This document shows positions 1-64,000 of a stretch of DNA of 64,000 nt, piece after piece; positions within the stretch are counted from its first letter, which is position 1; every line of letters begins with the position of its first letter. Source of the stretch: Escherichia phage PBM-2; sequence record PV029541. One strand, given 5' to 3'. Under the pieces are notes generated by a model, which was not told the origin of the DNA, searched no databases, and worked only from the letters and a program-made list of their open reading frames with translations. Both the position numbers and the translations under genes were made by a program.

Positions 1-138
1 GGTTCTGCCACCAGTAACCGTAATAACAAAACCGCACAGTCTCTTAAGAAGCTGGGCTTAGTGCAGTTTAATGCTGGTCTTGGGTGGTCATTAACCCCTA
101 CCGGAGTACTTCAACTCAACGAATTAAAAGGTAACTAA
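1..138 (+). CDS. 3' end of an upstream gene, 5'-truncated at the window edge; hypothetical protein
   Basis: Open frame from position 1 (frame 1) to TAA at 136-138; no start codon inside the window. Confidence 0.3.
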   Translation, partial: GSATSNRNNKTAQSLKKLGLVQFNAGLGWSLTPTGVLQLNELKGN

Positions 139-465
139 ATGAAAACTTTAATTGCTGTTGCTGTAGTAGCTTTATCAGCTCTGTCATTCAATGCTCAAGC
201 ATCCAGCCGTGAAACCTTGTTGGAAGCTGCTGCTGATTACAAAGCCAATAATGCAAACTTTGTGAACCAGGGTTACTTCATGGGCATGGTTACTATGGGT
301 GTAGAAGCGGGAAAGAACTGCGTACCAGATAGTTTGAAGTTAGGAAATGTCTTTGACAAAGTAGCCACTATTATCCTGTACGACCGAAAGGTTAATGCAG
401 TAAAAGTGCCATCAGACATGGTTCTAATGGCAATTGATACAGCCTACCCATGTATTAAATCTTAA
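139..465 (+). CDS. small secreted protein with N-terminal signal peptide, function unknown
   Basis: N-terminus MKTLIAVAVVALSALSFNAQASS has a charged n-region, hydrophobic core and AQA-type cleavage site; two Cys in the mature part. Confidence 0.5.
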   Translation: MKTLIAVAVVALSALSFNAQASSRETLLEAAADYKANNANFVNQGYFMGMVTMGVEAGKNCVPDSLKLGNVFDKVATIILYDRKVNAVKVPSDMVLMAIDTAYPCIKS

Positions 466-499
466 TTAGTAATTCCATTAACTTTAGGAGAGTAAGTAA

Positions 500-1552
500 A
501 TGGCGAGCATTGACTCACTGACCGTATGTAATACACGTCAGGCCCGTAACTTTATTATTCGTGCCCTGCAAGCAGGTAACGTACCATTCCTGACTTCATC
601 ACCAGGCATGGGTAAATCTGCAATTATTCGTTCTGTTGCAGAAGAATTTGGTATGAAGCTGATAGACCATCGTCTGTCTACTTCTGCCCCGGAAGACTTA
701 TCTGGTTTACCATTCCGTAATGGTGACCGTGCAGAGTTTATCCCATTCGCTGATTTATTCCCTATTGAGGGGGATGAAATACCAGAAGGATATAATGGTT
801 GGCTCTTGTTCCTTGATGAGTTCCCATCTGCTCGCAAAGAAGTAATAGCTGCTGCATATAAACTGATTCTAGACCGTATGACTGGTCAGAAAAAACTCCA
901 TCCTAATGTGATGATTATCTGCGCTGGTAACAAGGCTACTGACCGTGCCATTGTTAACCCACTGGGTACTGCAATGCAGTCTCGTGTTGTCCACTTCGAA
1001 ATGGAACTTAACTTCGACATCTTTGTTGAAGACGTAATGATTCCACAACAATGGGATGAACGCCTGGTTGCATTCCTACATGCTAATCCAGGTTATCTGC
1101 ATGACTTTGACCCAGCCCATAAGAACAAAACGTTCTGTTGTCCTCGTACCTGGGACTTTGTTAATAAAGACCTCAAGAACCGTCCTGAAGGTGCTCTGCC
1201 TGACGAAGATTCTATCTACTATGCAGGACACGTTACTGCTGGTAAGGCTACAGAATTTGTTCAGTTTACTCAGGTATACAATCGTATGATTACGATTGAG
1301 AAGGTAGTAAAAGACCCTTTGGGCTGTGCACTACCAGAAGATAACAACCTGTGCTGGGCTACCGTTAACCATCTGGCTAACAAAACCACTGAGGAAAACT
1401 TCGCTGATGTTCTTCAGTACATCGAACGCTTTAAAACGTTCACCCATAAGATTCTGTACTTCCGTACAGTAGGCAGAGCATTACCAGAACTTCAGGCTAC
1501 CCCTGAATGGCGTAAGGCTGCTGCTAATATCTCTCGTTACCTTCACGGATAA
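500..1552 (+). CDS. AAA+ ATPase, MoxR/AAA_5-like
   Basis: Walker A SPGMGKS, Walker B LLFLDEF, sensor-1-like CAGNKATDR; RBS GGAGAG upstream; followed 4 nt later by a vWA-type partner gene. Confidence 0.75.
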   Translation: MASIDSLTVCNTRQARNFIIRALQAGNVPFLTSSPGMGKSAIIRSVAEEFGMKLIDHRLSTSAPEDLSGLPFRNGDRAEFIPFADLFPIEGDEIPEGYNGWLLFLDEFPSARKEVIAAAYKLILDRMTGQKKLHPNVMIICAGNKATDRAIVNPLGTAMQSRVVHFEMELNFDIFVEDVMIPQQWDERLVAFLHANPGYLHDFDPAHKNKTFCCPRTWDFVNKDLKNRPEGALPDEDSIYYAGHVTAGKATEFVQFTQVYNRMITIEKVVKDPLGCALPEDNNLCWATVNHLANKTTEENFADVLQYIERFKTFTHKILYFRTVGRALPELQATPEWRKAAANISRYLHG

Positions 1553-1556
1553 AATA

Positions 1557-2732
1557 ATGAACCAATTTCCTCAGCACTCCCTTAGTGATGAACAACTCAT
1601 GCGTGAATATGATCGTATTCAGGCTCAGACTTTCCTAGGCAAGTCTGCTGCGTTCTTTGGTTCATTACTATGTAGCCTTAAGTTCTCATGGAAACGTGAG
1701 GATTGTCCCACCGCATGTACTGATGGGATAGAACTACACTTCAACCCGGATTTCTTTATCTGGATGTGTCCAGACGCAAGAGAAACAGTGTTAATGCACG
1801 AACTCTGGCATGTAGCATATCTGCATGACATCCGTCGTGGAAGCCGTGACCCAGAAATCTGGAACCAGGCATGTGACCACTTCATTAACCTCCAGTTAGA
1901 AGAAGATGGTTACAAGTTCACTGGTATTGATGAAGGTATTTGCAAAGACCCTCAATATAAAGGATGGGTTGAAGAAGACATCTACGATGACCTGATGAAG
2001 AACCCTCAGAAAAGGCAGAAGCCGTCAGGGGGTGCTGGAGCAGGTCTTGCTGGCGACATGAAATCCCCCTCTTCGGGGCAGTCCCAGGGTGCTGTTGTCA
2101 ACAACGTAGTACGTGCAATGCAGAGCCAGAAAATGGCTGGTGGAACAATGCCTGGTAAGGGTGCTGGTCGTATGGAAGAGGTTATTACCCAATTCCTCAA
2201 ACCAGTGGTTCCATGGCAGGAAGTTCTGATGAACTTCTTTACCGACATTGACGATACTCATTATACGTGGGCCAGACCTAACCGTCGTTACACTGACATC
2301 TATCTACCTTCCATGGAAGATGATGAAGGACGTCTACGACACTTAGCCTACTTTGAGGATGTATCTGGTTCCATTAGTAGTGCTGACTCTCTGCGATTTA
2401 ACTCAGAAGTTGCCTATGTCAAGAGCCAGTTCAATCCTAAGAAGATGTCCTTAATTACCTTCGACGATATTATCCAAGAAGAGATAGACATCACTGAAGA
2501 AGATACTTTTGAAGAGATTAAGATTACTGGTCGTGGTGGTACAAGCCTTGTGCCAGTACGAGATTGGATTATTAAGAATAAGCCAACTGCTGCAATCATA
2601 TTCTCCGATATGTATGTTCATCCAATGGAAGAATTACCATTTGATATTCCTATCATCTGGTGTGTTCTGAATAATCCCAATGCTACCGTACCTTTTGGGG
2701 AGGTAGTTCATATCCCTAAAGGAATGAAATAA
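1557..2732 (+). CDS. vWA/DUF2201-like protein with HExxH metallopeptidase-like motif (partner of the MoxR-like ATPase)
   Basis: LMHELWHVAYLHD motif in the N-terminal half, vWA-like C-terminal region; tight spacing after the ATPase gene suggests an operon. Confidence 0.6.
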   Translation: MNQFPQHSLSDEQLMREYDRIQAQTFLGKSAAFFGSLLCSLKFSWKREDCPTACTDGIELHFNPDFFIWMCPDARETVLMHELWHVAYLHDIRRGSRDPEIWNQACDHFINLQLEEDGYKFTGIDEGICKDPQYKGWVEEDIYDDLMKNPQKRQKPSGGAGAGLAGDMKSPSSGQSQGAVVNNVVRAMQSQKMAGGTMPGKGAGRMEEVITQFLKPVVPWQEVLMNFFTDIDDTHYTWARPNRRYTDIYLPSMEDDEGRLRHLAYFEDVSGSISSADSLRFNSEVAYVKSQFNPKKMSLITFDDIIQEEIDITEEDTFEEIKITGRGGTSLVPVRDWIIKNKPTAAIIFSDMYVHPMEELPFDIPIIWCVLNNPNATVPFGEVVHIPKGMK

Positions 2733-3238
2733 TGGTTGTTAATGGTAATTCTCTATACCGTTCATCTCAGTTGCTGGATGTCCCAGACCGTAAGATATCA
2801 GAGCATGGTGTAAGCTATGGATTAGGTGAAGCTGGTTATGATATTCGTATCAAACAAGACATTACCTTCTATCGCTTATTTGGGTTGATTCCAATGGTGA
2901 AAGTCGTTGATGGAAATCAAGTATCACGCCATCTCGGTAAGTTCACCTTGGCTTCAGCAATTGAGAAGTTCAACATGTCTCCATCCTGTGTAGCTATCGT
3001 TCACGATAAGTCTACGTGGGCAAGACGTGCATTATCAGTGTTCAATACCGTGATTGAGCCAGGTTGGAAAGGGTATCTTACCCTTGAACTGGTCTATCAT
3101 GGTCGTAAGAAACTACATATCCCGGCTGGTGCTGGGATAGCTCAAGTATTATTTCATCTGGTTCAGGAACCTGCTAATTACAATGGCAAGTATCAGAACC
3201 AGGAAAACCAACCAGTAGCTGCTAGACCTTCAAAATAA
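2732..3238 (+). CDS. dCTP deaminase-like protein (dUTPase superfamily)
   Basis: GYDIRI and STWARRALSVFNTVIEPGWKGYLTLELVYHG segments resemble Dcd/dUTPase-fold motifs; ATG overlaps the upstream stop (ATAATGG). Confidence 0.55.
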   Translation: MVVNGNSLYRSSQLLDVPDRKISEHGVSYGLGEAGYDIRIKQDITFYRLFGLIPMVKVVDGNQVSRHLGKFTLASAIEKFNMSPSCVAIVHDKSTWARRALSVFNTVIEPGWKGYLTLELVYHGRKKLHIPAGAGIAQVLFHLVQEPANYNGKYQNQENQPVAARPSK

Positions 3239-3268
3239 AAGGCTATCCAGCTTAATTAAGGAAACAAC

Positions 3269-3469
3269 ATGTCAGTATTTCAAGTAACTCCTGTTGGCAG
3301 TACCGTGCGTAAAACTATTGTTGCAACTAACGTAGTAGATGTAGATGAGACATCAGTCGGTGCTGTAATTCATCTGATTGATGGGCGAACAGTATCTGTA
3401 AAAGAAAGTTACCGTTCTGTGCGTGGTTACGTTCGTAAAGCTTTAACTGCTGTCTCTGACGCAGAGTAA
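3269..3469 (+). CDS. hypothetical protein
   Basis: 66-aa ORF with RBS AAGGAAA upstream; followed by a hairpin. Confidence 0.4.
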   Translation: MSVFQVTPVGSTVRKTIVATNVVDVDETSVGAVIHLIDGRTVSVKESYRSVRGYVRKALTAVSDAE

Positions 3470-3481
3470 GTAGCTGCCTAA

Positions 3482-3506
3482 ATAGCCCAGCATAGTTGGG
3501 CTATTT
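3482..3506 (+). terminator. stem-loop, possible weak intrinsic terminator
   Basis: ATAGCCCA-GCATAG-TTGGGCTAT inverted repeat followed by TTTGTG; U-tract is weak. Confidence 0.3.
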
Positions 3507-3542
3507 GTGAAGAAACTAACTCAACCCCACATAGGAACCATC

Positions 3543-3785
3543 ATGGAATCTTTAGCAGCAATCCTTGTTTTCTTATTCATACTAGCTGTATACCTCATCC
3601 CTACTATCATTGCTTTTGCACGAGGCCATGCCTCCAAGTGGGGTATTGGTGTACTCAATATTGTATTAGGCTGGTCACTGGTATTCTGGGTAGTAGCACT
3701 GATTTGGGCACTGTCCAACAAAGGGCAAAGCCAAGTTACAAACGTAACTGTTGTTCAAACCAATGGCGGTAGTAAAGCAGAGTAA
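3543..3785 (+). CDS. small two-TM membrane protein, superinfection-immunity (Imm)-like
   Basis: ATG at 3543 preceded by AGGA; two hydrophobic helices (LAAILVFLFILAVYLIPTIIAF and IGVLNIVLGWSLVFWVVALIWAL) with a GW...W..AL.WA pattern recalled from Imm-type proteins. Confidence 0.4.
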   Translation: MESLAAILVFLFILAVYLIPTIIAFARGHASKWGIGVLNIVLGWSLVFWVVALIWALSNKGQSQVTNVTVVQTNGGSKAE

Positions 3786-3859
3786 CTAACCTAAGCATCA
3801 TTACATAGTGGTGCTTGTGGAAGTTACTTCCAGCTCATTGCTTATCCATCTCCTAACCC

Positions 3860-3890
3860 AAGCCCACCTAACCAGTGGGCTTTTTTATTT
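3860..3890 (+). terminator. rho-independent terminator
   Basis: AGCCCAC-CTAACCA-GTGGGCT stem-loop followed by TTTTTTATTT. Confidence 0.6.
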
Positions 3891-3902
3891 ACAGGTACTC
3901 TT

Positions 3903-4289
3903 ATGTCAAACAGACGAAATGGTAAGTCTATCCTGCAAGGACTGGACTTCGGTAAGCTGGAACAAACTGCAATGCTTGCTTTAGGTAAAGCTGTACATGA
4001 TCAAGTAGATAATGAAATTGAATTAGATCTTTACACAGCAATGCAGGCTATTGTTCAGAAAGGATGGACTACTAGCAGACCATTTTATGCCACTTCATAC
4101 ACTCCACCGGAACCCCATCTGAAATCTAAGGTAGACCGAATCATAGACAAGTTCTGGCTTAGTCCGTGTTATGACGAAATGCATCTTTACTTGGCTCAAA
4201 TACAAAAGAATCCCCGTACTAAGGATGTATTCAAAGGTAAAAGTACTACTCATCATTATCCCTGGTATAGAAGAGGTAGTAAATACTAA
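3903..4289 (+). CDS. hypothetical protein
   Basis: 128-aa ORF starting right after the terminator; no recognised motif. Confidence 0.45.
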   Translation: MSNRRNGKSILQGLDFGKLEQTAMLALGKAVHDQVDNEIELDLYTAMQAIVQKGWTTSRPFYATSYTPPEPHLKSKVDRIIDKFWLSPCYDEMHLYLAQIQKNPRTKDVFKGKSTTHHYPWYRRGSKY

Positions 4290-4732
4290 TGCGTATCCCA
4301 TTCCTACGGAAAAGGGAACGAAATCCTGTTCTTTACAATAAAGGCATAGAGGATGAGTATGAACTCAACCGTAAAGCTCGTTCCTACACAACAAAATTAT
4401 TTATGGGGACTAACAATCCTGATAGATTACTGGACTTTGTTTTTGAACAAGTCTTTATCATATACAGCTTAGCTATGTCTGCTGGTTCACAAGAAGTAAG
4501 TGATAAGGCAAGAGATGCTCTCTGTATGCTCCGTAAAGAGTATGAAGCCCTCATGTATGAAGACTTATACTCCTTTAAAAAAGAAACCGCTGTAGCGTGT
4601 TCTGTGGCCCTTACTGAAGGTATAGCAGTATTGCAAGAGCTACCCCGTAGTGAGTTTAAGCTGGTATATGTTCAGGTTAAGAAAATTACAGAAAACCGTA
4701 GTGGTATCACCAACTATCTAAGGTCATTCTAA
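4289..4732 (+). CDS. hypothetical protein
   Basis: 147-aa ORF, start overlaps the upstream stop (TAATG). Confidence 0.45.
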   Translation: MRIPFLRKRERNPVLYNKGIEDEYELNRKARSYTTKLFMGTNNPDRLLDFVFEQVFIIYSLAMSAGSQEVSDKARDALCMLRKEYEALMYEDLYSFKKETAVACSVALTEGIAVLQELPRSEFKLVYVQVKKITENRSGITNYLRSF

Positions 4733-5676
4733 TGATTAAGGCAACTGTCATTGCAGATTCCGTTCACCCAGAAACAGGAACTCGTATTACTACCTTTGAA
4801 TTGGTTTATCCCCGATTCATTCACAGTGAGTTTATGACCCACCGTGTATTTAACCGTAATGCTTCAAGCAGTCGTGCTATTCCTACATCTAAGTTAATTG
4901 AACAGGTTCGTAATGAACCAGTGATGCCAAGTCACTGGGGCAAGAACCAGAAAGGTATGCAAGCAGATGAAGAACTCACTCCTGCTGAGATTGAAGATGC
5001 TAAGTTTATCTGGGATAACGCTGCATCTGCTGCTGCTGTGTATGCTGAACAGCTACGACGTGGACAAGTACATAAGCAGATTGTTAACCGTATCCTGGAA
5101 CCATTCACGCATATTCGTGTAGTGGTAACTTCAACTAGCTGGGCTAATTTCTATGGACTGCGTGACCACAAAGATGCACAACCAGAGATTCGTGAACTGG
5201 CTCAAGCAATGCGTAAGGCACATGAAGAAAGTACACCAAGAGCACTACCGTATGGGCAATGGCATCTGCCTTATATTGCTCATATTGACCGTGTTGGGGC
5301 TTATAATTTCTGCAAACGTAATCGAATTACACGCGATGAACCAAGTGATGCAGAAGTGCATGGGCTACTTCTCAAAGTAAGTGCTGCACGCTGTGCCCGT
5401 GCTTCTTATAACAACTTTGAAGGACGTCCTTCTACTATTGAGGAAGACCTTAGCTTATTTGCTAAGTTAGTGGAAAACCAACCTATTCATGCTTCCCCAA
5501 CAGAGCATCAAGCTACACCTATGAATCTTGGTGAGAAGTACGTGAATAACATGAACCCAGTTACATGGGAACAAGGTGTTACATCCATGGATAAAGAAGG
5601 GAACCTGTACTCAGGTAACCTGCTTCACTTTATCCAATTCCGTAAGTTAATCCCAGGTGAGACAATTACTGAATGA
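4732..5676 (+). CDS. thyX: flavin-dependent thymidylate synthase (ThyX-like)
   Basis: THRVFNRNASSSR matches the ThyX signature (R/T)HR-x7-S-x-R; size typical; sits in a nucleotide-metabolism cluster. Confidence 0.6.
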   Translation: MIKATVIADSVHPETGTRITTFELVYPRFIHSEFMTHRVFNRNASSSRAIPTSKLIEQVRNEPVMPSHWGKNQKGMQADEELTPAEIEDAKFIWDNAASAAAVYAEQLRRGQVHKQIVNRILEPFTHIRVVVTSTSWANFYGLRDHKDAQPEIRELAQAMRKAHEESTPRALPYGQWHLPYIAHIDRVGAYNFCKRNRITRDEPSDAEVHGLLLKVSAARCARASYNNFEGRPSTIEEDLSLFAKLVENQPIHASPTEHQATPMNLGEKYVNNMNPVTWEQGVTSMDKEGNLYSGNLLHFIQFRKLIPGETITE

Positions 5677-5909
5677 AAAAACTAGCTATCCAGGCAATGA
5701 TTATAAATATCATCCTGGTTCTGGAATTTGTATTTTCATTACACAATGTTCAGAGCCTAGAAGAGATGTTCTTCGTAGTGGCCCGTTTCTCTGCATGTAT
5801 TATTGGCCTATGGTGTGCATATTACTATGCACGAGATTATGTAGCCATTAAAGAGCAGGATGAAGCAAAGGAGCGTGTGATACGCTTCTTTGGAGGAAAT
5901 CGTAAGTAA
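5673..5909 (+). CDS. small membrane protein
   Basis: 78 aa with two hydrophobic segments (AIQAMIINIILVLEFVF and ARFSACIIGLWCAYYY); ATGA overlap with thyX stop. Confidence 0.4.
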   Translation: MKKLAIQAMIINIILVLEFVFSLHNVQSLEEMFFVVARFSACIIGLWCAYYYARDYVAIKEQDEAKERVIRFFGGNRK

Positions 5910-5915
5910 ACCTAA

Positions 5916-5940
5916 GACCTCCTCCGGGAGGTCTTTTTTT
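5916..5940 (+). terminator. rho-independent terminator
   Basis: GACCTCC-TCCG-GGAGGTC perfect 7-bp stem followed by a 7-T run. Confidence 0.7.
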
Positions 5941-5969
5941 GGTTTCAATTAACTCTTTTAGGAGGGCAT

Positions 5970-6182
5970 ATGCCTGCTAAATACCGTATCAAAGATACAC
6001 CCGTAATGTGTGAGGGTGAGAAAGGTGACATTGTATATGCCTGTATCCAGGATGATTTCAATGCTGCTCTGATGCTAACTCAGATGACAAATACACTGCA
6101 TGTATCAGTGACACTGGACCCTACCGGTGACTATCCATGCTTCCCTATTCCTGCCCATAACCTGGAGCAAATCCATGATTAA
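5970..6182 (+). CDS. hypothetical protein
   Basis: 70-aa ORF with RBS AGGAGGG 6 nt upstream. Confidence 0.45.
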   Translation: MPAKYRIKDTPVMCEGEKGDIVYACIQDDFNAALMLTQMTNTLHVSVTLDPTGDYPCFPIPAHNLEQIHD

Positions 6183-6489
6183 CCCTGAAGTAATTCATAG
6201 CAAAACTGGTAAAACTGTTCCTCTTAGTGAAATTGCGGTAACTGGTGATATTGCTGCTTGCCCAGCTAACATCGCTTCTATATGTATGTGCATTGCTGCA
6301 CTGGCAGAGGAACGTAAGTTATGGTTGGAACCAAGCAAGGAAATGGTACTGGCTGGCATGTCTGAACTGAATGCACTTCTGAAAGAAATGTATGACGAGG
6401 ATGGGCAACTAGTTGAACCAACTGATGACCAAATATCAGATGCTGTCGTATTCATCCTTCAAGCAATGGCAGGTAAACGCAATGGCTAA
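6175..6489 (+). CDS. hypothetical protein
   Basis: ATG at 6175 overlaps the upstream stop; GGAG 8 nt upstream; the longer ORF start at 6127 lies inside the previous gene. Confidence 0.4.
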   Translation: MINPEVIHSKTGKTVPLSEIAVTGDIAACPANIASICMCIAALAEERKLWLEPSKEMVLAGMSELNALLKEMYDEDGQLVEPTDDQISDAVVFILQAMAGKRNG

Positions 6490-6673
6490 TGTAAATATCG
6501 CCTCAGAGAAAACGTATAGCATTCAGATAAATGGATTAACCGAGTATCAGGTCTTATTCCTAATGAATGCTTTTCAAAATAGTCCCGTGGGTCACCATCC
6601 TAATGATGAACCACAGGAAGAAGCTGAACTTCGTAAAGCTATTTTTGATAAGTGCAAACAAGTCCTACTATAA
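6482..6673 (+). CDS. hypothetical protein
   Basis: ATG at 6482 overlaps the upstream stop (AATGG); start uncertain. Confidence 0.3.
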   Translation: MANVNIASEKTYSIQINGLTEYQVLFLMNAFQNSPVGHHPNDEPQEEAELRKAIFDKCKQVLL

Positions 6674-6700
6674 GCAACATTTAAACTGGAGAGTAAATAA

Positions 6701-9268
6701 ATGTTAGTTGCAGATACCAATGAAGTAGCTACCTCAGCGACACTGGGTGGCAAAGAAACGATTGCCTTTGGCATCTCTGATGACCCGACATTCTTTCACG
6801 TATTAAGTACTTCCCTGTACAACAACCCCACTCTGGCAGTAGTCCGTGAGACTATCTGTAACAGTTGGGATGCTCATATTGAAGCAGGTAAGACTGATAC
6901 CCCTATTCGTATCACTATTGATACAGACAACTTTATTACCTTCCGTGACTTTGGTAATGGCATCCCCGATGAACTCATTGGTTCCATTTATGGTGTCTAT
7001 GGTGCATCTACTAAGAAAGCCAACAGTAGTGTTACTGGTGGTTTTGGTCTGGGATGTAAATCCCCGTTCGCTTATACAGATAGCTTCCAGGTTACTTCAT
7101 GGAACCAGGGAAAGATGTCGGTATATAACGTAGCTAAAGCTGCGATTGAGAATGACGGTAAACCAGGCATTGTTCCTATTGTTACTAATATTCCTACTGA
7201 GGAATCTGGGCTGGAAGTTAAATTCCAGTTAGGCAAGCATGATTTAAATACCTTTGTACATTACATCACATCAATAGTATTTAACGGTGAGATTAAAGCT
7301 GAACTTAGTATCCCTAAACTCGTTAAAACAGAAGAAGGTAATAGTATTCAGCAAGGTGACTACACTCTACTGAATACACTAGGAATGTCATTTGAACCTG
7401 GTTCATACGATATGTCTGATAGATGGTATCAAGGCTATATGGGTAACAGTAACATATTCGTTCGTTACGGTAACGTAATGTACCCAATTGTATCCAGCCC
7501 AGCTAGTGAAGAGGCTGTAGGTCTTATCCTCAACTTTATGAATATCATTGGTGCTTCTAATCTGGTGGTTCAGGCTGCACCTGATACTCTAGCTATTTCT
7601 CCTAGTCGAGAAACACTGTCTAACCAGAAGTTAACTGACGATGGTATTACTACTCTGTGTGTAGATTTAGTAGACCGTATGGAGAAAGAGATTAGGGCTA
7701 AAATTCCTGAAGCTATTAAGCAGATTGAAGAATATGCCGCTAAAGCATCTACCCGCTTCTGGACCTATCCATCTTTCTTGATTGCTGTCACAGACCCTAT
7801 TGTTCAACGCTATATGTCCTCTAGTTTGTGGGCTAAGCAACGTAAACATCACATCAAGCACTGGCGTAACTTATCTAATAAGGCATTATTAGCCCGGCCA
7901 GAATATGCTGGTCTTAAGAAGTTGTATGGTAAGGCTATGCGTGCTCTTAAAGATACTCGTGAAGAAGGTGCATACTCTCCATTTCAGGAATTAGTATATC
8001 GCCATCTGCACTTACCACAACTCGCTGCTTTAAAAACCTCTGGTATTAAGTGGTCTGGTTACATAATGAACCAGGGTAACCATGTTGACCTGGTGAAAGG
8101 TAAACTTACTGACTACTTTAGGATATTCTATAACTCCCATCAGAGTATTGGCATATTCACTACTAAAAATGTTGTAATTACCCGACGTTTATCTGATTGT
8201 GCAGACTCTTTCTCATATTTCCCAGAGTACAATCGTGGTGACCTGGAACGTACAGCTTTTGTTCACGTCGTTAGTCCTAAAAAGGGTGCAGCAGAAGAAG
8301 CTGTAGCTAAGTTCACTGCTATGGGTTATCGGGTAATTGACCTCACTCAATATAATGAGTGGGACAAACCAACTAACTACCGCAGAGAACAAGCTAAGAT
8401 AGCTGCTGAGAAACGAGCTAAGACGATAGCTGCCAATAAAACCAAAGCAGGGGGTAAAACTAATGCTCTGATTTCGTTGAATGCAGTTCTCGGTACTACT
8501 TCTGTACGAAATAAAAGTGGGGATTGGGATTCTAAGCCGTACATTGACAAGGATTTTACTGACCCAAGCTTCCATGAGAAGTACGGTTTCGTTGAAGTGG
8601 AACAGCCTAAGTACTACGTACTAGCCAATCAGGTTAGTTCTGGTAGTCCTGTAACTGCTCGGATTGGAACCATGTGGAAATGGTATGAGTTATCTGACGA
8701 GATGAAAGCAGAGACTGTTGTCTGTCGCAATCAAATTGAAGCTAACAAAGCTAAACGACGTGGTGCTATTCACATTGATGACGTTCGTTTTATGGAGCTG
8801 ATGCCAGTTATTACCAGCAAAGGCTTCAAGAAATATGTTACTGAACACCGTATTGGTATTCTGGAATATGTAGGATTAGATGACAGGGAATACTGGGAAA
8901 TCCTCGATATTCTTGGTCTAACATTCAAACCATTACAGAATCTGATTTTTAAACCAGAGTATGAATGGGCATATGACTTTCTACGGAATCGACCACATAA
9001 CAACAAAGAAAAACTTGTTGAAATGGGTTGTATTAAGTCAGTTGATGACTTAGAGCCATATACAATGATGGTTAATCCGCGTAATCATAAGTACTTTGAA
9101 ATACTTAATCAGTACAAGGGGTTATTCAGCTATAGCTTGAGTGCTGGTGACATACTACAGAGTCTGGACTTGGGGAGTTTAGTTAAACACCTCAAGAAAA
9201 ATCCAGAGGATATTCCTGGGTTTAAGTCCCTCTACCGTAATCGTCTAAATAAACTGAAAGGTAACTAA
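6701..9268 (+). CDS. rIIA: rIIA-like protein (histidine-kinase-like ATPase fold at N-terminus)
   Basis: N-terminus AFGISDDPTFFHVLSTSLYNNPTLAVVRETICNSWDAHIEAG resembles the HATPase_c region of rIIA; size 855 aa; immediately followed by an rIIB-sized gene, as in N4-like phages. Confidence 0.65.
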   Translation: MLVADTNEVATSATLGGKETIAFGISDDPTFFHVLSTSLYNNPTLAVVRETICNSWDAHIEAGKTDTPIRITIDTDNFITFRDFGNGIPDELIGSIYGVYGASTKKANSSVTGGFGLGCKSPFAYTDSFQVTSWNQGKMSVYNVAKAAIENDGKPGIVPIVTNIPTEESGLEVKFQLGKHDLNTFVHYITSIVFNGEIKAELSIPKLVKTEEGNSIQQGDYTLLNTLGMSFEPGSYDMSDRWYQGYMGNSNIFVRYGNVMYPIVSSPASEEAVGLILNFMNIIGASNLVVQAAPDTLAISPSRETLSNQKLTDDGITTLCVDLVDRMEKEIRAKIPEAIKQIEEYAAKASTRFWTYPSFLIAVTDPIVQRYMSSSLWAKQRKHHIKHWRNLSNKALLARPEYAGLKKLYGKAMRALKDTREEGAYSPFQELVYRHLHLPQLAALKTSGIKWSGYIMNQGNHVDLVKGKLTDYFRIFYNSHQSIGIFTTKNVVITRRLSDCADSFSYFPEYNRGDLERTAFVHVVSPKKGAAEEAVAKFTAMGYRVIDLTQYNEWDKPTNYRREQAKIAAEKRAKTIAANKTKAGGKTNALISLNAVLGTTSVRNKSGDWDSKPYIDKDFTDPSFHEKYGFVEVEQPKYYVLANQVSSGSPVTARIGTMWKWYELSDEMKAETVVCRNQIEANKAKRRGAIHIDDVRFMELMPVITSKGFKKYVTEHRIGILEYVGLDDREYWEILDILGLTFKPLQNLIFKPEYEWAYDFLRNRPHNNKEKLVEMGCIKSVDDLEPYTMMVNPRNHKYFEILNQYKGLFSYSLSAGDILQSLDLGSLVKHLKKNPEDIPGFKSLYRNRLNKLKGN

Positions 9269-9272
9269 TCTG

Positions 9273-11333
9273 ATGAAAATCGAACTGATTTCTATCATCG
9301 CACTGGCAGTTGACAGTCGAAACTTAACATTGTGGAAGCCTGATGGCTCCACAATTGTATATCCACAGAGCGACCCACGGGTTGCTCGTATCGTATCTGA
9401 AGCACAAACCAAAGGCTTGGGAATTACCAAAGACCTGATAGAAGTAAACATTGCACCAGAAGTATCACTGCGTAATGAGTATCTGGAAGCAGAGAAGAAC
9501 ACTAATGGATTCGTCCGTTTCTTCAAGGTAGCTAAAGCTAAACTCAAAGAGTTCTTCCAGGATGGTACAGATGTTCAACCTACCCAAGCCGTTTCTGATA
9601 TTAAGCTAGGCAATCCCACCAAGACATTAGTATCTAAAGCTATGGATACATTCCTGGCTGTACAAGCTAATGAACCAGAAGTAACAGTATCAGATGGTTG
9701 CTACGACAGACGTGACAATCTGATGTGGATTACTGGCTGGGATAAGGACTATAACTATCCTGCACTGGTTCGTTTTATTAACGACGTAATGGGTTGGGGG
9801 TATGAACAAACCAACACCATGCTCAGACAGGAATGGCCTGTTGCAGTTCGTGCAGTATCCGATGATGAAATGGGTGAGTTTGCTAAACAAGCCAAGCACA
9901 TCAAAGGTGTACATATTGTATTTACCAGCCGTAAACATACCCCACCACCTTACATTGAAGTAGCTAAAACTACGAACCAGGATAAGCTGGCTGCTGCATC
10001 CGAGAAATTAGCTGCATTAGGTGCTATTAGTACTGATAACGCTAACTTTCACACTGATGTGAAGGAAGATGAAGTGGTTGTTGCTGTTACCAACGATGGG
10101 GTTATCCCTGGAGTTGAGAACCTGCAACGTCACTTACGTCAGTCTGCCAAGTTGAAAGACTACAAGGGCTTCACTAAGTTCCTTGAGCGTCTGGCTCCGG
10201 TTATTAAAGACCGTCTGCACTCAGTAGAAGACCTGATGAAGTTCATGGAAACTGCTGAATTGCCTATCGCTGATGATGGTTCAATCCTGTTCCTTAAACG
10301 CCTTCAGTATAAAGGGAAAGAAGATGGTAAACGTGTATTCGTTGACTGTCACTCAGGTAACATCAAACAGTGGGTAGGCTGTAAAGTGCAGGTACGGGAA
10401 GACCTGGTAGATCCTGACCGTCGTCAGGACTGTTCTAACGGTCTGCATGTAGCATCCATGAGCTATATTCGTAGCTTCGGTGGTAACGTAACTATCCTTG
10501 GTAAAGTAGCACCAGAAGATGTATTTGCTGTTCCTCAGTACAGCACTAATAAGATGCGTGTATCTGCGTATCACATTATTGCTGAACTGCCGGAAGAGGA
10601 ACGTAATAACGTTAACAGTGGTATCTATTTGTCTAAAACTGAAGTAGGTAAGAAACTACTTAATGATGCCATCGTTGGGAACCATAGTTCACCTACCACA
10701 CTTATTATGGTTGGTGGACATCGTGGTACTAACCTCAAATACACCAATCTCACATCTGGTTCTGTAGAACAATTCCGTACAGTTGCTAGCAAAGAAGCAC
10801 TGGACATGGAAGAGTCACTGAATGAAGCTGTAGCTGCTGAACCAGTGAAGGCTACTGACCTTAAACCCGTTATTAAGAAGGCTCCTACTGTGAAAGAACA
10901 AATCCAGGAACTGGTTAAAGAGTTCCTTAATGCAACAACACCAGAAGATAAGTTAGCTGCTGCTGACCTTCTGGTAGAACTGCGTTCCAAAGCTCGTAAG
11001 CCTTGGGCTGCATTTGATGTAGGTAGTGACGTGGTAGCTAAGATTGCTGATGTACGTGCTACCTATACAATTAAGCCTATTGGTAAACCTAAAGCTGTTA
11101 AGCAGGATAAGACAGTTAAACCTACACGTTCTGCTGCTGCTTCTAAAGTAGCTCCTTCTGGTAAACACGTTGATAATCTGCGTAGCATCCTGAACGATAC
11201 GTCATATTCTGACTATCAGAAAGGCCATGCTCTGCAAGACTATAAACGTCATGCTAAGAAGTCATTCACTGCAATGGGTCTGACTGAAGAAGAAGCTAAA
11301 TTAGCTACCAAGCTGGTTAAAGCAGTTAAGTAA
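9273..11333 (+). CDS. rIIB: rIIB-like protein
   Basis: 686-aa ORF directly downstream of the rIIA-like gene; assignment by position and size, no specific motif. Confidence 0.5.
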   Translation: MKIELISIIALAVDSRNLTLWKPDGSTIVYPQSDPRVARIVSEAQTKGLGITKDLIEVNIAPEVSLRNEYLEAEKNTNGFVRFFKVAKAKLKEFFQDGTDVQPTQAVSDIKLGNPTKTLVSKAMDTFLAVQANEPEVTVSDGCYDRRDNLMWITGWDKDYNYPALVRFINDVMGWGYEQTNTMLRQEWPVAVRAVSDDEMGEFAKQAKHIKGVHIVFTSRKHTPPPYIEVAKTTNQDKLAAASEKLAALGAISTDNANFHTDVKEDEVVVAVTNDGVIPGVENLQRHLRQSAKLKDYKGFTKFLERLAPVIKDRLHSVEDLMKFMETAELPIADDGSILFLKRLQYKGKEDGKRVFVDCHSGNIKQWVGCKVQVREDLVDPDRRQDCSNGLHVASMSYIRSFGGNVTILGKVAPEDVFAVPQYSTNKMRVSAYHIIAELPEEERNNVNSGIYLSKTEVGKKLLNDAIVGNHSSPTTLIMVGGHRGTNLKYTNLTSGSVEQFRTVASKEALDMEESLNEAVAAEPVKATDLKPVIKKAPTVKEQIQELVKEFLNATTPEDKLAAADLLVELRSKARKPWAAFDVGSDVVAKIADVRATYTIKPIGKPKAVKQDKTVKPTRSAAASKVAPSGKHVDNLRSILNDTSYSDYQKGHALQDYKRHAKKSFTAMGLTEEEAKLATKLVKAVK

Positions 11334-11348
11334 TAGCCTGTTCAAATG

Positions 11349-11372
11349 CCCTCACTTGTAATAAAGTGAGGG
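11349..11372 (+). terminator. stem-loop downstream of rIIB-like gene
   Basis: CCCTCACTT-GTAATA-AAGTGAGGG perfect 9-bp inverted repeat; weak U-tract (TAAATTTG). Confidence 0.4.
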
Positions 11373-11395
11373 TAAATTTGAAGAGGAATTGTACT

Positions 11396-11791
11396 ATGAG
11401 TAAAGTATTCAGAAGTAATCGCAAAGCAACTGATGAAGACATCATTCGTATGAATGCTGTTGGGCTATCCCTCGCAACTATCGCTAAGACGTTGGGGGTT
11501 CACCCCACTACGGTTACTTTGCGATTGCGTTCTTTAAACATTGAACCAGCCGACACACGTCGGACGTTCATGGAAAACGTATTACGTCCTTTACCAACCC
11601 ATGTGGCTGATTGGCTATCAGAACAAGTTGGTCCTGCTTATGAAATTCGTTCATATGTAAGGGACTTGATTCTGGAGGCATATAATAATCGCCACCTTAA
11701 CCAAGAGAGTGAGCATGACAAGTTCATCCGTTTGTACGCTGGCAAATACGGAAGCCTGGTTCCGGAAAGCAGTACCAAATCCGACGAGTAA
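11396..11791 (+). CDS. helix-turn-helix DNA-binding protein
   Basis: ATG at 11396 preceded by AAGAGGAA; HTH-like segment LSLATIAKTLGVHPTTVTLRL. Confidence 0.45.
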   Translation: MSKVFRSNRKATDEDIIRMNAVGLSLATIAKTLGVHPTTVTLRLRSLNIEPADTRRTFMENVLRPLPTHVADWLSEQVGPAYEIRSYVRDLILEAYNNRHLNQESEHDKFIRLYAGKYGSLVPESSTKSDE

Positions 11792-11837
11792 GAATATTAG
11801 TACCCAGATTGGTTGTCATCTGGAAGAAGTAGTAGAG

Positions 11838-12176
11838 ATGCTAGACGAGTTATACGCTAACTCAGAAGATGCTTACGATATTCTTCACAATGCCATTGCA
11901 GCATTAACCGAATTGTCTGATTTAATGAAAAAAGATGACAAAGAGGTATATGCACCGAACAGCCATCGTTTAGCTATCCTTGATAGTCTTGCTGACCAGA
12001 TTGTTACAGCAACCGGCGTCGGTACTTTCCTTGGGATGAATGTCCCTGGAGCATTGAATGAAGTCAATCGCTCTAACTATTCTAAGTTTGAAGATGGGGA
12101 ACCTGTCTTCAATGAGAATAAGAAAGTTATGAAAGGGAAAGACTACACTCCCCCGGATTTAACCCCATACATCTAA
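11838..12176 (+). CDS. possible all-alpha NTP pyrophosphohydrolase (MazG/HisE-like); start uncertain
   Basis: Helical acidic region EMLDELYANSEDAYDILHNAIAALTELSDLMKKDDKE and ALNEVNRSNYSKF; the longer ORF from 11709 overlaps the previous gene in another frame, so start set at ATG 11838. Confidence 0.3.
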   Translation: MLDELYANSEDAYDILHNAIAALTELSDLMKKDDKEVYAPNSHRLAILDSLADQIVTATGVGTFLGMNVPGALNEVNRSNYSKFEDGEPVFNENKKVMKGKDYTPPDLTPYI

Positions 12177-12197
12177 CCCTCTACAGAGGGTTTTTTA
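12177..12197 (+). terminator. rho-independent terminator
   Basis: CCCTCT-ACAG-AGGG stem followed by TTTTTTA. Confidence 0.6.
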
Positions 12198-12209
12198 CTG
12201 GAGATTTAA

Positions 12210-13520
12210 ATGTTTTCCAAACCTACCAAAGCCCCACTGAACCAGGGGCAAGAAGCGGTTGCGAAGGAGTTCTTCGACTTCCTGCTCGACCCTAATGCTA
12301 CCGAATTCAATATTAGTGGCCCAGGGGGAACTGGTAAGACATTCCTGATGTCGCACCTCATTGATGACACTATGCCTGCATACATGGAAACTTGTTCTCT
12401 CATGGGAACCAAGCCCCTGTATAACGAAGTCGTCATGACTGCGACCACGAACAAAGCTGCTGAAGTTCTGGCTCAAGCTACAGGACGTCCAACATCTACC
12501 TATCACTCCTTCCAGGGTCTGATTGTTAAGAATGATTTTAAGACTGGCGAGGCTAATGTCGTACCATCTAAATCATTCAATATTAAGAAGAACAAAATCA
12601 TCTTCGTAGACGAAGCATCCATGATTGACCGTCAGTTACTTAAGTATGCTCGTGAAGGTACTCACCAGTGCAAACTGGTATTTGTAGGTGATGCTTCTCA
12701 GCTTTTGCCTGTTAAAGAGAATAAGTCTCCGGTATACGCAGGTAATATCCCAACACACTATCTGACTGAACAGATGCGTACTGATGCACCGGAACTTAAA
12801 GCATTGCACCAGCAATTGCGTGATACGGTGGAAGGTAAGACAGGCTTCCTGCCAATTAAATGTATCCCAGGTATCATTGACTGGGTACAGGAGGAAGAGA
12901 TGGAGAAATTGGTTCTCAGTCACTTCACTCAACCTACCAACAGCCGTATTGTTGCTTACACAAATGACCAGGTTATTAATTACAATAACTACATTCGTGA
13001 AGCTAACGGTTATGTGGGTGAATACTCCATCGGTGAACAGTTAGTTTCTAACTCTGCTGTTCGCTTGGGTGTGGATAATCGTTTATCTATTGAACAGGAC
13101 GTAAAACTCATTGACCAGGATAGTAGTACTCGCATGATTAAGGTTACAGGTGACCTGGAACTGGAAGTTCGTGATAGTACTCTTGACCTAGGCTATGGTG
13201 GCATTGTAAGTGAAGTTCCAGTACCTACTGACCCAGACTACTTCAACCGTTTGGTTAAGTGGTTAGGTAAGGAGAAGAACTGGGAACCTTACTTCCGTCT
13301 TAAAGAAACCATTCCAGACCTGCGTGCTACTCATGCATGTACTGTCCATAAATCACAAGGCTCTACTTACGACACAATCTTCATTGATGCAAATGACCTC
13401 TCAAGCTGTCGCCAACCAGATATGGTTGCCCGTCTGCTTTACGTCGCTGTGTCTCGTGCCCGTAAGCGAGTAGTGTTCTATGGCAATCTTGCCAGTAAGT
13501 ACGGTGGTCTAACTTTCTAA
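12210..13520 (+). CDS. SF1 DNA helicase, Dda/RecD-like
   Basis: Walker A GPGGTGKT, motif II VFVGDASQLLPV, C-terminal VHKSQGSTYDTIFID and YVAVSRARKRVVF motifs. Confidence 0.8.
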   Translation: MFSKPTKAPLNQGQEAVAKEFFDFLLDPNATEFNISGPGGTGKTFLMSHLIDDTMPAYMETCSLMGTKPLYNEVVMTATTNKAAEVLAQATGRPTSTYHSFQGLIVKNDFKTGEANVVPSKSFNIKKNKIIFVDEASMIDRQLLKYAREGTHQCKLVFVGDASQLLPVKENKSPVYAGNIPTHYLTEQMRTDAPELKALHQQLRDTVEGKTGFLPIKCIPGIIDWVQEEEMEKLVLSHFTQPTNSRIVAYTNDQVINYNNYIREANGYVGEYSIGEQLVSNSAVRLGVDNRLSIEQDVKLIDQDSSTRMIKVTGDLELEVRDSTLDLGYGGIVSEVPVPTDPDYFNRLVKWLGKEKNWEPYFRLKETIPDLRATHACTVHKSQGSTYDTIFIDANDLSSCRQPDMVARLLYVAVSRARKRVVFYGNLASKYGGLTF

Positions 13521-13530
13521 GGGAGGATAT

Positions 13531-14061
13531 ATGCCTCAGATTGGTTCAGCGACTATTGGTCAGGTTGCCAATAGTAGCGAGATGGTCAAGCATCTGTTCT
13601 TAGCAGAACTGGTTCGTCTTGATGGTGTGTTAAACAGTATTATTGATAAGAATGACCGTATTAACGGTGTAGATGTATCGGCTGGATTCCTTCACCAGGG
13701 AGAGTTCTATCAGCGTTCTAATGCTACCAGACCTCCCACCTACGGTGAGCGATTAACGCTTAATCCAGAACTATGGCCTTCAATGGACAAGTATCTGAAA
13801 GCCTCCAGTCGTTTGATTATGGAAGTACACCTTGTGAACCAGACTGTATATCGTCTGGTTCGCGGTTGTATGTCCTATCAGGATGTACGTGATGCTCTGC
13901 CTGAGTGTCTGGTAGCACAAGACCAGACGGGTCAGTACAAAGGTCTGCCTCGTAATCGTGAAGCAGCCTGGACACTTGCTGGTGATGCTATGGCAATCAA
14001 GCAGTATGAGAAGATTCTGCCCTCTATTGAGTATTATGCAGCTTCCCATCTGATTTTCTAA
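13531..14061 (+). CDS. hypothetical protein
   Basis: 176-aa ORF with RBS GGGAGGA upstream. Confidence 0.45.
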   Translation: MPQIGSATIGQVANSSEMVKHLFLAELVRLDGVLNSIIDKNDRINGVDVSAGFLHQGEFYQRSNATRPPTYGERLTLNPELWPSMDKYLKASSRLIMEVHLVNQTVYRLVRGCMSYQDVRDALPECLVAQDQTGQYKGLPRNREAAWTLAGDAMAIKQYEKILPSIEYYAASHLIF

Positions 14062-14070
14062 GGTAAAGCT

Positions 14071-16650
14071 ATGCGTTACATCACCTCTCAAGATACTGGT
14101 AAGTATCCTATTGCTATCCTCGGTCATCAAATCCGAAGGGAGGAGATGATTAAAACCTACCTGCTGCCTTATGACCTAAGCATGGAAGACTTCATCTTCA
14201 TTGAACTTCATTCTGCTCCAGGCAAGAAGAAGACTCCTGCAAGGGAGATTAAGGAGTTCATACAGCAGGAACTGCAACAAGTACTGGATGATGCGGAAAC
14301 TCAATACATTATCTGTACCGATTCTGACTACTTTAAAATACTGACTAAGGAAGCTAAAGCAGAGGCTAACCTCGGCTATGTTTGTGATTCAGTATGGGGT
14401 AAGCAGAAGGTTATCTATACGCCTAGTTACAGACAGGTATTTTATGACCCACCTGTAGTGAAATCCAAGATTGCTCAGGGTATGGATGCATTACTCAACC
14501 ATATACGTGGGCAGTATGCTGAACCAGGTCAGGGAATCATTGAGTTTGAAGCCTATCCAGATACTCCTGAGAAGATTAAAGCCTGGTTAGACCAGTTGCT
14601 TGAGATGAATAAGCCTTTGGCTATAGACATCGAAGCATTCGGTTTAAAGCACTATAACGCCGGTATAGGAACAATTACATTCTGTTGGAGTAAGACACAG
14701 GGCATAGCCTTTAATGTGGACTACGAGCCAATTGAGGGGGCTACTGAAGCACCTTATGGACGTATCAACAGAAATGATATTGTTCGAAATCTTCTGCGCG
14801 AGTTCTTCATTAAGTACACCCAACGGCAGATGTATCACAACATTAGCTATGACGTGTATGTGCTTATCTATCAGCTGTTCATGGGTAACCTGATTGATAC
14901 AGAAGGACTACTGCATGGCATGGACATCATGCTGCGTAACTGGGACTGTACTAAATTAATTACTTACCTGGCTACTAACAGTTGTGCTGGCAATCATCTT
15001 AGCCTAAAAGAGCAGGCTCAGGAGTATGCTGGTAACTATGCTCAGGATGATATTAAAGACATTCGCCTTATTCCTAATGAGCAGCTGTTACGCTACAACC
15101 TCATAGATGGCTTGTGTACTTGGTACACCTATGAGAAGCACTGGGATACTCTCATTGCTGATGACCAATTAGATGTTTACAACAACATCTTTAAGCCAGC
15201 TTGCGAAGACATCATTCAGATGCAGTTAACCGGTATGCCCATGAATATGGAAACCGTTAACCAGGTAGCTGAAGAAATGGAAACTGACAGGAACCAGGCA
15301 CTGAAAACTATTCGTGAGTCTAACCTCATGAAGAACTTTACCCTGATGCTTCGTCAGGAATGGGTAGACGATAAGAATGCTAAGTTGAAAAAGAAACAGG
15401 TAACACTGGCTGATTGTGACATCGAGTTTAATCCTAACTCTGGTCCACAACTACAGAAGTTGTTATTTGATTATATCGGCTTACCGGTTCTTGGTCTTAC
15501 TAAGAGCAAGCAACCTGCTACTGACGGTGACACTATTAAAGCACTGCGTACACATACGCAGAGTGAAGATGTTAAGGAACTGCTCAATGCACTTATCGAC
15601 TATAAGCTCGTGGATAAGATTATCACTAGCTTTATACCAGCTTTCAGGAATGCCCAACCGGGACCAGATGGCTGGCACTACCTGTTCGGTAACCTCAATC
15701 TGGGAGGCACAGTCTCCGGTAGGTTATCGGCTTCAGAGCCAAATCTACAAACAATTCCATCCGGCTCTAAATATGCCAAGAAGATTAAGAAATGCTTCGA
15801 AGCTCCTCCAGGCTGGATATTTTGCGGCTTGGATTTCGCCTCGCTGGAAGACAGAATCTCTGCACTGACGACTAAAGACCCACAGAAGCTTAAGGTATAT
15901 ACCGATGGTTATGACGGTCATAGTCTTCGCGCATATGCTTATTTTGGTGAGCAGATGCCAGACATTGAAGACACAGTAGAATCCATTAACTCCATTCAGC
16001 ATAAGTACAAATCATTGCGTAGTGACTCGAAGGCTCCAACCTTCTTACTTACCTATGGTGGTACTTATATGGGCTTAATGAAAAACTGTGGCTTCTCCGA
16101 AGAGAAGGCTAAGACTACAGAGAAACGTTATCACGATCTCTATGTAGTTAGTGATATGTGGGTTCAGGCTAAGCTAGATGAAGCTGCTAAGACTGGTTAT
16201 GTAACTGCTGCATTTGGTTTGAGAGTGCGTACTCCTTTACTGGCTCAGGTATTACGTGGGACATGTAAGACTCCATATGAAGCAGAAGCAGAAGGCAGAA
16301 CTGCTGGTAACGCATTAGGTCAAAGCTGGTGTCTACTGAATAACCGTGCTGGCTCAGAGTTTATGCGTAAAGTCAGAACCAGTGAGTTCAGGTTAGATAT
16401 ACGCCCTTGTATTCACATTCATGATGCCCAATACTTCATGATTCGCGATAACATGGACACCTTGCAGTATACGAACAAGCACTTGGTTGAAGCCGTTAAC
16501 TGGCAGGATCATCCTGATATTGCTCATCCAGAAGTTGGTTTGGGTGGGGAACTATCCTTGTTTTACCCAACGTGGGCTAACGAGATTGAAATTCCAAATC
16601 ACGCTACCCCAGAAGAAGTTCATCAAATAATTCAAAAGGCATTCGCATGA
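14071..16650 (+). CDS. DNA polymerase, family A, with 3'-5' exonuclease domain
   Basis: Exo I-like AIDIEAFGL, motif A DFASLEDRISALT, motif B KAPTFLLTYGG, motif C HIHDAQY. Confidence 0.85.
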   Translation: MRYITSQDTGKYPIAILGHQIRREEMIKTYLLPYDLSMEDFIFIELHSAPGKKKTPAREIKEFIQQELQQVLDDAETQYIICTDSDYFKILTKEAKAEANLGYVCDSVWGKQKVIYTPSYRQVFYDPPVVKSKIAQGMDALLNHIRGQYAEPGQGIIEFEAYPDTPEKIKAWLDQLLEMNKPLAIDIEAFGLKHYNAGIGTITFCWSKTQGIAFNVDYEPIEGATEAPYGRINRNDIVRNLLREFFIKYTQRQMYHNISYDVYVLIYQLFMGNLIDTEGLLHGMDIMLRNWDCTKLITYLATNSCAGNHLSLKEQAQEYAGNYAQDDIKDIRLIPNEQLLRYNLIDGLCTWYTYEKHWDTLIADDQLDVYNNIFKPACEDIIQMQLTGMPMNMETVNQVAEEMETDRNQALKTIRESNLMKNFTLMLRQEWVDDKNAKLKKKQVTLADCDIEFNPNSGPQLQKLLFDYIGLPVLGLTKSKQPATDGDTIKALRTHTQSEDVKELLNALIDYKLVDKIITSFIPAFRNAQPGPDGWHYLFGNLNLGGTVSGRLSASEPNLQTIPSGSKYAKKIKKCFEAPPGWIFCGLDFASLEDRISALTTKDPQKLKVYTDGYDGHSLRAYAYFGEQMPDIEDTVESINSIQHKYKSLRSDSKAPTFLLTYGGTYMGLMKNCGFSEEKAKTTEKRYHDLYVVSDMWVQAKLDEAAKTGYVTAAFGLRVRTPLLAQVLRGTCKTPYEAEAEGRTAGNALGQSWCLLNNRAGSEFMRKVRTSEFRLDIRPCIHIHDAQYFMIRDNMDTLQYTNKHLVEAVNWQDHPDIAHPEVGLGGELSLFYPTWANEIEIPNHATPEEVHQIIQKAFA

Positions 16651-16952
16651 CCAAAAGTACTAAAGAAACTGTAGTCAAAAAGTATCATTGGATGGTGGCA
16701 GCACAGGTAATCTTCCAGCTTCCTAAAGCTGATGATGGCTCCCTGCTTACCATGAACACAATGCTGCTCACTGACGAACCTCATGTGACCTATAAAGATT
16801 TGGCTCGTGCCAATCACTCACTGAAGATTAGTCTGGACCAGCGTTTTGATACCTCGGTTGACTTGAAAGACATCGTTTATCTATCTATTAACAACCTGGG
16901 CCTGATGTCTGAACCAGAGTTCCAGGCAAACATGATTCCCAAGGGGGAATAA
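16647..16952 (+). CDS. hypothetical protein
   Basis: 101-aa ORF; ATGA overlap with the polymerase stop. Confidence 0.4.
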   Translation: MTKSTKETVVKKYHWMVAAQVIFQLPKADDGSLLTMNTMLLTDEPHVTYKDLARANHSLKISLDQRFDTSVDLKDIVYLSINNLGLMSEPEFQANMIPKGE

Positions 16953-17419
16953 TGACTAAGCTCTCCGGTGGTCTTAATAACTACTATGTAGTTACAATTA
17001 AGAATCCCCAACGGAAAGAGCAAGAGCCATACCAAGCAGAGTGTGAGGATATTATCCAAGCACTAGGCATGACCTTCGATGAAGGTTGTGCCTTTAAAGC
17101 TCTATGGCGAAATGCTGCTGCCCGTATGGGTAATGGTAAACCTGGAAACACTTCAGTTTATGACTGTGAGAAATTGGTTCATTACGCTAATCGTATTCTT
17201 ACTAAAGAGAAGTTAGTAGATGAATTACCTGCCACAGATATCACTGCTACTGGGAGATGCTGGCATTACCCGGGGAATGGAAATCCTTATCTAACAGTGA
17301 ACTTTCAGTTCATTGAGGTAGCGTACAAAGGTGAACTAGATAACATAGTCAGCTATAGCTTCGATGAGGTAGAGAGTATTCGTTGGAACCAGGTGCATAG
17401 ATACAGGATTACTTACTGA
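16952..17419 (+). CDS. hypothetical protein
   Basis: 155-aa ORF; TAATG overlap with the upstream stop. Confidence 0.4.
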   Translation: MTKLSGGLNNYYVVTIKNPQRKEQEPYQAECEDIIQALGMTFDEGCAFKALWRNAAARMGNGKPGNTSVYDCEKLVHYANRILTKEKLVDELPATDITATGRCWHYPGNGNPYLTVNFQFIEVAYKGELDNIVSYSFDEVESIRWNQVHRYRITY

Positions 17420-18399
17420 TGAAGATAACCAACAACCATGATGTCTCGCTGGCCCTGGCTGTATGGCTATTACATGACGAGTATGATTATGTAGACAATC
17501 CTAAGTATCTGTCTGTAACCACACTGCTTAAGCCACTTAAGCAAATCGTCATGAAGCATCGTGTAGACCTCAGTGACCAGTCAATTGATGTTATGGATTT
17601 TGTCTCCACATCAATGGGTACTGGCTTACACGATTCTATTGAGAAAGCCTGGAAGTTAGGCCATAAGACTGCATTGAAAAAGTTGGGTTATCCTCAGCGA
17701 GTAATTGATGCAGTAGTCATTAACCCAACCAAAGCAGACTTTGATGCTAACCCTGACCTTATCCCAATCTACATTGAACAACGTGGAACCAGGGTAGTTA
17801 AGGGTTGGACTATCGGAGGTAAGTTCGACATCGTAACAGAAGGTCTATTGCAAGACTTTAAGTCTACCTCAACCTATTCCTGGGTTGCTGGTTCCCGTGA
17901 TGATGAACACAAGATGCAAGGTAGCTTGTACCGTTGGATTCACAACGACATCATTACCGAGGATGTAATCCGTATTAACTACATCTTCACTGACTTCATG
18001 AAACACATGGCTAATAGCAATCCGAACTATCCTGCTAATCGTATTATGCATAAGGATATTCCGTTGTTATCTGTCGATAAGACTGAACGTTGGGTAGAAG
18101 AGAAGATACATCTCATCGAAAAGTACTGGGATGCTCCTGAAGAGGAAATTCCTGAATGTACTGACGAGGAGTTGTGGCGAACAGAGCCACAGTTCAAATA
18201 CTTCTCTGATGCTTCTAAGGTAGATATGCCTGGAGCCAGAAGTACCAAAAACTTTGACGATATGGCATCTGCCCGTATCTTCATGGCTGAAAAAGGTGGC
18301 AAGGGTGCTATCAAGGTCGTGGAGGGGCAGGTTAAGCGTTGCTTATACTGCCCTGTCGCAACCATTTGCAAACAAAGAGAGAGATATTTTCCATCATGA
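17419..18399 (+). CDS. PD-(D/E)xK nuclease with C-terminal Cys cluster (Cas4/RecB-like exonuclease)
   Basis: GKFDIVTEG (motif II Asp) and LQDFKST (E/D-x-K) segments; C-terminal cysteines at PEC, RC, LYC and ICK suggest an Fe-S or Zn site. Confidence 0.45.
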   Translation: MKITNNHDVSLALAVWLLHDEYDYVDNPKYLSVTTLLKPLKQIVMKHRVDLSDQSIDVMDFVSTSMGTGLHDSIEKAWKLGHKTALKKLGYPQRVIDAVVINPTKADFDANPDLIPIYIEQRGTRVVKGWTIGGKFDIVTEGLLQDFKSTSTYSWVAGSRDDEHKMQGSLYRWIHNDIITEDVIRINYIFTDFMKHMANSNPNYPANRIMHKDIPLLSVDKTERWVEEKIHLIEKYWDAPEEEIPECTDEELWRTEPQFKYFSDASKVDMPGARSTKNFDDMASARIFMAEKGGKGAIKVVEGQVKRCLYCPVATICKQRERYFPS

Positions 18400-18911
18400 T
18401 TAAGCTGACTCAGCAACGGCTAAAAGAGTTGCTGCATTATGACCCACTTACTGGGATATTTACTCGCCGCATCTCCCTCAGTAACCGAACACCTGTCGGT
18501 AGTGTTGCTGGGTCGCTCAATAACAGTGACGGTTATCTCTACATAACAGTTGATGCCAAACGGGAAGCTGCCCATAGGTTAGCTTGGTTGTACGTGTACG
18601 GTATGTGGCCTACTGGTTTAATAGACCATAAAGACACCATACGTCACCACAACTGGATAGACAATCTAAGGGAAGCGGATAAAAGCACCAATGGTGCTAA
18701 CCGTGGACTGAATAAAAACAACACCAGTGGTTTTATGGGTGTTACTAAGTTCAGGGGTAACTACTTAGCCAAAATCAAAGTAAACCGTAAATCAATTCAT
18801 TTAGGTGTATTCCTGGAAGCAATTGAAGCTGCCAAAGTATACGACTTAGCTGCCGTAAAATACTTCGGAGAATATGCCGTCACTAATAAGAGCATAGGAT
18901 TAATCAAATGA
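18396..18911 (+). CDS. HNH homing endonuclease with AP2-type DNA-binding domain
   Basis: HNH core LIDHKDTIRHHNWIDNLREA and AP2-like GFMGVTKFRGNYLAKIKVNRKSIHLGVFLEAIEAAKVYDLAAVKYFG; start ATG 18396 overlaps the upstream stop. Confidence 0.7.
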   Translation: MIKLTQQRLKELLHYDPLTGIFTRRISLSNRTPVGSVAGSLNNSDGYLYITVDAKREAAHRLAWLYVYGMWPTGLIDHKDTIRHHNWIDNLREADKSTNGANRGLNKNNTSGFMGVTKFRGNYLAKIKVNRKSIHLGVFLEAIEAAKVYDLAAVKYFGEYAVTNKSIGLIK

Positions 18912-21061
18912 GTATCGACCTTACTGGCATCAGTCACCATCCAGCGATTGAAGAAATCGTAGATGTGCTCTGCAATAAAACCCAGAATAATGACCGGGGA
19001 TTCTTCCGTGTCGAAGTAGCCTACTTCTTGGCTAAAATGGCATCCTGCATGGGTGCAACCATTGTAACTAAAGACCGTGGTGACCTGCCGGTAAACATCT
19101 ACGCTATAGCGTTGGCTACATCTGGTTTCGGTAAAGGTCACTCAGTAAATATCATTGAAGACGGGTTCATGTCTGGCTTCCGTAAACGCTTTATGGAAGA
19201 CACCATGCCCGTCATTGCAAATGATCGTCTATGGAAGATTGCTAACGAACGTTCTGCTCGTCAGGGTACTGACCAGCAGGAAGAGTTTGATAAAGTTGAA
19301 GCAGAGTATAAACGTGCCGGGGCATATCCGTTTACGTTTGACTCTGGTACTCCACCAGCAGTTAAACAGCTACGGCATAAGCTGTTAATGGCTGGGTGTG
19401 GTTCAATCAATCTTCAGATTGATGAAATTGGTTCGAACCTGTTGGCTAACATGGATGTACTAACCCTATTCCTGGAGTTATATGACCAGGGAAAAGTAAA
19501 ACAGAAGCTAACCAAGAATACTGCTGAAAGCGTTCGTGGTGAAGAATTGGATGGAAAAACTCCAACTAACCTGCTGCTGTTCGGTACTCCGAGTAAGCTG
19601 CTGGATGGTGGTCAGACTGAAGACCAGTTCTATGGCTTTCTCGATATAGGGTATGCACGTCGCTGTCTGTTTGCTACTGGTCACTTAGACAAGAGAGCAC
19701 ATGCAACACTAACCCCGGAAGAAATCTACCGTAACCTGATTAAACAAGATAACGTACAGACTCTTGGTAAGTGGGCTAACCATTTCCATAGTCTGGCTGA
19801 CCCAAACCTGTTTGGTTTTAAGATGGTTGTAGAAGATGCCGTGGGTATTGCTCTGATTGCTTACAAAATTGATTGTGAGAAGCAAGCAGAAGCTATGGCT
19901 GACCATGAAGATATTCGTAAAGCTGAAATTTCTCACCGTTATTTCAAAGCACTTAAGCTGGCAGGTGCACTGGCGTTTGTTGACCAAAGTTCATTCATTG
20001 AGATGACCCACCTTAAACAAGCAATTCTGCTTGTAGAAGAATCTGGAGCAGCATTTCAGACAATCCTCAATCGTGAGAAGGCTTATGTGAAGCTGGCTAA
20101 GTACATTGCTTCTGTAGGTAAAGAAGTAACCCATGCTGATTTGGTGGAGTCTTTACCATTCTATAAGAGTGGTAATGCAGCTCGTAATGAGATGATGACT
20201 CTTGCTACAGCATGGGGTTACAAGCAGCACATCATCATTAAGAAGACCTTCAATGAAGGTATTGAGTTCTTCCGTGGTGAAACTCTTAAAGAGACAGACA
20301 TCAATGAGATGATTGTGGCGTATAGTGATAGCTTTGCTTATGACTACATTGGTGAACGTGTACCGTTCGACCAGTTGCATGTATTAACCCAAGCTCCCGG
20401 TATGCACTGGGTAAACCATCACATGAAGAATGGGCATCGTTCTGAAGAAAATGTTATCCCAGGATTTAACATGATTGTTATTGACTGTGATGGTGGAGTA
20501 CCCCTGCATACGTGCCATGAACTAATGAAGGAATATAAGTTCATGACCTATACCACCAAGCGTCATACTGATGAAGAGAACCGCTTCCGTCTGATTATTC
20601 CAATGAACTATGAGTTACACCTCGACACTGAGGAATACAAAGAGTTCATGAATAACGTTATGGCTTGGCTACCATTTGAAACAGATGAGTCTGCTAACCA
20701 ACGAGCCAAGAAGTGGATGTCCTGTGAGACTGGTTCCTATCATTACAATCTTGATGCGAATCTGTTAGATGTGCGTGACTTTATTCCTCGTACTAGTAAG
20801 AACGAGCAGTTCCAGAACCAGATGAAGGAAGTACAGTCGTTGGATAATCTGGAGCGTTGGTTCGCTAGTCGTATTGCCTCCGGTAATCGTAATAATCAAA
20901 TGATTAAGTACGCACTGGCATTGGTTGACAGTGGTTGGGACTTTGCTCAAGTACAGCAAGCCGTCCACACATTCAATAAGAAACTGGCTAATCCATTACC
21001 AGATGATGAATTGAATGCAACCGTAATGGTCACCGTGGCTAAACGCTACGCTGGCAAATAA
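18908..21061 (+). CDS. putative DNA primase / replication protein
   Basis: 717-aa ORF in the position of the primase gene of N4-like phages; degenerate P-loop-like ATSGFGKGHS; assignment mostly by size and synteny. Confidence 0.45.
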   Translation: MSIDLTGISHHPAIEEIVDVLCNKTQNNDRGFFRVEVAYFLAKMASCMGATIVTKDRGDLPVNIYAIALATSGFGKGHSVNIIEDGFMSGFRKRFMEDTMPVIANDRLWKIANERSARQGTDQQEEFDKVEAEYKRAGAYPFTFDSGTPPAVKQLRHKLLMAGCGSINLQIDEIGSNLLANMDVLTLFLELYDQGKVKQKLTKNTAESVRGEELDGKTPTNLLLFGTPSKLLDGGQTEDQFYGFLDIGYARRCLFATGHLDKRAHATLTPEEIYRNLIKQDNVQTLGKWANHFHSLADPNLFGFKMVVEDAVGIALIAYKIDCEKQAEAMADHEDIRKAEISHRYFKALKLAGALAFVDQSSFIEMTHLKQAILLVEESGAAFQTILNREKAYVKLAKYIASVGKEVTHADLVESLPFYKSGNAARNEMMTLATAWGYKQHIIIKKTFNEGIEFFRGETLKETDINEMIVAYSDSFAYDYIGERVPFDQLHVLTQAPGMHWVNHHMKNGHRSEENVIPGFNMIVIDCDGGVPLHTCHELMKEYKFMTYTTKRHTDEENRFRLIIPMNYELHLDTEEYKEFMNNVMAWLPFETDESANQRAKKWMSCETGSYHYNLDANLLDVRDFIPRTSKNEQFQNQMKEVQSLDNLERWFASRIASGNRNNQMIKYALALVDSGWDFAQVQQAVHTFNKKLANPLPDDELNATVMVTVAKRYAGK

Positions 21062-21117
21062 GTAAACAGGAGTCTTTCTTTGGTTTGAAGGACTCCTAAA
21101 TTAAACGAGGAAAAATA

Positions 21118-21870
21118 ATGTCCGAAGAAATCTCCAATGATATGAACACTCAGCTAATCCTGATTGCAGGATTCTCAGCGAGTGGTAAATCAGCATCACT
21201 GCGTAACATCAGGAACCAGGAACGCTGGCTCTATCTGAATACTGAAGCAGGTAAACGTCTACCTTTCCGTAACAAGTTTAATACCTACAACATTGAAGAC
21301 CCATATCAGATTTGGGAAGCATTTGATGTTGCATCCCCAGGTGGTGAAATGGCAGACGATGTTGATGGAATCATTATCGACTCTGCTACCTTCATGATGG
21401 ATATGCTGGAATCTCAGTATGTACTGCCATCTGCTAATACTCAGAAGGCATGGGGAGATTTTGCACAGTTCTTTAAAATACTGCTGCAACAGAAAGTTGT
21501 TAAATTTGGTAAGCCAGTAATTATTACTGCCCATGCCAAAGATGAACTCGACGAAGCTGCTGGTGTGATTAAAACATTCATCCCAGTGAAAGGTTCTCTG
21601 AAGAACAATGGTCTTGAGGCTTACTTCTCTACAGTGGTTTACGCAGAGCGTGTAGACATTAAAGAGCTGGAGAAGTATGGCAACAAGATGCTTGAAATTA
21701 CCGAAGAAGAACGTGACTTAGGTTATAAGCACGTATTCCAGACTCGCCCAACCAAGAAGTCTGTTGGTAAACGTCTACGTTCCCCAATGGGTATGTTCGA
21801 TAAGTCTGAGACTTACATTGATAATGATGCCCAGAAACTCTTAGACCATCTGGCTGAATACTACGCTTAA
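21118..21870 (+). CDS. P-loop ATPase (RecA-fold, AAA_24/Sak4-like)
   Basis: Walker A GFSASGKS, Walker B-like GIIIDSATFMMDM; size 250 aa. Confidence 0.45.
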   Translation: MSEEISNDMNTQLILIAGFSASGKSASLRNIRNQERWLYLNTEAGKRLPFRNKFNTYNIEDPYQIWEAFDVASPGGEMADDVDGIIIDSATFMMDMLESQYVLPSANTQKAWGDFAQFFKILLQQKVVKFGKPVIITAHAKDELDEAAGVIKTFIPVKGSLKNNGLEAYFSTVVYAERVDIKELEKYGNKMLEITEEERDLGYKHVFQTRPTKKSVGKRLRSPMGMFDKSETYIDNDAQKLLDHLAEYYA

Positions 21871-21910
21871 GCGTTTGCCTGGTTGTTAATCACTTATTAG
21901 GAAAAATATT

Positions 21911-22708
21911 ATGTCACTGTTCAGTAACTTGAAAGAAAAAACCAAAAACGTTGAAGCTGTAAAAGACTCCCTTGGTGGTGGTGGCTTCGGTGCAAAGGAG
22001 TCAGATATCTACACCGGTACTGTAAAAGTAGCTTACGTAGGTAAAGCTGACTCTGGTGCAGACTGGATGCAGTTAATCATTGAAAACCTGAAAGGTTCTG
22101 ATGGTAATGATGCTGGCGAGTTCCGTTCACAGGTGTACTTCACTTCTGGTAATTCTAAAGGCAATAAGCCTACTTACGAGAAGAATGGTAAAGAATACTT
22201 CCTGCCAGGTTATACCGTCATCAATGACATGATGCTGATGGCTACCGGTACAGAACTGCCTGAAGCTGACTTCGAAGAGAAGATTGTTAAAGTCTATGAC
22301 TTCGATGCTAAAGCAGAAGTTAATAAATCTGTCATGGTTCCAGTTGACCTGGTTGGTCAGACTGTTACCTTTGCTCTGGAAAAAGTTCTGGAATCCAAGC
22401 AGGTTAAGGGTGACAACGGTTACGTTGATTCCGGTGAAACCCGTGAAGTAAACGAGATTCAGAAAGTGTTTCACCCGGAACTGCTGGTCACAGTCGTCGA
22501 GGCTCAGGAAGCAGAGAAGGCTGAGAAAGAACTGACCCCAGAACTGGCTGTATTTTATGCAGCATGGTTAGAAAAGAACAAGGGTAAAACCCGTGATAAG
22601 ACCAAGGGTTCTGCTGGTGGTAATGGCAAAGGTGGCTTGCCTCCTAAACCAAGTGCTGGCACGGGTACTGCTCCTGCTGGTGGTAAATCACTGTTCGGTA
22701 AACGTTAA
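21911..22708 (+). CDS. single-stranded DNA-binding protein, N4 SSB-like
   Basis: 265 aa, the size recalled for N4 SSB; Gly-rich disordered C-terminal tail (SAGGNGKGGLPPKPSAGTGTAPAGG); position after primase/ATPase genes. Confidence 0.5.
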   Translation: MSLFSNLKEKTKNVEAVKDSLGGGGFGAKESDIYTGTVKVAYVGKADSGADWMQLIIENLKGSDGNDAGEFRSQVYFTSGNSKGNKPTYEKNGKEYFLPGYTVINDMMLMATGTELPEADFEEKIVKVYDFDAKAEVNKSVMVPVDLVGQTVTFALEKVLESKQVKGDNGYVDSGETREVNEIQKVFHPELLVTVVEAQEAEKAEKELTPELAVFYAAWLEKNKGKTRDKTKGSAGGNGKGGLPPKPSAGTGTAPAGGKSLFGKR

Positions 22709-23262
22709 TGAAAATCCCAATTGTTGGTGCAGACATTAGTCTCCGCAATTGGGGTTTAGCTCGTGGGATGCTGGACATTGAGTCCGGCGTCTTCGAGCAG
22801 GTCGAACTTAAACTGGTTCAAACTGAAGTTGACCACAACAAACAAGTTCGAACCAACTCCAAAGATATACAAGCCGCTCACGATTTGTTTCTTGGTTGTG
22901 AAGAATGGTTACGGTCTGCTAAAGCAGTATTCGTAGAAGTACCAGTAGGCTCTCAGTCTGCTAACGGTATGAAATCCTATGGCGTATGCGTAGGATTAAT
23001 TGGTGCATTTCGTGCATTGGGTTGTCCAATCTTTGAAGTATCCCCAATTGAAAACAAACTTGCACTGGTCGGCGATAAAACTGCATCTAAAGACACGATG
23101 ATTCGTGCTGCTCATGCCATCTATCCCGAAGCCAACTGGCTCACAGATAAGAAAGGCAAACTTCTGAATAAGAATGAGCACTTAGCAGATGCAATCGGTG
23201 CAATCCACGCTGGAGTAAATCTACCAGCTTTCCAGAACCTCATTAAATTAATAAAGGCATAA
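22708..23262 (+). CDS. RuvC-like Holliday junction resolvase
   Basis: N-terminal IVGADISLRNWGLA (RuvC motif I Asp), central VFVEVP Glu, C-terminal HLADAIGAIHAG resembling the RuvC DAxDAxAIA motif. Confidence 0.5.
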   Translation: MKIPIVGADISLRNWGLARGMLDIESGVFEQVELKLVQTEVDHNKQVRTNSKDIQAAHDLFLGCEEWLRSAKAVFVEVPVGSQSANGMKSYGVCVGLIGAFRALGCPIFEVSPIENKLALVGDKTASKDTMIRAAHAIYPEANWLTDKKGKLLNKNEHLADAIGAIHAGVNLPAFQNLIKLIKA

Positions 23263-23263
23263 T

Positions 23264-23707
23264 ATGCAAATCATTTTGAACCAGTCCGAAGTAGAAGCTG
23301 CTGTACAAGCTTATGTCGATGATCAAATCAATCTTGCTGGTGACATTAATATTGTCATCAATGCAGATGGTACAGCCTCCGTTGGTATCAACGAAGAGGT
23401 AAGTCATAACGATGATACTCCACCCTTGGTAGAGAAGAAGACGCGTCGTTCTCGTAAGAACCCTCAGGAAGCTAAACACCGTCCGGTAGAACCGGAACCG
23501 GAAGAAGTGGTTGAAGAGGTAAAGGAAGAAGAAACCCAGACCTCTACTGGTGGACAGAACGAGAGTTCTACGCCGGAACCTGAAGAAGAAGCAGTAGCTG
23601 AACCAGAAGCACAAGAAGAAGTTGTGCAGGAAGAGGTTAAGGCTGAAGAACCAGCAGAGAAACCTGCTACTAAGCCTTCACTGTTCGCTGGCCTTAAACG
23701 TAGTTAA
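23264..23707 (+). CDS. acidic Glu/Pro-rich protein, function unknown
   Basis: C-terminal half is strongly acidic and low-complexity (EPEPEEVVEEVKEEETQ...EPEEEAVAEPEAQEEVVQEEVKAEEP). Confidence 0.5.
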   Translation: MQIILNQSEVEAAVQAYVDDQINLAGDINIVINADGTASVGINEEVSHNDDTPPLVEKKTRRSRKNPQEAKHRPVEPEPEEVVEEVKEEETQTSTGGQNESSTPEPEEEAVAEPEAQEEVVQEEVKAEEPAEKPATKPSLFAGLKRS

Positions 23708-23938
23708 TCTGGTAGGTGGCTCAGAAGCTGCTGCTAGGTGTGGTAGTGTTTATAGTCCTGATGCTACTACTGGTCAGGATTATAGACGTGTCGGCTCCAT
23801 ACATAGCTTTTATCATCACTGTCATTATCCTGTGGAAATGCAGTGGTAAACACGGTGGTGACAAGCCGCCAGAGTAACAACAACCGAACCAGTCCCCTTT
23901 AATACTCTCCGAAGGGGATTGGTTCAAACGAGGTTAAC

Positions 23939-24109
23939 ATGAACAAATTTACTATTCACTGGCTCAATGGAAAGGTTAGTTCTTTCGTGGGTGGAGAACC
24001 TGTTGAAGGGAACAAAGCATTCCACATTGATTCAGAAGGTTGCAAAATCTTAATACCATATGCTTGGTATAAAGATGGTGAAGTAAAGGCATTAAAAAAG
24101 AGTAGTTAA
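23939..24109 (+). CDS. small hypothetical protein (56 aa)
   Basis: ATG at 23939 with GAGG 8 nt upstream; below the length cutoff of the supplied ORF track. Confidence 0.35.
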   Translation: MNKFTIHWLNGKVSSFVGGEPVEGNKAFHIDSEGCKILIPYAWYKDGEVKALKKSS

Positions 24110-24789
24110 TATCGTGAAGGGTTCTGTTAGAATCCTTTGAGATAGGAACTCCTATCATAACCTTTCTTAACTTAATCTTTGCCGTATGGCACTGACGCTA
24201 GGGGTGGACCCCCATCCGTCAGACAGACTATTTTAAGAATTGGTTATCACAGCAAATGTAAAGCAACATTCGGGTTAATCAATGGCCTCTCCCTATAGGG
24301 GCCATTTCTGAATCTTAGGCTATATCCCAAAGGTTAGTATCTTTAGGATAAGGCTTCAGATCCCTTATCAAACTAACCGCTCAATGTTGAGCATTCTAAT
24401 CACATAAGCCCCTATATGGGCTGGGTTAAATGTCGGATAGCCTAGCTACCTACAACATCGAACTGTTAGATCTTACATGCAATATAGGGTATAAAGGGAG
24501 GATTCGTCCCCTCCCCCCTATTATGGGCTATCAGTGAGTGCATTAGTTGATTAGCTGTGGAAGGTAGGCCGATGTCCACAAGCGTGGCCCAGAGCTAGTG
24601 TACTCTTTGATAGTTTTCGTAAGCGATTATGCGGTTTTTTAGAAACGAACCAATAACATAAATGCAAACGATGATGTTGTTCTGATGGCAGCCTAATAAG
24701 CCAAGCGTCAGTCAGGAGTGAGTCGTCCTGATTATCAAACGACCGTGGAGTGTCCCCGTCCATGTATTAGAAACGGGGAGTTAATCAAT

Positions 24790-24867
24790 GGTATGTGATA
24801 GCTCAAATAGGTAGAGCGTGAGGCTACAGTGCTGAATGGTTTGTGGGTTCGATTCCCACCCATGCCT
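24790..24867 (+). tRNA. tRNA-like gene, isotype unassigned (possibly degenerate)
   Basis: Canonical 5' half (U8 A9, D arm GCTC-AAATAGGTA-GAGC) and T arm GTGGG-TTCGATT-CCCAC, but acceptor pairing is imperfect and the anticodon stem is weak when folded by hand. Confidence 0.35.
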
Positions 24868-24933
24868 ACAGTCCAGACGATATCTGAGTGACTATAAAAA
24901 CAGATGGAGCCAGGTGGAATCCCTGGCAATTAA

Positions 24934-25000
24934 TTCCGGTGTAGGTACTAGTGTCGTGCACGGCATGAGTGTTCTGGTTCGAGTCCAGACGCCGGAACCA
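24934..25000 (+). tRNA. tRNA-like element with encoded CCA, shortened
   Basis: T arm TCTGG-TTCGAGT-CCAGA, acceptor TCCGGTG/CGCCGGA, discriminator A then CCA; only about 63 nt between acceptor strands, so D and anticodon arms cannot both be canonical. Confidence 0.35.
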
Positions 25001-25002
25001 AT

Positions 25003-25126
25003 TATCAGTTGCACGAGATGGCTTGACATGTTCAAGTTTGGACTAAGTGTGACACCGCTAGATTGGAGGGCTGCTGCGGTAAGCTATAGACTCCAACCGG
25101 AGGTTCGAATCCTTCACTGATAACCA
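25003..25126 (+). tRNA. tRNA-like element with encoded CCA, elongated
   Basis: Perfect 7-bp acceptor pairing TATCAGT (25003-25009) / ACTGATA (25116-25122), T arm GGAGG-TTCGAAT-CCTTC, A + CCA; the 121-nt span is too long for a standard tRNA. Confidence 0.3.
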
Positions 25127-25573
25127 ATTCAAAGTAGCATTGTATATTTAAATGTTTCCCGGCATTTAAAGCACCCACCGTGACAGTGCTACTCTAAATT
25201 GGAAGAATTATGGGGGTAAGTCGTAACCATACGACGGCGTAAGTACCAGATGAGACTTCTGGACGCCCCTACCATATTTGAGGTGTAACAGTTAAATCCA
25301 GTTGCCGGAAGTGCAATTCTAGATACGCTGCCAATGTGTGAACGGTAAGGCTGTACAGGACTCGGACTCCCACCTCAAACCAAAGTCGCCAGGTACTTAT
25401 GGCAAACGGGTAGTAACGAACTAGTCATTCGTCAAACGCCCAACCCAATTATGAGTCAGCAAGAACGCCTTCACTTAAACTTAAACAAAAAAGCTTAACG
25501 CAATAATTATGTAGGGGTATGTAAGGATTGCGAAGAAGGAGCCAGTTAGAGTCTGGCATGACTCACCTATTAA

Positions 25574-25649
25574 TACCCGGTAGGCTTAGTGGTAAAGCCC
25601 CACTAGTAAACCAACTAGGACGCAGGTTCGAATCCTGTCCGGGTAACCA
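25574..25649 (+). tRNA. tRNA gene with encoded CCA, anticodon arm irregular
   Basis: Acceptor TACCCGG/CCGGGTA, D arm GGCT-TAGTGGTAA-AGCC, T arm GCAGG-TTCGAAT-CCTGT, A + CCA, 73 nt + CCA; anticodon arm pairs only as CTAG(T)/(A)CTAG, leaving a 6- or 8-nt loop. Confidence 0.5.
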
Positions 25650-25655
25650 TATTAT

Positions 25656-25729
25656 GTCCGCTTAGCTTAGACTGGGAAAGCAACCGACTAATAATCGGAA
25701 AGTCACTGGTTCAAATCCAGTAGTGGACA
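25656..25729 (+). tRNA. tRNA gene, apparent anticodon AAU (Ile-type) if the hand fold is right
   Basis: Full cloverleaf, 74 nt: acceptor GTCCGCT/AGTGGAC, D arm GCTT-AGACTGGGA-AAGC, anticodon arm ACCGA-CTAATAA-TCGGA, T arm ACTGG-TTCAAAT-CCAGT; no encoded CCA. Confidence 0.6.
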
Positions 25730-25974
25730 CCCATTTAGCAGTAACATAGTCCTGATTGCATCGCACTCTAAAGACAACACTGGTAAGACAGTCCAGTGGC
25801 TGCTATTGTATTGTTATTCCCTTCGACGGGAATTTCGCTGGAGAATAGGAACTCCTTAAATCCTAGCCTGAGTAATTACCACAGGAACGGGACTATCAAT
25901 CCCAAGCCTGGTCAGCGTGGACTGTCTTCGTGGTAAGAACCAAAAGCCTCCCAGCTATGGGTAAATAGTACTAA

Positions 25975-26008
25975 GTCCCCTGGAGCCGTCACTCTGGGGG
26001 ACTTTTTT
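25975..26008 (+). terminator. rho-independent terminator closing the tRNA cluster
   Basis: GTCCCC...GGGGGAC stem followed by TTTTTTATTT. Confidence 0.55.
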
Positions 26009-26037
26009 ATTTGAGTATTAATAATTGGATAATCAAT

Positions 26038-26196
26038 ATGATTGACCTAATCTCAACCCCGTATGCCTATGAGGTAACGGATAATCGAGGACGCAAGTCT
26101 TTGGTGTTTGCAGGTAGCGTAGCCTATAACAACGCAGTCATGTTTAAGTACAAACTCAAACCACTCTATGAGGCTAATAATGGCAACAGTAAGTAA
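26038..26196 (+). CDS. small hypothetical protein
   Basis: ATG at 26038 (the ORF-track start at 26011 is TTG inside the terminator T-run); no clear RBS. Confidence 0.3.
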   Translation: MIDLISTPYAYEVTDNRGRKSLVFAGSVAYNNAVMFKYKLKPLYEANNGNSK

Positions 26197-26560
26197 AGAA
26201 GCAATCGAAGCTAAGATTAAGAGCGTCTACTATTTTAATGGAGCTGATGCAGTGAAGTCTGCATTTGTTGATCCATCTGCACTCCCGGCAGATGATTTGG
26301 CTAACCTGGGTCTGATAACCTATTGCATTATCATCTTGGAAAATGGCTTCAAAGTTGAAGGTGTATCTGCCTGTGTTGACCCAGCTATCTATGATGAGCA
26401 AAAAGGCCGTCAGTATGCATATGAAAATGCATTCAATAAGATTTGGGAATTAGAAGGTTACCTGCTACGTCAGGCACTGCATGAGAAAGAAGAGACTGCT
26501 AAAGCTCTGGCTTCCTTTGCAGAAAACAACACCTGTGATGGTGGTGGTTGTACAATCTGA
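26180..26560 (+). CDS. hypothetical protein
   Basis: ATG at 26180 with GAGG 6 nt upstream; conserved-looking core GVSACVDPAIYDEQKGRQYAYENAFNKIWELEGY; no family recognised. Confidence 0.45.
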   Translation: MATVSKEAIEAKIKSVYYFNGADAVKSAFVDPSALPADDLANLGLITYCIIILENGFKVEGVSACVDPAIYDEQKGRQYAYENAFNKIWELEGYLLRQALHEKEETAKALASFAENNTCDGGGCTI

Positions 26561-26641
26561 TTCAAAAGTGTAAGGTAGTTTTTACCGAAAGGTACTGAAC
26601 TACCCGACATGTGGTAAGGCTCATGAAGCCAAAACAAAACA

Positions 26642-26669
26642 AGCCCTCCTAGTGAGGGCTTTCTCATTT
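26642..26669 (+). terminator. stem-loop, possible terminator or attenuator
   Basis: AGCCCTC-CTAGT-GAGGGCT stem followed by TTCTCATTT; lies between two + strand genes. Confidence 0.4.
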
Positions 26670-26678
26670 GAGGTAGTT

Positions 26679-27179
26679 ATGTCAGAAGAAATTAAAGTCC
26701 ATTTTACCAATTATATCGGAACCAAGTGTGTAAATGGTTTCCGAATGAACAAAGAAACATACTGCAAACTTCGTGGCTGGGATGTACCTGCTAATGAAGA
26801 CCCATTAGAAGAAGGTTACTTAGTAGAGTACCCAGACTCTAAGTCTAACCATCCTCAGTTCCGTGGCTATATTAGCTGGTCACCTAAATCTGCATTTGAA
26901 ACTGCGTACCATGACGTAGAAAAAGGTTGCACCTTTGGTCATGCAGTAGAGCTTCTCAAATCCGGCTTCAAACTAGCCCGTAAAGGCTGGAATGGTAAAG
27001 GAATGTACATTGAGTACGTTGCTGCTCAAGAATGGAATAGCAGTAGCTTAGAGCGTCCAGGACTTGCTGATGAATTGAAACCTCGTCCATGGTTAGGAAT
27101 CAAAACTGTTGATGACCAGTTTATGCCTTGGGTCCCATCCCAATCAGATATATTAGCTGAAGACTGGGTGTTAGTTTAG
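26679..27179 (+). CDS. two-domain protein with C-terminal DUF2829 (Tad2-like) domain
   Basis: C-terminal FGHAVELLKSGFKLARKGWNGKGMYIEYV...PWLGIKTVDDQFMPWVPSQSDILAEDWVLV matches the DUF2829 pattern as recalled (KGWNGKG ... PW..SQ.D.LAEDW); ATG 26679 with GAGGT upstream. Confidence 0.5.
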   Translation: MSEEIKVHFTNYIGTKCVNGFRMNKETYCKLRGWDVPANEDPLEEGYLVEYPDSKSNHPQFRGYISWSPKSAFETAYHDVEKGCTFGHAVELLKSGFKLARKGWNGKGMYIEYVAAQEWNSSSLERPGLADELKPRPWLGIKTVDDQFMPWVPSQSDILAEDWVLV

Positions 27180-27187
27180 TAAAAATT

Positions 27188-27214
27188 AAAGCCCCTCTAA
27201 TGAGGGGCTTTTTC
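27188..27214. terminator. bidirectional rho-independent terminator between convergent modules
   Basis: AGCCCCTC-TAAT-GAGGGGCT stem flanked by an A-run on the left and T-run on the right; between the + gene ending 27179 and the - gene ending 27217. Confidence 0.65.
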
Positions 27215-27216
27215 AT

Positions 27217-30200
27217 TTAGTTAGCTAGATTGAGCCAAGGGTTAAGGTTATGGGCACGAAGTCCCTGACCGAAGCCCCAGGAGTAACCGAGATTGCCTTG
27301 TGCAGCAATACTGAAGATGTTGTCCTGAATAGGTAAACCAACATTACCAAACATGGTAGGAGTTGGAGCCAACATAGCCATAGCTGCGTGTACCGGGTTG
27401 TTACGAATCATGGATACTGCAATTTTTGCAGAACGAATCTTAAAATTATAGAACCACATAAGACCAACACTTTCCATATACCCACGGAAGCGACCAGGCA
27501 GACGGTCATAGTTAATGAACTCTTCCGTTACACGTCCAAGTGCTTCTTCACGAGTCTTACCTTTACGCTGAGTCAAATCATCATAGATGATTGCTTTAGC
27601 AATAAAGTCAGAGTACTCAACCGTCTTCTGGATACCCTGGAATAAAGCAGTATCCTTGGTGATAAGGGCATAACGTCCAGCATTACGTACAGACTTAGGT
27701 AACTTATCAGCCAGTTTATCCATGTATTCGTGAAGTTTACCTTCAGTAATCAGGATGTCATCTCGTCCAATACCAGCATCTGCAATTGAAGAAAACTCAC
27801 CAGCTTCTAACAGAGGCCAGATACTCATACGCTTATGACTATCAGTGATGGACTGAATTTCAGCCTTAAGCTTACGAATCTGGTTCGGGTTAGTAGCTGC
27901 ACGTAATTCTGCTTCTGCATCTACCTGACGCAGACGAGATTTCAGGTACTGGTTAATCTCAGCAGTCTTCTGTGGAATGCTCTTAGCAATGTTCTTAACA
28001 GGTACACCACGACCAACCATCTGGTAAAGGTTAGCCAGGAAGTTAACAGCAGGAACAACTACTGATTTAACTACAATCAGAGTCTTAGCTTCTTTAACTA
28101 AGTTTTGAACCAGGTTCTCACCACCCATTACATACTTATAAGCACGGTTGCCGAATACACCCAACATAGCTTTCTTGAAGGTATCCAGTGTTTCTGGTGA
28201 CCAACGAGAATTGCCAGACCAGGCATCACCTACGGAAGCTGCACGATAGCCCAGTGCATCATTCAGCATGTCACGACGTACCCACAACTCACCAGGACCA
28301 AACAGACTTTCTGCTTTCTGACGAGTTTCACTGTTCATCAGCTTAAGGGCATCAGCAGTTACTGGGTCCAGTTTAGAACCAAGAAGGTTAACGTACTGTG
28401 ACTTGTTAGAGGCAGACATTTTAATGTCGTTTTCATACATGCTATGCAGGTTCTCAATCAGCATATCGTTAAAACGCTGAGCCTTAGCTTCCTCTACCTG
28501 ACGACCACGCCATACACCGATTGCACGAGCGAGATGGTTCTCACCCTCAATGTGCTTCAGCATGTTAGGGTCAATAGATTGCTCATAAGCAACCACATTG
28601 CCTTTATCATCATATACAGGCAGCAGTGGTTCATTACCACGTTCACCGCGAGCCAGTGCTTTAGTGATACGGTCTACAGAAGGCTTGTCAGTGATACGAC
28701 CAGCTACCATTGTACCCATCGTAAAGCCTGTACCAAGGTCTACACCACCAGCAGTATTGCGAACGTTCTGTAAGATACCTTGCGAGAATGGAGCCTGTGC
28801 CTGTACCGGTGCAAAGTAGTAGCTACGTGCTGGACCACGATTAGCAGAGCTACCCTGATAAGTACCCAGACGTACATAGGACTTCTCAATCAAATCAGCA
28901 AACTGACTATCTTCAGCAACAATCAAGTTAACACCCTGTTTAGTCTCACCAGGAATATACCCTTTGTACTGGTTCAGAGTTGCACGAGTATCAGATTTGG
29001 CTTTAGCCATTTCATCTTTACGCTGACCAACCAGATAAGAAGTAGCGAAGTCCATGCCTTCAATCTCTGTCTGAGCCAGTGAAGATAACATCTCACGGTC
29101 AGTCTTACTCATTGCTTCCAGTGCATACAGAGTAATCAGTTTATCCAGTTGAGCTACATCTACAGTAGAACGTGCAGCCTGTCGTTCACCCAGCATACGA
29201 GAGATTGCAGTAGCATTACGCAGCAAGTTATTACCAACTGTGCCATTAATCATGTACTGAGCCAGTTGCTTAGATTTACGGCTAATCAAAGGCCAGTTAC
29301 GTCCTGCTTGTTTCTGCAAATCTGCTTCCAGCTTATTCACTTCACGGTCAACAATCTTTTGGTCAGTCAGCAAGTCACGAATTTCACCCAGAGACATAGT
29401 GTCACGCAGAACAGCTAAGTCGGTTTTACCCATACCGGTATGCATTGCTTTCCACTCATCATTAGTAAGCTTACGGCTGAACTTAGATGCAATAGTGGTA
29501 GGCAAATGTTCACGGAACTGCTGACGGTCAGCCTGTACCTGTGCACGCACTGCTTTAATCAAATCATATACAGAAGCATTGCTCTTAGTACGACCAGTTA
29601 AGTCATTAACCAGGTCATGGAAAGGTTGCCATACCTTACCCTGGTTCATTGCAGCCATAACACCCTCAGCTACGATTGCACCATTTTTCTCTGTAGCAAT
29701 AGCAGCTATTAGTTGTGCAGCATGAGCAGCACCTTTAACCAACGGGTTCTTGGTATTAGCTGCAACTTCACGAGCACCCTCTAAAGCACGGGTAGACAGT
29801 ACATCAATAGAATCCACCAGATACTGGTTAGCACGGTCGATAGCATTACCACTAGGAGTAGCAATGGAATCATAGAAGGACTGCGCATTGAGACTCGTCT
29901 GCATGATTGTCTGAGCCAGTGCATCCATACCTTCCTGTACGTTGGTAGCTTTAGTATCTCCTGCTACACGAGCATTCAGACTAGCCATTGCAGCAGTACC
30001 GATGTTAGTCAGCATTGCATCAGCGGTATTGCCAGATTTCTTGTCTACTTTCATAACAGGAATGTCAGCCAGTACTTTACGCACTTCTTCACTTACCATT
30101 GCCAGACCAACAAAGGTAGGCAGTAAGGAAGAACGGCCTTGTGCATCAAACTCAATGTTGTTAGCACCCATGATGGTATCGAACTTCTGCTGTGCATAGT

Positions 30201-33200
30201 AACGGTCAGCAGGGTTAGTACTATCTGGGTCAGCCATGAATGACTCAACGGTCAGGTTCTTAGTAACATGTGTGTAGTATTCCTGTGCACGAGCCAGAGC
30301 AGCAGGATTAATAGCAGCTTCAGTAGCCAGTGCAGCAACAATGTTAGTAAAGAGACGTTGTTCCTGCATATTCATAGTGAAGCCATGAGCCTGAACATCA
30401 CGAGTTACTTTAGTCGCATTAACCACTGCATCAGAGAACTTACCTTTACGAATTACTTGCTGTACTGGTTCAGAACCAATGTAGTCAGTAATCAGTTTAT
30501 CGAAGGTTTTCCCTAGCTCTTCCAGACGAGTATTGTCACCATACGTTTTGTTATGGAACAGAGTAGTATCTTTGGCTACAGCAGCAGTAGGAGCTTGCCC
30601 ACGCATAACTACGGACGAGTTAAACAGTAAGCCAGAGAACATATCATCTGCATTAGCTGGTGCTTTCTTACGCCCAAATACCAGACGCTTGATTGCTTCA
30701 TATACAGCCTGAACCATAGTCTTCAGTGCAGTGGTTTTCTTCTGCTTACTAATCAGTTCACGGTTAGTTAAACCCCATGCCATGTACTCATTCAGTGCAG
30801 CAGCTTTAGCCATTGCTGGCTCAATGAAGCCATTAGATAGATGACCGTTAATAGTATTAAGAGCATCTGCATATGCTTCCCGAACTGCCGGGGATTCATC
30901 CTTAACATCCAGAGCACGGAACTGGTTCATCAGGTCTTCAATGTTCTGGACCGCTTCATTAGGAGTACCCTCATAGTGAGCCAGTACAGATTCAAAAGTA
31001 GAAGCATGCACCAATTCATGAACCAGAGTCTCTAAGGAAGGGGTAACTAAGTAGATGGTCTTATCTTCAAAGTTAGTCCAACCATACGCATTACCAGCTT
31101 CAGCAGCTTCAATATCTTCTGGTGCTGGGCGAGTAATATTCTTCTCAATAGCATAAGCATCCAGTTGGGAAGGTGTACCGTAAACAACCTTATAATCTTT
31201 AGCAGCAAGGGATTTCTGTACTTCTTTCAGTACTGCTTGCTGTTCCGGAGACATCTCTTTAGCCAGCTTAGAGATAGCAGTATTAGACAGTAGGCGTACA
31301 CCAGACTTCAGTACACGACCAACCTGTTCCATTGCTGGCACTTCTTTCACTGGTTCTACTTTAGCAGCACGTACTGCATCACGACGTTTGTTTAATTCAG
31401 CATCGAACAGTTCATTTAGCTTAGCTACTTGTTGGTCTACGGTCAGACCTTCCAGAGAGATTTTACCGTTGTTCACATAAGGAGCACCAACAGCAGCCAT
31501 CTGGTCAACAGTAGTCTGTACCTGGTTCATTACTTTGTGACGAATATCTACACCCAGAGCAATATTACGCAGGTTACGTTCAATCTGTTCAGCACCAACA
31601 CGTAACAGGTCATCGGTAGCACCTTCACGCTGGTCATATTCCAGAGCAGATTTAGCGATAGCCTGTTTGGTTTCATCAGATAGTTTGCTGAAGTCTACGT
31701 TCTTCATGAACTTAGTAAAAGACTCATAAACATTCTTGATAGGGTTACCCTGCCAGGAAGTGTATACAGCCTCGTTAGCTTTACGACTTGCATCAGTGAT
31801 GTTGTCGATACCAATGTTCATACCATCAAAGATTTTCAGGGTATTCTTCGGAGCACCTTTCATAGTAGAAAGGGTCTGCATCATCATGCCATCACCAGTG
31901 CCAATGGTCATAAATGGAATACCTGCAACGCCTGCCTGAGAAGGAGCATAGATGCTCATTGGCACACGCATACGGTCATCTAAGTTGGTAGCCAGTACCT
32001 GGTTAGCAACATCAGTATTCTCACTACCAGCAATATAGAAAGTCTGTGAACCAGTCTCAATCATTGGAGCCAGTGGAGACAATGATTCCTGAATTTCATT
32101 CAGTTCTTTCTGTGTTAAGAAATCACCCTTCTTCCAGGTTGGGTCTTTTTCTTTTTCTGCCAGCTTAGCCTGTACTGCTTGTTGGAACATGTCTTGTAGA
32201 ACCAAAGACTGAATCTGGGTAGCCTTCTGCAAGTTCTCAGTAGAATGCATCAGACCTTCCCCAACAGTATTCCGGATACCAGTACGCATTGGTTCAACGA
32301 ACAGGTGAAGCATGTTCTCTTGTAAGTTCTTCAGGGCATTACCCGATACGGTAAACTTCTGAGGGTCTAACTTACCAGTCAGAGCACCTTCTACCTGTTG
32401 AATAGACAATTCACCTTTACGCATAACTGGAACATTACCAGTCAGTGCTTCCATAGAAGTAAGGAAAGTATCCAGCATAGCCTGAGCATCAGCCTCAGAC
32501 GCAGCCTCCTTACCAAACATTGCCATAGCTGGGGAAATACTAGGGTCAGCAGCACGAGCTTGCAGAACATCACTGAAGCGTTCATAGATGGTATCAGTAA
32601 TTGCACTAACCATCTTGCCAGCAATACCACGAGCACCTGAACCATAGATGGTAATGGTCAGTGGGTTTTTAGCGATACCACGTTTTAGGTCCAGAGTACC
32701 GTCTTCATTCAGGTTAAAGTCTTTAATAAACAGGTCCATTAACTTCTGAAGATGATTCATTTGGTTCATAACCGGAACGTTGTTACGGTAAGTAGTACGT
32801 AACTCATTAAGTGCTTGTTGCAGACCATTGGTAGATGCTTCATACAGGTCAACACTGTCATCCTGTGAACGATGCTCATTCATAGTCTTACCAGCTTTAC
32901 CGAAGAACAGACCACCTTTAGCAGTATTCTTAATCCAGTCTGAAGTGAACTTACCACCTGTCATTAATATCATTGCGTTGATTGGTCCGTTGGTTACACC
33001 ATCGGCTTCAACGTACAGTGGGGTATTAAAGTTGGCACGGTCATCACTGTTCAGGTAACGGGCATATTCCATAAGAGCCATGAGAGCTACGAATGATTTA
33101 TCGCCACCCAAAGAAGTCTTCAGAATATCTACTGCATCAGCTGGTAAGTGGCCAGACTTATCAAACTCAACCATCATATCAACAGCAGGTTTCAGATTAC

Positions 33201-36200
33201 CTTCCAGAGCTTTGGTCAGCTTTTCAGACATAGCTTCACGGGACATATTATGTACCTTGATACCCAATGCCTGAGCCAGTCCTAGCTGGAAGTCAGAGAA
33301 TGTTTGGCTGTTTTCATTACTCAAGTCAATAGTAGAGAAGGTTGGCAGAATTGCTTCACGAACCAGTTTACTGGATTGTGGGTTGTTCTTACCTAACATC
33401 TGCATACGACCTACACGGGTCATGTTGTAACCATAGTGAATAGGCGTATCCAGACCATTCTCCTGTTCCTGTAACTGGTTGATTACACCGAACAGGGAAT
33501 CATATGCCATAGACACTGACAGGTTTTTACCCTCCAGTGACTTAGCAGTGTTCACGTTCAGCAGTTCAGGATTAAGAGTACCAGCACCCATCAGTTCCAG
33601 AATGTTGTCACGACCTAATGCTTCATAGAAGTTAACCATCGGCATGTGTACACGGAACTCGGTAGCCTGTTCTGCTTTAAGAGCAGCTTTCTGCTCTGGG
33701 GTATTCTTAACAGCAGGGTTACGTAACTGAGTTTGAGCCACGGAAGGAATATCATCACCAAAGTACATTTTCTCTTCTGGTTCTACGAGAACAGCTTCCT
33801 CGATAGCAGTAGGGAACTTGTTAATGGCATCGTTATCATCCAGCTTCTCAATGGTATACAGACCGACGGTCTTATTAGAGTCTGGGTCAATCTCAGACAC
33901 ATCAAGCATAGACTCTTTAACTTCACCCATCTCAATGAGAGAAGACAGAATCTCTGTAGCCATTGCCATTGGAATACCTTTGGTATAACCCAGTGGTGCA
34001 TTAGGATTACGATTCAATCCCCAGTAAGATTCAATCTTTTGAGCCAGTGAGTTAGTAGCTTCAACCAGAGTCTGAGCATTCTCAAATTCAGCCAGGATAC
34101 CTTCAGGTAACAAGGATGCTTCTACTCCAGTAATAGCAGCTACATCTTTCATGTCTTTAACAGCAGCATTCTGTGTAGCAGTCAGTCGCCATTGCAGACC
34201 AGCAAGTACAGCAGTCTCTAACAACTGGTCATTGAACTTAAAGGTGTCTCCGTCTTTCTCTACGATATTAAGTAACTTACCACCTACCCAACGGTTAGCC
34301 TCTGTGCCTTCTGCAAAGCGTTTACCAACGTTCTTATTAGCAAGAAACTTAGCCAGACGATCAGACAGAGTAGTCTTCAGAGTTTCACCAAAGCCCATTA
34401 AGTCCTGATAACGCTTAATCACATCACTTGTGAGAGCGTTATTTTCTTTTTGAGTGAATGCTTCAAAGCGTGCAGTAGAAGACAGTGCTTGCTTAATATC
34501 AGTCAAAGGGGATTCAGAACCAATGGTGCGAGACTTAGGTTCTTCCGGCAGGGTAAATGATTTCAGGAACTGGTTCGGTGTCTTGTCATTGTTATAGACA
34601 GGGAAAACTGTTTCCATTTCCGTTTTAGTTTCAGCTACTTTTTGAGTGGTATCCTCATTGGTGAGGGTAGCATCTACTGTTTCAGACTTAGTAGTAGAGA
34701 CTTCTTCTGCTTTTGAACTAGCCTCTTTAACAGGAACAGTCTTATTTTCTACCACTGGTTTAGCTTTAGGCTGTACAGTAGTAGTAGTAGTCTCTTGCGC
34801 TGGTGCAGGAGTTTCATCAACCTGATTCACTGGTTCATTGGTCTGTTGAGACTGAGTGGCATCAAGACCACCTTGACGGAACTCTTTAACTACCTGGGCA
34901 GCAGGCTTGTCCAGACGTGAATCTAATGGAGTAACCTTCACATGAGAAACATTAAGCTCCGGGTAAGCCGTAGCAAGTGCGTTAGCAATATCAGCTACGG
35001 TTTTGGCCTCCAGTCCTACTTGCTGGGCAAACTTAACCGACTTGGTATCATACGGATTGACACCAAGACCAGTACGACTACGTACCCATTCACGGGAGGG
35101 AGTAAGAGCCTGATAATGGACAGACTTATTCTTATCCGCATTCCCAGAAATCAGATGCTCATTCAACGCTCCGACCTTATTCTGCATGTGCTGGGCGAAC
35201 TTCATAAAGTCGTCGAGGTAAGCGGAAGCCAAATCGAAGTTACCAGAGTTGTACGCAGAACGAATGCGTTTAGCATGTTGCAACGCAGAGTACTGACCTT
35301 CATTAGAACGAGACTCGTCGGTTTTAATCTGTTTACTAACAATGTCTTGAGGACGTAAGCCTAGTTCTTCTGCTTTAGCGTCAAATTCTCGTGCTCCTTG
35401 CAATAGAGCAGCAGCAGATTGCAGGGCAGCACGCTGACGATTCCCCAGTGTAATCTTACCTTCACTTGCATGTTTCAGAACCATGTTCACTGAGTCTGCA
35501 TCCAGTACTTCTGGAGACATATCAGCAGCCATAGCAATGTTGTTTGCTTGGGCTTGGTTAGCTTCTTCGGTAGCTTTCAGTTTACCTGCTTCAGCCTGTT
35601 CCTGAATCATAGAATGGATGGCACGGAATGCACGAAGTACCTTTGGTGTATTCTGAACGTTAGCCATCAGGCCGGAGAACTGGTCAACAATATTAGCAGC
35701 AGGAGAACCCTGTTCCAGATTAGCTAAAGCACCAGGATCACGGTTAATGAAGCTATCCATAGACATGATGTTGTCATACATCTGGATTGCAGCTTCCATT
35801 TGAACGTTAGGGTCTTCAGTAGTATTAACCAGGTCTGCCATCTTCTGAATAGCTTCCACACGGTTAGTGGAACCAGAAACAGCTTCACGGATTGTAGGAC
35901 TAGCTTGCTCCAGTTCTACTGGGTCAAACTTCATTGCCTGAGTTAAGTCAGCAGCATACTGAGTAGCAGCAGCTTTCTCTTCAGGAGAAATGTCCATTGC
36001 ATCTACTGCTTCCTGTACAGTTGCTTGTGCTTGTTCTGCTTGAGCAGTAGCTTCTTGTGCAGCAGCATTAACCGTAGCATCTGATACAGGGGATGCTTGC
36101 TCATTACGCTTAGCAACTTCTTCGCCACGCTGAACCAGGATGTTAGTAATAGGAGAGGCAGCTTTTGCTAATGCACTACCAACCAGAGAAGCACCAGCCA

Positions 36201-37572
36201 GAGTAGTACGTAAAGCAGGCCCAGCAGAAGCACCAACAGCTTTAACAGTTGTACCTGGAGCCTGAGCAACACCAGCACTACCGAAGCCGTAGAGTGCACC
36301 AAGACCTGCTTGCTCACCGACACCTTTAAGCAAATCACGCTTAGCATCTACATTACCCTGAATTGCCTTGTTCTGTGCAAACTGACTTGTACCAGACTGA
36401 ATACCTTCTTCTACTGTTTCACGTAGCATGTTAGAACCAGCACCAGCCAGCGAACCTACCTTAAGTGGGTTAAGTTCAAATTTGGATACCAGAGGACCAG
36501 TAGCAGCAGCAACCGGAGCAGTTAAGCCAGCAGCAATGATACCCGTTTCAGATGCAGTTTGGCGACGTGCTTCATCAGGAGATAAACCATCAGCGATATG
36601 CTGTTGATAAACAGGAGACTTACTTGCCAATTCTTGATGGGACATCTTCATGATTTCGGAAGCAGTCTGTTGGTATGCACCACCAGCTTCCATACCACCA
36701 ATTGCAATAGCAGGTGCAGCAACACGACCAGCAGACAATGCAACCTGTGCAGGACGTGAACCTAACTCAGCAGCTAAGGTAATACCCTTAACAGCTTTAT
36801 CACCACCTACCATTACTTTACCGAGTGCAGATACACCACGAATTAATGGACCACCGGTAAAGAGAGAACCAACACCTTCACTCAGCCCATCAGTAGCAGC
36901 CATACCATTATCAAGCGTATTAGCAACAGAATCAAAAGCATCACGACCAATACGAGACAGAGAGGCAACCAAACTGCTCTCTCCATTTTTAATGTCTTCT
37001 TCGTAGAGTTTCTGGTTCTTTTGTGCAGAAATCTGGTTCTGATTCTGAACAACCTTACGGGTAGCATTCAGTGCGTCAGACTGTAGATTGTGTACCCCTT
37101 CATTCAGCCAATCCATCCCGGAAGCAATGGATGCCCCGGCATTATCATTGACCAAACCCGTACCAAGAGCAGCAATGCCCCCAAGGGTATTAGCAACACC
37201 AAGACCAACACCAGAAAGAGTATCACCAAATGCTTCTGCGTTAGTACGTTGCTTAGATAAGTCCTGACGTACAACATCAGCAGCATTAGCTCGGCTATTA
37301 AGAATCTGTAGACCTTGCTCATTACCGTATTTATTAAGAATTTCTAATGGGGAGGCTTGAGTGAAATCTGCCTGAAGTGAACCTGGTTCGAATGCACCGA
37401 TTCCAAGATTACCTACACGACCAGTTTGGAGATTGTAAGCATTCTCTGGGGTTAATTGGAAAGGGCTTTGCCCTTGTGCAGCTTGCTTCTGAGAGGTTGC
37501 AGTAGAGACATCGACTTGCTTAGCATTAGTGATGCTGTCTGCGAAACCTGCCAGACGGTCAAATGTTGACAT
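27217..37572 (-). CDS. virion-encapsidated RNA polymerase (N4 vRNAP-like giant protein)
   Basis: About 3450-aa single ORF, the hallmark of N4-like phages; ATG at 37572 with AGGA upstream (ORF-track start at 37590 is TTG). Confidence 0.9.
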   Translation of the reverse strand: MSTFDRLAGFADSITNAKQVDVSTATSQKQAAQGQSPFQLTPENAYNLQTGRVGNLGIGAFEPGSLQADFTQASPLEILNKYGNEQGLQILNSRANAADVVRQDLSKQRTNAEAFGDTLSGVGLGVANTLGGIAALGTGLVNDNAGASIASGMDWLNEGVHNLQSDALNATRKVVQNQNQISAQKNQKLYEEDIKNGESSLVASLSRIGRDAFDSVANTLDNGMAATDGLSEGVGSLFTGGPLIRGVSALGKVMVGGDKAVKGITLAAELGSRPAQVALSAGRVAAPAIAIGGMEAGGAYQQTASEIMKMSHQELASKSPVYQQHIADGLSPDEARRQTASETGIIAAGLTAPVAAATGPLVSKFELNPLKVGSLAGAGSNMLRETVEEGIQSGTSQFAQNKAIQGNVDAKRDLLKGVGEQAGLGALYGFGSAGVAQAPGTTVKAVGASAGPALRTTLAGASLVGSALAKAASPITNILVQRGEEVAKRNEQASPVSDATVNAAAQEATAQAEQAQATVQEAVDAMDISPEEKAAATQYAADLTQAMKFDPVELEQASPTIREAVSGSTNRVEAIQKMADLVNTTEDPNVQMEAAIQMYDNIMSMDSFINRDPGALANLEQGSPAANIVDQFSGLMANVQNTPKVLRAFRAIHSMIQEQAEAGKLKATEEANQAQANNIAMAADMSPEVLDADSVNMVLKHASEGKITLGNRQRAALQSAAALLQGAREFDAKAEELGLRPQDIVSKQIKTDESRSNEGQYSALQHAKRIRSAYNSGNFDLASAYLDDFMKFAQHMQNKVGALNEHLISGNADKNKSVHYQALTPSREWVRSRTGLGVNPYDTKSVKFAQQVGLEAKTVADIANALATAYPELNVSHVKVTPLDSRLDKPAAQVVKEFRQGGLDATQSQQTNEPVNQVDETPAPAQETTTTTVQPKAKPVVENKTVPVKEASSKAEEVSTTKSETVDATLTNEDTTQKVAETKTEMETVFPVYNNDKTPNQFLKSFTLPEEPKSRTIGSESPLTDIKQALSSTARFEAFTQKENNALTSDVIKRYQDLMGFGETLKTTLSDRLAKFLANKNVGKRFAEGTEANRWVGGKLLNIVEKDGDTFKFNDQLLETAVLAGLQWRLTATQNAAVKDMKDVAAITGVEASLLPEGILAEFENAQTLVEATNSLAQKIESYWGLNRNPNAPLGYTKGIPMAMATEILSSLIEMGEVKESMLDVSEIDPDSNKTVGLYTIEKLDDNDAINKFPTAIEEAVLVEPEEKMYFGDDIPSVAQTQLRNPAVKNTPEQKAALKAEQATEFRVHMPMVNFYEALGRDNILELMGAGTLNPELLNVNTAKSLEGKNLSVSMAYDSLFGVINQLQEQENGLDTPIHYGYNMTRVGRMQMLGKNNPQSSKLVREAILPTFSTIDLSNENSQTFSDFQLGLAQALGIKVHNMSREAMSEKLTKALEGNLKPAVDMMVEFDKSGHLPADAVDILKTSLGGDKSFVALMALMEYARYLNSDDRANFNTPLYVEADGVTNGPINAMILMTGGKFTSDWIKNTAKGGLFFGKAGKTMNEHRSQDDSVDLYEASTNGLQQALNELRTTYRNNVPVMNQMNHLQKLMDLFIKDFNLNEDGTLDLKRGIAKNPLTITIYGSGARGIAGKMVSAITDTIYERFSDVLQARAADPSISPAMAMFGKEAASEADAQAMLDTFLTSMEALTGNVPVMRKGELSIQQVEGALTGKLDPQKFTVSGNALKNLQENMLHLFVEPMRTGIRNTVGEGLMHSTENLQKATQIQSLVLQDMFQQAVQAKLAEKEKDPTWKKGDFLTQKELNEIQESLSPLAPMIETGSQTFYIAGSENTDVANQVLATNLDDRMRVPMSIYAPSQAGVAGIPFMTIGTGDGMMMQTLSTMKGAPKNTLKIFDGMNIGIDNITDASRKANEAVYTSWQGNPIKNVYESFTKFMKNVDFSKLSDETKQAIAKSALEYDQREGATDDLLRVGAEQIERNLRNIALGVDIRHKVMNQVQTTVDQMAAVGAPYVNNGKISLEGLTVDQQVAKLNELFDAELNKRRDAVRAAKVEPVKEVPAMEQVGRVLKSGVRLLSNTAISKLAKEMSPEQQAVLKEVQKSLAAKDYKVVYGTPSQLDAYAIEKNITRPAPEDIEAAEAGNAYGWTNFEDKTIYLVTPSLETLVHELVHASTFESVLAHYEGTPNEAVQNIEDLMNQFRALDVKDESPAVREAYADALNTINGHLSNGFIEPAMAKAAALNEYMAWGLTNRELISKQKKTTALKTMVQAVYEAIKRLVFGRKKAPANADDMFSGLLFNSSVVMRGQAPTAAVAKDTTLFHNKTYGDNTRLEELGKTFDKLITDYIGSEPVQQVIRKGKFSDAVVNATKVTRDVQAHGFTMNMQEQRLFTNIVAALATEAAINPAALARAQEYYTHVTKNLTVESFMADPDSTNPADRYYAQQKFDTIMGANNIEFDAQGRSSLLPTFVGLAMVSEEVRKVLADIPVMKVDKKSGNTADAMLTNIGTAAMASLNARVAGDTKATNVQEGMDALAQTIMQTSLNAQSFYDSIATPSGNAIDRANQYLVDSIDVLSTRALEGAREVAANTKNPLVKGAAHAAQLIAAIATEKNGAIVAEGVMAAMNQGKVWQPFHDLVNDLTGRTKSNASVYDLIKAVRAQVQADRQQFREHLPTTIASKFSRKLTNDEWKAMHTGMGKTDLAVLRDTMSLGEIRDLLTDQKIVDREVNKLEADLQKQAGRNWPLISRKSKQLAQYMINGTVGNNLLRNATAISRMLGERQAARSTVDVAQLDKLITLYALEAMSKTDREMLSSLAQTEIEGMDFATSYLVGQRKDEMAKAKSDTRATLNQYKGYIPGETKQGVNLIVAEDSQFADLIEKSYVRLGTYQGSSANRGPARSYYFAPVQAQAPFSQGILQNVRNTAGGVDLGTGFTMGTMVAGRITDKPSVDRITKALARGERGNEPLLPVYDDKGNVVAYEQSIDPNMLKHIEGENHLARAIGVWRGRQVEEAKAQRFNDMLIENLHSMYENDIKMSASNKSQYVNLLGSKLDPVTADALKLMNSETRQKAESLFGPGELWVRRDMLNDALGYRAASVGDAWSGNSRWSPETLDTFKKAMLGVFGNRAYKYVMGGENLVQNLVKEAKTLIVVKSVVVPAVNFLANLYQMVGRGVPVKNIAKSIPQKTAEINQYLKSRLRQVDAEAELRAATNPNQIRKLKAEIQSITDSHKRMSIWPLLEAGEFSSIADAGIGRDDILITEGKLHEYMDKLADKLPKSVRNAGRYALITKDTALFQGIQKTVEYSDFIAKAIIYDDLTQRKGKTREEALGRVTEEFINYDRLPGRFRGYMESVGLMWFYNFKIRSAKIAVSMIRNNPVHAAMAMLAPTPTMFGNVGLPIQDNIFSIAAQGNLGYSWGFGQGLRAHNLNPWLNLAN

Positions 37573-37636
37573 AGCATGTTTCCTGTTCAAACTTATATCG
37601 TATATAGAAAGCTTACTCTACAGTAAGCCAGTGTAA

Positions 37637-37660
37637 GAAAAAAGCCCCGAAGGGCTTTTG
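37637..37660 (-). terminator. rho-independent terminator (bidirectional-looking)
   Basis: AGCCC-CGAA-GGGCT stem with A-run upstream and T-run downstream on the + strand; gives a U-tract in either orientation. Confidence 0.55.
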
Positions 37661-37666
37661 TTAGTA

Positions 37667-39631
37667 TTACCGATTTTGTCTTGGTTGCATATACTCAGGC
37701 AAACCCTGTGCCTGACGTAAATACCGTGCAGCACGTTCTTCATCTTCCTTGGCTCGTGCTCTGTCCATACTAGCCTGTGACCGGAAACCTCTTGGAGCCA
37801 GGTTAGATGGGTCTGCTTGAACTTGTGCTTGAGCAGCTTGTAGCATTGCAGCAGCTTTAGTAACAGCTTCCTGACGAGCAGGCAACAATGCAGTAAGTCC
37901 TGTTTGTCCGGTGTTAATCTTGTTCTGGGTATTTGTCAGTGCAGCTACAGCAGCATCATAAGCAGTCTGTGCTGCCTGAATATTCTGCATGGCTTGAGCA
38001 CGACCAAGGTTACGCACACTGCCTTCCAGTGGTTCACCACGTTGTACACCCTCAATTAACTGATCTACCAGACGGTCATTAAGACGCATACCATTACCAG
38101 CTTCATTGGTAATGAATGGGTTAACCGCATCAATAGCACGGCTAATGTAACCTTCAGGTACACCAGTCTGTGCACGTTGCATAACAGCAGCAGCCATAGC
38201 TGGAGACATATTCCCACGTTGAGAAATATCAGTTAATCGGTTAAGTACCCAGTTACGGTCAGCACCCTTAAAGTCACCATCCAGTAGACGATTAGCAATC
38301 TCACCTACTGGAGTATTATCGGTGACAGTACCCAGGAAATCGGTATTAAGGCTACCGGTATTATCCTGCATAGAGCGAGTACCAATCATACCCTGAGCCA
38401 AGGTAGATACTGCCTGATTTCCCTGATTATTCTGAAGCAGAGAGAATGGGTCAGCCCCTACTTCAGCTTGGGCAATAACAGGTTTAATCTGTTCCCAAGT
38501 CATATCCTTATAAGCACCTGGGGTAGAGTTAGGTAAAGCAGCCCAGGTATCTTTAAGGTTACCATTCTTACGAGCCTCAAAAATAGCCTTACCAATCTTC
38601 TCCTGGTTCTCAGGGGAAAGAGGTTGGTTCTGCCAATCTGAACCAAGAACTTTGGGGGCAAAGTCTTTCAAGGTAGCTTGGTTAATCTGAAATGCACCAA
38701 CAGGGGAAGCACCCTGGTTCGATTTCATACCATCCTGGTGTTTAATTACATCACCAATACTCATTTGAGTAATAGGAGTAGATGTACCAGCAAACTGATA
38801 AGTAACATCGTAAGGTGAACCCTGACGAGTACCAGCAGTACCAGGAGCAGACGTAGCACCTACACCATTACCGTAAACACCCGGGTAAGCATTAGCCAGT
38901 AATCCCTGCAAGCGTGCCTGTGCAACTGGAGACAGGTTCTTACTGTATGCTTCTGCCAACAGACGGGCATCATTAGGGTTCTCAGCACCACGGGTAATCT
39001 GTGCCATTACACCCATAGCTGCCTGACTATCGGCATCATTACGTTGAGCAACACCCAAATCAAAACGATTGCTCGCCTGATTAATAGCAGCACTACCCTG
39101 TCCTTGTAAACTACCTAACAATTCTAACTGTTGGTCAGCTGGGAGCGTAGATAATGCCTCACGAGTCTGACCCAATGCAGTATTAATACGATTCTGGTCA
39201 CCAGACTGATAAGCCTCAGACAATAAACGAATAGCCGGAGAAGCATTATCTAGTGCTGAGTTAATATCCTTTAAGCGACCAAAGCGATATGCAATGTAGT
39301 CATTGGTTCCCTGCTGTCCTTGTTGAGTCAGCAGTGTACCTGCTCGCTCATCCAGATTCTGGAGAGTACGCTGGTTTACCAATGAAGGGTCAACCCCCTG
39401 AAACAGTGCACCTGATGCCAAAGCATTACGGTACTCAGTAGGATCTTGATACTGCATAGCATTCATCATGACGGCATTGCCAGCCTCCTGCTTGGCAGCG
39501 TTCTGGAAATTACCCAGTGCATCACTTAAGCCAGAGGTGGCGTTACCAATCATGTTGCCAAATGTGCGAATGCTGTCACCTACTCCAGAGAAGTTAGGTG
39601 CATCAACATTACGCCATGTAATTTGAGCCAT
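37667..39631 (-). CDS. virion structural protein, possibly with a peptidoglycan-hydrolase-like segment
   Basis: 654-aa ORF upstream of vRNAP in the structural operon; segment KSNQGASPVGAFQINQATLKD loosely resembles a lytic-transglycosylase-type motif. Confidence 0.5.
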   Translation of the reverse strand: MAQITWRNVDAPNFSGVGDSIRTFGNMIGNATSGLSDALGNFQNAAKQEAGNAVMMNAMQYQDPTEYRNALASGALFQGVDPSLVNQRTLQNLDERAGTLLTQQGQQGTNDYIAYRFGRLKDINSALDNASPAIRLLSEAYQSGDQNRINTALGQTREALSTLPADQQLELLGSLQGQGSAAINQASNRFDLGVAQRNDADSQAAMGVMAQITRGAENPNDARLLAEAYSKNLSPVAQARLQGLLANAYPGVYGNGVGATSAPGTAGTRQGSPYDVTYQFAGTSTPITQMSIGDVIKHQDGMKSNQGASPVGAFQINQATLKDFAPKVLGSDWQNQPLSPENQEKIGKAIFEARKNGNLKDTWAALPNSTPGAYKDMTWEQIKPVIAQAEVGADPFSLLQNNQGNQAVSTLAQGMIGTRSMQDNTGSLNTDFLGTVTDNTPVGEIANRLLDGDFKGADRNWVLNRLTDISQRGNMSPAMAAAVMQRAQTGVPEGYISRAIDAVNPFITNEAGNGMRLNDRLVDQLIEGVQRGEPLEGSVRNLGRAQAMQNIQAAQTAYDAAVAALTNTQNKINTGQTGLTALLPARQEAVTKAAAMLQAAQAQVQADPSNLAPRGFRSQASMDRARAKEDEERAARYLRQAQGLPEYMQPRQNR

Positions 39632-39643
39632 GATGGTTTCCTA

Positions 39644-40108
39644 TTAACGGGTTAATTTATTAGCTGCAATATAAGCATCAGCAGTAGACTGGTCACGGTT
39701 CTCTGCTGTAGCACGACTACGAGCACGATCTTCCAGTGCAGTGTTATAAGACTTAATCTGGTTATTCAGGTTAGTGTTAGTAACACTCTTAGTAAAGTTC
39801 AACTGGTCTTTGGCTAACTTATTAGCCTGGAAACCACTGTAGATATTAGCTAATGAACCAAGTGCACCCAGTCCTAATTGGAAGGTAGGTACATTCAATC
39901 CCAACTGATCAGCTGAACCAGACAGGAAAGAAGTAGGGGAGGCTACTCCTGTATTTGCCCCCATACCAATAGTTGCACCTGGGTTATAGTTCATAGCCGG
40001 GGTATTAAAGTTCTGATTGTTATTAGACATCCAAGACATAGCAGCTGGCTGTGGAGTTGGGTTGCCTGTTAAGAATGACAAATCCATGGGGATTCTCCTG
40101 TTAAACAA
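39644..40108 (-). CDS. virion structural protein (small)
   Basis: 154-aa ORF in the structural operon, overlapping the upstream gene by 8 nt. Confidence 0.45.
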   Translation of the reverse strand: MFNRRIPMDLSFLTGNPTPQPAAMSWMSNNNQNFNTPAMNYNPGATIGMGANTGVASPTSFLSGSADQLGLNVPTFQLGLGALGSLANIYSGFQANKLAKDQLNFTKSVTNTNLNNQIKSYNTALEDRARSRATAENRDQSTADAYIAANKLTR

Positions 40109-42755
40109 GGTCAGTATTAAGAGTCATATCAGAGTAGTTGCCAACCATGTCTAAAGACAAGTCAGCTATATCTGAACCAGTCATGAGAGTACGTGACAAG
40201 AATGAATCCAACGACTCCATTGACACGAATTGCATGGGGTCAATCACACCCTGTCCAGCAGTACCGAACATCTCTTCATACTGCTTATTGATTGCCATCA
40301 TATCAGTATTGTACTGCTGCATTACACTCTCTGCTTTCTGAATAGTAGCAGCCGTGGATGCATTAATATACTGACTAATGCCATTACCCACTGAACTGGT
40401 AAGTTGCATGATGTTTTGAGCATTCATCATTTCACCAGCTAAAGAGGATAAGGATGTACCAGTAGACAAAGCAGTACCAACGTTCATGGCTACCATTGAG
40501 GCAATAGCAGCAATGATAAAACCTAGCTTATCACCGAACAGTGAAGTAGATACTTTAGTAATAATGGATACCAGAATCATTGCAGCTATGGCGTTTGCTA
40601 CAGCACCAACTATTACAGCAGCTAATCCAACAAAACCAAGTGATGCACCGACTGCACCGTATGCCCCAAGTATACCTGCACCACCAGCACCTGCTGTAAA
40701 TACAGAGACAACTACAGCTACCACTACAACAACAATTTTAAATGCCCCAGTCTGATACCACTTCTGCTTAACCTTCTTATATGAGTTCATCACTAAGTAG
40801 GAGCAGGCAGTGGATAACTGAGTGCTACGAACCAGTGACATTGAACGGTAGATATTGGTGTGCAGTGGAATAATGAATCCACTCTCCTCTGCATCACCCA
40901 TTGCTTCGGCAACATCAATGTGCACTGACTTATTTTTATATACCCTGTTGTTGTGATTTAGACCCAGTACCCTAAGTTTACGATAGGTATTATTACCATC
41001 CTGCCAAAGCAACTCGTATTCCTGCATTGAATAGAATGTGTATGTTACCTCAAGTTTCTTAGCAGAACCGGAGTTGGAAGCTGTCCTTATGTTCTTACGA
41101 GTAAGGGTTATATCTCCTGCATACCTGGCTCGAAGTTGCCCCTGCTTAGCACCAGACCATGCTTGACCTGAATGGGTAGTTTCAGATACATAGTTCCAGC
41201 CAATAGTCATGTCGTACTTGTACTGCTTATTACTATGCACCCTAAACTCTCGCTTAGGTATAACTGGGTATTCTGGCAGTGGTGGAGGTGTTCCAATAAT
41301 ATGCCCTTCAGTCCTGTTCCACCATTCCACATATGCGTCAACTGCATCATTTGCTGCCTGATAGCCTGCAATCACTGCTTCCAGTGTTGGGTAGGTTGGG
41401 TCAGGTGGGAATGCTTCAGTAGCCATCTGAAAGAAACGATAGATGTATTCCTTAGCACTATCCTCGGGGGTATTAAGGGATACACCAAATGAACCATAGA
41501 TGTACTGAATATCACCTATGTCATCATTCTTCTTAAGCTCTGTGACTACTTTATCAATTTTTCCACCAGTAGCTTTATAAAGGGCTTTCTTACAGTGTGG
41601 GTAGATTGGGTCATTCTCTACCCATTGCTTATCATTTCTGATTGGAATGAATGGGTAGAATCGGTTATCAGTAGCTTCAGTCTCGAACAAAGAATCCAGT
41701 GCAACGTTACCGGAGTTCTGCTTATAAATAAGCATTTTAGGTGTACTAACAGCAGTCATCTCGGTATCAGTACGGGTAGTCTGGGATGAGTACTTACGAA
41801 CCAGTGTCTCTGTGGTTGTAGTGATTGTATCTGTACGAGTAACACCTCCACCTATATCAACCACATTAGTAGTTACAGAAGTACTGGATTGAATCTCACC
41901 AAATTTTGTATGAGTCATTACCCTGTCAGATACAACTACAGTCACATCATCAGGTTTCTCAGTGAATCCTCTACGATAAACTTTAACGTAAGAGTTCCAG
42001 TTATCCACACTTGGTTCTGTGACAGTACTGTCTTCATCCGGTCTGCCATCAGAGTAAACAGAATGAGTATGTATAGTCTTAGTAAGATTGGTTGTGTTAG
42101 CCGTCGTATCACTTGAGACGGTAGTCCATAACAAAGTGGAAGGTAAGTCATCCTCATCATCATAGACAGTAGTCGGTCCTACTACCGGAGGATTAGTAGA
42201 AGGGGACTTATAGAATGAGTAATCAGCATAGAGATATAAAGCACCTGGTTCAAAGTTAGTAGGTGTGAATGTAATAGTAGAGCCCCCATCTAAGGAGGTC
42301 ATAGTGATTTCATTAGTATCTTCATCAATATCTATGTCGAATCGTTCCATGATTCGACTTGGAGCATTCTCATAAAGATACTGGTCACACCATTGCTCAA
42401 AGTCAGCAAAGCCAATCTCTGCTGCCTGAACATAGACTGATTCACCAGCAGGGGGTGTAATTTGACCCTCTATAACGGTAGGGTCAATCTTAGCCAATAC
42501 ACCCAATGAAGAACCAGCCATACCAACTACTGAATCATAGTGGTTCTTACTCCAGCTGGAGAACAGTCGCATACGAATACCTGGCCCATTCAGATAACTA
42601 TCAGAGATAGTATCTGCCATAGTGAATCCTGTATTGGAAACAATATTACCTATAACTACAGTCTTCATATAGTTAGGGCGTTTATGTATATCCCCTGCCA
42701 TGTTATAGACAGAGGATGCTACGTATACTTTGGTCTTCCCACTGAATAAGCCCAT
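40101..42755 (-). CDS. large virion protein with Gly/Ala-rich hydrophobic region (candidate ejection/channel protein)
   Basis: 884 aa; about 120 residues of hydrophobic Gly/Ala/Val-rich sequence (KIVVVVVAVVVSVFTAGAGGAGILGAYGAVGASLGFVGLAAVIVGAVANAIAAMILVSII...) near the C-terminus. Confidence 0.55.
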   Translation of the reverse strand: MGLFSGKTKVYVASSVYNMAGDIHKRPNYMKTVVIGNIVSNTGFTMADTISDSYLNGPGIRMRLFSSWSKNHYDSVVGMAGSSLGVLAKIDPTVIEGQITPPAGESVYVQAAEIGFADFEQWCDQYLYENAPSRIMERFDIDIDEDTNEITMTSLDGGSTITFTPTNFEPGALYLYADYSFYKSPSTNPPVVGPTTVYDDEDDLPSTLLWTTVSSDTTANTTNLTKTIHTHSVYSDGRPDEDSTVTEPSVDNWNSYVKVYRRGFTEKPDDVTVVVSDRVMTHTKFGEIQSSTSVTTNVVDIGGGVTRTDTITTTTETLVRKYSSQTTRTDTEMTAVSTPKMLIYKQNSGNVALDSLFETEATDNRFYPFIPIRNDKQWVENDPIYPHCKKALYKATGGKIDKVVTELKKNDDIGDIQYIYGSFGVSLNTPEDSAKEYIYRFFQMATEAFPPDPTYPTLEAVIAGYQAANDAVDAYVEWWNRTEGHIIGTPPPLPEYPVIPKREFRVHSNKQYKYDMTIGWNYVSETTHSGQAWSGAKQGQLRARYAGDITLTRKNIRTASNSGSAKKLEVTYTFYSMQEYELLWQDGNNTYRKLRVLGLNHNNRVYKNKSVHIDVAEAMGDAEESGFIIPLHTNIYRSMSLVRSTQLSTACSYLVMNSYKKVKQKWYQTGAFKIVVVVVAVVVSVFTAGAGGAGILGAYGAVGASLGFVGLAAVIVGAVANAIAAMILVSIITKVSTSLFGDKLGFIIAAIASMVAMNVGTALSTGTSLSSLAGEMMNAQNIMQLTSSVGNGISQYINASTAATIQKAESVMQQYNTDMMAINKQYEEMFGTAGQGVIDPMQFVSMESLDSFLSRTLMTGSDIADLSLDMVGNYSDMTLNTDLV

Positions 42756-42756
42756 A

Positions 42757-43599
42757 TTAGTTCAGCCCGTTGTTAGACTTCAGCTTGGTCAGAATGGTGT
42801 CAATACTTGCGTTAGTGAAACCATTTGGTGGATTCAAGCCTTCATCAATAGTCTTCTGAGTAATCCATGCATCAGTAAACAGCTTAGATGCTTTAACCTC
42901 TGCATCACGTTGATAAGAAGTAATCTGTTGTGAGTACAACTCTTTCTGTTTACCTACAGAACCAGTAACAGTAGCTCCATCACTACGGGTATCAAGTGTC
43001 TGTGCACGTTGTGCTTCAGTCTGCTCAGTAAGCAATTTAAGCTGTTGAGGTAACATCTGACTAACATTAAACAATGCAGCACAGTATGTTTCAGACTCAG
43101 TAGCAATCTTCATCTTAGTAAGAGCATACTCACTCTTAGCAGACAGTGCCTGAATCTTAGCCAGCACAAACTGTGCTTTAGACGTTGCCAGTTGAACACG
43201 AGCAGTAACTGCCTGAATCTGTGCCATAGCAGCAGCCCAGTATGCCTGGTCACGACCAAGTAAGAACTGAACAGCATTGCTCATGCAAGATTCCATCATA
43301 GCAATGTATGCTTTGGTATATTCACCACCGGTAATACGGTTAGCTTTAAACTCAGCTTTCAGATGATTGTGTGCAGATTCCATTAATGCATCAAACGTAC
43401 CACTACCACCAACTTCACGGGTAGTGAGTGATTCATTGGATATTTTATCAATAGCACCAAAGATTGGGGAAGCATCCCCACCAGGGATATCCCATTCGGG
43501 GCCAGTCATATCAACATCAGGAAGGGTAAAGTCATCACCCTTAGTTAACTCTTCTAGGAGTCGGTTAGCTTCTACCTCAGCAGAACAAGACATAATCAT
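42757..43599 (-). CDS. virion structural protein
   Basis: 280-aa ORF in the structural operon; coiled-coil-like central region. Confidence 0.5.
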
Positions 43600-43669
43600 T
43601 CCTCTTGGTTCAAAAAGAAACGGCCCACGGAGTTACCCCAGTGAGCCGTGTTGAACTGTAGCTTATACG

Positions 43670-44311
43670 TTAATCGTTCAGGCTACCAGCAGCAATCTGT
43701 GCCTGAGCTAGTTGAGCTAATTCAGCTTCAGTCAACGGAGGCAGTACCTCAATGGAGAACTCTCGTGCTTCAGTTGCACGAATATCCGGTAAGCCATTCT
43801 TACCTTTACGGGTCGTAATGTTGATGAACTTACGCTCTTTAAGGAACTCGTAGATACAATACGGAATGTGATAACCATTGTCGGTTACTTCACCGAATGG
43901 AACAAACTTACGCACAGTACCCATATATTCGTTAGCTACGGTGATAATCTCACCTGGCAGGTCTTTCTTCTTAGGGTCAAGGTTCTGGATACGTACACGA
44001 ATCAGTCGAGTCTGTTCTGCACGAATCTTTTGACCAAGAGTCATCTTCTTAACACCAGCTTCCTGTTTTTCACCCAGCGGATTAACGGCAGCTTCTTCTA
44101 CTACTGGTTCATCTTTTACTTGTGCAGCTTCAATCTTCTCACGAAGCTTTTCAACGGAAATGTTGTTAGAGAACTTGATATTCATCAACGTTGCACGTTG
44201 CTTAAGAACTTCAAGTTCGCTAGGCATTGCAATATCGTTAACGGTATCTTCGTTGCCCTGTACGTTCACTTCTACGTCAGTGGTCGGTTTATCGTTAATG
44301 CTCATGTTCAT
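43670..44311 (-). CDS. virion/head-associated protein
   Basis: 213-aa ORF immediately downstream of the major capsid gene. Confidence 0.45.
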   Translation of the reverse strand: MNMSINDKPTTDVEVNVQGNEDTVNDIAMPSELEVLKQRATLMNIKFSNNISVEKLREKIEAAQVKDEPVVEEAAVNPLGEKQEAGVKKMTLGQKIRAEQTRLIRVRIQNLDPKKKDLPGEIITVANEYMGTVRKFVPFGEVTDNGYHIPYCIYEFLKERKFINITTRKGKNGLPDIRATEAREFSIEVLPPLTEAELAQLAQAQIAAGSLND

Positions 44312-44341
44312 ATTTCCTGTGGTTCATTCAGTTTTATTAAG

Positions 44342-44370
44342 AGGGGGACATTAGTCCCCCTTGTTTTATT
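44342..44370. terminator. strong stem-loop downstream of the major capsid gene
   Basis: AGGGGGAC-ATTA-GTCCCCCT perfect 8-bp stem; T-run (TGTTTTATTT) is on the + strand although flanking genes are on the - strand. Confidence 0.4.
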
Positions 44371-44378
44371 TCGGACTA

Positions 44379-45581
44379 TTACAGAGGAGCAACAGTCTTA
44401 ATCATAGCCAGACGTTCTGGGCGTTTAACCAGGATACCGTAGTACCACTTGATAGAACTGAAGCCAGTTTCACCATACGGGTCATTACGGTCAGCAGTTT
44501 CTTTACCAGGCATCTTAGTCATGATGGAGAACTTAACAGACTTACCATCAGTCTGGAAGCCAATGGTAGAGAAGGAGTCATCACCAACTACCAGCATCGG
44601 GAATACGTCGTAGTGTTCCTGACCACCAACCATAGTAGAACGATAGCCTGGGTTAGAAGTAGCCTGAGCACCAGCACCTGCCCAATGCAGCATCTCAGGA
44701 ACCTGGATAATACGGAACTTGTCGATACAACCAACTTCACCATTCATCAGAGTACCGGCATCAGCATAGTGCTGAATTTCGATGAATGCTTTGTTACCGA
44801 ACAGATCTTTCATCGCTTTCAGTTCTGGAACCAATTCAGAACCAACGTACATTACACGAGTACCACCAAGTACTTTGGTATCAGTCAGTTTAGAACCAGT
44901 GATAATAGTAGTCTGAGTCGGGGTACGGTTCTCAGTAAGAATCTGGTCAAGACGCATCAGGTTCTTATAAGAAACTACAGACGGAGTAGAACCATCACCG
45001 GTGATGGTAGCATCAGAAGTAGCAGCACCTGCATACAATACAGTACCAGCAGCAGCAAGCAGGTCTTTCTGGAGAACAGCTTCAGTCAACTGTACAGCAC
45101 CGTTCATCAGTTCACGAGACAGGTGTTCTTTCAGCTGGTCATCAGAATCAAAGTCCAGAGACTCTTGAGTAAATTCATAGAAGAAACCGAACTTATGGAT
45201 GGAGCCTTCACGAGACAGACGGGTAAAGCCTACACGGTTAACACGACCACCATTCTCTGTCAGCAGAGGCAGTTTGGAAGTGATGTTACCTACGTCTTTA
45301 GAAGAACCATACAGGTTCCCATTAACAATGGTAGCACCATTAGCATCAATGCCCTGGTCGTTAATGTTCTTATCGTCGAGCAGTGGAACGTACTCATACA
45401 CCTTAACAGTCTTACCATAGTTCTTAGGCATGTTAATGGTGTTAGCCAGTGGCATGAAGTACTGGTCTTTACGAGACTGAATAATAGCTTTCTTCAGCCA
45501 GTAAAAGGTATTCATCTGATCGGAACCAGCACCATCAATGCTAGATTTCTGACCGTCAATTGGAGCGTTATAGTTTAACAT
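44379..45581 (-). CDS. major capsid protein
   Basis: 400 aa, matching the size recalled for N4 major capsid protein (about 401 aa); position after portal and scaffold-like genes. Confidence 0.75.
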
Positions 45582-45597
45582 ATCGTATTATTCCTGT

Positions 45598-46818
45598 TTA
45601 AAGACTACCCGGTACTGGGAGTTTAGCGAAATCTTCATCACTCATAGCGAGTGGGTTTACAATAGGTGTTGCTTTGCGTGTAGCAGCCCGATTAAGGGAA
45701 GCTGCTTTAGCTTGCTCACTGTTAGCCAGAGTCTGCTTAGGTTGTGCTACACGCACTACCGGCTGAACTGCTGGTTTAACTGCTTGTACCGGCTCAGGCT
45801 TAGCTACTTGGTTAAATGCTCCCTGTTGTGCAAGGAGGTTGCCAACGTAGTTATAAGCCTGAATGAACGGAGTACCTACCGGAATCTGACCTAACATCTG
45901 AAGACGATTCACTTCGTTAGCAATGGTGTCATAAATACCATTCTCACGCTGTTCGTGAATCGTATGGAGTAAGCCACGATTCTGATAAAGAGCATCTTTA
46001 CTGGCAGCATCCCATGTCGAGCCAATAACACCTAATGTAGCTTGTCCTTCTTGAGTAGACTTTAAGTCGTCAATTTCGGTTGCAAAATCTGCTTCGGTGT
46101 CGGTAACACGGTGATTGCCACCCTGGTAGTTAATTTCCTCATCTGGGTTAAAGTCCAGAGGGTCTGTACCAGAGTCTTTGAGCAACTTCTTAATGGCCTC
46201 AGGATTCTTCTTATCCAGGTCAATCAGGAAAGAGAGTTTGTCCTCATCCATTAAACCGTTGTTCTGTAACATCAGCATTACCTTACGGTATGGCTGTAGT
46301 TCTTGCATTTTGCGAGTATAGTTAGCACCCATCTGCATCAGGCTAATGGCCTCCTCCGGTGAACGGGGAGTAATCATTTTGCCGTTAGCTTTAAAAGGAG
46401 CCATCAACTTCTCGTAACCTTCCTTATAGTTGAAGTCAGCAGGCAGACCTTCAGACTGTTTGCCTTCTTCTTTCTGTTCCTGGCCGGGTTCAGCAGTAGA
46501 AGGTTCAGCTTTAGTAATCGGCTTACCGTTACTATCAACTTCTGTGTCAACAACTTTATCATCAACTTTATCAGAAGTTAAAGAATTTGCTGCATCTTCT
46601 TCAACTGGTTCGGTTTCAGGGGAGGTTTCTTCGGTTGGTAGGTCTTCAACAGCAGAGGTGTCAACTTCTTCATCAGGAGTCTGTACGCCGTTGGTTTCTG
46701 GGTTGTTCTGAGTGGAAGTATCTTCCTCAGCGATAACTGCTGGGGCTTCCATATTCAGAATCTCATCATCCGACATTGCGAGAATGTCGGAAGCTGTGGT
46801 TGCAGCTTCCGTAGTCAT
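45598..46818 (-). CDS. putative scaffolding protein
   Basis: 406 aa with a highly acidic, low-complexity N-terminal third; located between portal and capsid genes. Confidence 0.45.
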   Translation of the reverse strand: MTTEAATTASDILAMSDDEILNMEAPAVIAEEDTSTQNNPETNGVQTPDEEVDTSAVEDLPTEETSPETEPVEEDAANSLTSDKVDDKVVDTEVDSNGKPITKAEPSTAEPGQEQKEEGKQSEGLPADFNYKEGYEKLMAPFKANGKMITPRSPEEAISLMQMGANYTRKMQELQPYRKVMLMLQNNGLMDEDKLSFLIDLDKKNPEAIKKLLKDSGTDPLDFNPDEEINYQGGNHRVTDTEADFATEIDDLKSTQEGQATLGVIGSTWDAASKDALYQNRGLLHTIHEQRENGIYDTIANEVNRLQMLGQIPVGTPFIQAYNYVGNLLAQQGAFNQVAKPEPVQAVKPAVQPVVRVAQPKQTLANSEQAKAASLNRAATRKATPIVNPLAMSDEDFAKLPVPGSL

Positions 46819-46837
46819 AGGAAATATCTCCGGTTAA

Positions 46838-47182
46838 TTATTCATCTTCAGGTTCAGCACGAACTGCATCGAGTTCTTCTTCTACCTGAAGAATAACGTC
46901 AGCTTCGTTTTCGCCCATACGAATGGCGAGGTCGAGCCAACGACGTAAGTGACCAGCAGCTTGAGCCATGTTCAATGCATCTGCACGGTTATTAGGTTCA
47001 AGCAGTGGGTCACCAGACTCCTGCACGTAACGTGCACAATCTTCCACACAGAACTGACGAAGAATTACTTTACGGAACAGTGGATACTCCAAAAGTTTAC
47101 GTACATCTTCTGCGTGTGCAACTGCACCTTTAGCAGCTTCCAGTCGATGTTCCAGTCCTGCGATTGTTGATTCTTTACTCAT
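46838..47182 (-). CDS. hypothetical head-morphogenesis protein
   Basis: 114-aa ORF between portal and scaffold-like genes. Confidence 0.4.
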   Translation of the reverse strand: MSKESTIAGLEHRLEAAKGAVAHAEDVRKLLEYPLFRKVILRQFCVEDCARYVQESGDPLLEPNNRADALNMAQAAGHLRRWLDLAIRMGENEADVILQVEEELDAVRAEPEDE

Positions 47183-47195
47183 GTGAAGGTCTGCC

Positions 47196-49466
47196 TTACA
47201 AGTTCATGCCAAGAGCCGATGCTGGGTCTTGGCTAGGGTCATAGAATTGGGAACTAAGTGAATAAGCTGGGTCTTGTTGTGCAGCTAAGTCACGTTCTGG
47301 TATAGAGTTCCCATTAGTCAAAGCGTTATATCCAACAGCAGCAGATATGTTGGGGGTAGTTTCACCTTCTTTAGTAGGTGTTGTCAACGCCTTAGTTATC
47401 TGAAGATTCTGGTTTCCTTGAGATTGTGCTTTTTGTTTTTCCATGTCACGAGCATGTTTAGTACCAGATTCCTGTTCCAGATAATCCAGATCTTTAAGGT
47501 CACCACTAGAAGCAGCCTCTTTAGCCTTAGCCATATTGAGTGCAATCTTACTTTGCAGCTCTTCGTTCTCAAGCTGTGCTTTCTGAATTGCCAATTGCTT
47601 AAGCTGTTCTTCCATAGGGTCTGGTTGTGGTTGCCATGTACGTAACTCATGAGCAAGGTCTGGCATACGTTTAAGTTCTGCAATCTTAGCTACAAGAGAT
47701 AACGTAATAGTCTGGTCAACCGTATTACCTAACGTTTGAACCATGAAGCTCAAGTCCTGGGATTTCTGGTTATCAATCTCAGCAGTATTAATATCAACTT
47801 CAATGTCGAAATTACCTTTAAGGTCTTCACGGTTAATCTCTACGTACTGCTCGTTAGTAATACGTACTACTTCTTTCTCAGATAAGAACACAGCATTCAT
47901 TGCACAAATCTTAGTACCAATGTCTGCCATACCCTTAGCTAATCGACGAAGGATTGCCATCTCACGTTTGGATGCTGCATCTAGTACACCACGAATACCA
48001 GCAGCTACATCTCCGTAAGCTTCACCAGTTACACCACCCGAGAATGCTTTAACACCCGTTAGTGCTTCTGCTTCCTGGTTTTGCATCTGAGTCATTACTA
48101 TTGCCGACTGGGGTAACTCAGGGAACTTGTGTTCCATAATGGCCTGACTAGGATTGCCCTGCATTGGGTTATATTCGTAGTCTTGTCCATCATCGTATCG
48201 ACGACGGTTCAAGGTATCTAACATCCCTTTAGGATAACCACGTTGACCATTTGCACTTCGGCCCAACAGGTCAATCATCCCACGCATGGTTGCACCAAGA
48301 ATTGCTTGGTTATCTCCTAGCAATTCAGCATCAGCTTCACCATAGAGTTCACGTTTACGAGGCATATAAGGAACAACTACCAATGGTAACTTACCATCTG
48401 GGAATGGGTTCTTCTCCATACGAATAAGAGTAGAACCAATCCAGGTAGCAACAATTGGTTCCAGTGAACCATCATCATTGATGTCGTAGAATCCCCAGTA
48501 CTCATAAGCAACTACCTTCTTACGAAGTGCATCCTTAAACTGGAAATCGCTAGGGGTTTTACTTTCATGGTCTGGGTCAGTAATGGGGCTGGAACTCTCC
48601 CAGTCAATTTTATCTAGGTTGTGATAACGGTCTTTGTTTTTCATAAGGTCTGCTTTGCAAGTCTCAAAGGAAATGACTGCATACAGAGCCTTATCCAAAT
48701 CACCATTGCAGCTCGGGTCAATAACTACGTTATTAGGATTAAGCATTTCAACGGTAGGTCTGTTAACCAGTGCTTTTTCTACTTCTACTTCAGTGACCCC
48801 TGTCTGAATTGCATAAGTAGCTTCTCCAGTTTCATTGAAGTAGTTAACAGCTTCTTTGATATCTTCTGGCATTGTTTCGTCATACTCACGGGGATTCTCT
48901 GCCTGAAGCTGCAAAGCCTGTTGGAGAACATCTGCTTGTTCCTGGTTCTCAATTGGATACAACTGGAAGACTGGAGTTTCTGTTTTAATCTTAATAGTCT
49001 TACGTTCCCAACCGATACGAGCAATACCAGTACCGTCATCTACGACACTATGCACGTAATCATCTACCAGTTTTACTTTATTAAGCTGAGTACGGAATTG
49101 GTAGTTAAGAACTAGCTCATTCTGGCGTGCAGCTAACTCATCTTCAAAAGTAACCGGAGTTACCTTAAATAGTTTGTTAGACGAGAGGAATGGTTCAGAC
49201 AATGGAGCATAACGCCACTCTGCCTGACGGCGAACCAGTCTAGGCTGGACTTGCGAGCGTCCCTTAACCTTTGGGGGTTTAGCCTTACCCTTTACTTCCA
49301 TTAAATCATTCCACTCACGAATCTGTGCCATGATTGCATCGTGAGCAGGTTTAGCAGATTCCAAATCACCCTTCAGTAATTGGATACTTGGTTCCTTCTT
49401 CCAGTCCGTTAACTTCTCTGATTGAGCCGGGTCTGGTAAAGGCTTAAAAGTGTCTTGGTGTTCCAT
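47196..49466 (-). CDS. portal protein
   Basis: 756 aa, size and position consistent with the N4 portal (about 760 aa); upstream of scaffold and capsid genes. Confidence 0.7.
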
Positions 49467-49468
49467 AG

Positions 49469-49975
49469 TTATTCCTGTTCAAAAAGTTTACGGTCAGCCT
49501 GAATCTGTTTACCCAACTCAATTAGTTGGCTGTCACGGAGTCTAACAGTTGCCCGGAGTTCTTCAACCAAACGTCTGCCTTCTTCAAGACTATTGTCGAG
49601 TCTGGCTGCATGGCTTGCAAGACTTCTGCACTCAAGGGTTCCGGCTTCGGCTTGACGTTTATATACCGATGCTCGTCTTTCAGACTGTTGCATCCGGCTG
49701 TCGTAATCACTGCTAACGCGAGCAAGCTCGCTTGCGTAATTACTCTCAGCCGTCTGCAACCGGGAAGTGAGTAACCCGACTTCATAACTATGGTTTCTTT
49801 GGAGAGCATTGTATTTGTCCTGTAATTTTTGCGTTGCCTTTTGGTCTTCGACCTTTTGGGCATCCCATTTCTTTTGAACAGTAGACTGCCCATTGGAATT
49901 GCCCCAAAAGTAAATGGTGGCCCCAAGGACCACCACCAGAAGATAAGGCCAACCTTTAGAGATTAGCATCTTCAT
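49469..49975 (-). CDS. i-spanin (Rz-like)
   Basis: N-terminal TM ([22 protein letters not shown]) followed by coiled-coil-rich periplasmic domain; start set at ATG 49975; contains an embedded lipoprotein ORF. Confidence 0.55.
49522..49785 (-). CDS. o-spanin (Rz1-like) embedded in the Rz gene in another frame
   Basis: [32 protein letters not shown]: signal peptide with lipobox (TAGC); Pro-rich mature part; lies wholly inside the Rz ORF in a different frame. Confidence 0.5.
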   Translation of the reverse strand: MKSGYSLPGCRRLRVITQASLLALAVITTAGCNSLKDEHRYINVKPKPEPLSAEVLQAMQPDSTIVLKKADVWLKNSGQLLDSVTAN

Positions 49976-50591
49976 TACATGCCTCCAGTGGCACATTGCC
50001 TATTCGGTTAGCTACCCAACCATACGTAAAGTCTGGCATGTTTAATGAGGTATAGTGGTTCAGTTGTTTAGCATCAAGCAGCTTAATCATTACCTGACAT
50101 GCTGCAACTTTGCCCCGTTTTTTCTGTAATGCTTTATATGCATTAACAGTACTTGTACCGACTTTACCATCAACCTGTATTTTAGGGTAGTCTTTGCCAT
50201 TACGTGACATTTCATTAAGAGACATCTGCAACCACTTAGCAGGACGGGTTACACCAGTATTAACACCAGCATCTACTAGCTTATGCGTTACAGCAGGAGA
50301 TATATCAGCGAAGGCTACGAAGTTAGGTTTAAGTACATAGTCATCAATGTATATCTCAGCAGCCATCTCTTTAGATAAACCCTTCATAGAACCATCCCAA
50401 CCATACTCAGTAGCCAGAACTTCTTTATGAGTCTTAGCTACTGATTGGGTAATACCATGATTAGTTTCCCCACCTGGGTCACGAGGATTGTTTACGTAAC
50501 CCCCTTCCATATAGAACACTGCCCCCAGAATAGCAGCGACAACCCCTCCCACTGCACCACCTTTCGCAGCAAGTTTCTGTTTAGCTTTCAT
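49956..50591 (-). CDS. endolysin, GH108-type N-acetylmuramidase with N-terminal signal-anchor (SAR-like)
   Basis: EGGYVNNPRDPGGETNHGITQ matches the GH108 catalytic motif; hydrophobic N-terminus AAKGGAVGGVVAAILGAVFY; C-terminal peptidoglycan-binding-like region. Confidence 0.75.
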   Translation of the reverse strand: MKAKQKLAAKGGAVGGVVAAILGAVFYMEGGYVNNPRDPGGETNHGITQSVAKTHKEVLATEYGWDGSMKGLSKEMAAEIYIDDYVLKPNFVAFADISPAVTHKLVDAGVNTGVTRPAKWLQMSLNEMSRNGKDYPKIQVDGKVGTSTVNAYKALQKKRGKVAACQVMIKLLDAKQLNHYTSLNMPDFTYGWVANRIGNVPLEACNEDANL

Positions 50592-50841
50592 GAGAATTTT
50601 CCTTTGGACGGAATCGTACTAACCTGCCTATGATATTTAAGGCAAACAGTACGATTGCAATATTGGAACCATGTGGAATATCTTCCAGGATGTGACGAGG
50701 TAACCCTGTCATCATTGGTTGGATAACATCTATAGCGGAAAATAAAACTAAACCAAGTGTACTAATCTGAATGGATGCCCACTTCCAACATCTTTTCCAG
50801 TTAGGTACTAACTCTACTTTTCTTTTTAGCCTGCGAACCAT
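50581..50841 (-). CDS. holin candidate (two TM segments)
   Basis: Start at ATG 50841; two hydrophobic segments (WASIQISTLGLVLFSAIDVI and SNIAIVLFALNIIG); directly upstream of the endolysin. Confidence 0.45.
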   Translation of the reverse strand: MVRRLKRKVELVPNWKRCWKWASIQISTLGLVLFSAIDVIQPMMTGLPRHILEDIPHGSNIAIVLFALNIIGRLVRFRPKENSHES

Positions 50842-51155
50842 GCGAATATCTCCCGTCTTGCAGCAGCCAATACACCAATAATTGCACCTGCCCCAGCCCA
50901 CACCCACTTACCAAAAATTCCAGCACCAACGACTTTATGCTTAATGGTGATGAACTCTTCAATAGTAGGTTCATTCTTAGCTAAGCTATCCTCCACATTT
51001 TTCAGTCTATTACCTATGTCATTGATTGAATCCCGTAGTTCTCCCAGAGTTTCCTCCAGTTTCTCACGGTCCTGTCTGTCCCTTGTCTGGTTCTCAAACA
51101 GAGTCTTCAATCGTTCCTCCAGTCTGACTAGAAGCAGTTCACCCGATTCATTCAT
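50826..51155 (-). CDS. coiled-coil protein with C-terminal TM segment (lysis-cassette associated)
   Basis: N-terminal charged coiled-coil, C-terminal GAGIFGKWVWAGAGAIIGVLAAA hydrophobic segment. Confidence 0.4.
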   Translation of the reverse strand: MNESGELLLVRLEERLKTLFENQTRDRQDREKLEETLGELRDSINDIGNRLKNVEDSLAKNEPTIEEFITIKHKVVGAGIFGKWVWAGAGAIIGVLAAARREIFAWFAG

Positions 51156-51339
51156 AAGATTACCGTAGTTATGTAGTTAGGAACCCCAATAGGGTCATAT
51201 CATAAGATGACCATTAGATAATACTTAATATAATTAAAGGCATCCAGGTATAGAATGTAGTCCTACCAAATCCTCAAAACCCACAAGGAGGTAATGAGCC
51301 TCCGATGGACTTCGATGACGATATTCCGTTTTGATGATA

Positions 51340-51365
51340 AAACTAACCCCGCCGAAGCGGGGTTT
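51340..51365 (-). terminator. stem-loop/terminator downstream of the tailspike gene
   Basis: CCCCGC-CGAA-GCGGGG perfect 6-bp stem; on the - strand it is followed by TTAGTTTTATC. Confidence 0.45.
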
Positions 51366-51592
51366 AGTGATTATTGTTAGGAAATATAAGCCGTAATAAC
51401 CCAAACTACAGTATATGCTAACACTGGTACTAACTAATCCAATAGACTAGGTAAGTCCCATGCTCGCCAGTCGAATCCACCCCACCAAGGTATATTGGCG
51501 CGCCTCCTGCACCCCACATACCTAACACAATGCCAATTCCGCTTTGGATAATGACAGCGGCCCCCGCATGTAATAATGGGGAAAATCATGCA

Positions 51593-54271
51593 TTACTTAG
51601 CCTCCAGTTTTTTTAATCGCTCTTCAATACGATCACAGCGGCGTCGCTGATAAGCGGCCTCCAACCAGAAACACTGATCGGGACGAATGCCCCAGCGATT
51701 ACCGGCAGCTCTAGTAAGTAGGGTATTACCGGTTTCCACTTGACGGGTAACTTCGGTATCGACACCATCAATATTAACAGTAACAATCTCATCAACGAAC
51801 TCAGGTTCATATTCATCTTCCCACTCGTCGTAACAAAGCAGGCCAAAGGCAGTACCATCCAATCCATGCTTGATGAACGTGTCACGAACCTGTTGGGCAA
51901 TTACCCCAAAATGCCAACGAGCAGAGTCCTCCCCTTTAGATGCGATAGAAGCTAACCACTTATAAGTGATCACCTGTACATCGCCCCAGGCATCAAGGAT
52001 ATCATCCGATATTTCAGAAGGATCAGTTTTTTCACGGGAATCAGACGTATTAATAGTACCAATTGCCGCGAATACTTGAGCCACACGTAATGATGGATTA
52101 CCTAAATTGTAAGCATTATCTGTGTATGGACGTAGAGATGTATCATCTAAACGCCATCGAATAGTGCCACCTAGGGTTGCGGGCGACGGATTAGTAGCAA
52201 AACTAATAGTCGTAGCACTCTTAAATAATGAAGAGCCGCCACCTAAAATAAGAGAATGTGCAGATGCGGAACTTTGTTGATCGAGGACAAGAATCTGTTC
52301 TGCTTCGGTTAAAGTTGTGTTACCGAAAGCTCTGGCAGCGATACGCCCCTGAGTTAAAGACCCAGAGTCAGTATTGTTTAAAGTTAAACGGTAAGTCTCC
52401 AAACCAGTAGCCGCAGTAACTACTGTGTAACCGGAGGTGTCATAAGTAACACGAACAGTTTTACGGGTAGTTGGCCCGGTCTGATCTATAGAGAAGCTCT
52501 GGTTATTCAGGTTGCTAATATGAAGCTCTATCCCGATTGGGTAGGCAACTCCAGCCAGGTCTGTAAGACCGGTGCTTGATGTATAGATAGTAACTGCCTT
52601 CTGCCCGGACAACCGCATAAAGTCCAATACTGCTGACAATGAAGTCATGGCAATACCGGTCAGAGGGTTATAGAGTACGTCGCCTGCGAGTATTCGTGGA
52701 TAAACCCCAGAAGCCATCCGAATGGTATCGTAACCTGGGGATACCGTTGTCACCGCAGAAAAATCCAAGTCCGGGAAATTGGAATACTCTTTGGTAATTA
52801 GGATTCCATGCGTATACGCATTCGAGGTGGTTCGGTCGTTATAGATCCATAAGGTGAACACTTCACCATTTGAATAGCAGATGCCCTCATTCTCTATACG
52901 AGAAGTCGTTAAGCCTTTAGCATCCAGGACACTAATAAAACCAGTAGGAGGAATTACTGCCTCTACCATTTTGTGCCCATCGGTGCTGAACGCTTTTACC
53001 CCCTGATAATTAGTAGGCGCTTCTACAGTTGTTCCTGTAATGTACACACCACCGAATGCCATAATCAAAACACCAGGAGCTAAACAGATTGCTTGTCGCT
53101 TAGTTTGAAGTGACCCATAATCAGTAGTAGTTGCCGTGATGTATCCAGCGTCATACGGAGAAAATTCCGTGAAGCCAGTTAATGCAAATGCGGAGTTGAA
53201 GTACGCAATAGCATTACGTTGGCGGTTAATGCCCAACGCTGGGATGGCCTGTTCAACTGCCCACATTCCATTGTGGAAGGAGAACTGGTTATACAGACCT
53301 ACCTGATGCAAGGCTGTATAGCTAATCGTGGTGCCGTAGGTCACCGCTGAGATATCAAACTCAGCTAAGTTACCATCGTAAGACCCCAGGAATAACTTAA
53401 GTGAACCATAGTAATTGGTTACGATAATCCCTTCGGATACCGCAGAACCATTTACCCCAGTGCCTCCATTATTAGTCTGGAGATACCCTAAGTATTCACC
53501 TTCCCCTGAGTAAACTACAACGAAACGTTCCGTCGCTGCGTTATTACTTGGGCCGTATGCAATATAGATTTTGCCATCATCCCCGATACAGAATGACCCT
53601 GGATAAATAAACGTCCAGTCAGGGTGTGCCGCCAGAATCGCATCGTAATCTGGGAATAGTAATGGCAGGTCAAAACGAATTTCTTTTTTATCTGCGCCCG
53701 AATTAGCCCAACGACTACCCAGGACTGTAGACAGTGTTTCCCCGTTTTTTGCGCCAATTAAATTTGTTCCGGTTGGTTTTGCAATATCGGCGCGCAATGA
53801 CGCATCACCAACACTAACCCACGCTCCTAATTTAACCTCACCCGTGCTGTCTGGAGTTGAACCAGCGGGCACTACTTTAGGCAGCTCGCCATCCCAGCGA
53901 TACTTACCATCGGTAAAGACAACTAATTCATTCTTAGTATTAACTGTTACACCGGTATCAAATGAACCAGGCAAGGTCACATACTCTTCACGAGTAACAG
54001 CCAATGCACCTAAGTCCACATTACCAGCAGAGTGGACCAATACCCCAGCAGTACTAAGACTTACAGCAGTAACCTCAGAACCAAGGTTAGCTGGTAAGGA
54101 ATATGCTCGCTGAGTTACCTTGTCATAAATAACTTTGTAGCCATCGAGTAATGCACCAACTGAGAAGTAAACAACCTCATTCTGCTTAACACCAAACTTA
54201 CGGGCAATGGCTTGTTTGTTGGTAAGAATACCAGTGGAGCCTTTACCACCTTGTGAGAACATTTCGTTCAT
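51593..54271 (-). CDS. tailspike/tail fibre protein with C-terminal intramolecular chaperone (peptidase S74-like) domain
   Basis: C-terminus DDILDAWGDVQVITYKWL...RWHFGVIAQQVRDTFIKHGLDGTAFGLLCYD...EAAYQRRRCDRIEERLKKLE matches the auto-cleaving chaperone domain of endosialidase-type tailspikes; RBS GAGG upstream. Confidence 0.7.
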   Translation of the reverse strand: MNEMFSQGGKGSTGILTNKQAIARKFGVKQNEVVYFSVGALLDGYKVIYDKVTQRAYSLPANLGSEVTAVSLSTAGVLVHSAGNVDLGALAVTREEYVTLPGSFDTGVTVNTKNELVVFTDGKYRWDGELPKVVPAGSTPDSTGEVKLGAWVSVGDASLRADIAKPTGTNLIGAKNGETLSTVLGSRWANSGADKKEIRFDLPLLFPDYDAILAAHPDWTFIYPGSFCIGDDGKIYIAYGPSNNAATERFVVVYSGEGEYLGYLQTNNGGTGVNGSAVSEGIIVTNYYGSLKLFLGSYDGNLAEFDISAVTYGTTISYTALHQVGLYNQFSFHNGMWAVEQAIPALGINRQRNAIAYFNSAFALTGFTEFSPYDAGYITATTTDYGSLQTKRQAICLAPGVLIMAFGGVYITGTTVEAPTNYQGVKAFSTDGHKMVEAVIPPTGFISVLDAKGLTTSRIENEGICYSNGEVFTLWIYNDRTTSNAYTHGILITKEYSNFPDLDFSAVTTVSPGYDTIRMASGVYPRILAGDVLYNPLTGIAMTSLSAVLDFMRLSGQKAVTIYTSSTGLTDLAGVAYPIGIELHISNLNNQSFSIDQTGPTTRKTVRVTYDTSGYTVVTAATGLETYRLTLNNTDSGSLTQGRIAARAFGNTTLTEAEQILVLDQQSSASAHSLILGGGSSLFKSATTISFATNPSPATLGGTIRWRLDDTSLRPYTDNAYNLGNPSLRVAQVFAAIGTINTSDSREKTDPSEISDDILDAWGDVQVITYKWLASIASKGEDSARWHFGVIAQQVRDTFIKHGLDGTAFGLLCYDEWEDEYEPEFVDEIVTVNIDGVDTEVTRQVETGNTLLTRAAGNRWGIRPDQCFWLEAAYQRRRCDRIEERLKKLEAK

Positions 54272-54455
54272 AAGAACCTCTTTGTTTTTCTGGTTAATGG
54301 CGTCCTTGCCGAATATATCCTTATGTACACATTGGAAGATTATTTAAATTTTTCCAATTGCCGACGAAGAAATGCACACTTAAGTACGGGAGATTTCTCA
54401 TAACTAATACCGTATCCACCCCTCCACCAACTTAATGGCAAAATGGTTTTGTTTA

Positions 54456-56483
54456 TTACTTCTGTTCAAGAGCAGAAAGTCTGGCTTCGATTCTTTCCAG
54501 TTTTCTTCTCTGATAAGCGGCTTCAGCAAAGAAAATTCCGTCAGGCCGAACACCCCACTCCTCACCCTCTTCATGAATAACCACCTCGGTGTATACAGGT
54601 TCTTCCGTAGTAGTGACATTACCCTCCTCGTCAGTATGTTCAACGATTTCATTGTGTGAAAATACCGTATCGGTCATCCGTGGATACTTGTCATAGCACA
54701 GAACAGCATAACGACAATTCGTACTGTTTTCATCCATCAGACCATGTGCAATGAATACATCACGAATTTGTTGAGCAATAACCCCGAAGTGAATACGAGC
54801 ATCATTACCTTTCAGTTGAACAGCATCTAACCACTGGTACATGATGTAGTGAACGTCACCCCAGGCATCCAGGAAAGCATCATCAAAAACTACCGGCTCT
54901 GTTTTCTTCTCCCCGTTAGAAGTAACAATAGGGTTACTTCCGAGGTATGCAGTGGTGAAACGGTTTCTTGGTCCACCAAGCGCAATGACGTTATCGTTAT
55001 AAGGCTTAACATCAGCACCCTGAAACAGATGTTCATTTCCGTTGTAAACTATCCTGCGAGAAGCTGTGTTGCTCGCACCGTAAAGCGTAATCTGTGCACC
55101 AGTAGAAGAACTGGTTCCGTCTCCCCCGCAAAATATGATGCGCTGCCCTGCTGGGTTATTAGTCGGTACAGATTTCCCGATAAACCCATACTCACCTTCC
55201 ATTAAAACTTCAGAGCGAATGTTACTACTGGTGCTGGCTCTAAGGGTCACATGACCTAAACCCAAATCTCCTGTAAATTCCATTGGAGCAGGAACAGTGC
55301 GAATCCCATTTGTATCAAAAAACACGGGGACAGCTCTGTCAGGTACAGCACCATATCTGAAATCCCTGGAAACACGATTGTCTGAACCAATCTTCATTTT
55401 GTAGCAATACAAATCTGATGGATGACCATCTGATTTGAATGGGTCTTTCGATGAGTTATCTCCATATGTCCAGGGGTTCAGATGGTCTTCCCCACCGAAC
55501 ATGTAATAGATATAACTATCCTTAACAACCACTGAGCCAACACCAACGCCAGAGTTGACAATGCCACCCTGATATATCTGGTCAGTGATATTCACCCACT
55601 GAGTATTATCCAGATTCCAGGTGTCTAAGTTCACTCGTGTGTAAAACGTTCGCGGGTAAGAACTGAAATATCGCTGGTCGGGTGCGTTTGCTTCCCACTC
55701 GTTGTCCGCACGTTCTGTTCCAAAAAGAATGAGTTCGTTTCCTACCTTAGCGAATGGCAGGGTGGAGTGGTGGACATTATTCGGGAACCTCAATGATTGC
55801 CAGGATATACCCAAATCGTTACTACGATGTAGTGAACTACCCAGACGATCCGACCGAGTTCCACGGGTTACAACATAAAGAACACCGTCAAAATATTTAA
55901 CACAGGGTTCTGCCGCATCTGGCTCATATTCAGCAGGGATACGTCGTTTTATATAATGCCCAGGATTGTTAAATGCATCCGGGAAATACAGCATACCAAC
56001 TTCACGTGGAGCAGCATCACCCTGGTGATATCCCATCATAAATGAATCATTATTGATGGCGGTAAAACTGTGAACCTCGGTAACCATGGGAATCAGTCCA
56101 AGGTTGGTTTTACGCCAAGGTGACTGGTGGAACGATGTCCCCATATGCCAGACTTTGGTAGAGTTATTTTGGTCAGATTCCTGTTGATTTGGCGTGGTGA
56201 CAGTAAATGTGTTGCGGTCAATAACTGAAGTTACAGTCATATTCCCCGAAACACCAGTCACCCCAGAGTTCGAGAAGTTAACAAAATCTCCGGCAAACAA
56301 TCCATGGTCAGGAATAGTAATTACAGCCACAGGCTGATTAGCGGCTTTTGTGATACCACCTGTCGGATGGTAATTACGGGACATAGGACGGTCCCATATC
56401 TCACAGGTCACCAGTGCGTTAGATGCTAAAGTACGTGTCTCAATCATCGCAAAGAGACGATTACGCATCACCCCCATACTCAT
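54456..56483 (-). CDS. sialidase-like (Asp-box) tailspike with C-terminal intramolecular chaperone domain; start uncertain
   Basis: Asp-box SNDLGISW; C-terminus DDAFLDAWGDVHYIMYQWL...RIHFGVIAQQIRDVFIAHGL...EAAYQRRKLERIEARLSALE paralogous to the neighbouring tailspike; frame is open up to 56672, no good RBS at any in-frame ATG. Confidence 0.6.
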   Translation of the reverse strand: MSMGVMRNRLFAMIETRTLASNALVTCEIWDRPMSRNYHPTGGITKAANQPVAVITIPDHGLFAGDFVNFSNSGVTGVSGNMTVTSVIDRNTFTVTTPNQQESDQNNSTKVWHMGTSFHQSPWRKTNLGLIPMVTEVHSFTAINNDSFMMGYHQGDAAPREVGMLYFPDAFNNPGHYIKRRIPAEYEPDAAEPCVKYFDGVLYVVTRGTRSDRLGSSLHRSNDLGISWQSLRFPNNVHHSTLPFAKVGNELILFGTERADNEWEANAPDQRYFSSYPRTFYTRVNLDTWNLDNTQWVNITDQIYQGGIVNSGVGVGSVVVKDSYIYYMFGGEDHLNPWTYGDNSSKDPFKSDGHPSDLYCYKMKIGSDNRVSRDFRYGAVPDRAVPVFFDTNGIRTVPAPMEFTGDLGLGHVTLRASTSSNIRSEVLMEGEYGFIGKSVPTNNPAGQRIIFCGGDGTSSSTGAQITLYGASNTASRRIVYNGNEHLFQGADVKPYNDNVIALGGPRNRFTTAYLGSNPIVTSNGEKKTEPVVFDDAFLDAWGDVHYIMYQWLDAVQLKGNDARIHFGVIAQQIRDVFIAHGLMDENSTNCRYAVLCYDKYPRMTDTVFSHNEIVEHTDEEGNVTTTEEPVYTEVVIHEEGEEWGVRPDGIFFAEAAYQRRKLERIEARLSALEQK

Positions 56484-56508
56484 ACAGTGGTAGTTAACTG
56501 TCGGGTAA

Positions 56509-58101
56509 TCAGGATGTAGGTCGGTTAACCATTCCGGCGTTGCAGGTCTGTCCGTCATCCCCTGAACGAACCCAGGATACATGCAGCCTGCTGACCCCAT
56601 GTCTATCACTAGCCATGAACGGGCAGTAAATAACATCATCGTAAACGAACGCTTTATCCTGTGGCCACGCATTGTAATAAGGGGTGTCCGTTATTTTGAA
56701 AAGCTCGCCCTGAACAAATTCTTCAGAGGCATAATAAAGCGGCTGACCAGGAATACGCTCATAAACAAAACGAGTGTTGACGAATCGACTAATATCAGGC
56801 AAGGATGTGACCTTATATGTCTTCCCATTGCCATTAATCTTTTGTCCAACTGGTGTGTCGTTTAATACGTTCGTTAATGCTACTGTATCATCATGCACAG
56901 CGTCCCCTTTAACACCCCAACCACGGACATCTCCCTGATTACGCCATAGGGTATTTTGGTCAGTTTCTTTTTTGGTTAGTAACTCAACCTGAATGTTACC
57001 TGGAGTATATGTAAGGATATTACCAACTACGCTGGATATATACGCATTAGTTGGTAATTCTGGAATAACGTAAATCTGCTGATTATCGGGATTATAAATA
57101 ACTTTTTTGTTATTTAAGGATTGTACTGTATTAGTACTGAGAATAACCTCAGAATCTTTTACATTAGCCGCACGAGCCACTTCCTGTAGAGTACGATCTG
57201 TTGCTTCCAATACTCGTGCTTCACCACCAATCTGTACTATCAAACGATCATTGGTTGTCAGTGGTTCGGTAAGAAAAATACGTTGGTTATCTGGGTCAGC
57301 AGTATAAGACTCAGTAGTTAATCCTTTATACAAACGAAGACCATTCTTATACACAGCCGGAATAGACTGGAAGGTATACGGAATAGCAATAACCTGCTCA
57401 CCCCCTACAGCAGCACCATTGTTGTACAACCAATTGATCTGAATCCAGTCATTAATGTTAGGATTATCCGGTACAGCAGGAACACCAGTCAGAAGGAATA
57501 CTACTTCATCTCCTTCCTCTAAAGGTTGGGCCAGAGTTACGGACAGGCTGTCTACGTTGAACTCAAATCCACGACCTACATACTGCATGTCGCCATTAAC
57601 AATAATGAAAGGTACACCCACCGTACCATCTGGTACGTTGATTGTGGTTTCCCCACCAGTAGCAGAACCATTGCTGTATACCCAAGGAATATAAGCACCT
57701 TCACTGGAAGAAGTACCACCACCATTGGAACCAGAAGTAGCAACAGTAATCCACGAACCAGTTGCTTCTGAGTCATCTGGGATGATGCCAGTACGATCAC
57801 CTTCTACGTACAAGTAATCAGTTACCTGCCGGTCACCTGCACGGGAGAAACCGTAGATACGGGAATATTTAACCTGCGTGGATAATGCCTTCAATTCCTC
57901 TTCAGAGTTTACACCGATGACCATCCCATACTGGTTCAGGAAATCATACAGGAGTTTAAGATTACCCAGGTTGCAGTACACAGTACGAACCACATGGTAA
58001 GCATTACCAAGCAGTGCATCCACCATTTGGTCATTGGAACTGTTATGACAATATGGATTGGTCCAATCCTGATTTGCATCAAAGGGGGTATGTGCGTTCA
58101 T
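56509..58101 (-). CDS. tail fibre/tailspike N-terminal (particle-binding) protein, possibly the 5' part of a split tailspike gene
   Basis: Start at ATG 58101 (GAGG 6 nt upstream, ATGA overlap with upstream stop); C-terminal 50 aa read like the start of a propeller domain and the next gene is open in another frame across the junction. Confidence 0.5.
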   Translation of the reverse strand: MNAHTPFDANQDWTNPYCHNSSNDQMVDALLGNAYHVVRTVYCNLGNLKLLYDFLNQYGMVIGVNSEEELKALSTQVKYSRIYGFSRAGDRQVTDYLYVEGDRTGIIPDDSEATGSWITVATSGSNGGGTSSSEGAYIPWVYSNGSATGGETTINVPDGTVGVPFIIVNGDMQYVGRGFEFNVDSLSVTLAQPLEEGDEVVFLLTGVPAVPDNPNINDWIQINWLYNNGAAVGGEQVIAIPYTFQSIPAVYKNGLRLYKGLTTESYTADPDNQRIFLTEPLTTNDRLIVQIGGEARVLEATDRTLQEVARAANVKDSEVILSTNTVQSLNNKKVIYNPDNQQIYVIPELPTNAYISSVVGNILTYTPGNIQVELLTKKETDQNTLWRNQGDVRGWGVKGDAVHDDTVALTNVLNDTPVGQKINGNGKTYKVTSLPDISRFVNTRFVYERIPGQPLYYASEEFVQGELFKITDTPYYNAWPQDKAFVYDDVIYCPFMASDRHGVSRLHVSWVRSGDDGQTCNAGMVNRPTS

Positions 58102-58808
58102 CGCCATCCTCGTTGTTCAAATTTAGTTTCGGTAATTGAAATACTTCCATTAGCCAGGTCGTAATCAACAACCTCACCACAGATGCTTTCATATGTTTGC
58201 AGATGCTCTGCTGCTTTAGCGTTAGCTTCCGGAGTATTCAAACCGGTGTGGTAACGATAACCCACCCAGTTATGAAGTGCCGTCATTAGCGTATCAGCTA
58301 AATCAACTTCCTGTTCTTCATCACCCGTAAGCACTGGGTGCTTGGCTTGATACATTACGTTAAGTGCCTCAAAGTGTCGAGGACGCATACACTGAATAGT
58401 ATCAGGCCGTGGAGTGAAGATAGCACGAGGGTCCGAATCATCGTTCAGTCTACGTCGGTTCCCTGAGTTATCAAATACATTTAAGATTTTAATAACATCA
58501 TCCTGGAAAGGTTTCATGAACCCATCCATGATGTATGGATACTGAACCTCAAGAGTGGGCTTAGTAAATCTGGAGTAAGCATATCTGGATTGAAGAGGAT
58601 AATCGGTACGCCCTTCTTTCATCTCCACAATACAACTATTAGTTCTGAGAGGGAAACGACTATGCAGTCGAACCAATCCTTCATTAATAGCTGCCAGTAT
58701 CTCAGGCTTACTATCAGGCTCAATACCCAATCTGTCATCCGTGACTGCACCAGTACCCTTCAAGGTACTTAGTGCCAAGCCACGGTATACTTCCGATAAT
58801 TTTTGCAT
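58098..58808 (-). CDS. hypothetical structural protein
   Basis: 236-aa ORF between large terminase and tail genes; GAGGA upstream. Confidence 0.45.
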   Translation of the reverse strand: MQKLSEVYRGLALSTLKGTGAVTDDRLGIEPDSKPEILAAINEGLVRLHSRFPLRTNSCIVEMKEGRTDYPLQSRYAYSRFTKPTLEVQYPYIMDGFMKPFQDDVIKILNVFDNSGNRRRLNDDSDPRAIFTPRPDTIQCMRPRHFEALNVMYQAKHPVLTGDEEQEVDLADTLMTALHNWVGYRYHTGLNTPEANAKAAEHLQTYESICGEVVDYDLANGSISITETKFEQRGWR

Positions 58809-58814
58809 GGTTCC

Positions 58815-60404
58815 TCACACAATATATGAACGTAGGGGGTTAACACTATCTTCTTCTTCATCGTCCCACATCGGGTCACCCTTGTTATCCACCATAGTCA
58901 TACCTGCCTGTGGTTTCCAGGGATTGAGATAACCCAGCATAGAGATAGTATCAATACAGTCATCCTTACCTTTGATTCCATTAATGGTAGCTAATTTAAT
59001 CTGGTCCATGAACAAACCCATAATAGTTGAATCTCTCAACTCTTCCGGGAAGTACATCTTACCAGCTTTGAACCATGGAACTACCAGGTTAAAGCGTGAC
59101 AGCTTAGAGGTTACAGGACGTATGCCTGGCTTACCACCTTCAGAGGATGCAAAGTTAAAGAAGACATTACGGTTAATCATTTCTTTTTGAAGGAGTGAGA
59201 TGAATCCACCTTGTTGACCTGTGGTTTCGACCCCAACATTTTGTGGTTGGTATTCCTGAACCAGACGGAATAAGTCATCAAAGTTTTTATCCATAAGCTG
59301 ACGATTAGCCACACCATCAACCCAGAACCAATCTCCATTAGAACTATAAGCCCAAACTGAAATGACACTGTAGTCACTGGTCTGTTTCTCCGAAGTAGCA
59401 AAGTCAGTTGTAATGTAATAGTTGTAGCAGGACTTCATCCTTAATAGTTGTTGTCTGCTATACCACCTAATTTCACTATCCTGAACCAGTCTCTCATCTT
59501 CAGAACTAATACGAAGCATAAGTTCCTGATAGAAGCCTGCCAGCTTACCCGTCTTAACTGCCATATCGTATTGGGCTTTGATATAGTCATAAGAGAAACG
59601 GTCATCCCATGCACCCTGAAATTCTTCCCTGCTACAGGGGAACTTCTCGCATACAGGCCATACGTTGACATCCCATGCACCAGACTCAACTGCTTCAATG
59701 ATAATGTCTTCCTTATTAAAGGGAGTACCATTGAAAATTACTTTACGACGGGTTGGGTCAAGAGCATGGTTCACACCTTTATAGACGGTATCCTTAATAG
59801 CTTCCATGCTTGTCTTGGAGTTAGCATCACCATCGCTAATCAAGTCATCCAGTACACAGAGTGTTGGACGTTTACCATATATCTTCGTACCACGAAGACC
59901 TGTCTTAGCACCAAACAACTTAACACCAAGTCGATGTCCTTCTACATTACGGAACTCCAGAAGGTTATCTGTAAATGTAGCCTCAGGTATCCATTGCTGA
60001 AGGAACTCACTATTCTTGTAACGGAACTCAATGTTCTTACGTGCAGACTTAGCACCGTTATCCATTGAGTCAGATACGTAAATCATTCCTTCTACCTTAC
60101 CCAGGCTTGGTAAATGACCAAACACTGCCAGGAACAAAGTAAAGTACTCCATGAACACAGCAGTTTTACCTGCACCACGGAAACACAGGTTAACTACATA
60201 CTGGTTCGGGCTAATCATCTTATCCAACATCTTCAAGTGAACTGGAGGTGTTTTGTTGGATTCACCTTCTTTGCCATTAACCAACTTAATAAAGTTGGCA
60301 AAGGTAAGAGCAAACTGACTAGGAACATAGTTAGATGAATTAAGGTGGGAGTAGTCCACCTGGTCCAGCCATTCATCCAGTTCCTGTTTAATTAACTCAG
60401 ACAT
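58815..60404 (-). CDS. terL: terminase large subunit
   Basis: Walker A CFRGAGKT, Walker B LCVLDD, nuclease-domain acidic residues (YYITTDFA, DDCIDT); ATG 60404 with GAGGA upstream overlaps the upstream stop. Confidence 0.85.
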   Translation of the reverse strand: MSELIKQELDEWLDQVDYSHLNSSNYVPSQFALTFANFIKLVNGKEGESNKTPPVHLKMLDKMISPNQYVVNLCFRGAGKTAVFMEYFTLFLAVFGHLPSLGKVEGMIYVSDSMDNGAKSARKNIEFRYKNSEFLQQWIPEATFTDNLLEFRNVEGHRLGVKLFGAKTGLRGTKIYGKRPTLCVLDDLISDGDANSKTSMEAIKDTVYKGVNHALDPTRRKVIFNGTPFNKEDIIIEAVESGAWDVNVWPVCEKFPCSREEFQGAWDDRFSYDYIKAQYDMAVKTGKLAGFYQELMLRISSEDERLVQDSEIRWYSRQQLLRMKSCYNYYITTDFATSEKQTSDYSVISVWAYSSNGDWFWVDGVANRQLMDKNFDDLFRLVQEYQPQNVGVETTGQQGGFISLLQKEMINRNVFFNFASSEGGKPGIRPVTSKLSRFNLVVPWFKAGKMYFPEELRDSTIMGLFMDQIKLATINGIKGKDDCIDTISMLGYLNPWKPQAGMTMVDNKGDPMWDDEEEDSVNPLRSYIV

Positions 60405-61086
60405 CTGTAATGTCCTCATCTGCACGTACTAGTTTAGAACCAGCAACCTCTTTAGTAGGTACTCCACTATTGATTGCATTAATCTGCTGTTCAGCCAATG
60501 CAGCAAGTGTTGCCTTGAGGTCAGTTAATCCGGAGTTCTCTCTCAAGTCCAGATTGATGTTCGTTACCTGGTCTTTCGGTTTAGCTAAGTGAGTAAGGAT
60601 AGAGTTAGCTGCATCACATCTTACCTTCTCACTTGCTGCTGTAGTCATAAGTTCAACCTGAACGTTGATAGCCTTCTGATAGTTGTCCTGGTTCACAATC
60701 CACACTGGAACCAAACTTTGTTCCATGATGAGGTTAACTAGCTTGCCTCTGTGGTAAGCAGATACATAAGCACTGATATCTTTCTCACTGGTTCCTCGTG
60801 CTACAAGTTCTGCTTGTCGGTTAGGGAATGTCTTAAAGTAGGCTTCCTTATTTGAGTAGCCCATGTGTTTGTAAGTCACATACTGAACTGCATTCATGTA
60901 GTCCTGTGTCTTAAACTTACCTTCCTTCATAACTCCAGAGTAAGAGATGAAGTTTTCACGGAATGCTTCAGCAACCAGTTGGTCTTGGGTAATGTTGTTA
61001 ATTGTGTCCACCAACTCCTGGGTTACACTGTTCTTGAAGTTAGCAGGTAGGGCATTAACAATCTGCTGCTTAGTTAGTTCACTCAT
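60397..61086 (-). CDS. putative terminase small subunit
   Basis: 229-aa ORF immediately upstream of and overlapping terL; assignment by position only. Confidence 0.4.
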   Translation of the reverse strand: MSELTKQQIVNALPANFKNSVTQELVDTINNITQDQLVAEAFRENFISYSGVMKEGKFKTQDYMNAVQYVTYKHMGYSNKEAYFKTFPNRQAELVARGTSEKDISAYVSAYHRGKLVNLIMEQSLVPVWIVNQDNYQKAINVQVELMTTAASEKVRCDAANSILTHLAKPKDQVTNINLDLRENSGLTDLKATLAALAEQQINAINSGVPTKEVAGSKLVRADEDITDV

Positions 61087-61257
61087 ACTTATCTCGCTAC
61101 AAAGTTATGTCTATTAAAGAAGATTCTTTTCTTGGGGTGAGTTACCCCTTGAAGAAACCATACCATACAGTTACACTTTAGTCATGATATAGAAAAAGTT
61201 CATGATACTAAATAGTATGTAATGTTCCGATGACCCTATTCCTAAAAGGAGTAACAT

Positions 61258-61548
61258 TTGAGAATCTATATGAGAGTCCACGACTCCAAAGATGAATACA
61301 AAGAACTAGACCATACCAAGGCTGGTATTCTTTCAGATGATATTATCATTACACATGATGAAGATTCCTACCATGAATTAGCTGGGATGATGCTATTAGA
61401 GAATCGTCCAGGCATTAAGATCTTAGAACCAAGAGAAAGTTACTCTTTAGAAAAGAGACTTTCAGCTCTTGTGTTCTTCACAAAATTACCTCATAGTGTC
61501 TCCGTCAGGCGAAGCAAAGACAGTGTTCGGATGACGGTGATGATGTGA
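61258..61548 (+). CDS. hypothetical early protein
   Basis: 96-aa ORF, TTG start with AAAGGAG 7 nt upstream (alternative ATG at 61270); first + strand gene after the divergent intergenic region. Confidence 0.35.
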   Translation: MRIYMRVHDSKDEYKELDHTKAGILSDDIIITHDEDSYHELAGMMLLENRPGIKILEPRESYSLEKRLSALVFFTKLPHSVSVRRSKDSVRMTVMM

Positions 61549-61696
61549 TTAGTCATGCCGCCTAGTAGACAGTGGCGGTACTCGTAAAGAGTTAATAACT
61601 TCTACAGTCAGAGTTACCCGGCTCCTTTCCTACCTAGTAGGCTAATGATACACATGTATCTAGGGTGATGAACTGACCCGTGATTGAAAACGGTAA

Positions 61697-61732
61697 GGGG
61701 TAGAGTCGAGAGGCTCTACCCCATTTCTTTTT
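61697..61732 (+). terminator. rho-independent terminator
   Basis: GGGGTAGAGTC-GAGAG-GCTCTACCCC 10-bp stem followed by ATTTCTTTTTC. Confidence 0.65.
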
Positions 61733-61748
61733 CAGGAGGTATGCAAAT

Positions 61749-62147
61749 ATGAGCATCTACGCTTTTGATATTGATATTACTGGGATACTTCGTAATCAAG
61801 AACCTTATTACCTTGGGGAACCAGAAGTAGTAAGTAAGTTCATTACCCCATGGCAAACAGTATTCTTACCTGACTGTGAAGAGTCACACGAGGTTATTGG
61901 TTCTCTTTTCCTATCCAACCTGCAACTCAATACTAAGATACTCACTGAACCAAAGGTGTATGACCTCTCCTTTTACAGCGACTTTAGTATGATTTTCCCT
62001 GGTGTTAGGTTCTATAAAATACCTGGTTGGGAATTGATAGCTGACCATAATGTCTTTAATAAAACACTTTCCATTTACTTCAGACCTATTCCTAAAGGAA
62101 GGAAAATTAATCATGAAATTCATAATGACCATCCCCAGTTTTGCTGA
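61749..62147 (+). CDS. hypothetical early protein (paralogue family)
   Basis: 132 aa; shares the motif HEV-G-LFL with the next gene. Confidence 0.45.
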   Translation: MSIYAFDIDITGILRNQEPYYLGEPEVVSKFITPWQTVFLPDCEESHEVIGSLFLSNLQLNTKILTEPKVYDLSFYSDFSMIFPGVRFYKIPGWELIADHNVFNKTLSIYFRPIPKGRKINHEIHNDHPQFC

Positions 62148-62427
62148 AAGGGAATCTATGTATACAACTGACTTCTCTTTAGAAGAAGTAATGAACAGCA
62201 ACCCCCAGCAAGTAATCCTGGTTCCTACCTTAGAGGACTACCATGAAGTAAGGGGACAACTATTCTTAGCAGGTAATGATCGTAAGGTTGTATGTATTAT
62301 TCCACCCTCTGTCTATACCAACTACAGTGCAGGTGACCCTATCCCATATATGTTGGTATCTAATGACTACCAATGGGATAGTCGGTATGTAAATGATGAA
62401 TACTGTTACTACTATATAAGGAAGTAA
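62113..62427 (+). CDS. hypothetical early protein (paralogue family)
   Basis: ATG at 62113 with AGGAAGGAAA upstream; motif YHEVRGQLFLAG parallels SHEVIGSLFLSN in the upstream gene. Confidence 0.45.
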   Translation: MKFIMTIPSFAERESMYTTDFSLEEVMNSNPQQVILVPTLEDYHEVRGQLFLAGNDRKVVCIIPPSVYTNYSAGDPIPYMLVSNDYQWDSRYVNDEYCYYYIRK

Positions 62428-62430
62428 GAT

Positions 62431-62751
62431 ATGCATCTGTATTGCCTTAGTAGCTTTGCTACTACTTGCTATTTGTCTCCATATACATTGGATAATATCC
62501 TGGCAGGTAAGGGGAGAGTTACCACCATCCTGTATGAGCCAAGTGAAGATGCAGATGTGCTCATAGGTACTTGCTTAATGTTGGGGCAACCTATCCAATT
62601 CATTAAGATAGTAGATTCCGTAGAAATACCGGAACACACCAGTGTGTACATATTGTCAGAGAGTGAACCTATGGTAGTAACTACCCTTACTGGTAGACTT
62701 ATTACCCTCTATCCTTCTACCTCATATTTATCTAGCGACGAGAGTCTCTAA
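62431..62751 (+). CDS. hypothetical early protein
   Basis: 106-aa ORF, tightly packed with neighbours. Confidence 0.4.
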   Translation: MHLYCLSSFATTCYLSPYTLDNILAGKGRVTTILYEPSEDADVLIGTCLMLGQPIQFIKIVDSVEIPEHTSVYILSESEPMVVTTLTGRLITLYPSTSYLSSDESL

Positions 62752-63080
62752 TGAAACTAAACACATCACCCTACCCGGTACAGTTAGAAGTAGTATTCGA
62801 CCAGGATACCTTCATTAAAAAGTATAAGAAACTTAAAGGGCATGAGCCAGACTTGGATGGTTGTAAGGGGTATACTTCTTATTCTGGCAATCGAGTATTG
62901 ATTGGTATCTTTAGGGAACCTTTACATACACTCATCCACGAACTCAACCATTTCTGTTTGTGGGCGTTTGACTACATAGGTATGCCTATAAACTCTGCCA
63001 ATAGTGAAGCATATTGCTATTACTATGACCACATCCTCTCCCAGATTCCTTCCTCCTATTTAACTGCTTATAAGGATTAG
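62751..63080 (+). CDS. small HExxH-motif protein (putative mini zinc metallopeptidase)
   Basis: TLIHELNHFCLW contains a HExxH motif in a helix-like context; 109 aa; ATGA overlap with the upstream gene. Confidence 0.4.
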   Translation: MKLNTSPYPVQLEVVFDQDTFIKKYKKLKGHEPDLDGCKGYTSYSGNRVLIGIFREPLHTLIHELNHFCLWAFDYIGMPINSANSEAYCYYYDHILSQIPSSYLTAYKD

Positions 63081-63081
63081 C

Positions 63082-63354
63082 ATGAGATTATATTTCCTAT
63101 CAGATATGGGAAGGTTACATGTAGGAGAGGGTATACTATGGAATTGGATATGTAACAATATTCCCAATGTACCTGTATATGTTCACTCCGATATAGACTA
63201 TCACTGGTTAAGAGGCGAGTGCTTACTTAGAAATATGATAGTTAACTTCATAAAACTAGAACCATGGGATAGGGTATCCGATGTATCTGGCCCATGCTAC
63301 TTCTTAGCAGTTAATGGGCATAGAGCAGAGAAGATGTTATATAGAACTAAATAG
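63082..63354 (+). CDS. hypothetical early protein
   Basis: 90-aa ORF 1 nt after the previous stop. Confidence 0.4.
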   Translation: MRLYFLSDMGRLHVGEGILWNWICNNIPNVPVYVHSDIDYHWLRGECLLRNMIVNFIKLEPWDRVSDVSGPCYFLAVNGHRAEKMLYRTK

Positions 63355-63742
63355 AGGGTAGATAGATACCTTCTCATAATATTTATAAATAAGGCAGAAC
63401 CGGTGACAAGAGTACAATACCTATGAATCCTATAGCGAAGGCACAGGCAATAAAGTGAAGCCAGTTCTCAGGGTCTGTAGGATTGTAATTACCCCAACCA
63501 TCTTTCATGTTAGTACCTCAAAGTTATCTGCTTATAGAGATAGTGCCTATAATATTTTTGTATGTCAAAATTGTGATAGCTATATACAGCAGCAGTGTTG
63601 TGGCTGGGGCTACACCCTTACACTCAACCATCCCCCCCGGTATGTTGACGGTGTAGCCACTACCCTACCCCACCTTACACGTTACACATGCTCCGCATGT
63701 TATGGACATGTCGTCCTATCATCAACTATTGGAGCTATCATC

Positions 63743-64000
63743 ATGACTACTACCGCTACTGTACGTATGACCGCAGGAACTTTACTTGGTACTGTTAACT
63801 CAGCTGCTACTACTGTTGCAGATACATTTGGTACAGCAACTAAAGCAGTAGGTATGCTTAATTCATATGTAAGTACTATGGCAGAGAAACAAGCCATCCG
63901 TACTAAATTAGAAATGCATACCTTTGTTAATAAACTGGCAGAGGAGACAGCTATGACTGAGACTCTGCGTAAGAAAAGTATTGAAGAATTCTGTAAGGAT
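63743..64000 (+). CDS. hypothetical protein, 3'-truncated at window edge
   Basis: ATG at 63743 with GGAG 8 nt upstream; frame remains open to the end of the window. Confidence 0.35.
   Translation, partial: MTTTATVRMTAGTLLGTVNSAATTVADTFGTATKAVGMLNSYVSTMAEKQAIRTKLEMHTFVNKLAEETAMTETLRKKSIEEFCKD

What the first reader, a model, noticed from the sequence alone, without database searches (positions are those of the whole stretch)
62751..63080. Mini HExxH protein among early-type genes
A 109-aa protein with HExxH (IHELNHFCLW) in a short predicted helix, at the gene-dense right end where host-takeover genes are expected. Small phage metallopeptidases can target host proteins.
Basis: seen in the sequence. 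Interest (0 to 1): 0.45.

Follow-up and report, generated by a model that had tools for sequence, protein, structure and literature searches.

The report
Stand-alone mini zinc protease, phage accessory gene
The 109-residue protein is very probably a real, minimal zinc-dependent protease from a widespread but uncharacterised phage-only family; it is an optional gene at the right end of an N4-like coliphage, not a classical early gene, and its target is unknown.

Summary
The ORF (62751-63080, +, 109 aa) and its HELNH motif (H63-E64-H67) are real. The window is Escherichia phage PBM-3, a G7C-like, N4-like Gamaleyavirus. HExxH alone is weak evidence: 0.42 copies are expected by chance in the window proteome. 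Conservation is decisive. The protein belongs to PHROG 1365 (unknown function), with 647 50%-identity clusters in a 1.84-billion-protein library. In 120 diverse members (21-92% identity) the only invariant residues are H63, E64, H67 and E86, and 114 of 120 have the spacing HExxH-X18-E, the gluzincin signature. AlphaFold (pLDDT 92.8) gives strand-helix-strand-strand-helix(HExxH)-helix(E86), which is the published core of the zincin-like metallopeptidase domain with nothing added. No Pfam, NCBIfam or PADLOC family is matched, and no solved structure is significantly similar. Predicted viral structures that match and carry a name are PolyVal, SprT-like, BepA-like and IrrE metallopeptidases. The "early, host-takeover" part is not supported. 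The gene sits after the terminase genes, just before the right terminal repeat. G7C lacks it, and homologues elsewhere lie in late, lysis, packaging or replication modules with no conserved partner. Best reading: an accessory cytoplasmic Zn endopeptidase with an unknown substrate.

The parts
62751..63080 (+). ORF of 109 aa: stand-alone minimal zincin-like (gluzincin-type) metallopeptidase, PHROG 1365
   Evidence: ORF; phrog_1365, E=1.3e-28; homologues; AlphaFold pLDDT 92.8
62892..62909 (+). Codons of residues 48-53 (RVLIGI): predicted strand beta3 directly before the active-site helix. In zincins the equivalent edge strand binds substrate (inferred)
   Evidence: strand 48-53; hydrophobic-G-hydrophobic-F pattern conserved; sub-threshold matches to astacin/SprT/M35 cover exactly strand + HExxH helix
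62937..62951 (+). HELNH motif: H63 and H67 are the predicted Zn ligands, E64 the predicted general base
   Evidence: sequence; 120/120 invariant; inside helix 57-75
63006..63008 (+). Codon of E86, the predicted third Zn ligand on the 'glutamate helix' (85-96). Y90 (117/120) and an acidic residue at 93 (66/120) lie on the same helix face
   Evidence: 120/120 invariant; 18 intervening residues in 114/120; helix 85-96
61749..63354 (+). Tightly packed five-gene operon that carries the gene: gp71, gp71.1, gp71.2, mini-zincin, 90-aa ORF. The four others are distant paralogues of each other and of gp70
   Evidence: gene order and names; paralogy; sequence overlaps read
63353..63374 (+). Terminator-like hairpin plus T-run that closes the operon
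63603..64000 (+). Start of the terminal repeat / genome left end (matches St11Ph5 positions 1-398 and both ends of the PBM-3 record). It marks the mini-zincin as the penultimate gene of the unique right end
   Evidence: G7C annotation of the terminal repeat

Best explanation
The gene encodes a soluble, cytoplasmic, stand-alone Zn2+ endopeptidase that consists of nothing but the catalytic core of the zincin-like metallopeptidase fold. Inferred mechanism: H63 and H67 on the active-site helix and E86 at the start of the following helix hold one zinc ion. E64 activates the zinc-bound water. Strand 48-53 above the helix aligns a substrate peptide. Y90, and possibly the near-invariant Y8, line the pocket. 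It is an accessory, horizontally mobile phage gene. It is present in about two thirds of Gamaleyavirus records and absent from G7C, and it sits as a small cargo gene at module junctions in many unrelated phages. The most likely role is site-specific cleavage of one or a few proteins in the infected cell, a host factor or host defence protein rather than a virion component. Shown: the ORF, family membership, invariance of the catalytic tetrad, its spacing, and the predicted secondary-structure order. Inferred: zinc binding, proteolysis, and the nature of the substrate.
For: The ORF and motif are present. PHROG 1365 is matched at E=1.3e-28, and all 120 diverse relatives match it. A profile search gives 647 50%-identity clusters at E<=1e-3, nearly all 95-180 aa single-domain proteins. 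The only invariant columns among 120 members are H63, E64, H67 and E86. Y8, G40 and Y90 exceed 90%, and the spacing is HExxH-X18-E in 114/120. The same four residues are invariant in distant phage homologues from Guernseyvirinae, Ackermannviridae and Autographiviridae. The AlphaFold model has pLDDT 92.8 and pTM 0.84, with order b(11-15), a(18-29), b(40-45), b(48-53), a(57-75, HExxH), a(85-96, E86). [quoted passage not shown] Every sub-threshold sequence hit that recurs is a zincin: SprT-like 17/120, DUF4344 11/120, M50B, astacin, M4 and M10, and BMP1, Spartan, M35 and oligopeptidase in the PDB. BFVD gives 24 hits at E<=1e-3, and the named ones up to E~0.03 are PolyVal metallopeptidase, SprT-like, BepA-like, 'Metalloprotease' and IrrE. 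hhalign of the family profile against this phage's own vRNAP MPTase segment gives 79% probability over strand + HExxH. Accessory status rests on absence from G7C, presence in 38 of about 58 Gamaleyavirus-type records, and no conserved neighbour across lineages.
Confidence: 0.62

Rival explanations
1. It is a SprT/Wss1-type protease that removes proteins covalently trapped on DNA (DNA-protein crosslinks, topoisomerase or gyrase adducts, blocked ends) during phage replication or packaging.
For: SprT-like is the commonest sub-threshold Pfam hit (17/120 members, best E=0.018). Human Spartan is the top Foldseek-PDB hit (6mdw, E=0.21) and a weak profile hit (E=0.75). A BFVD 'SprT-like family protein' matches at E=4.3e-3. 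Several homologues sit among DNA-transaction genes: between DNA polymerase and helicase in phiEap-2, beside exonuclease subunits 1 and 2 in Ackermannviridae, between TerS and TerL in Possum, and next to a PhoH-like ATPase and terminase in L032.
Against: No hit reaches a curated threshold. To my knowledge the SprT/Wss1 third ligand is a His shortly after HExxH; residues 68-73 here are FCLWAF, and the invariant ligand candidate is E86. There is no Zn-ribbon or other DNA-binding module. The protein is slightly acidic (10 K/R against 12 D/E, counted from the sequence). Contexts are as often lysis or structural as replication.
Confidence: 0.1
2. It is a miniature ImmA/IrrE (COG2856, peptidase M78)-type protease that cleaves an XRE-family repressor, for example to derepress a resident prophage or a host regulon.
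Against: Peptidase_M78 is not among the 25 listed Pfam families, those matched by most of the 120 members, even at E<=1, and the query has no hit. No annotated neighbour in the records inspected is described as a repressor or HTH protein, and no neighbour family is shared across lineages, though I did not scan the neighbours for HTH domains. The family is common in strictly virulent phages (N4-like, Ackermannviridae, Autographiviridae). All the structural scores are in the noise range.
Confidence: 0.08
3. It has a zincin-like fold but is not a protease. It could be a metal-dependent hydrolase of another bond (for example a YbeY-like RNase) or a non-catalytic metal-binding or protein-binding module.
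Against: To my knowledge YbeY uses an HxxxHxxxxxH motif without the Glu. Here E64 is invariant in 120/120 together with the Glu ligand at gluzincin spacing, which is the peptidase configuration described in PMC5512222. A purely structural role would not need E64.
Confidence: 0.12
4. The HExxH is a chance motif in an unrelated small protein.
For: About 0.4 chance HExxH are expected in the window proteome.
Against: The motif and E86 are invariant across 120 members at 21-92% identity, while mean column identity is 15%. 147 of 148 further representatives contain HExxH.
Confidence: 0.01

Closest known systems
Zincin-like metallopeptidase (MPTase) domains of phage/plasmid 'polyvalent proteins' (Iyer et al. 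2017, PMC5512222), including the C1 domain of the N4-type virion RNA polymerase and the C-terminal domain of ArdC
   Same: The core is the same: a three-stranded sheet, an N-terminal helix, an HExxH helix and a following helix with the Glu ligand. They also occur in phages and other mobile elements. A BFVD protein annotated 'PolyVal Metallopeptidase superfamily domain' matches at E=8.2e-4, TM 0.74. The family consensus TLVHELxHA is nearly identical to the motif in this phage's own vRNAP (ETLVHELVHA ... PNEAV), and hhalign gives 79% probability over 21 columns.
   Different: It is stand-alone, about 100-120 aa with no other domain, whereas MPTase domains are embedded in giant multidomain injected proteins. 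It has no Pfam match. The similarity to the vRNAP covers only strand + HExxH. There is no evidence that it is packaged or injected.
Gluzincins in the classical sense (thermolysin M4; M1 aminopeptidases, HEXXH-X18-E) and the ~100-residue 'minigluzincins' (proabylysin/projannalysin; Wss1/Spartan are assigned to that group in PMC4559962)
   Same: It has HExxH plus a Glu ligand on the next helix, with 18 intervening residues in 114/120 members. To my knowledge this is the M1 spacing, one less than thermolysin (H146...E166), and it sits in a '[NS]-E-A' context like thermolysin's N-E-A-I-S-D. The size matches the minimal scaffolds. Peptidase_M4 and BepA/M48-like proteins appear among the weak hits.
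   Different: There is no significant sequence or structure match to any solved gluzincin. It has no C-terminal subdomain beyond one short helix. It was found essentially only in phage or phage-like contigs with the searches used.
SprT-like / Wss1 DNA-protein-crosslink proteases (Pfam PF10263)
   Same: These are small zincin cores. SprT-like is the most frequent sub-threshold family, and Spartan is the top Foldseek-PDB hit.
   Different: The third ligand is Glu rather than His. There is no DNA-binding or Zn-ribbon part. All scores are below threshold.
ImmA/IrrE/CapP COG2856 (peptidase M78) repressor-cleaving proteases
   Same: Both are HExxH plus downstream Glu zincins common in phages. Weak structural hits to CapP and IrrE-annotated proteins were found.
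   Different: No adjacent repressor or HTH gene is annotated in any record inspected, and no neighbour family is shared across lineages. There is no PF06114 match. The family is present in obligately lytic phages.

Membership tests
PHROG 1365 (phage protein family, unknown function) | Significant match to the family HMM over most of its length | tested here: met
   E=1.3e-28, residues 1-102 on profile positions 6-115 of 127. All 120 diverse relatives also match it.
Zincin / gluzincin-type metallopeptidase core (superfamily level) | HExxH motif located in an alpha-helix and conserved in relatives | tested here: met
   H63-E64-H67 are invariant in 120/120 and lie in predicted helix 57-75.
Zincin / gluzincin-type metallopeptidase core (superfamily level) | Third metal ligand is a Glu on the helix that follows the HExxH helix | tested here: met
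   E86 is invariant in 120/120, with 18 intervening residues in 114/120, and lies at the start of predicted helix 85-96. This rests on sequence and secondary structure only.
Zincin / gluzincin-type metallopeptidase core (superfamily level) | Core topology: three-stranded sheet, one N-terminal helix, two C-terminal helices (PMC5512222) | tested here: met
   AlphaFold order is b11-15, a18-29, b40-45, b48-53, a57-75, a85-96 at pLDDT 92.8, compared with the description read.
Zincin / gluzincin-type metallopeptidase core (superfamily level) | Significant 3D similarity to a solved zincin structure | tested here: inconclusive
Zincin / gluzincin-type metallopeptidase core (superfamily level) | Binds one Zn2+ through the three ligands; converging side-chain geometry; peptidase activity | not testable with these tools
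This needs biochemistry or AF3+Zn or a crystal structure.
Pfam SprT-like (PF10263) | Score above the gathering threshold; His as third ligand shortly after HExxH | tested here: not met
   The query has no hit at E<=1. The best of 120 members is E=0.018. Residues 68-73 are FCLWAF, with no His.
Peptidase M78 / ImmA-IrrE (PF06114, COG2856) | HMM match; genetic pairing with an XRE/HTH repressor substrate | tested here: not met
   The query has no Pfam hit and the family is not among the 25 Pfam families listed, those matched by most members. No adjacent repressor or HTH gene is annotated in the records inspected, and no neighbour family is shared across lineages; the neighbours themselves were not scanned for HTH domains.
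MPTase-PolyVal (zincin domain of polyvalent proteins) | Embedded in a large multidomain 'polyvalent' protein; Pfam match | tested here: not met
   The protein is 109 aa and single-domain, and family lengths run 99-177 aa. There is no Pfam hit. The only links are a fold-level match to one BFVD protein so annotated and a motif-level hhalign match to the vRNAP C1 segment.
N4-type early (vRNAP-transcribed) genes | Location at the left genome end downstream of a hairpin promoter | tested here: not met
   The gene is at the far right of the unique region, after gp68-gp71.2. N4 early promoters are confined to the left end (PMC4496689). The only CATGC-TCC-GCATG-type hairpin is at 63687-63699 inside the terminal repeat. 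The actual timing of expression was not measurable here.

The most novel reading that the evidence does not exclude
PHROG 1365 is a large, phage-restricted family of stand-alone minimal zincins that act as proteolytic counter-defence or host-takeover effectors. Each would cleave a specific host immunity or regulatory protein soon after it is made. That would explain why the gene is optional, mobile, partner-less and lodged at module junctions in unrelated lytic and temperate phages. Proteolytic anti-defence would be a mechanism class missing from current catalogues: the words protease, peptidase, proteoly- and metallo- do not occur in the EVADES compendium of 268 anti-defence proteins.
Probability: 0.2. 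Interest if true: 0.7.

Novelty: new member of a known kind. Interest (0 to 1): 0.36.

Why it matters
If the prediction holds, several hundred 'hypothetical' phage protein clusters gain a biochemical annotation as a minimal Zn endopeptidase (PHROG 1365). The family would also be one of the smallest natural zincin scaffolds, about 100 residues and core only. That makes it useful for studying what the fold minimally needs, and as a compact, possibly highly specific protease. Biologically, an optional protease carried by lytic phages used in therapy-oriented collections (UPEC and APEC N4-like phages) could influence host range or defence evasion. Natural presence/absence pairs, such as PBM-3 or St11Ph5 against G7C, make this directly testable.

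Full report
**Observation**

The window contains an ATG-started ORF at 62751..63080 on the + strand. It encodes 109 aa: MKLNTSPYPVQLEVVFDQDTFIKKYKKLKGHEPDLDGCKGYTSYSGNRVLIGIFREPLHTLIHELNHFCLWAFDYIGMPINSANSEAYCYYYDHILSQIPSSYLTAYKD. HELNH occupies residues 63-67, nt 62937-62951. Its ATG overlaps the stop of the preceding ORF (TAATG), and the next ORF starts one base after its stop, so it is part of a compact operon.

The motif by itself is weak evidence. From the H and E frequencies of the window's roughly 59 ORFs (19,196 aa), 0.42 HExxH are expected by chance, and three are seen. The other two are also in zincin-type contexts. One is a DUF2201_N 'putative metallopeptidase' + VWA-like protein at 1557-2732. 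The other is the virion RNA polymerase.

**Where we are**

The last 3 kb of the window are 100% identical to Escherichia phage PBM-3. They are 85-99.6% identical to other G7C-like N4-like phages (Schitoviridae, Gamaleyavirus). The ORF map is in standard N4 orientation:
- rightward replication and middle genes up to about 27 kb;
- the 3457-aa vRNAP and the late genes leftward, ending with terminase gp68 (58815-60425) and gp69 (60397-61086);
- a rightward cluster of small genes after that.

In St11Ph5 and G7C the rightward cluster is annotated gp70, gp71, gp71.1 and gp71.2. Window 63603-64000 equals positions 1-398 of St11Ph5 and is present at both ends of the PBM-3 record. It is therefore the terminal repeat / left genome end.

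So the HExxH gene is the penultimate gene of the unique right end, not part of the left-end early region. For N4 the vRNAP hairpin promoters are stated to be confined to the left end, which is injected first (PMC4496689). The only hairpin of that style I found (CATGC-TCC-GCATG, 63687-63699) lies in the repeat upstream of gp1. No sigma-70-like promoter was found on the + strand upstream of the cluster.

In G7C, gp71.2 is followed directly by the 1160-bp terminal repeat, so G7C lacks the gene. By tblastn, 38 Gamaleyavirus-type records carry it. About 58 records carry the neighbouring conserved intergenic region. The gene is therefore an optional insertion. Its time of expression remains unknown.

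**The family**

The protein matches no Pfam family. It does match PHROG 1365, 'unknown function', at E=1.3e-28. A word-indexed search found 126 close relatives, all 'hypothetical'. A profile search of 1.84 billion representatives found 647 clusters at E<=1e-3. Nearly all are single-domain proteins of 95-180 aa.

tblastn places members in many phage groups:
- N4-like phages of Escherichia, Klebsiella and Pectobacterium;
- Ackermannviridae;
- Guernseyvirinae (phiEap-2);
- Autographiviridae (Achromobacter Axy21);
- P22-like phages (Orf129 of L, ST64T and ST160);
- Ralstonia phages.

In an alignment of 120 members (21-92% identity to the query, mean column identity 15%) the only invariant columns are H63, E64, H67 and E86. 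Y8, G40 and Y90 exceed 90%. The number of residues between the second His and the Glu is 18 in 114 of 120 sequences. That is HExxH-X18-E, the gluzincin arrangement. To my knowledge this is the M1 spacing, one less than in thermolysin, whose ligand Glu also sits in an N-E-A context. C69 and C89, invariant in the N4-like clade, are not conserved family-wide.

**Fold**

AlphaFold2 with a 20-sequence alignment gives a confident model: mean pLDDT 92.8, pTM 0.84. The order of elements is:

| Element | Residues | Feature |
|---|---|---|
| strand | 11-15 | |
| helix | 18-29 | |
| strand | 40-45 | |
| strand | 48-53 | |
| helix | 57-75 | carries HExxH |
| helix | 85-96 | starts at E86 |
| short helix | 102-105 | |

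This is exactly the core that Iyer et al. describe for zincin-like metallopeptidase (MPTase) domains. [quoted passage not shown] The first C-terminal helix carries HEXXH and the second carries the Glu ligand. The HEXXH Glu acts as general base (PMC5512222).

Comparison with solved structures is not significant:
- Foldseek best is Spartan 6mdw at E=0.21.

Against predicted viral structures there are 24 hits at E<=1e-3, and almost all of the listed hits are uncharacterised. The named hits are 'PolyVal Metallopeptidase superfamily domain' (8.2e-4), 'SprT-like family protein' (4.3e-3), 'Beta-barrel assembly-enhancing protease' (8.9e-3), 'Metalloprotease' (9.5e-3) and 'IrrE protein' (2.8e-2).

The most recurrent sub-threshold sequence hits point the same way:
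- Pfam: SprT-like in 17/120 members, DUF4344 in 11/120, M50B, astacin, M4, M10.
- PDB: BMP1, Spartan, M35, an oligopeptidase and a virion RNAP, always over strand + HExxH helix.

The family consensus TLVHELxHA is almost the motif of this phage's own vRNAP C1/MPTase domain (ETLVHELVHA...PNEAV). hhalign gives 79% probability over 21 columns. The HExxH in the N4 vRNAP C1 subdomain is noted in PMC13434306.

I could not access model coordinates, so the convergence of the three ligand side chains is inferred and not measured.

**Context and function**

No neighbour is conserved across lineages. The gene sits in different places in different phages:

| Phage or locus | Position of the homologue |
|---|---|
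| Possum | between TerS and TerL |
| L / ST160 | between Rz and Dec/TerS |
| Axy21 | between endolysin and a spanin-like gene |
| phiEap-2 | between DNA polymerase and helicase |
| Ackermannviridae | beside exonuclease subunits 1 and 2 |
| IMG/VR loci | next to terminase, portal or PhoH-like genes |

It has no signal peptide or membrane segment, and no repressor or HTH partner is annotated beside it. This is the pattern of a self-sufficient, mobile cargo gene.

I therefore commit to a cytoplasmic, site-specific Zn endopeptidase acting on a host protein, or less likely a phage protein (confidence about 0.6 for the enzymology). The biological target is open. Rivals are a SprT-like DNA-protein-crosslink protease (0.10), an ImmA/IrrE-like repressor protease (0.08) and a non-peptidase or non-catalytic zincin-fold protein (0.12). 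A chance motif is excluded by conservation. One natural variant (P0088, HALNH) lacks the general base, which is a caution.

**Comparison with the known, and novelty**

At superfamily level this is a zincin/gluzincin, and it works like one. It fails the membership tests for SprT-like, M78 and MPTase-PolyVal as families. It has no HMM match, a different third ligand from SprT, no HTH partner, and it is not embedded in a polyvalent protein.

It is best described as a new, unannotated member family of a known kind: a solo, core-only version of the MPTase domain. No paper found characterises PHROG 1365 or Orf129. A catalogue of 268 anti-defence proteins contains no protease at all. A proteolytic counter-defence role would therefore be new, but nothing here tests it.

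**Verdict**

Interest is moderate (0.36).

**Other things seen**

The 200-nt spacer upstream of the operon (61549-61748) is more conserved than the genes around it. It folds far better than shuffles (z=-5.0) and shows compensatory changes. It ends in an intrinsic terminator just before the gp71 ribosome-binding site. It is a candidate ncRNA or attenuator that may control the operon carrying this gene. The four other genes of the operon and gp70 look like distant paralogues.

Noticed in passing
window 61549-61748 (+), between gp70 and gp71: Conserved structured non-coding element directly upstream of the operon that carries the HExxH gene. The RNA MFE is -72.6 kcal/mol against -51.7 +/- 4.2 for shuffles (z=-5.0). 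It is 91-100% identical across Gamaleyaviruses, even where the flanking proteins are only 55-63% identical. RNAalifold on 8 sequences gives 53 pairs, 11 with compensatory changes (a three-way junction, a hairpin, then the intrinsic terminator 61697-61722 plus T-run immediately before the gp71 RBS). There is no Rfam match. It is unannotated in the great majority of records listed. Candidate sRNA or transcription-attenuating leader.
   Followed up: partly
window 61258-61548, 61749-62147, 62113-62427, 62431-62751, 63082-63354 (+): The small genes surrounding the HExxH gene (gp70, gp71, gp71.1, gp71.2 and the 90-aa ORF) look like a diverged paralogue array. They share a core of roughly '(D/E)DYHE(V/L)xGxLFL...P'. 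Support comes from PHROG cross-hits, BLASTP gp71 vs gp71.1 at E=1e-5, and a 5-way alignment. Function unknown.
   Followed up: partly
L006 3001-3219 (Salmonella phage P22 NC_002371.2 13996-14214, + strand): An unannotated partial copy of the same mini-zincin family (it aligns to residues 43-114 of the 114-aa query, 36% identity, E=7e-8) lies in the P22 immI region between the sieA promoter and the mnt terminator. Full-length copies are Orf129 of phages L, ST64T and ST160, located between Rz and Dec/terminase.
   Followed up: partly
window 31006-31020 (-), inside the vRNAP gene 27217-37590: The vRNAP carries HELVH at residue 2191 (ETLVHELVHA...PNEAV) in the C1/MPTase subdomain described for N4. 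The motif is almost identical to the consensus of the solo family. hhalign probability is 79% over 21 columns.
   Followed up: partly
window 500-1552 and 1557-2732 (+): An AAA ATPase is followed by a 391-aa protein with DUF2201_N 'putative metallopeptidase' (HELWH at residue 81) plus a VWA-like domain. This is the third HExxH protein of the window.
   Followed up: partly
window 63603-64000; hairpin 63687-63699: The window runs through the right end into the terminal repeat / left genome end (equal to St11Ph5 1-398, and repeated at both ends of the PBM-3 record). A perfect 5-bp stem / 3-nt loop hairpin (CATGC-TCC-GCATG) lies upstream of the gp1 start. It is the type expected for a vRNAP early promoter and is unique in the window.
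   Followed up: partly
L048 (JANQNF010000027.1, 69,347 bp, 'MAG: archaeon isolate PL23a_bin.95'): The only hit in the species-representative genome collection is a 69-kb contig binned as an archaeal MAG. It encodes a 76%-identical mini-zincin and the conserved leader element, so it looks like a Gamaleyavirus-like phage genome that was mis-binned.
   Followed up: no
protein P0088 (108 aa, from a 72-kb contig): A natural relative reads HALNH instead of HELNH, so it lacks the predicted general base, while every other conserved residue is kept. It is either an inactive variant or a sequencing error.
   Followed up: no
window 63383-63508 (-): A 41-aa ORF on the opposite strand between the operon terminator and the terminal repeat has a hydrophobic stretch (FIACAFAIGFIGIVLLSPVL) and may encode a small membrane protein. 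Small hydrophobic ORFs also neighbour the homologues in Possum, CRW-SP2 and L034.
   Followed up: no
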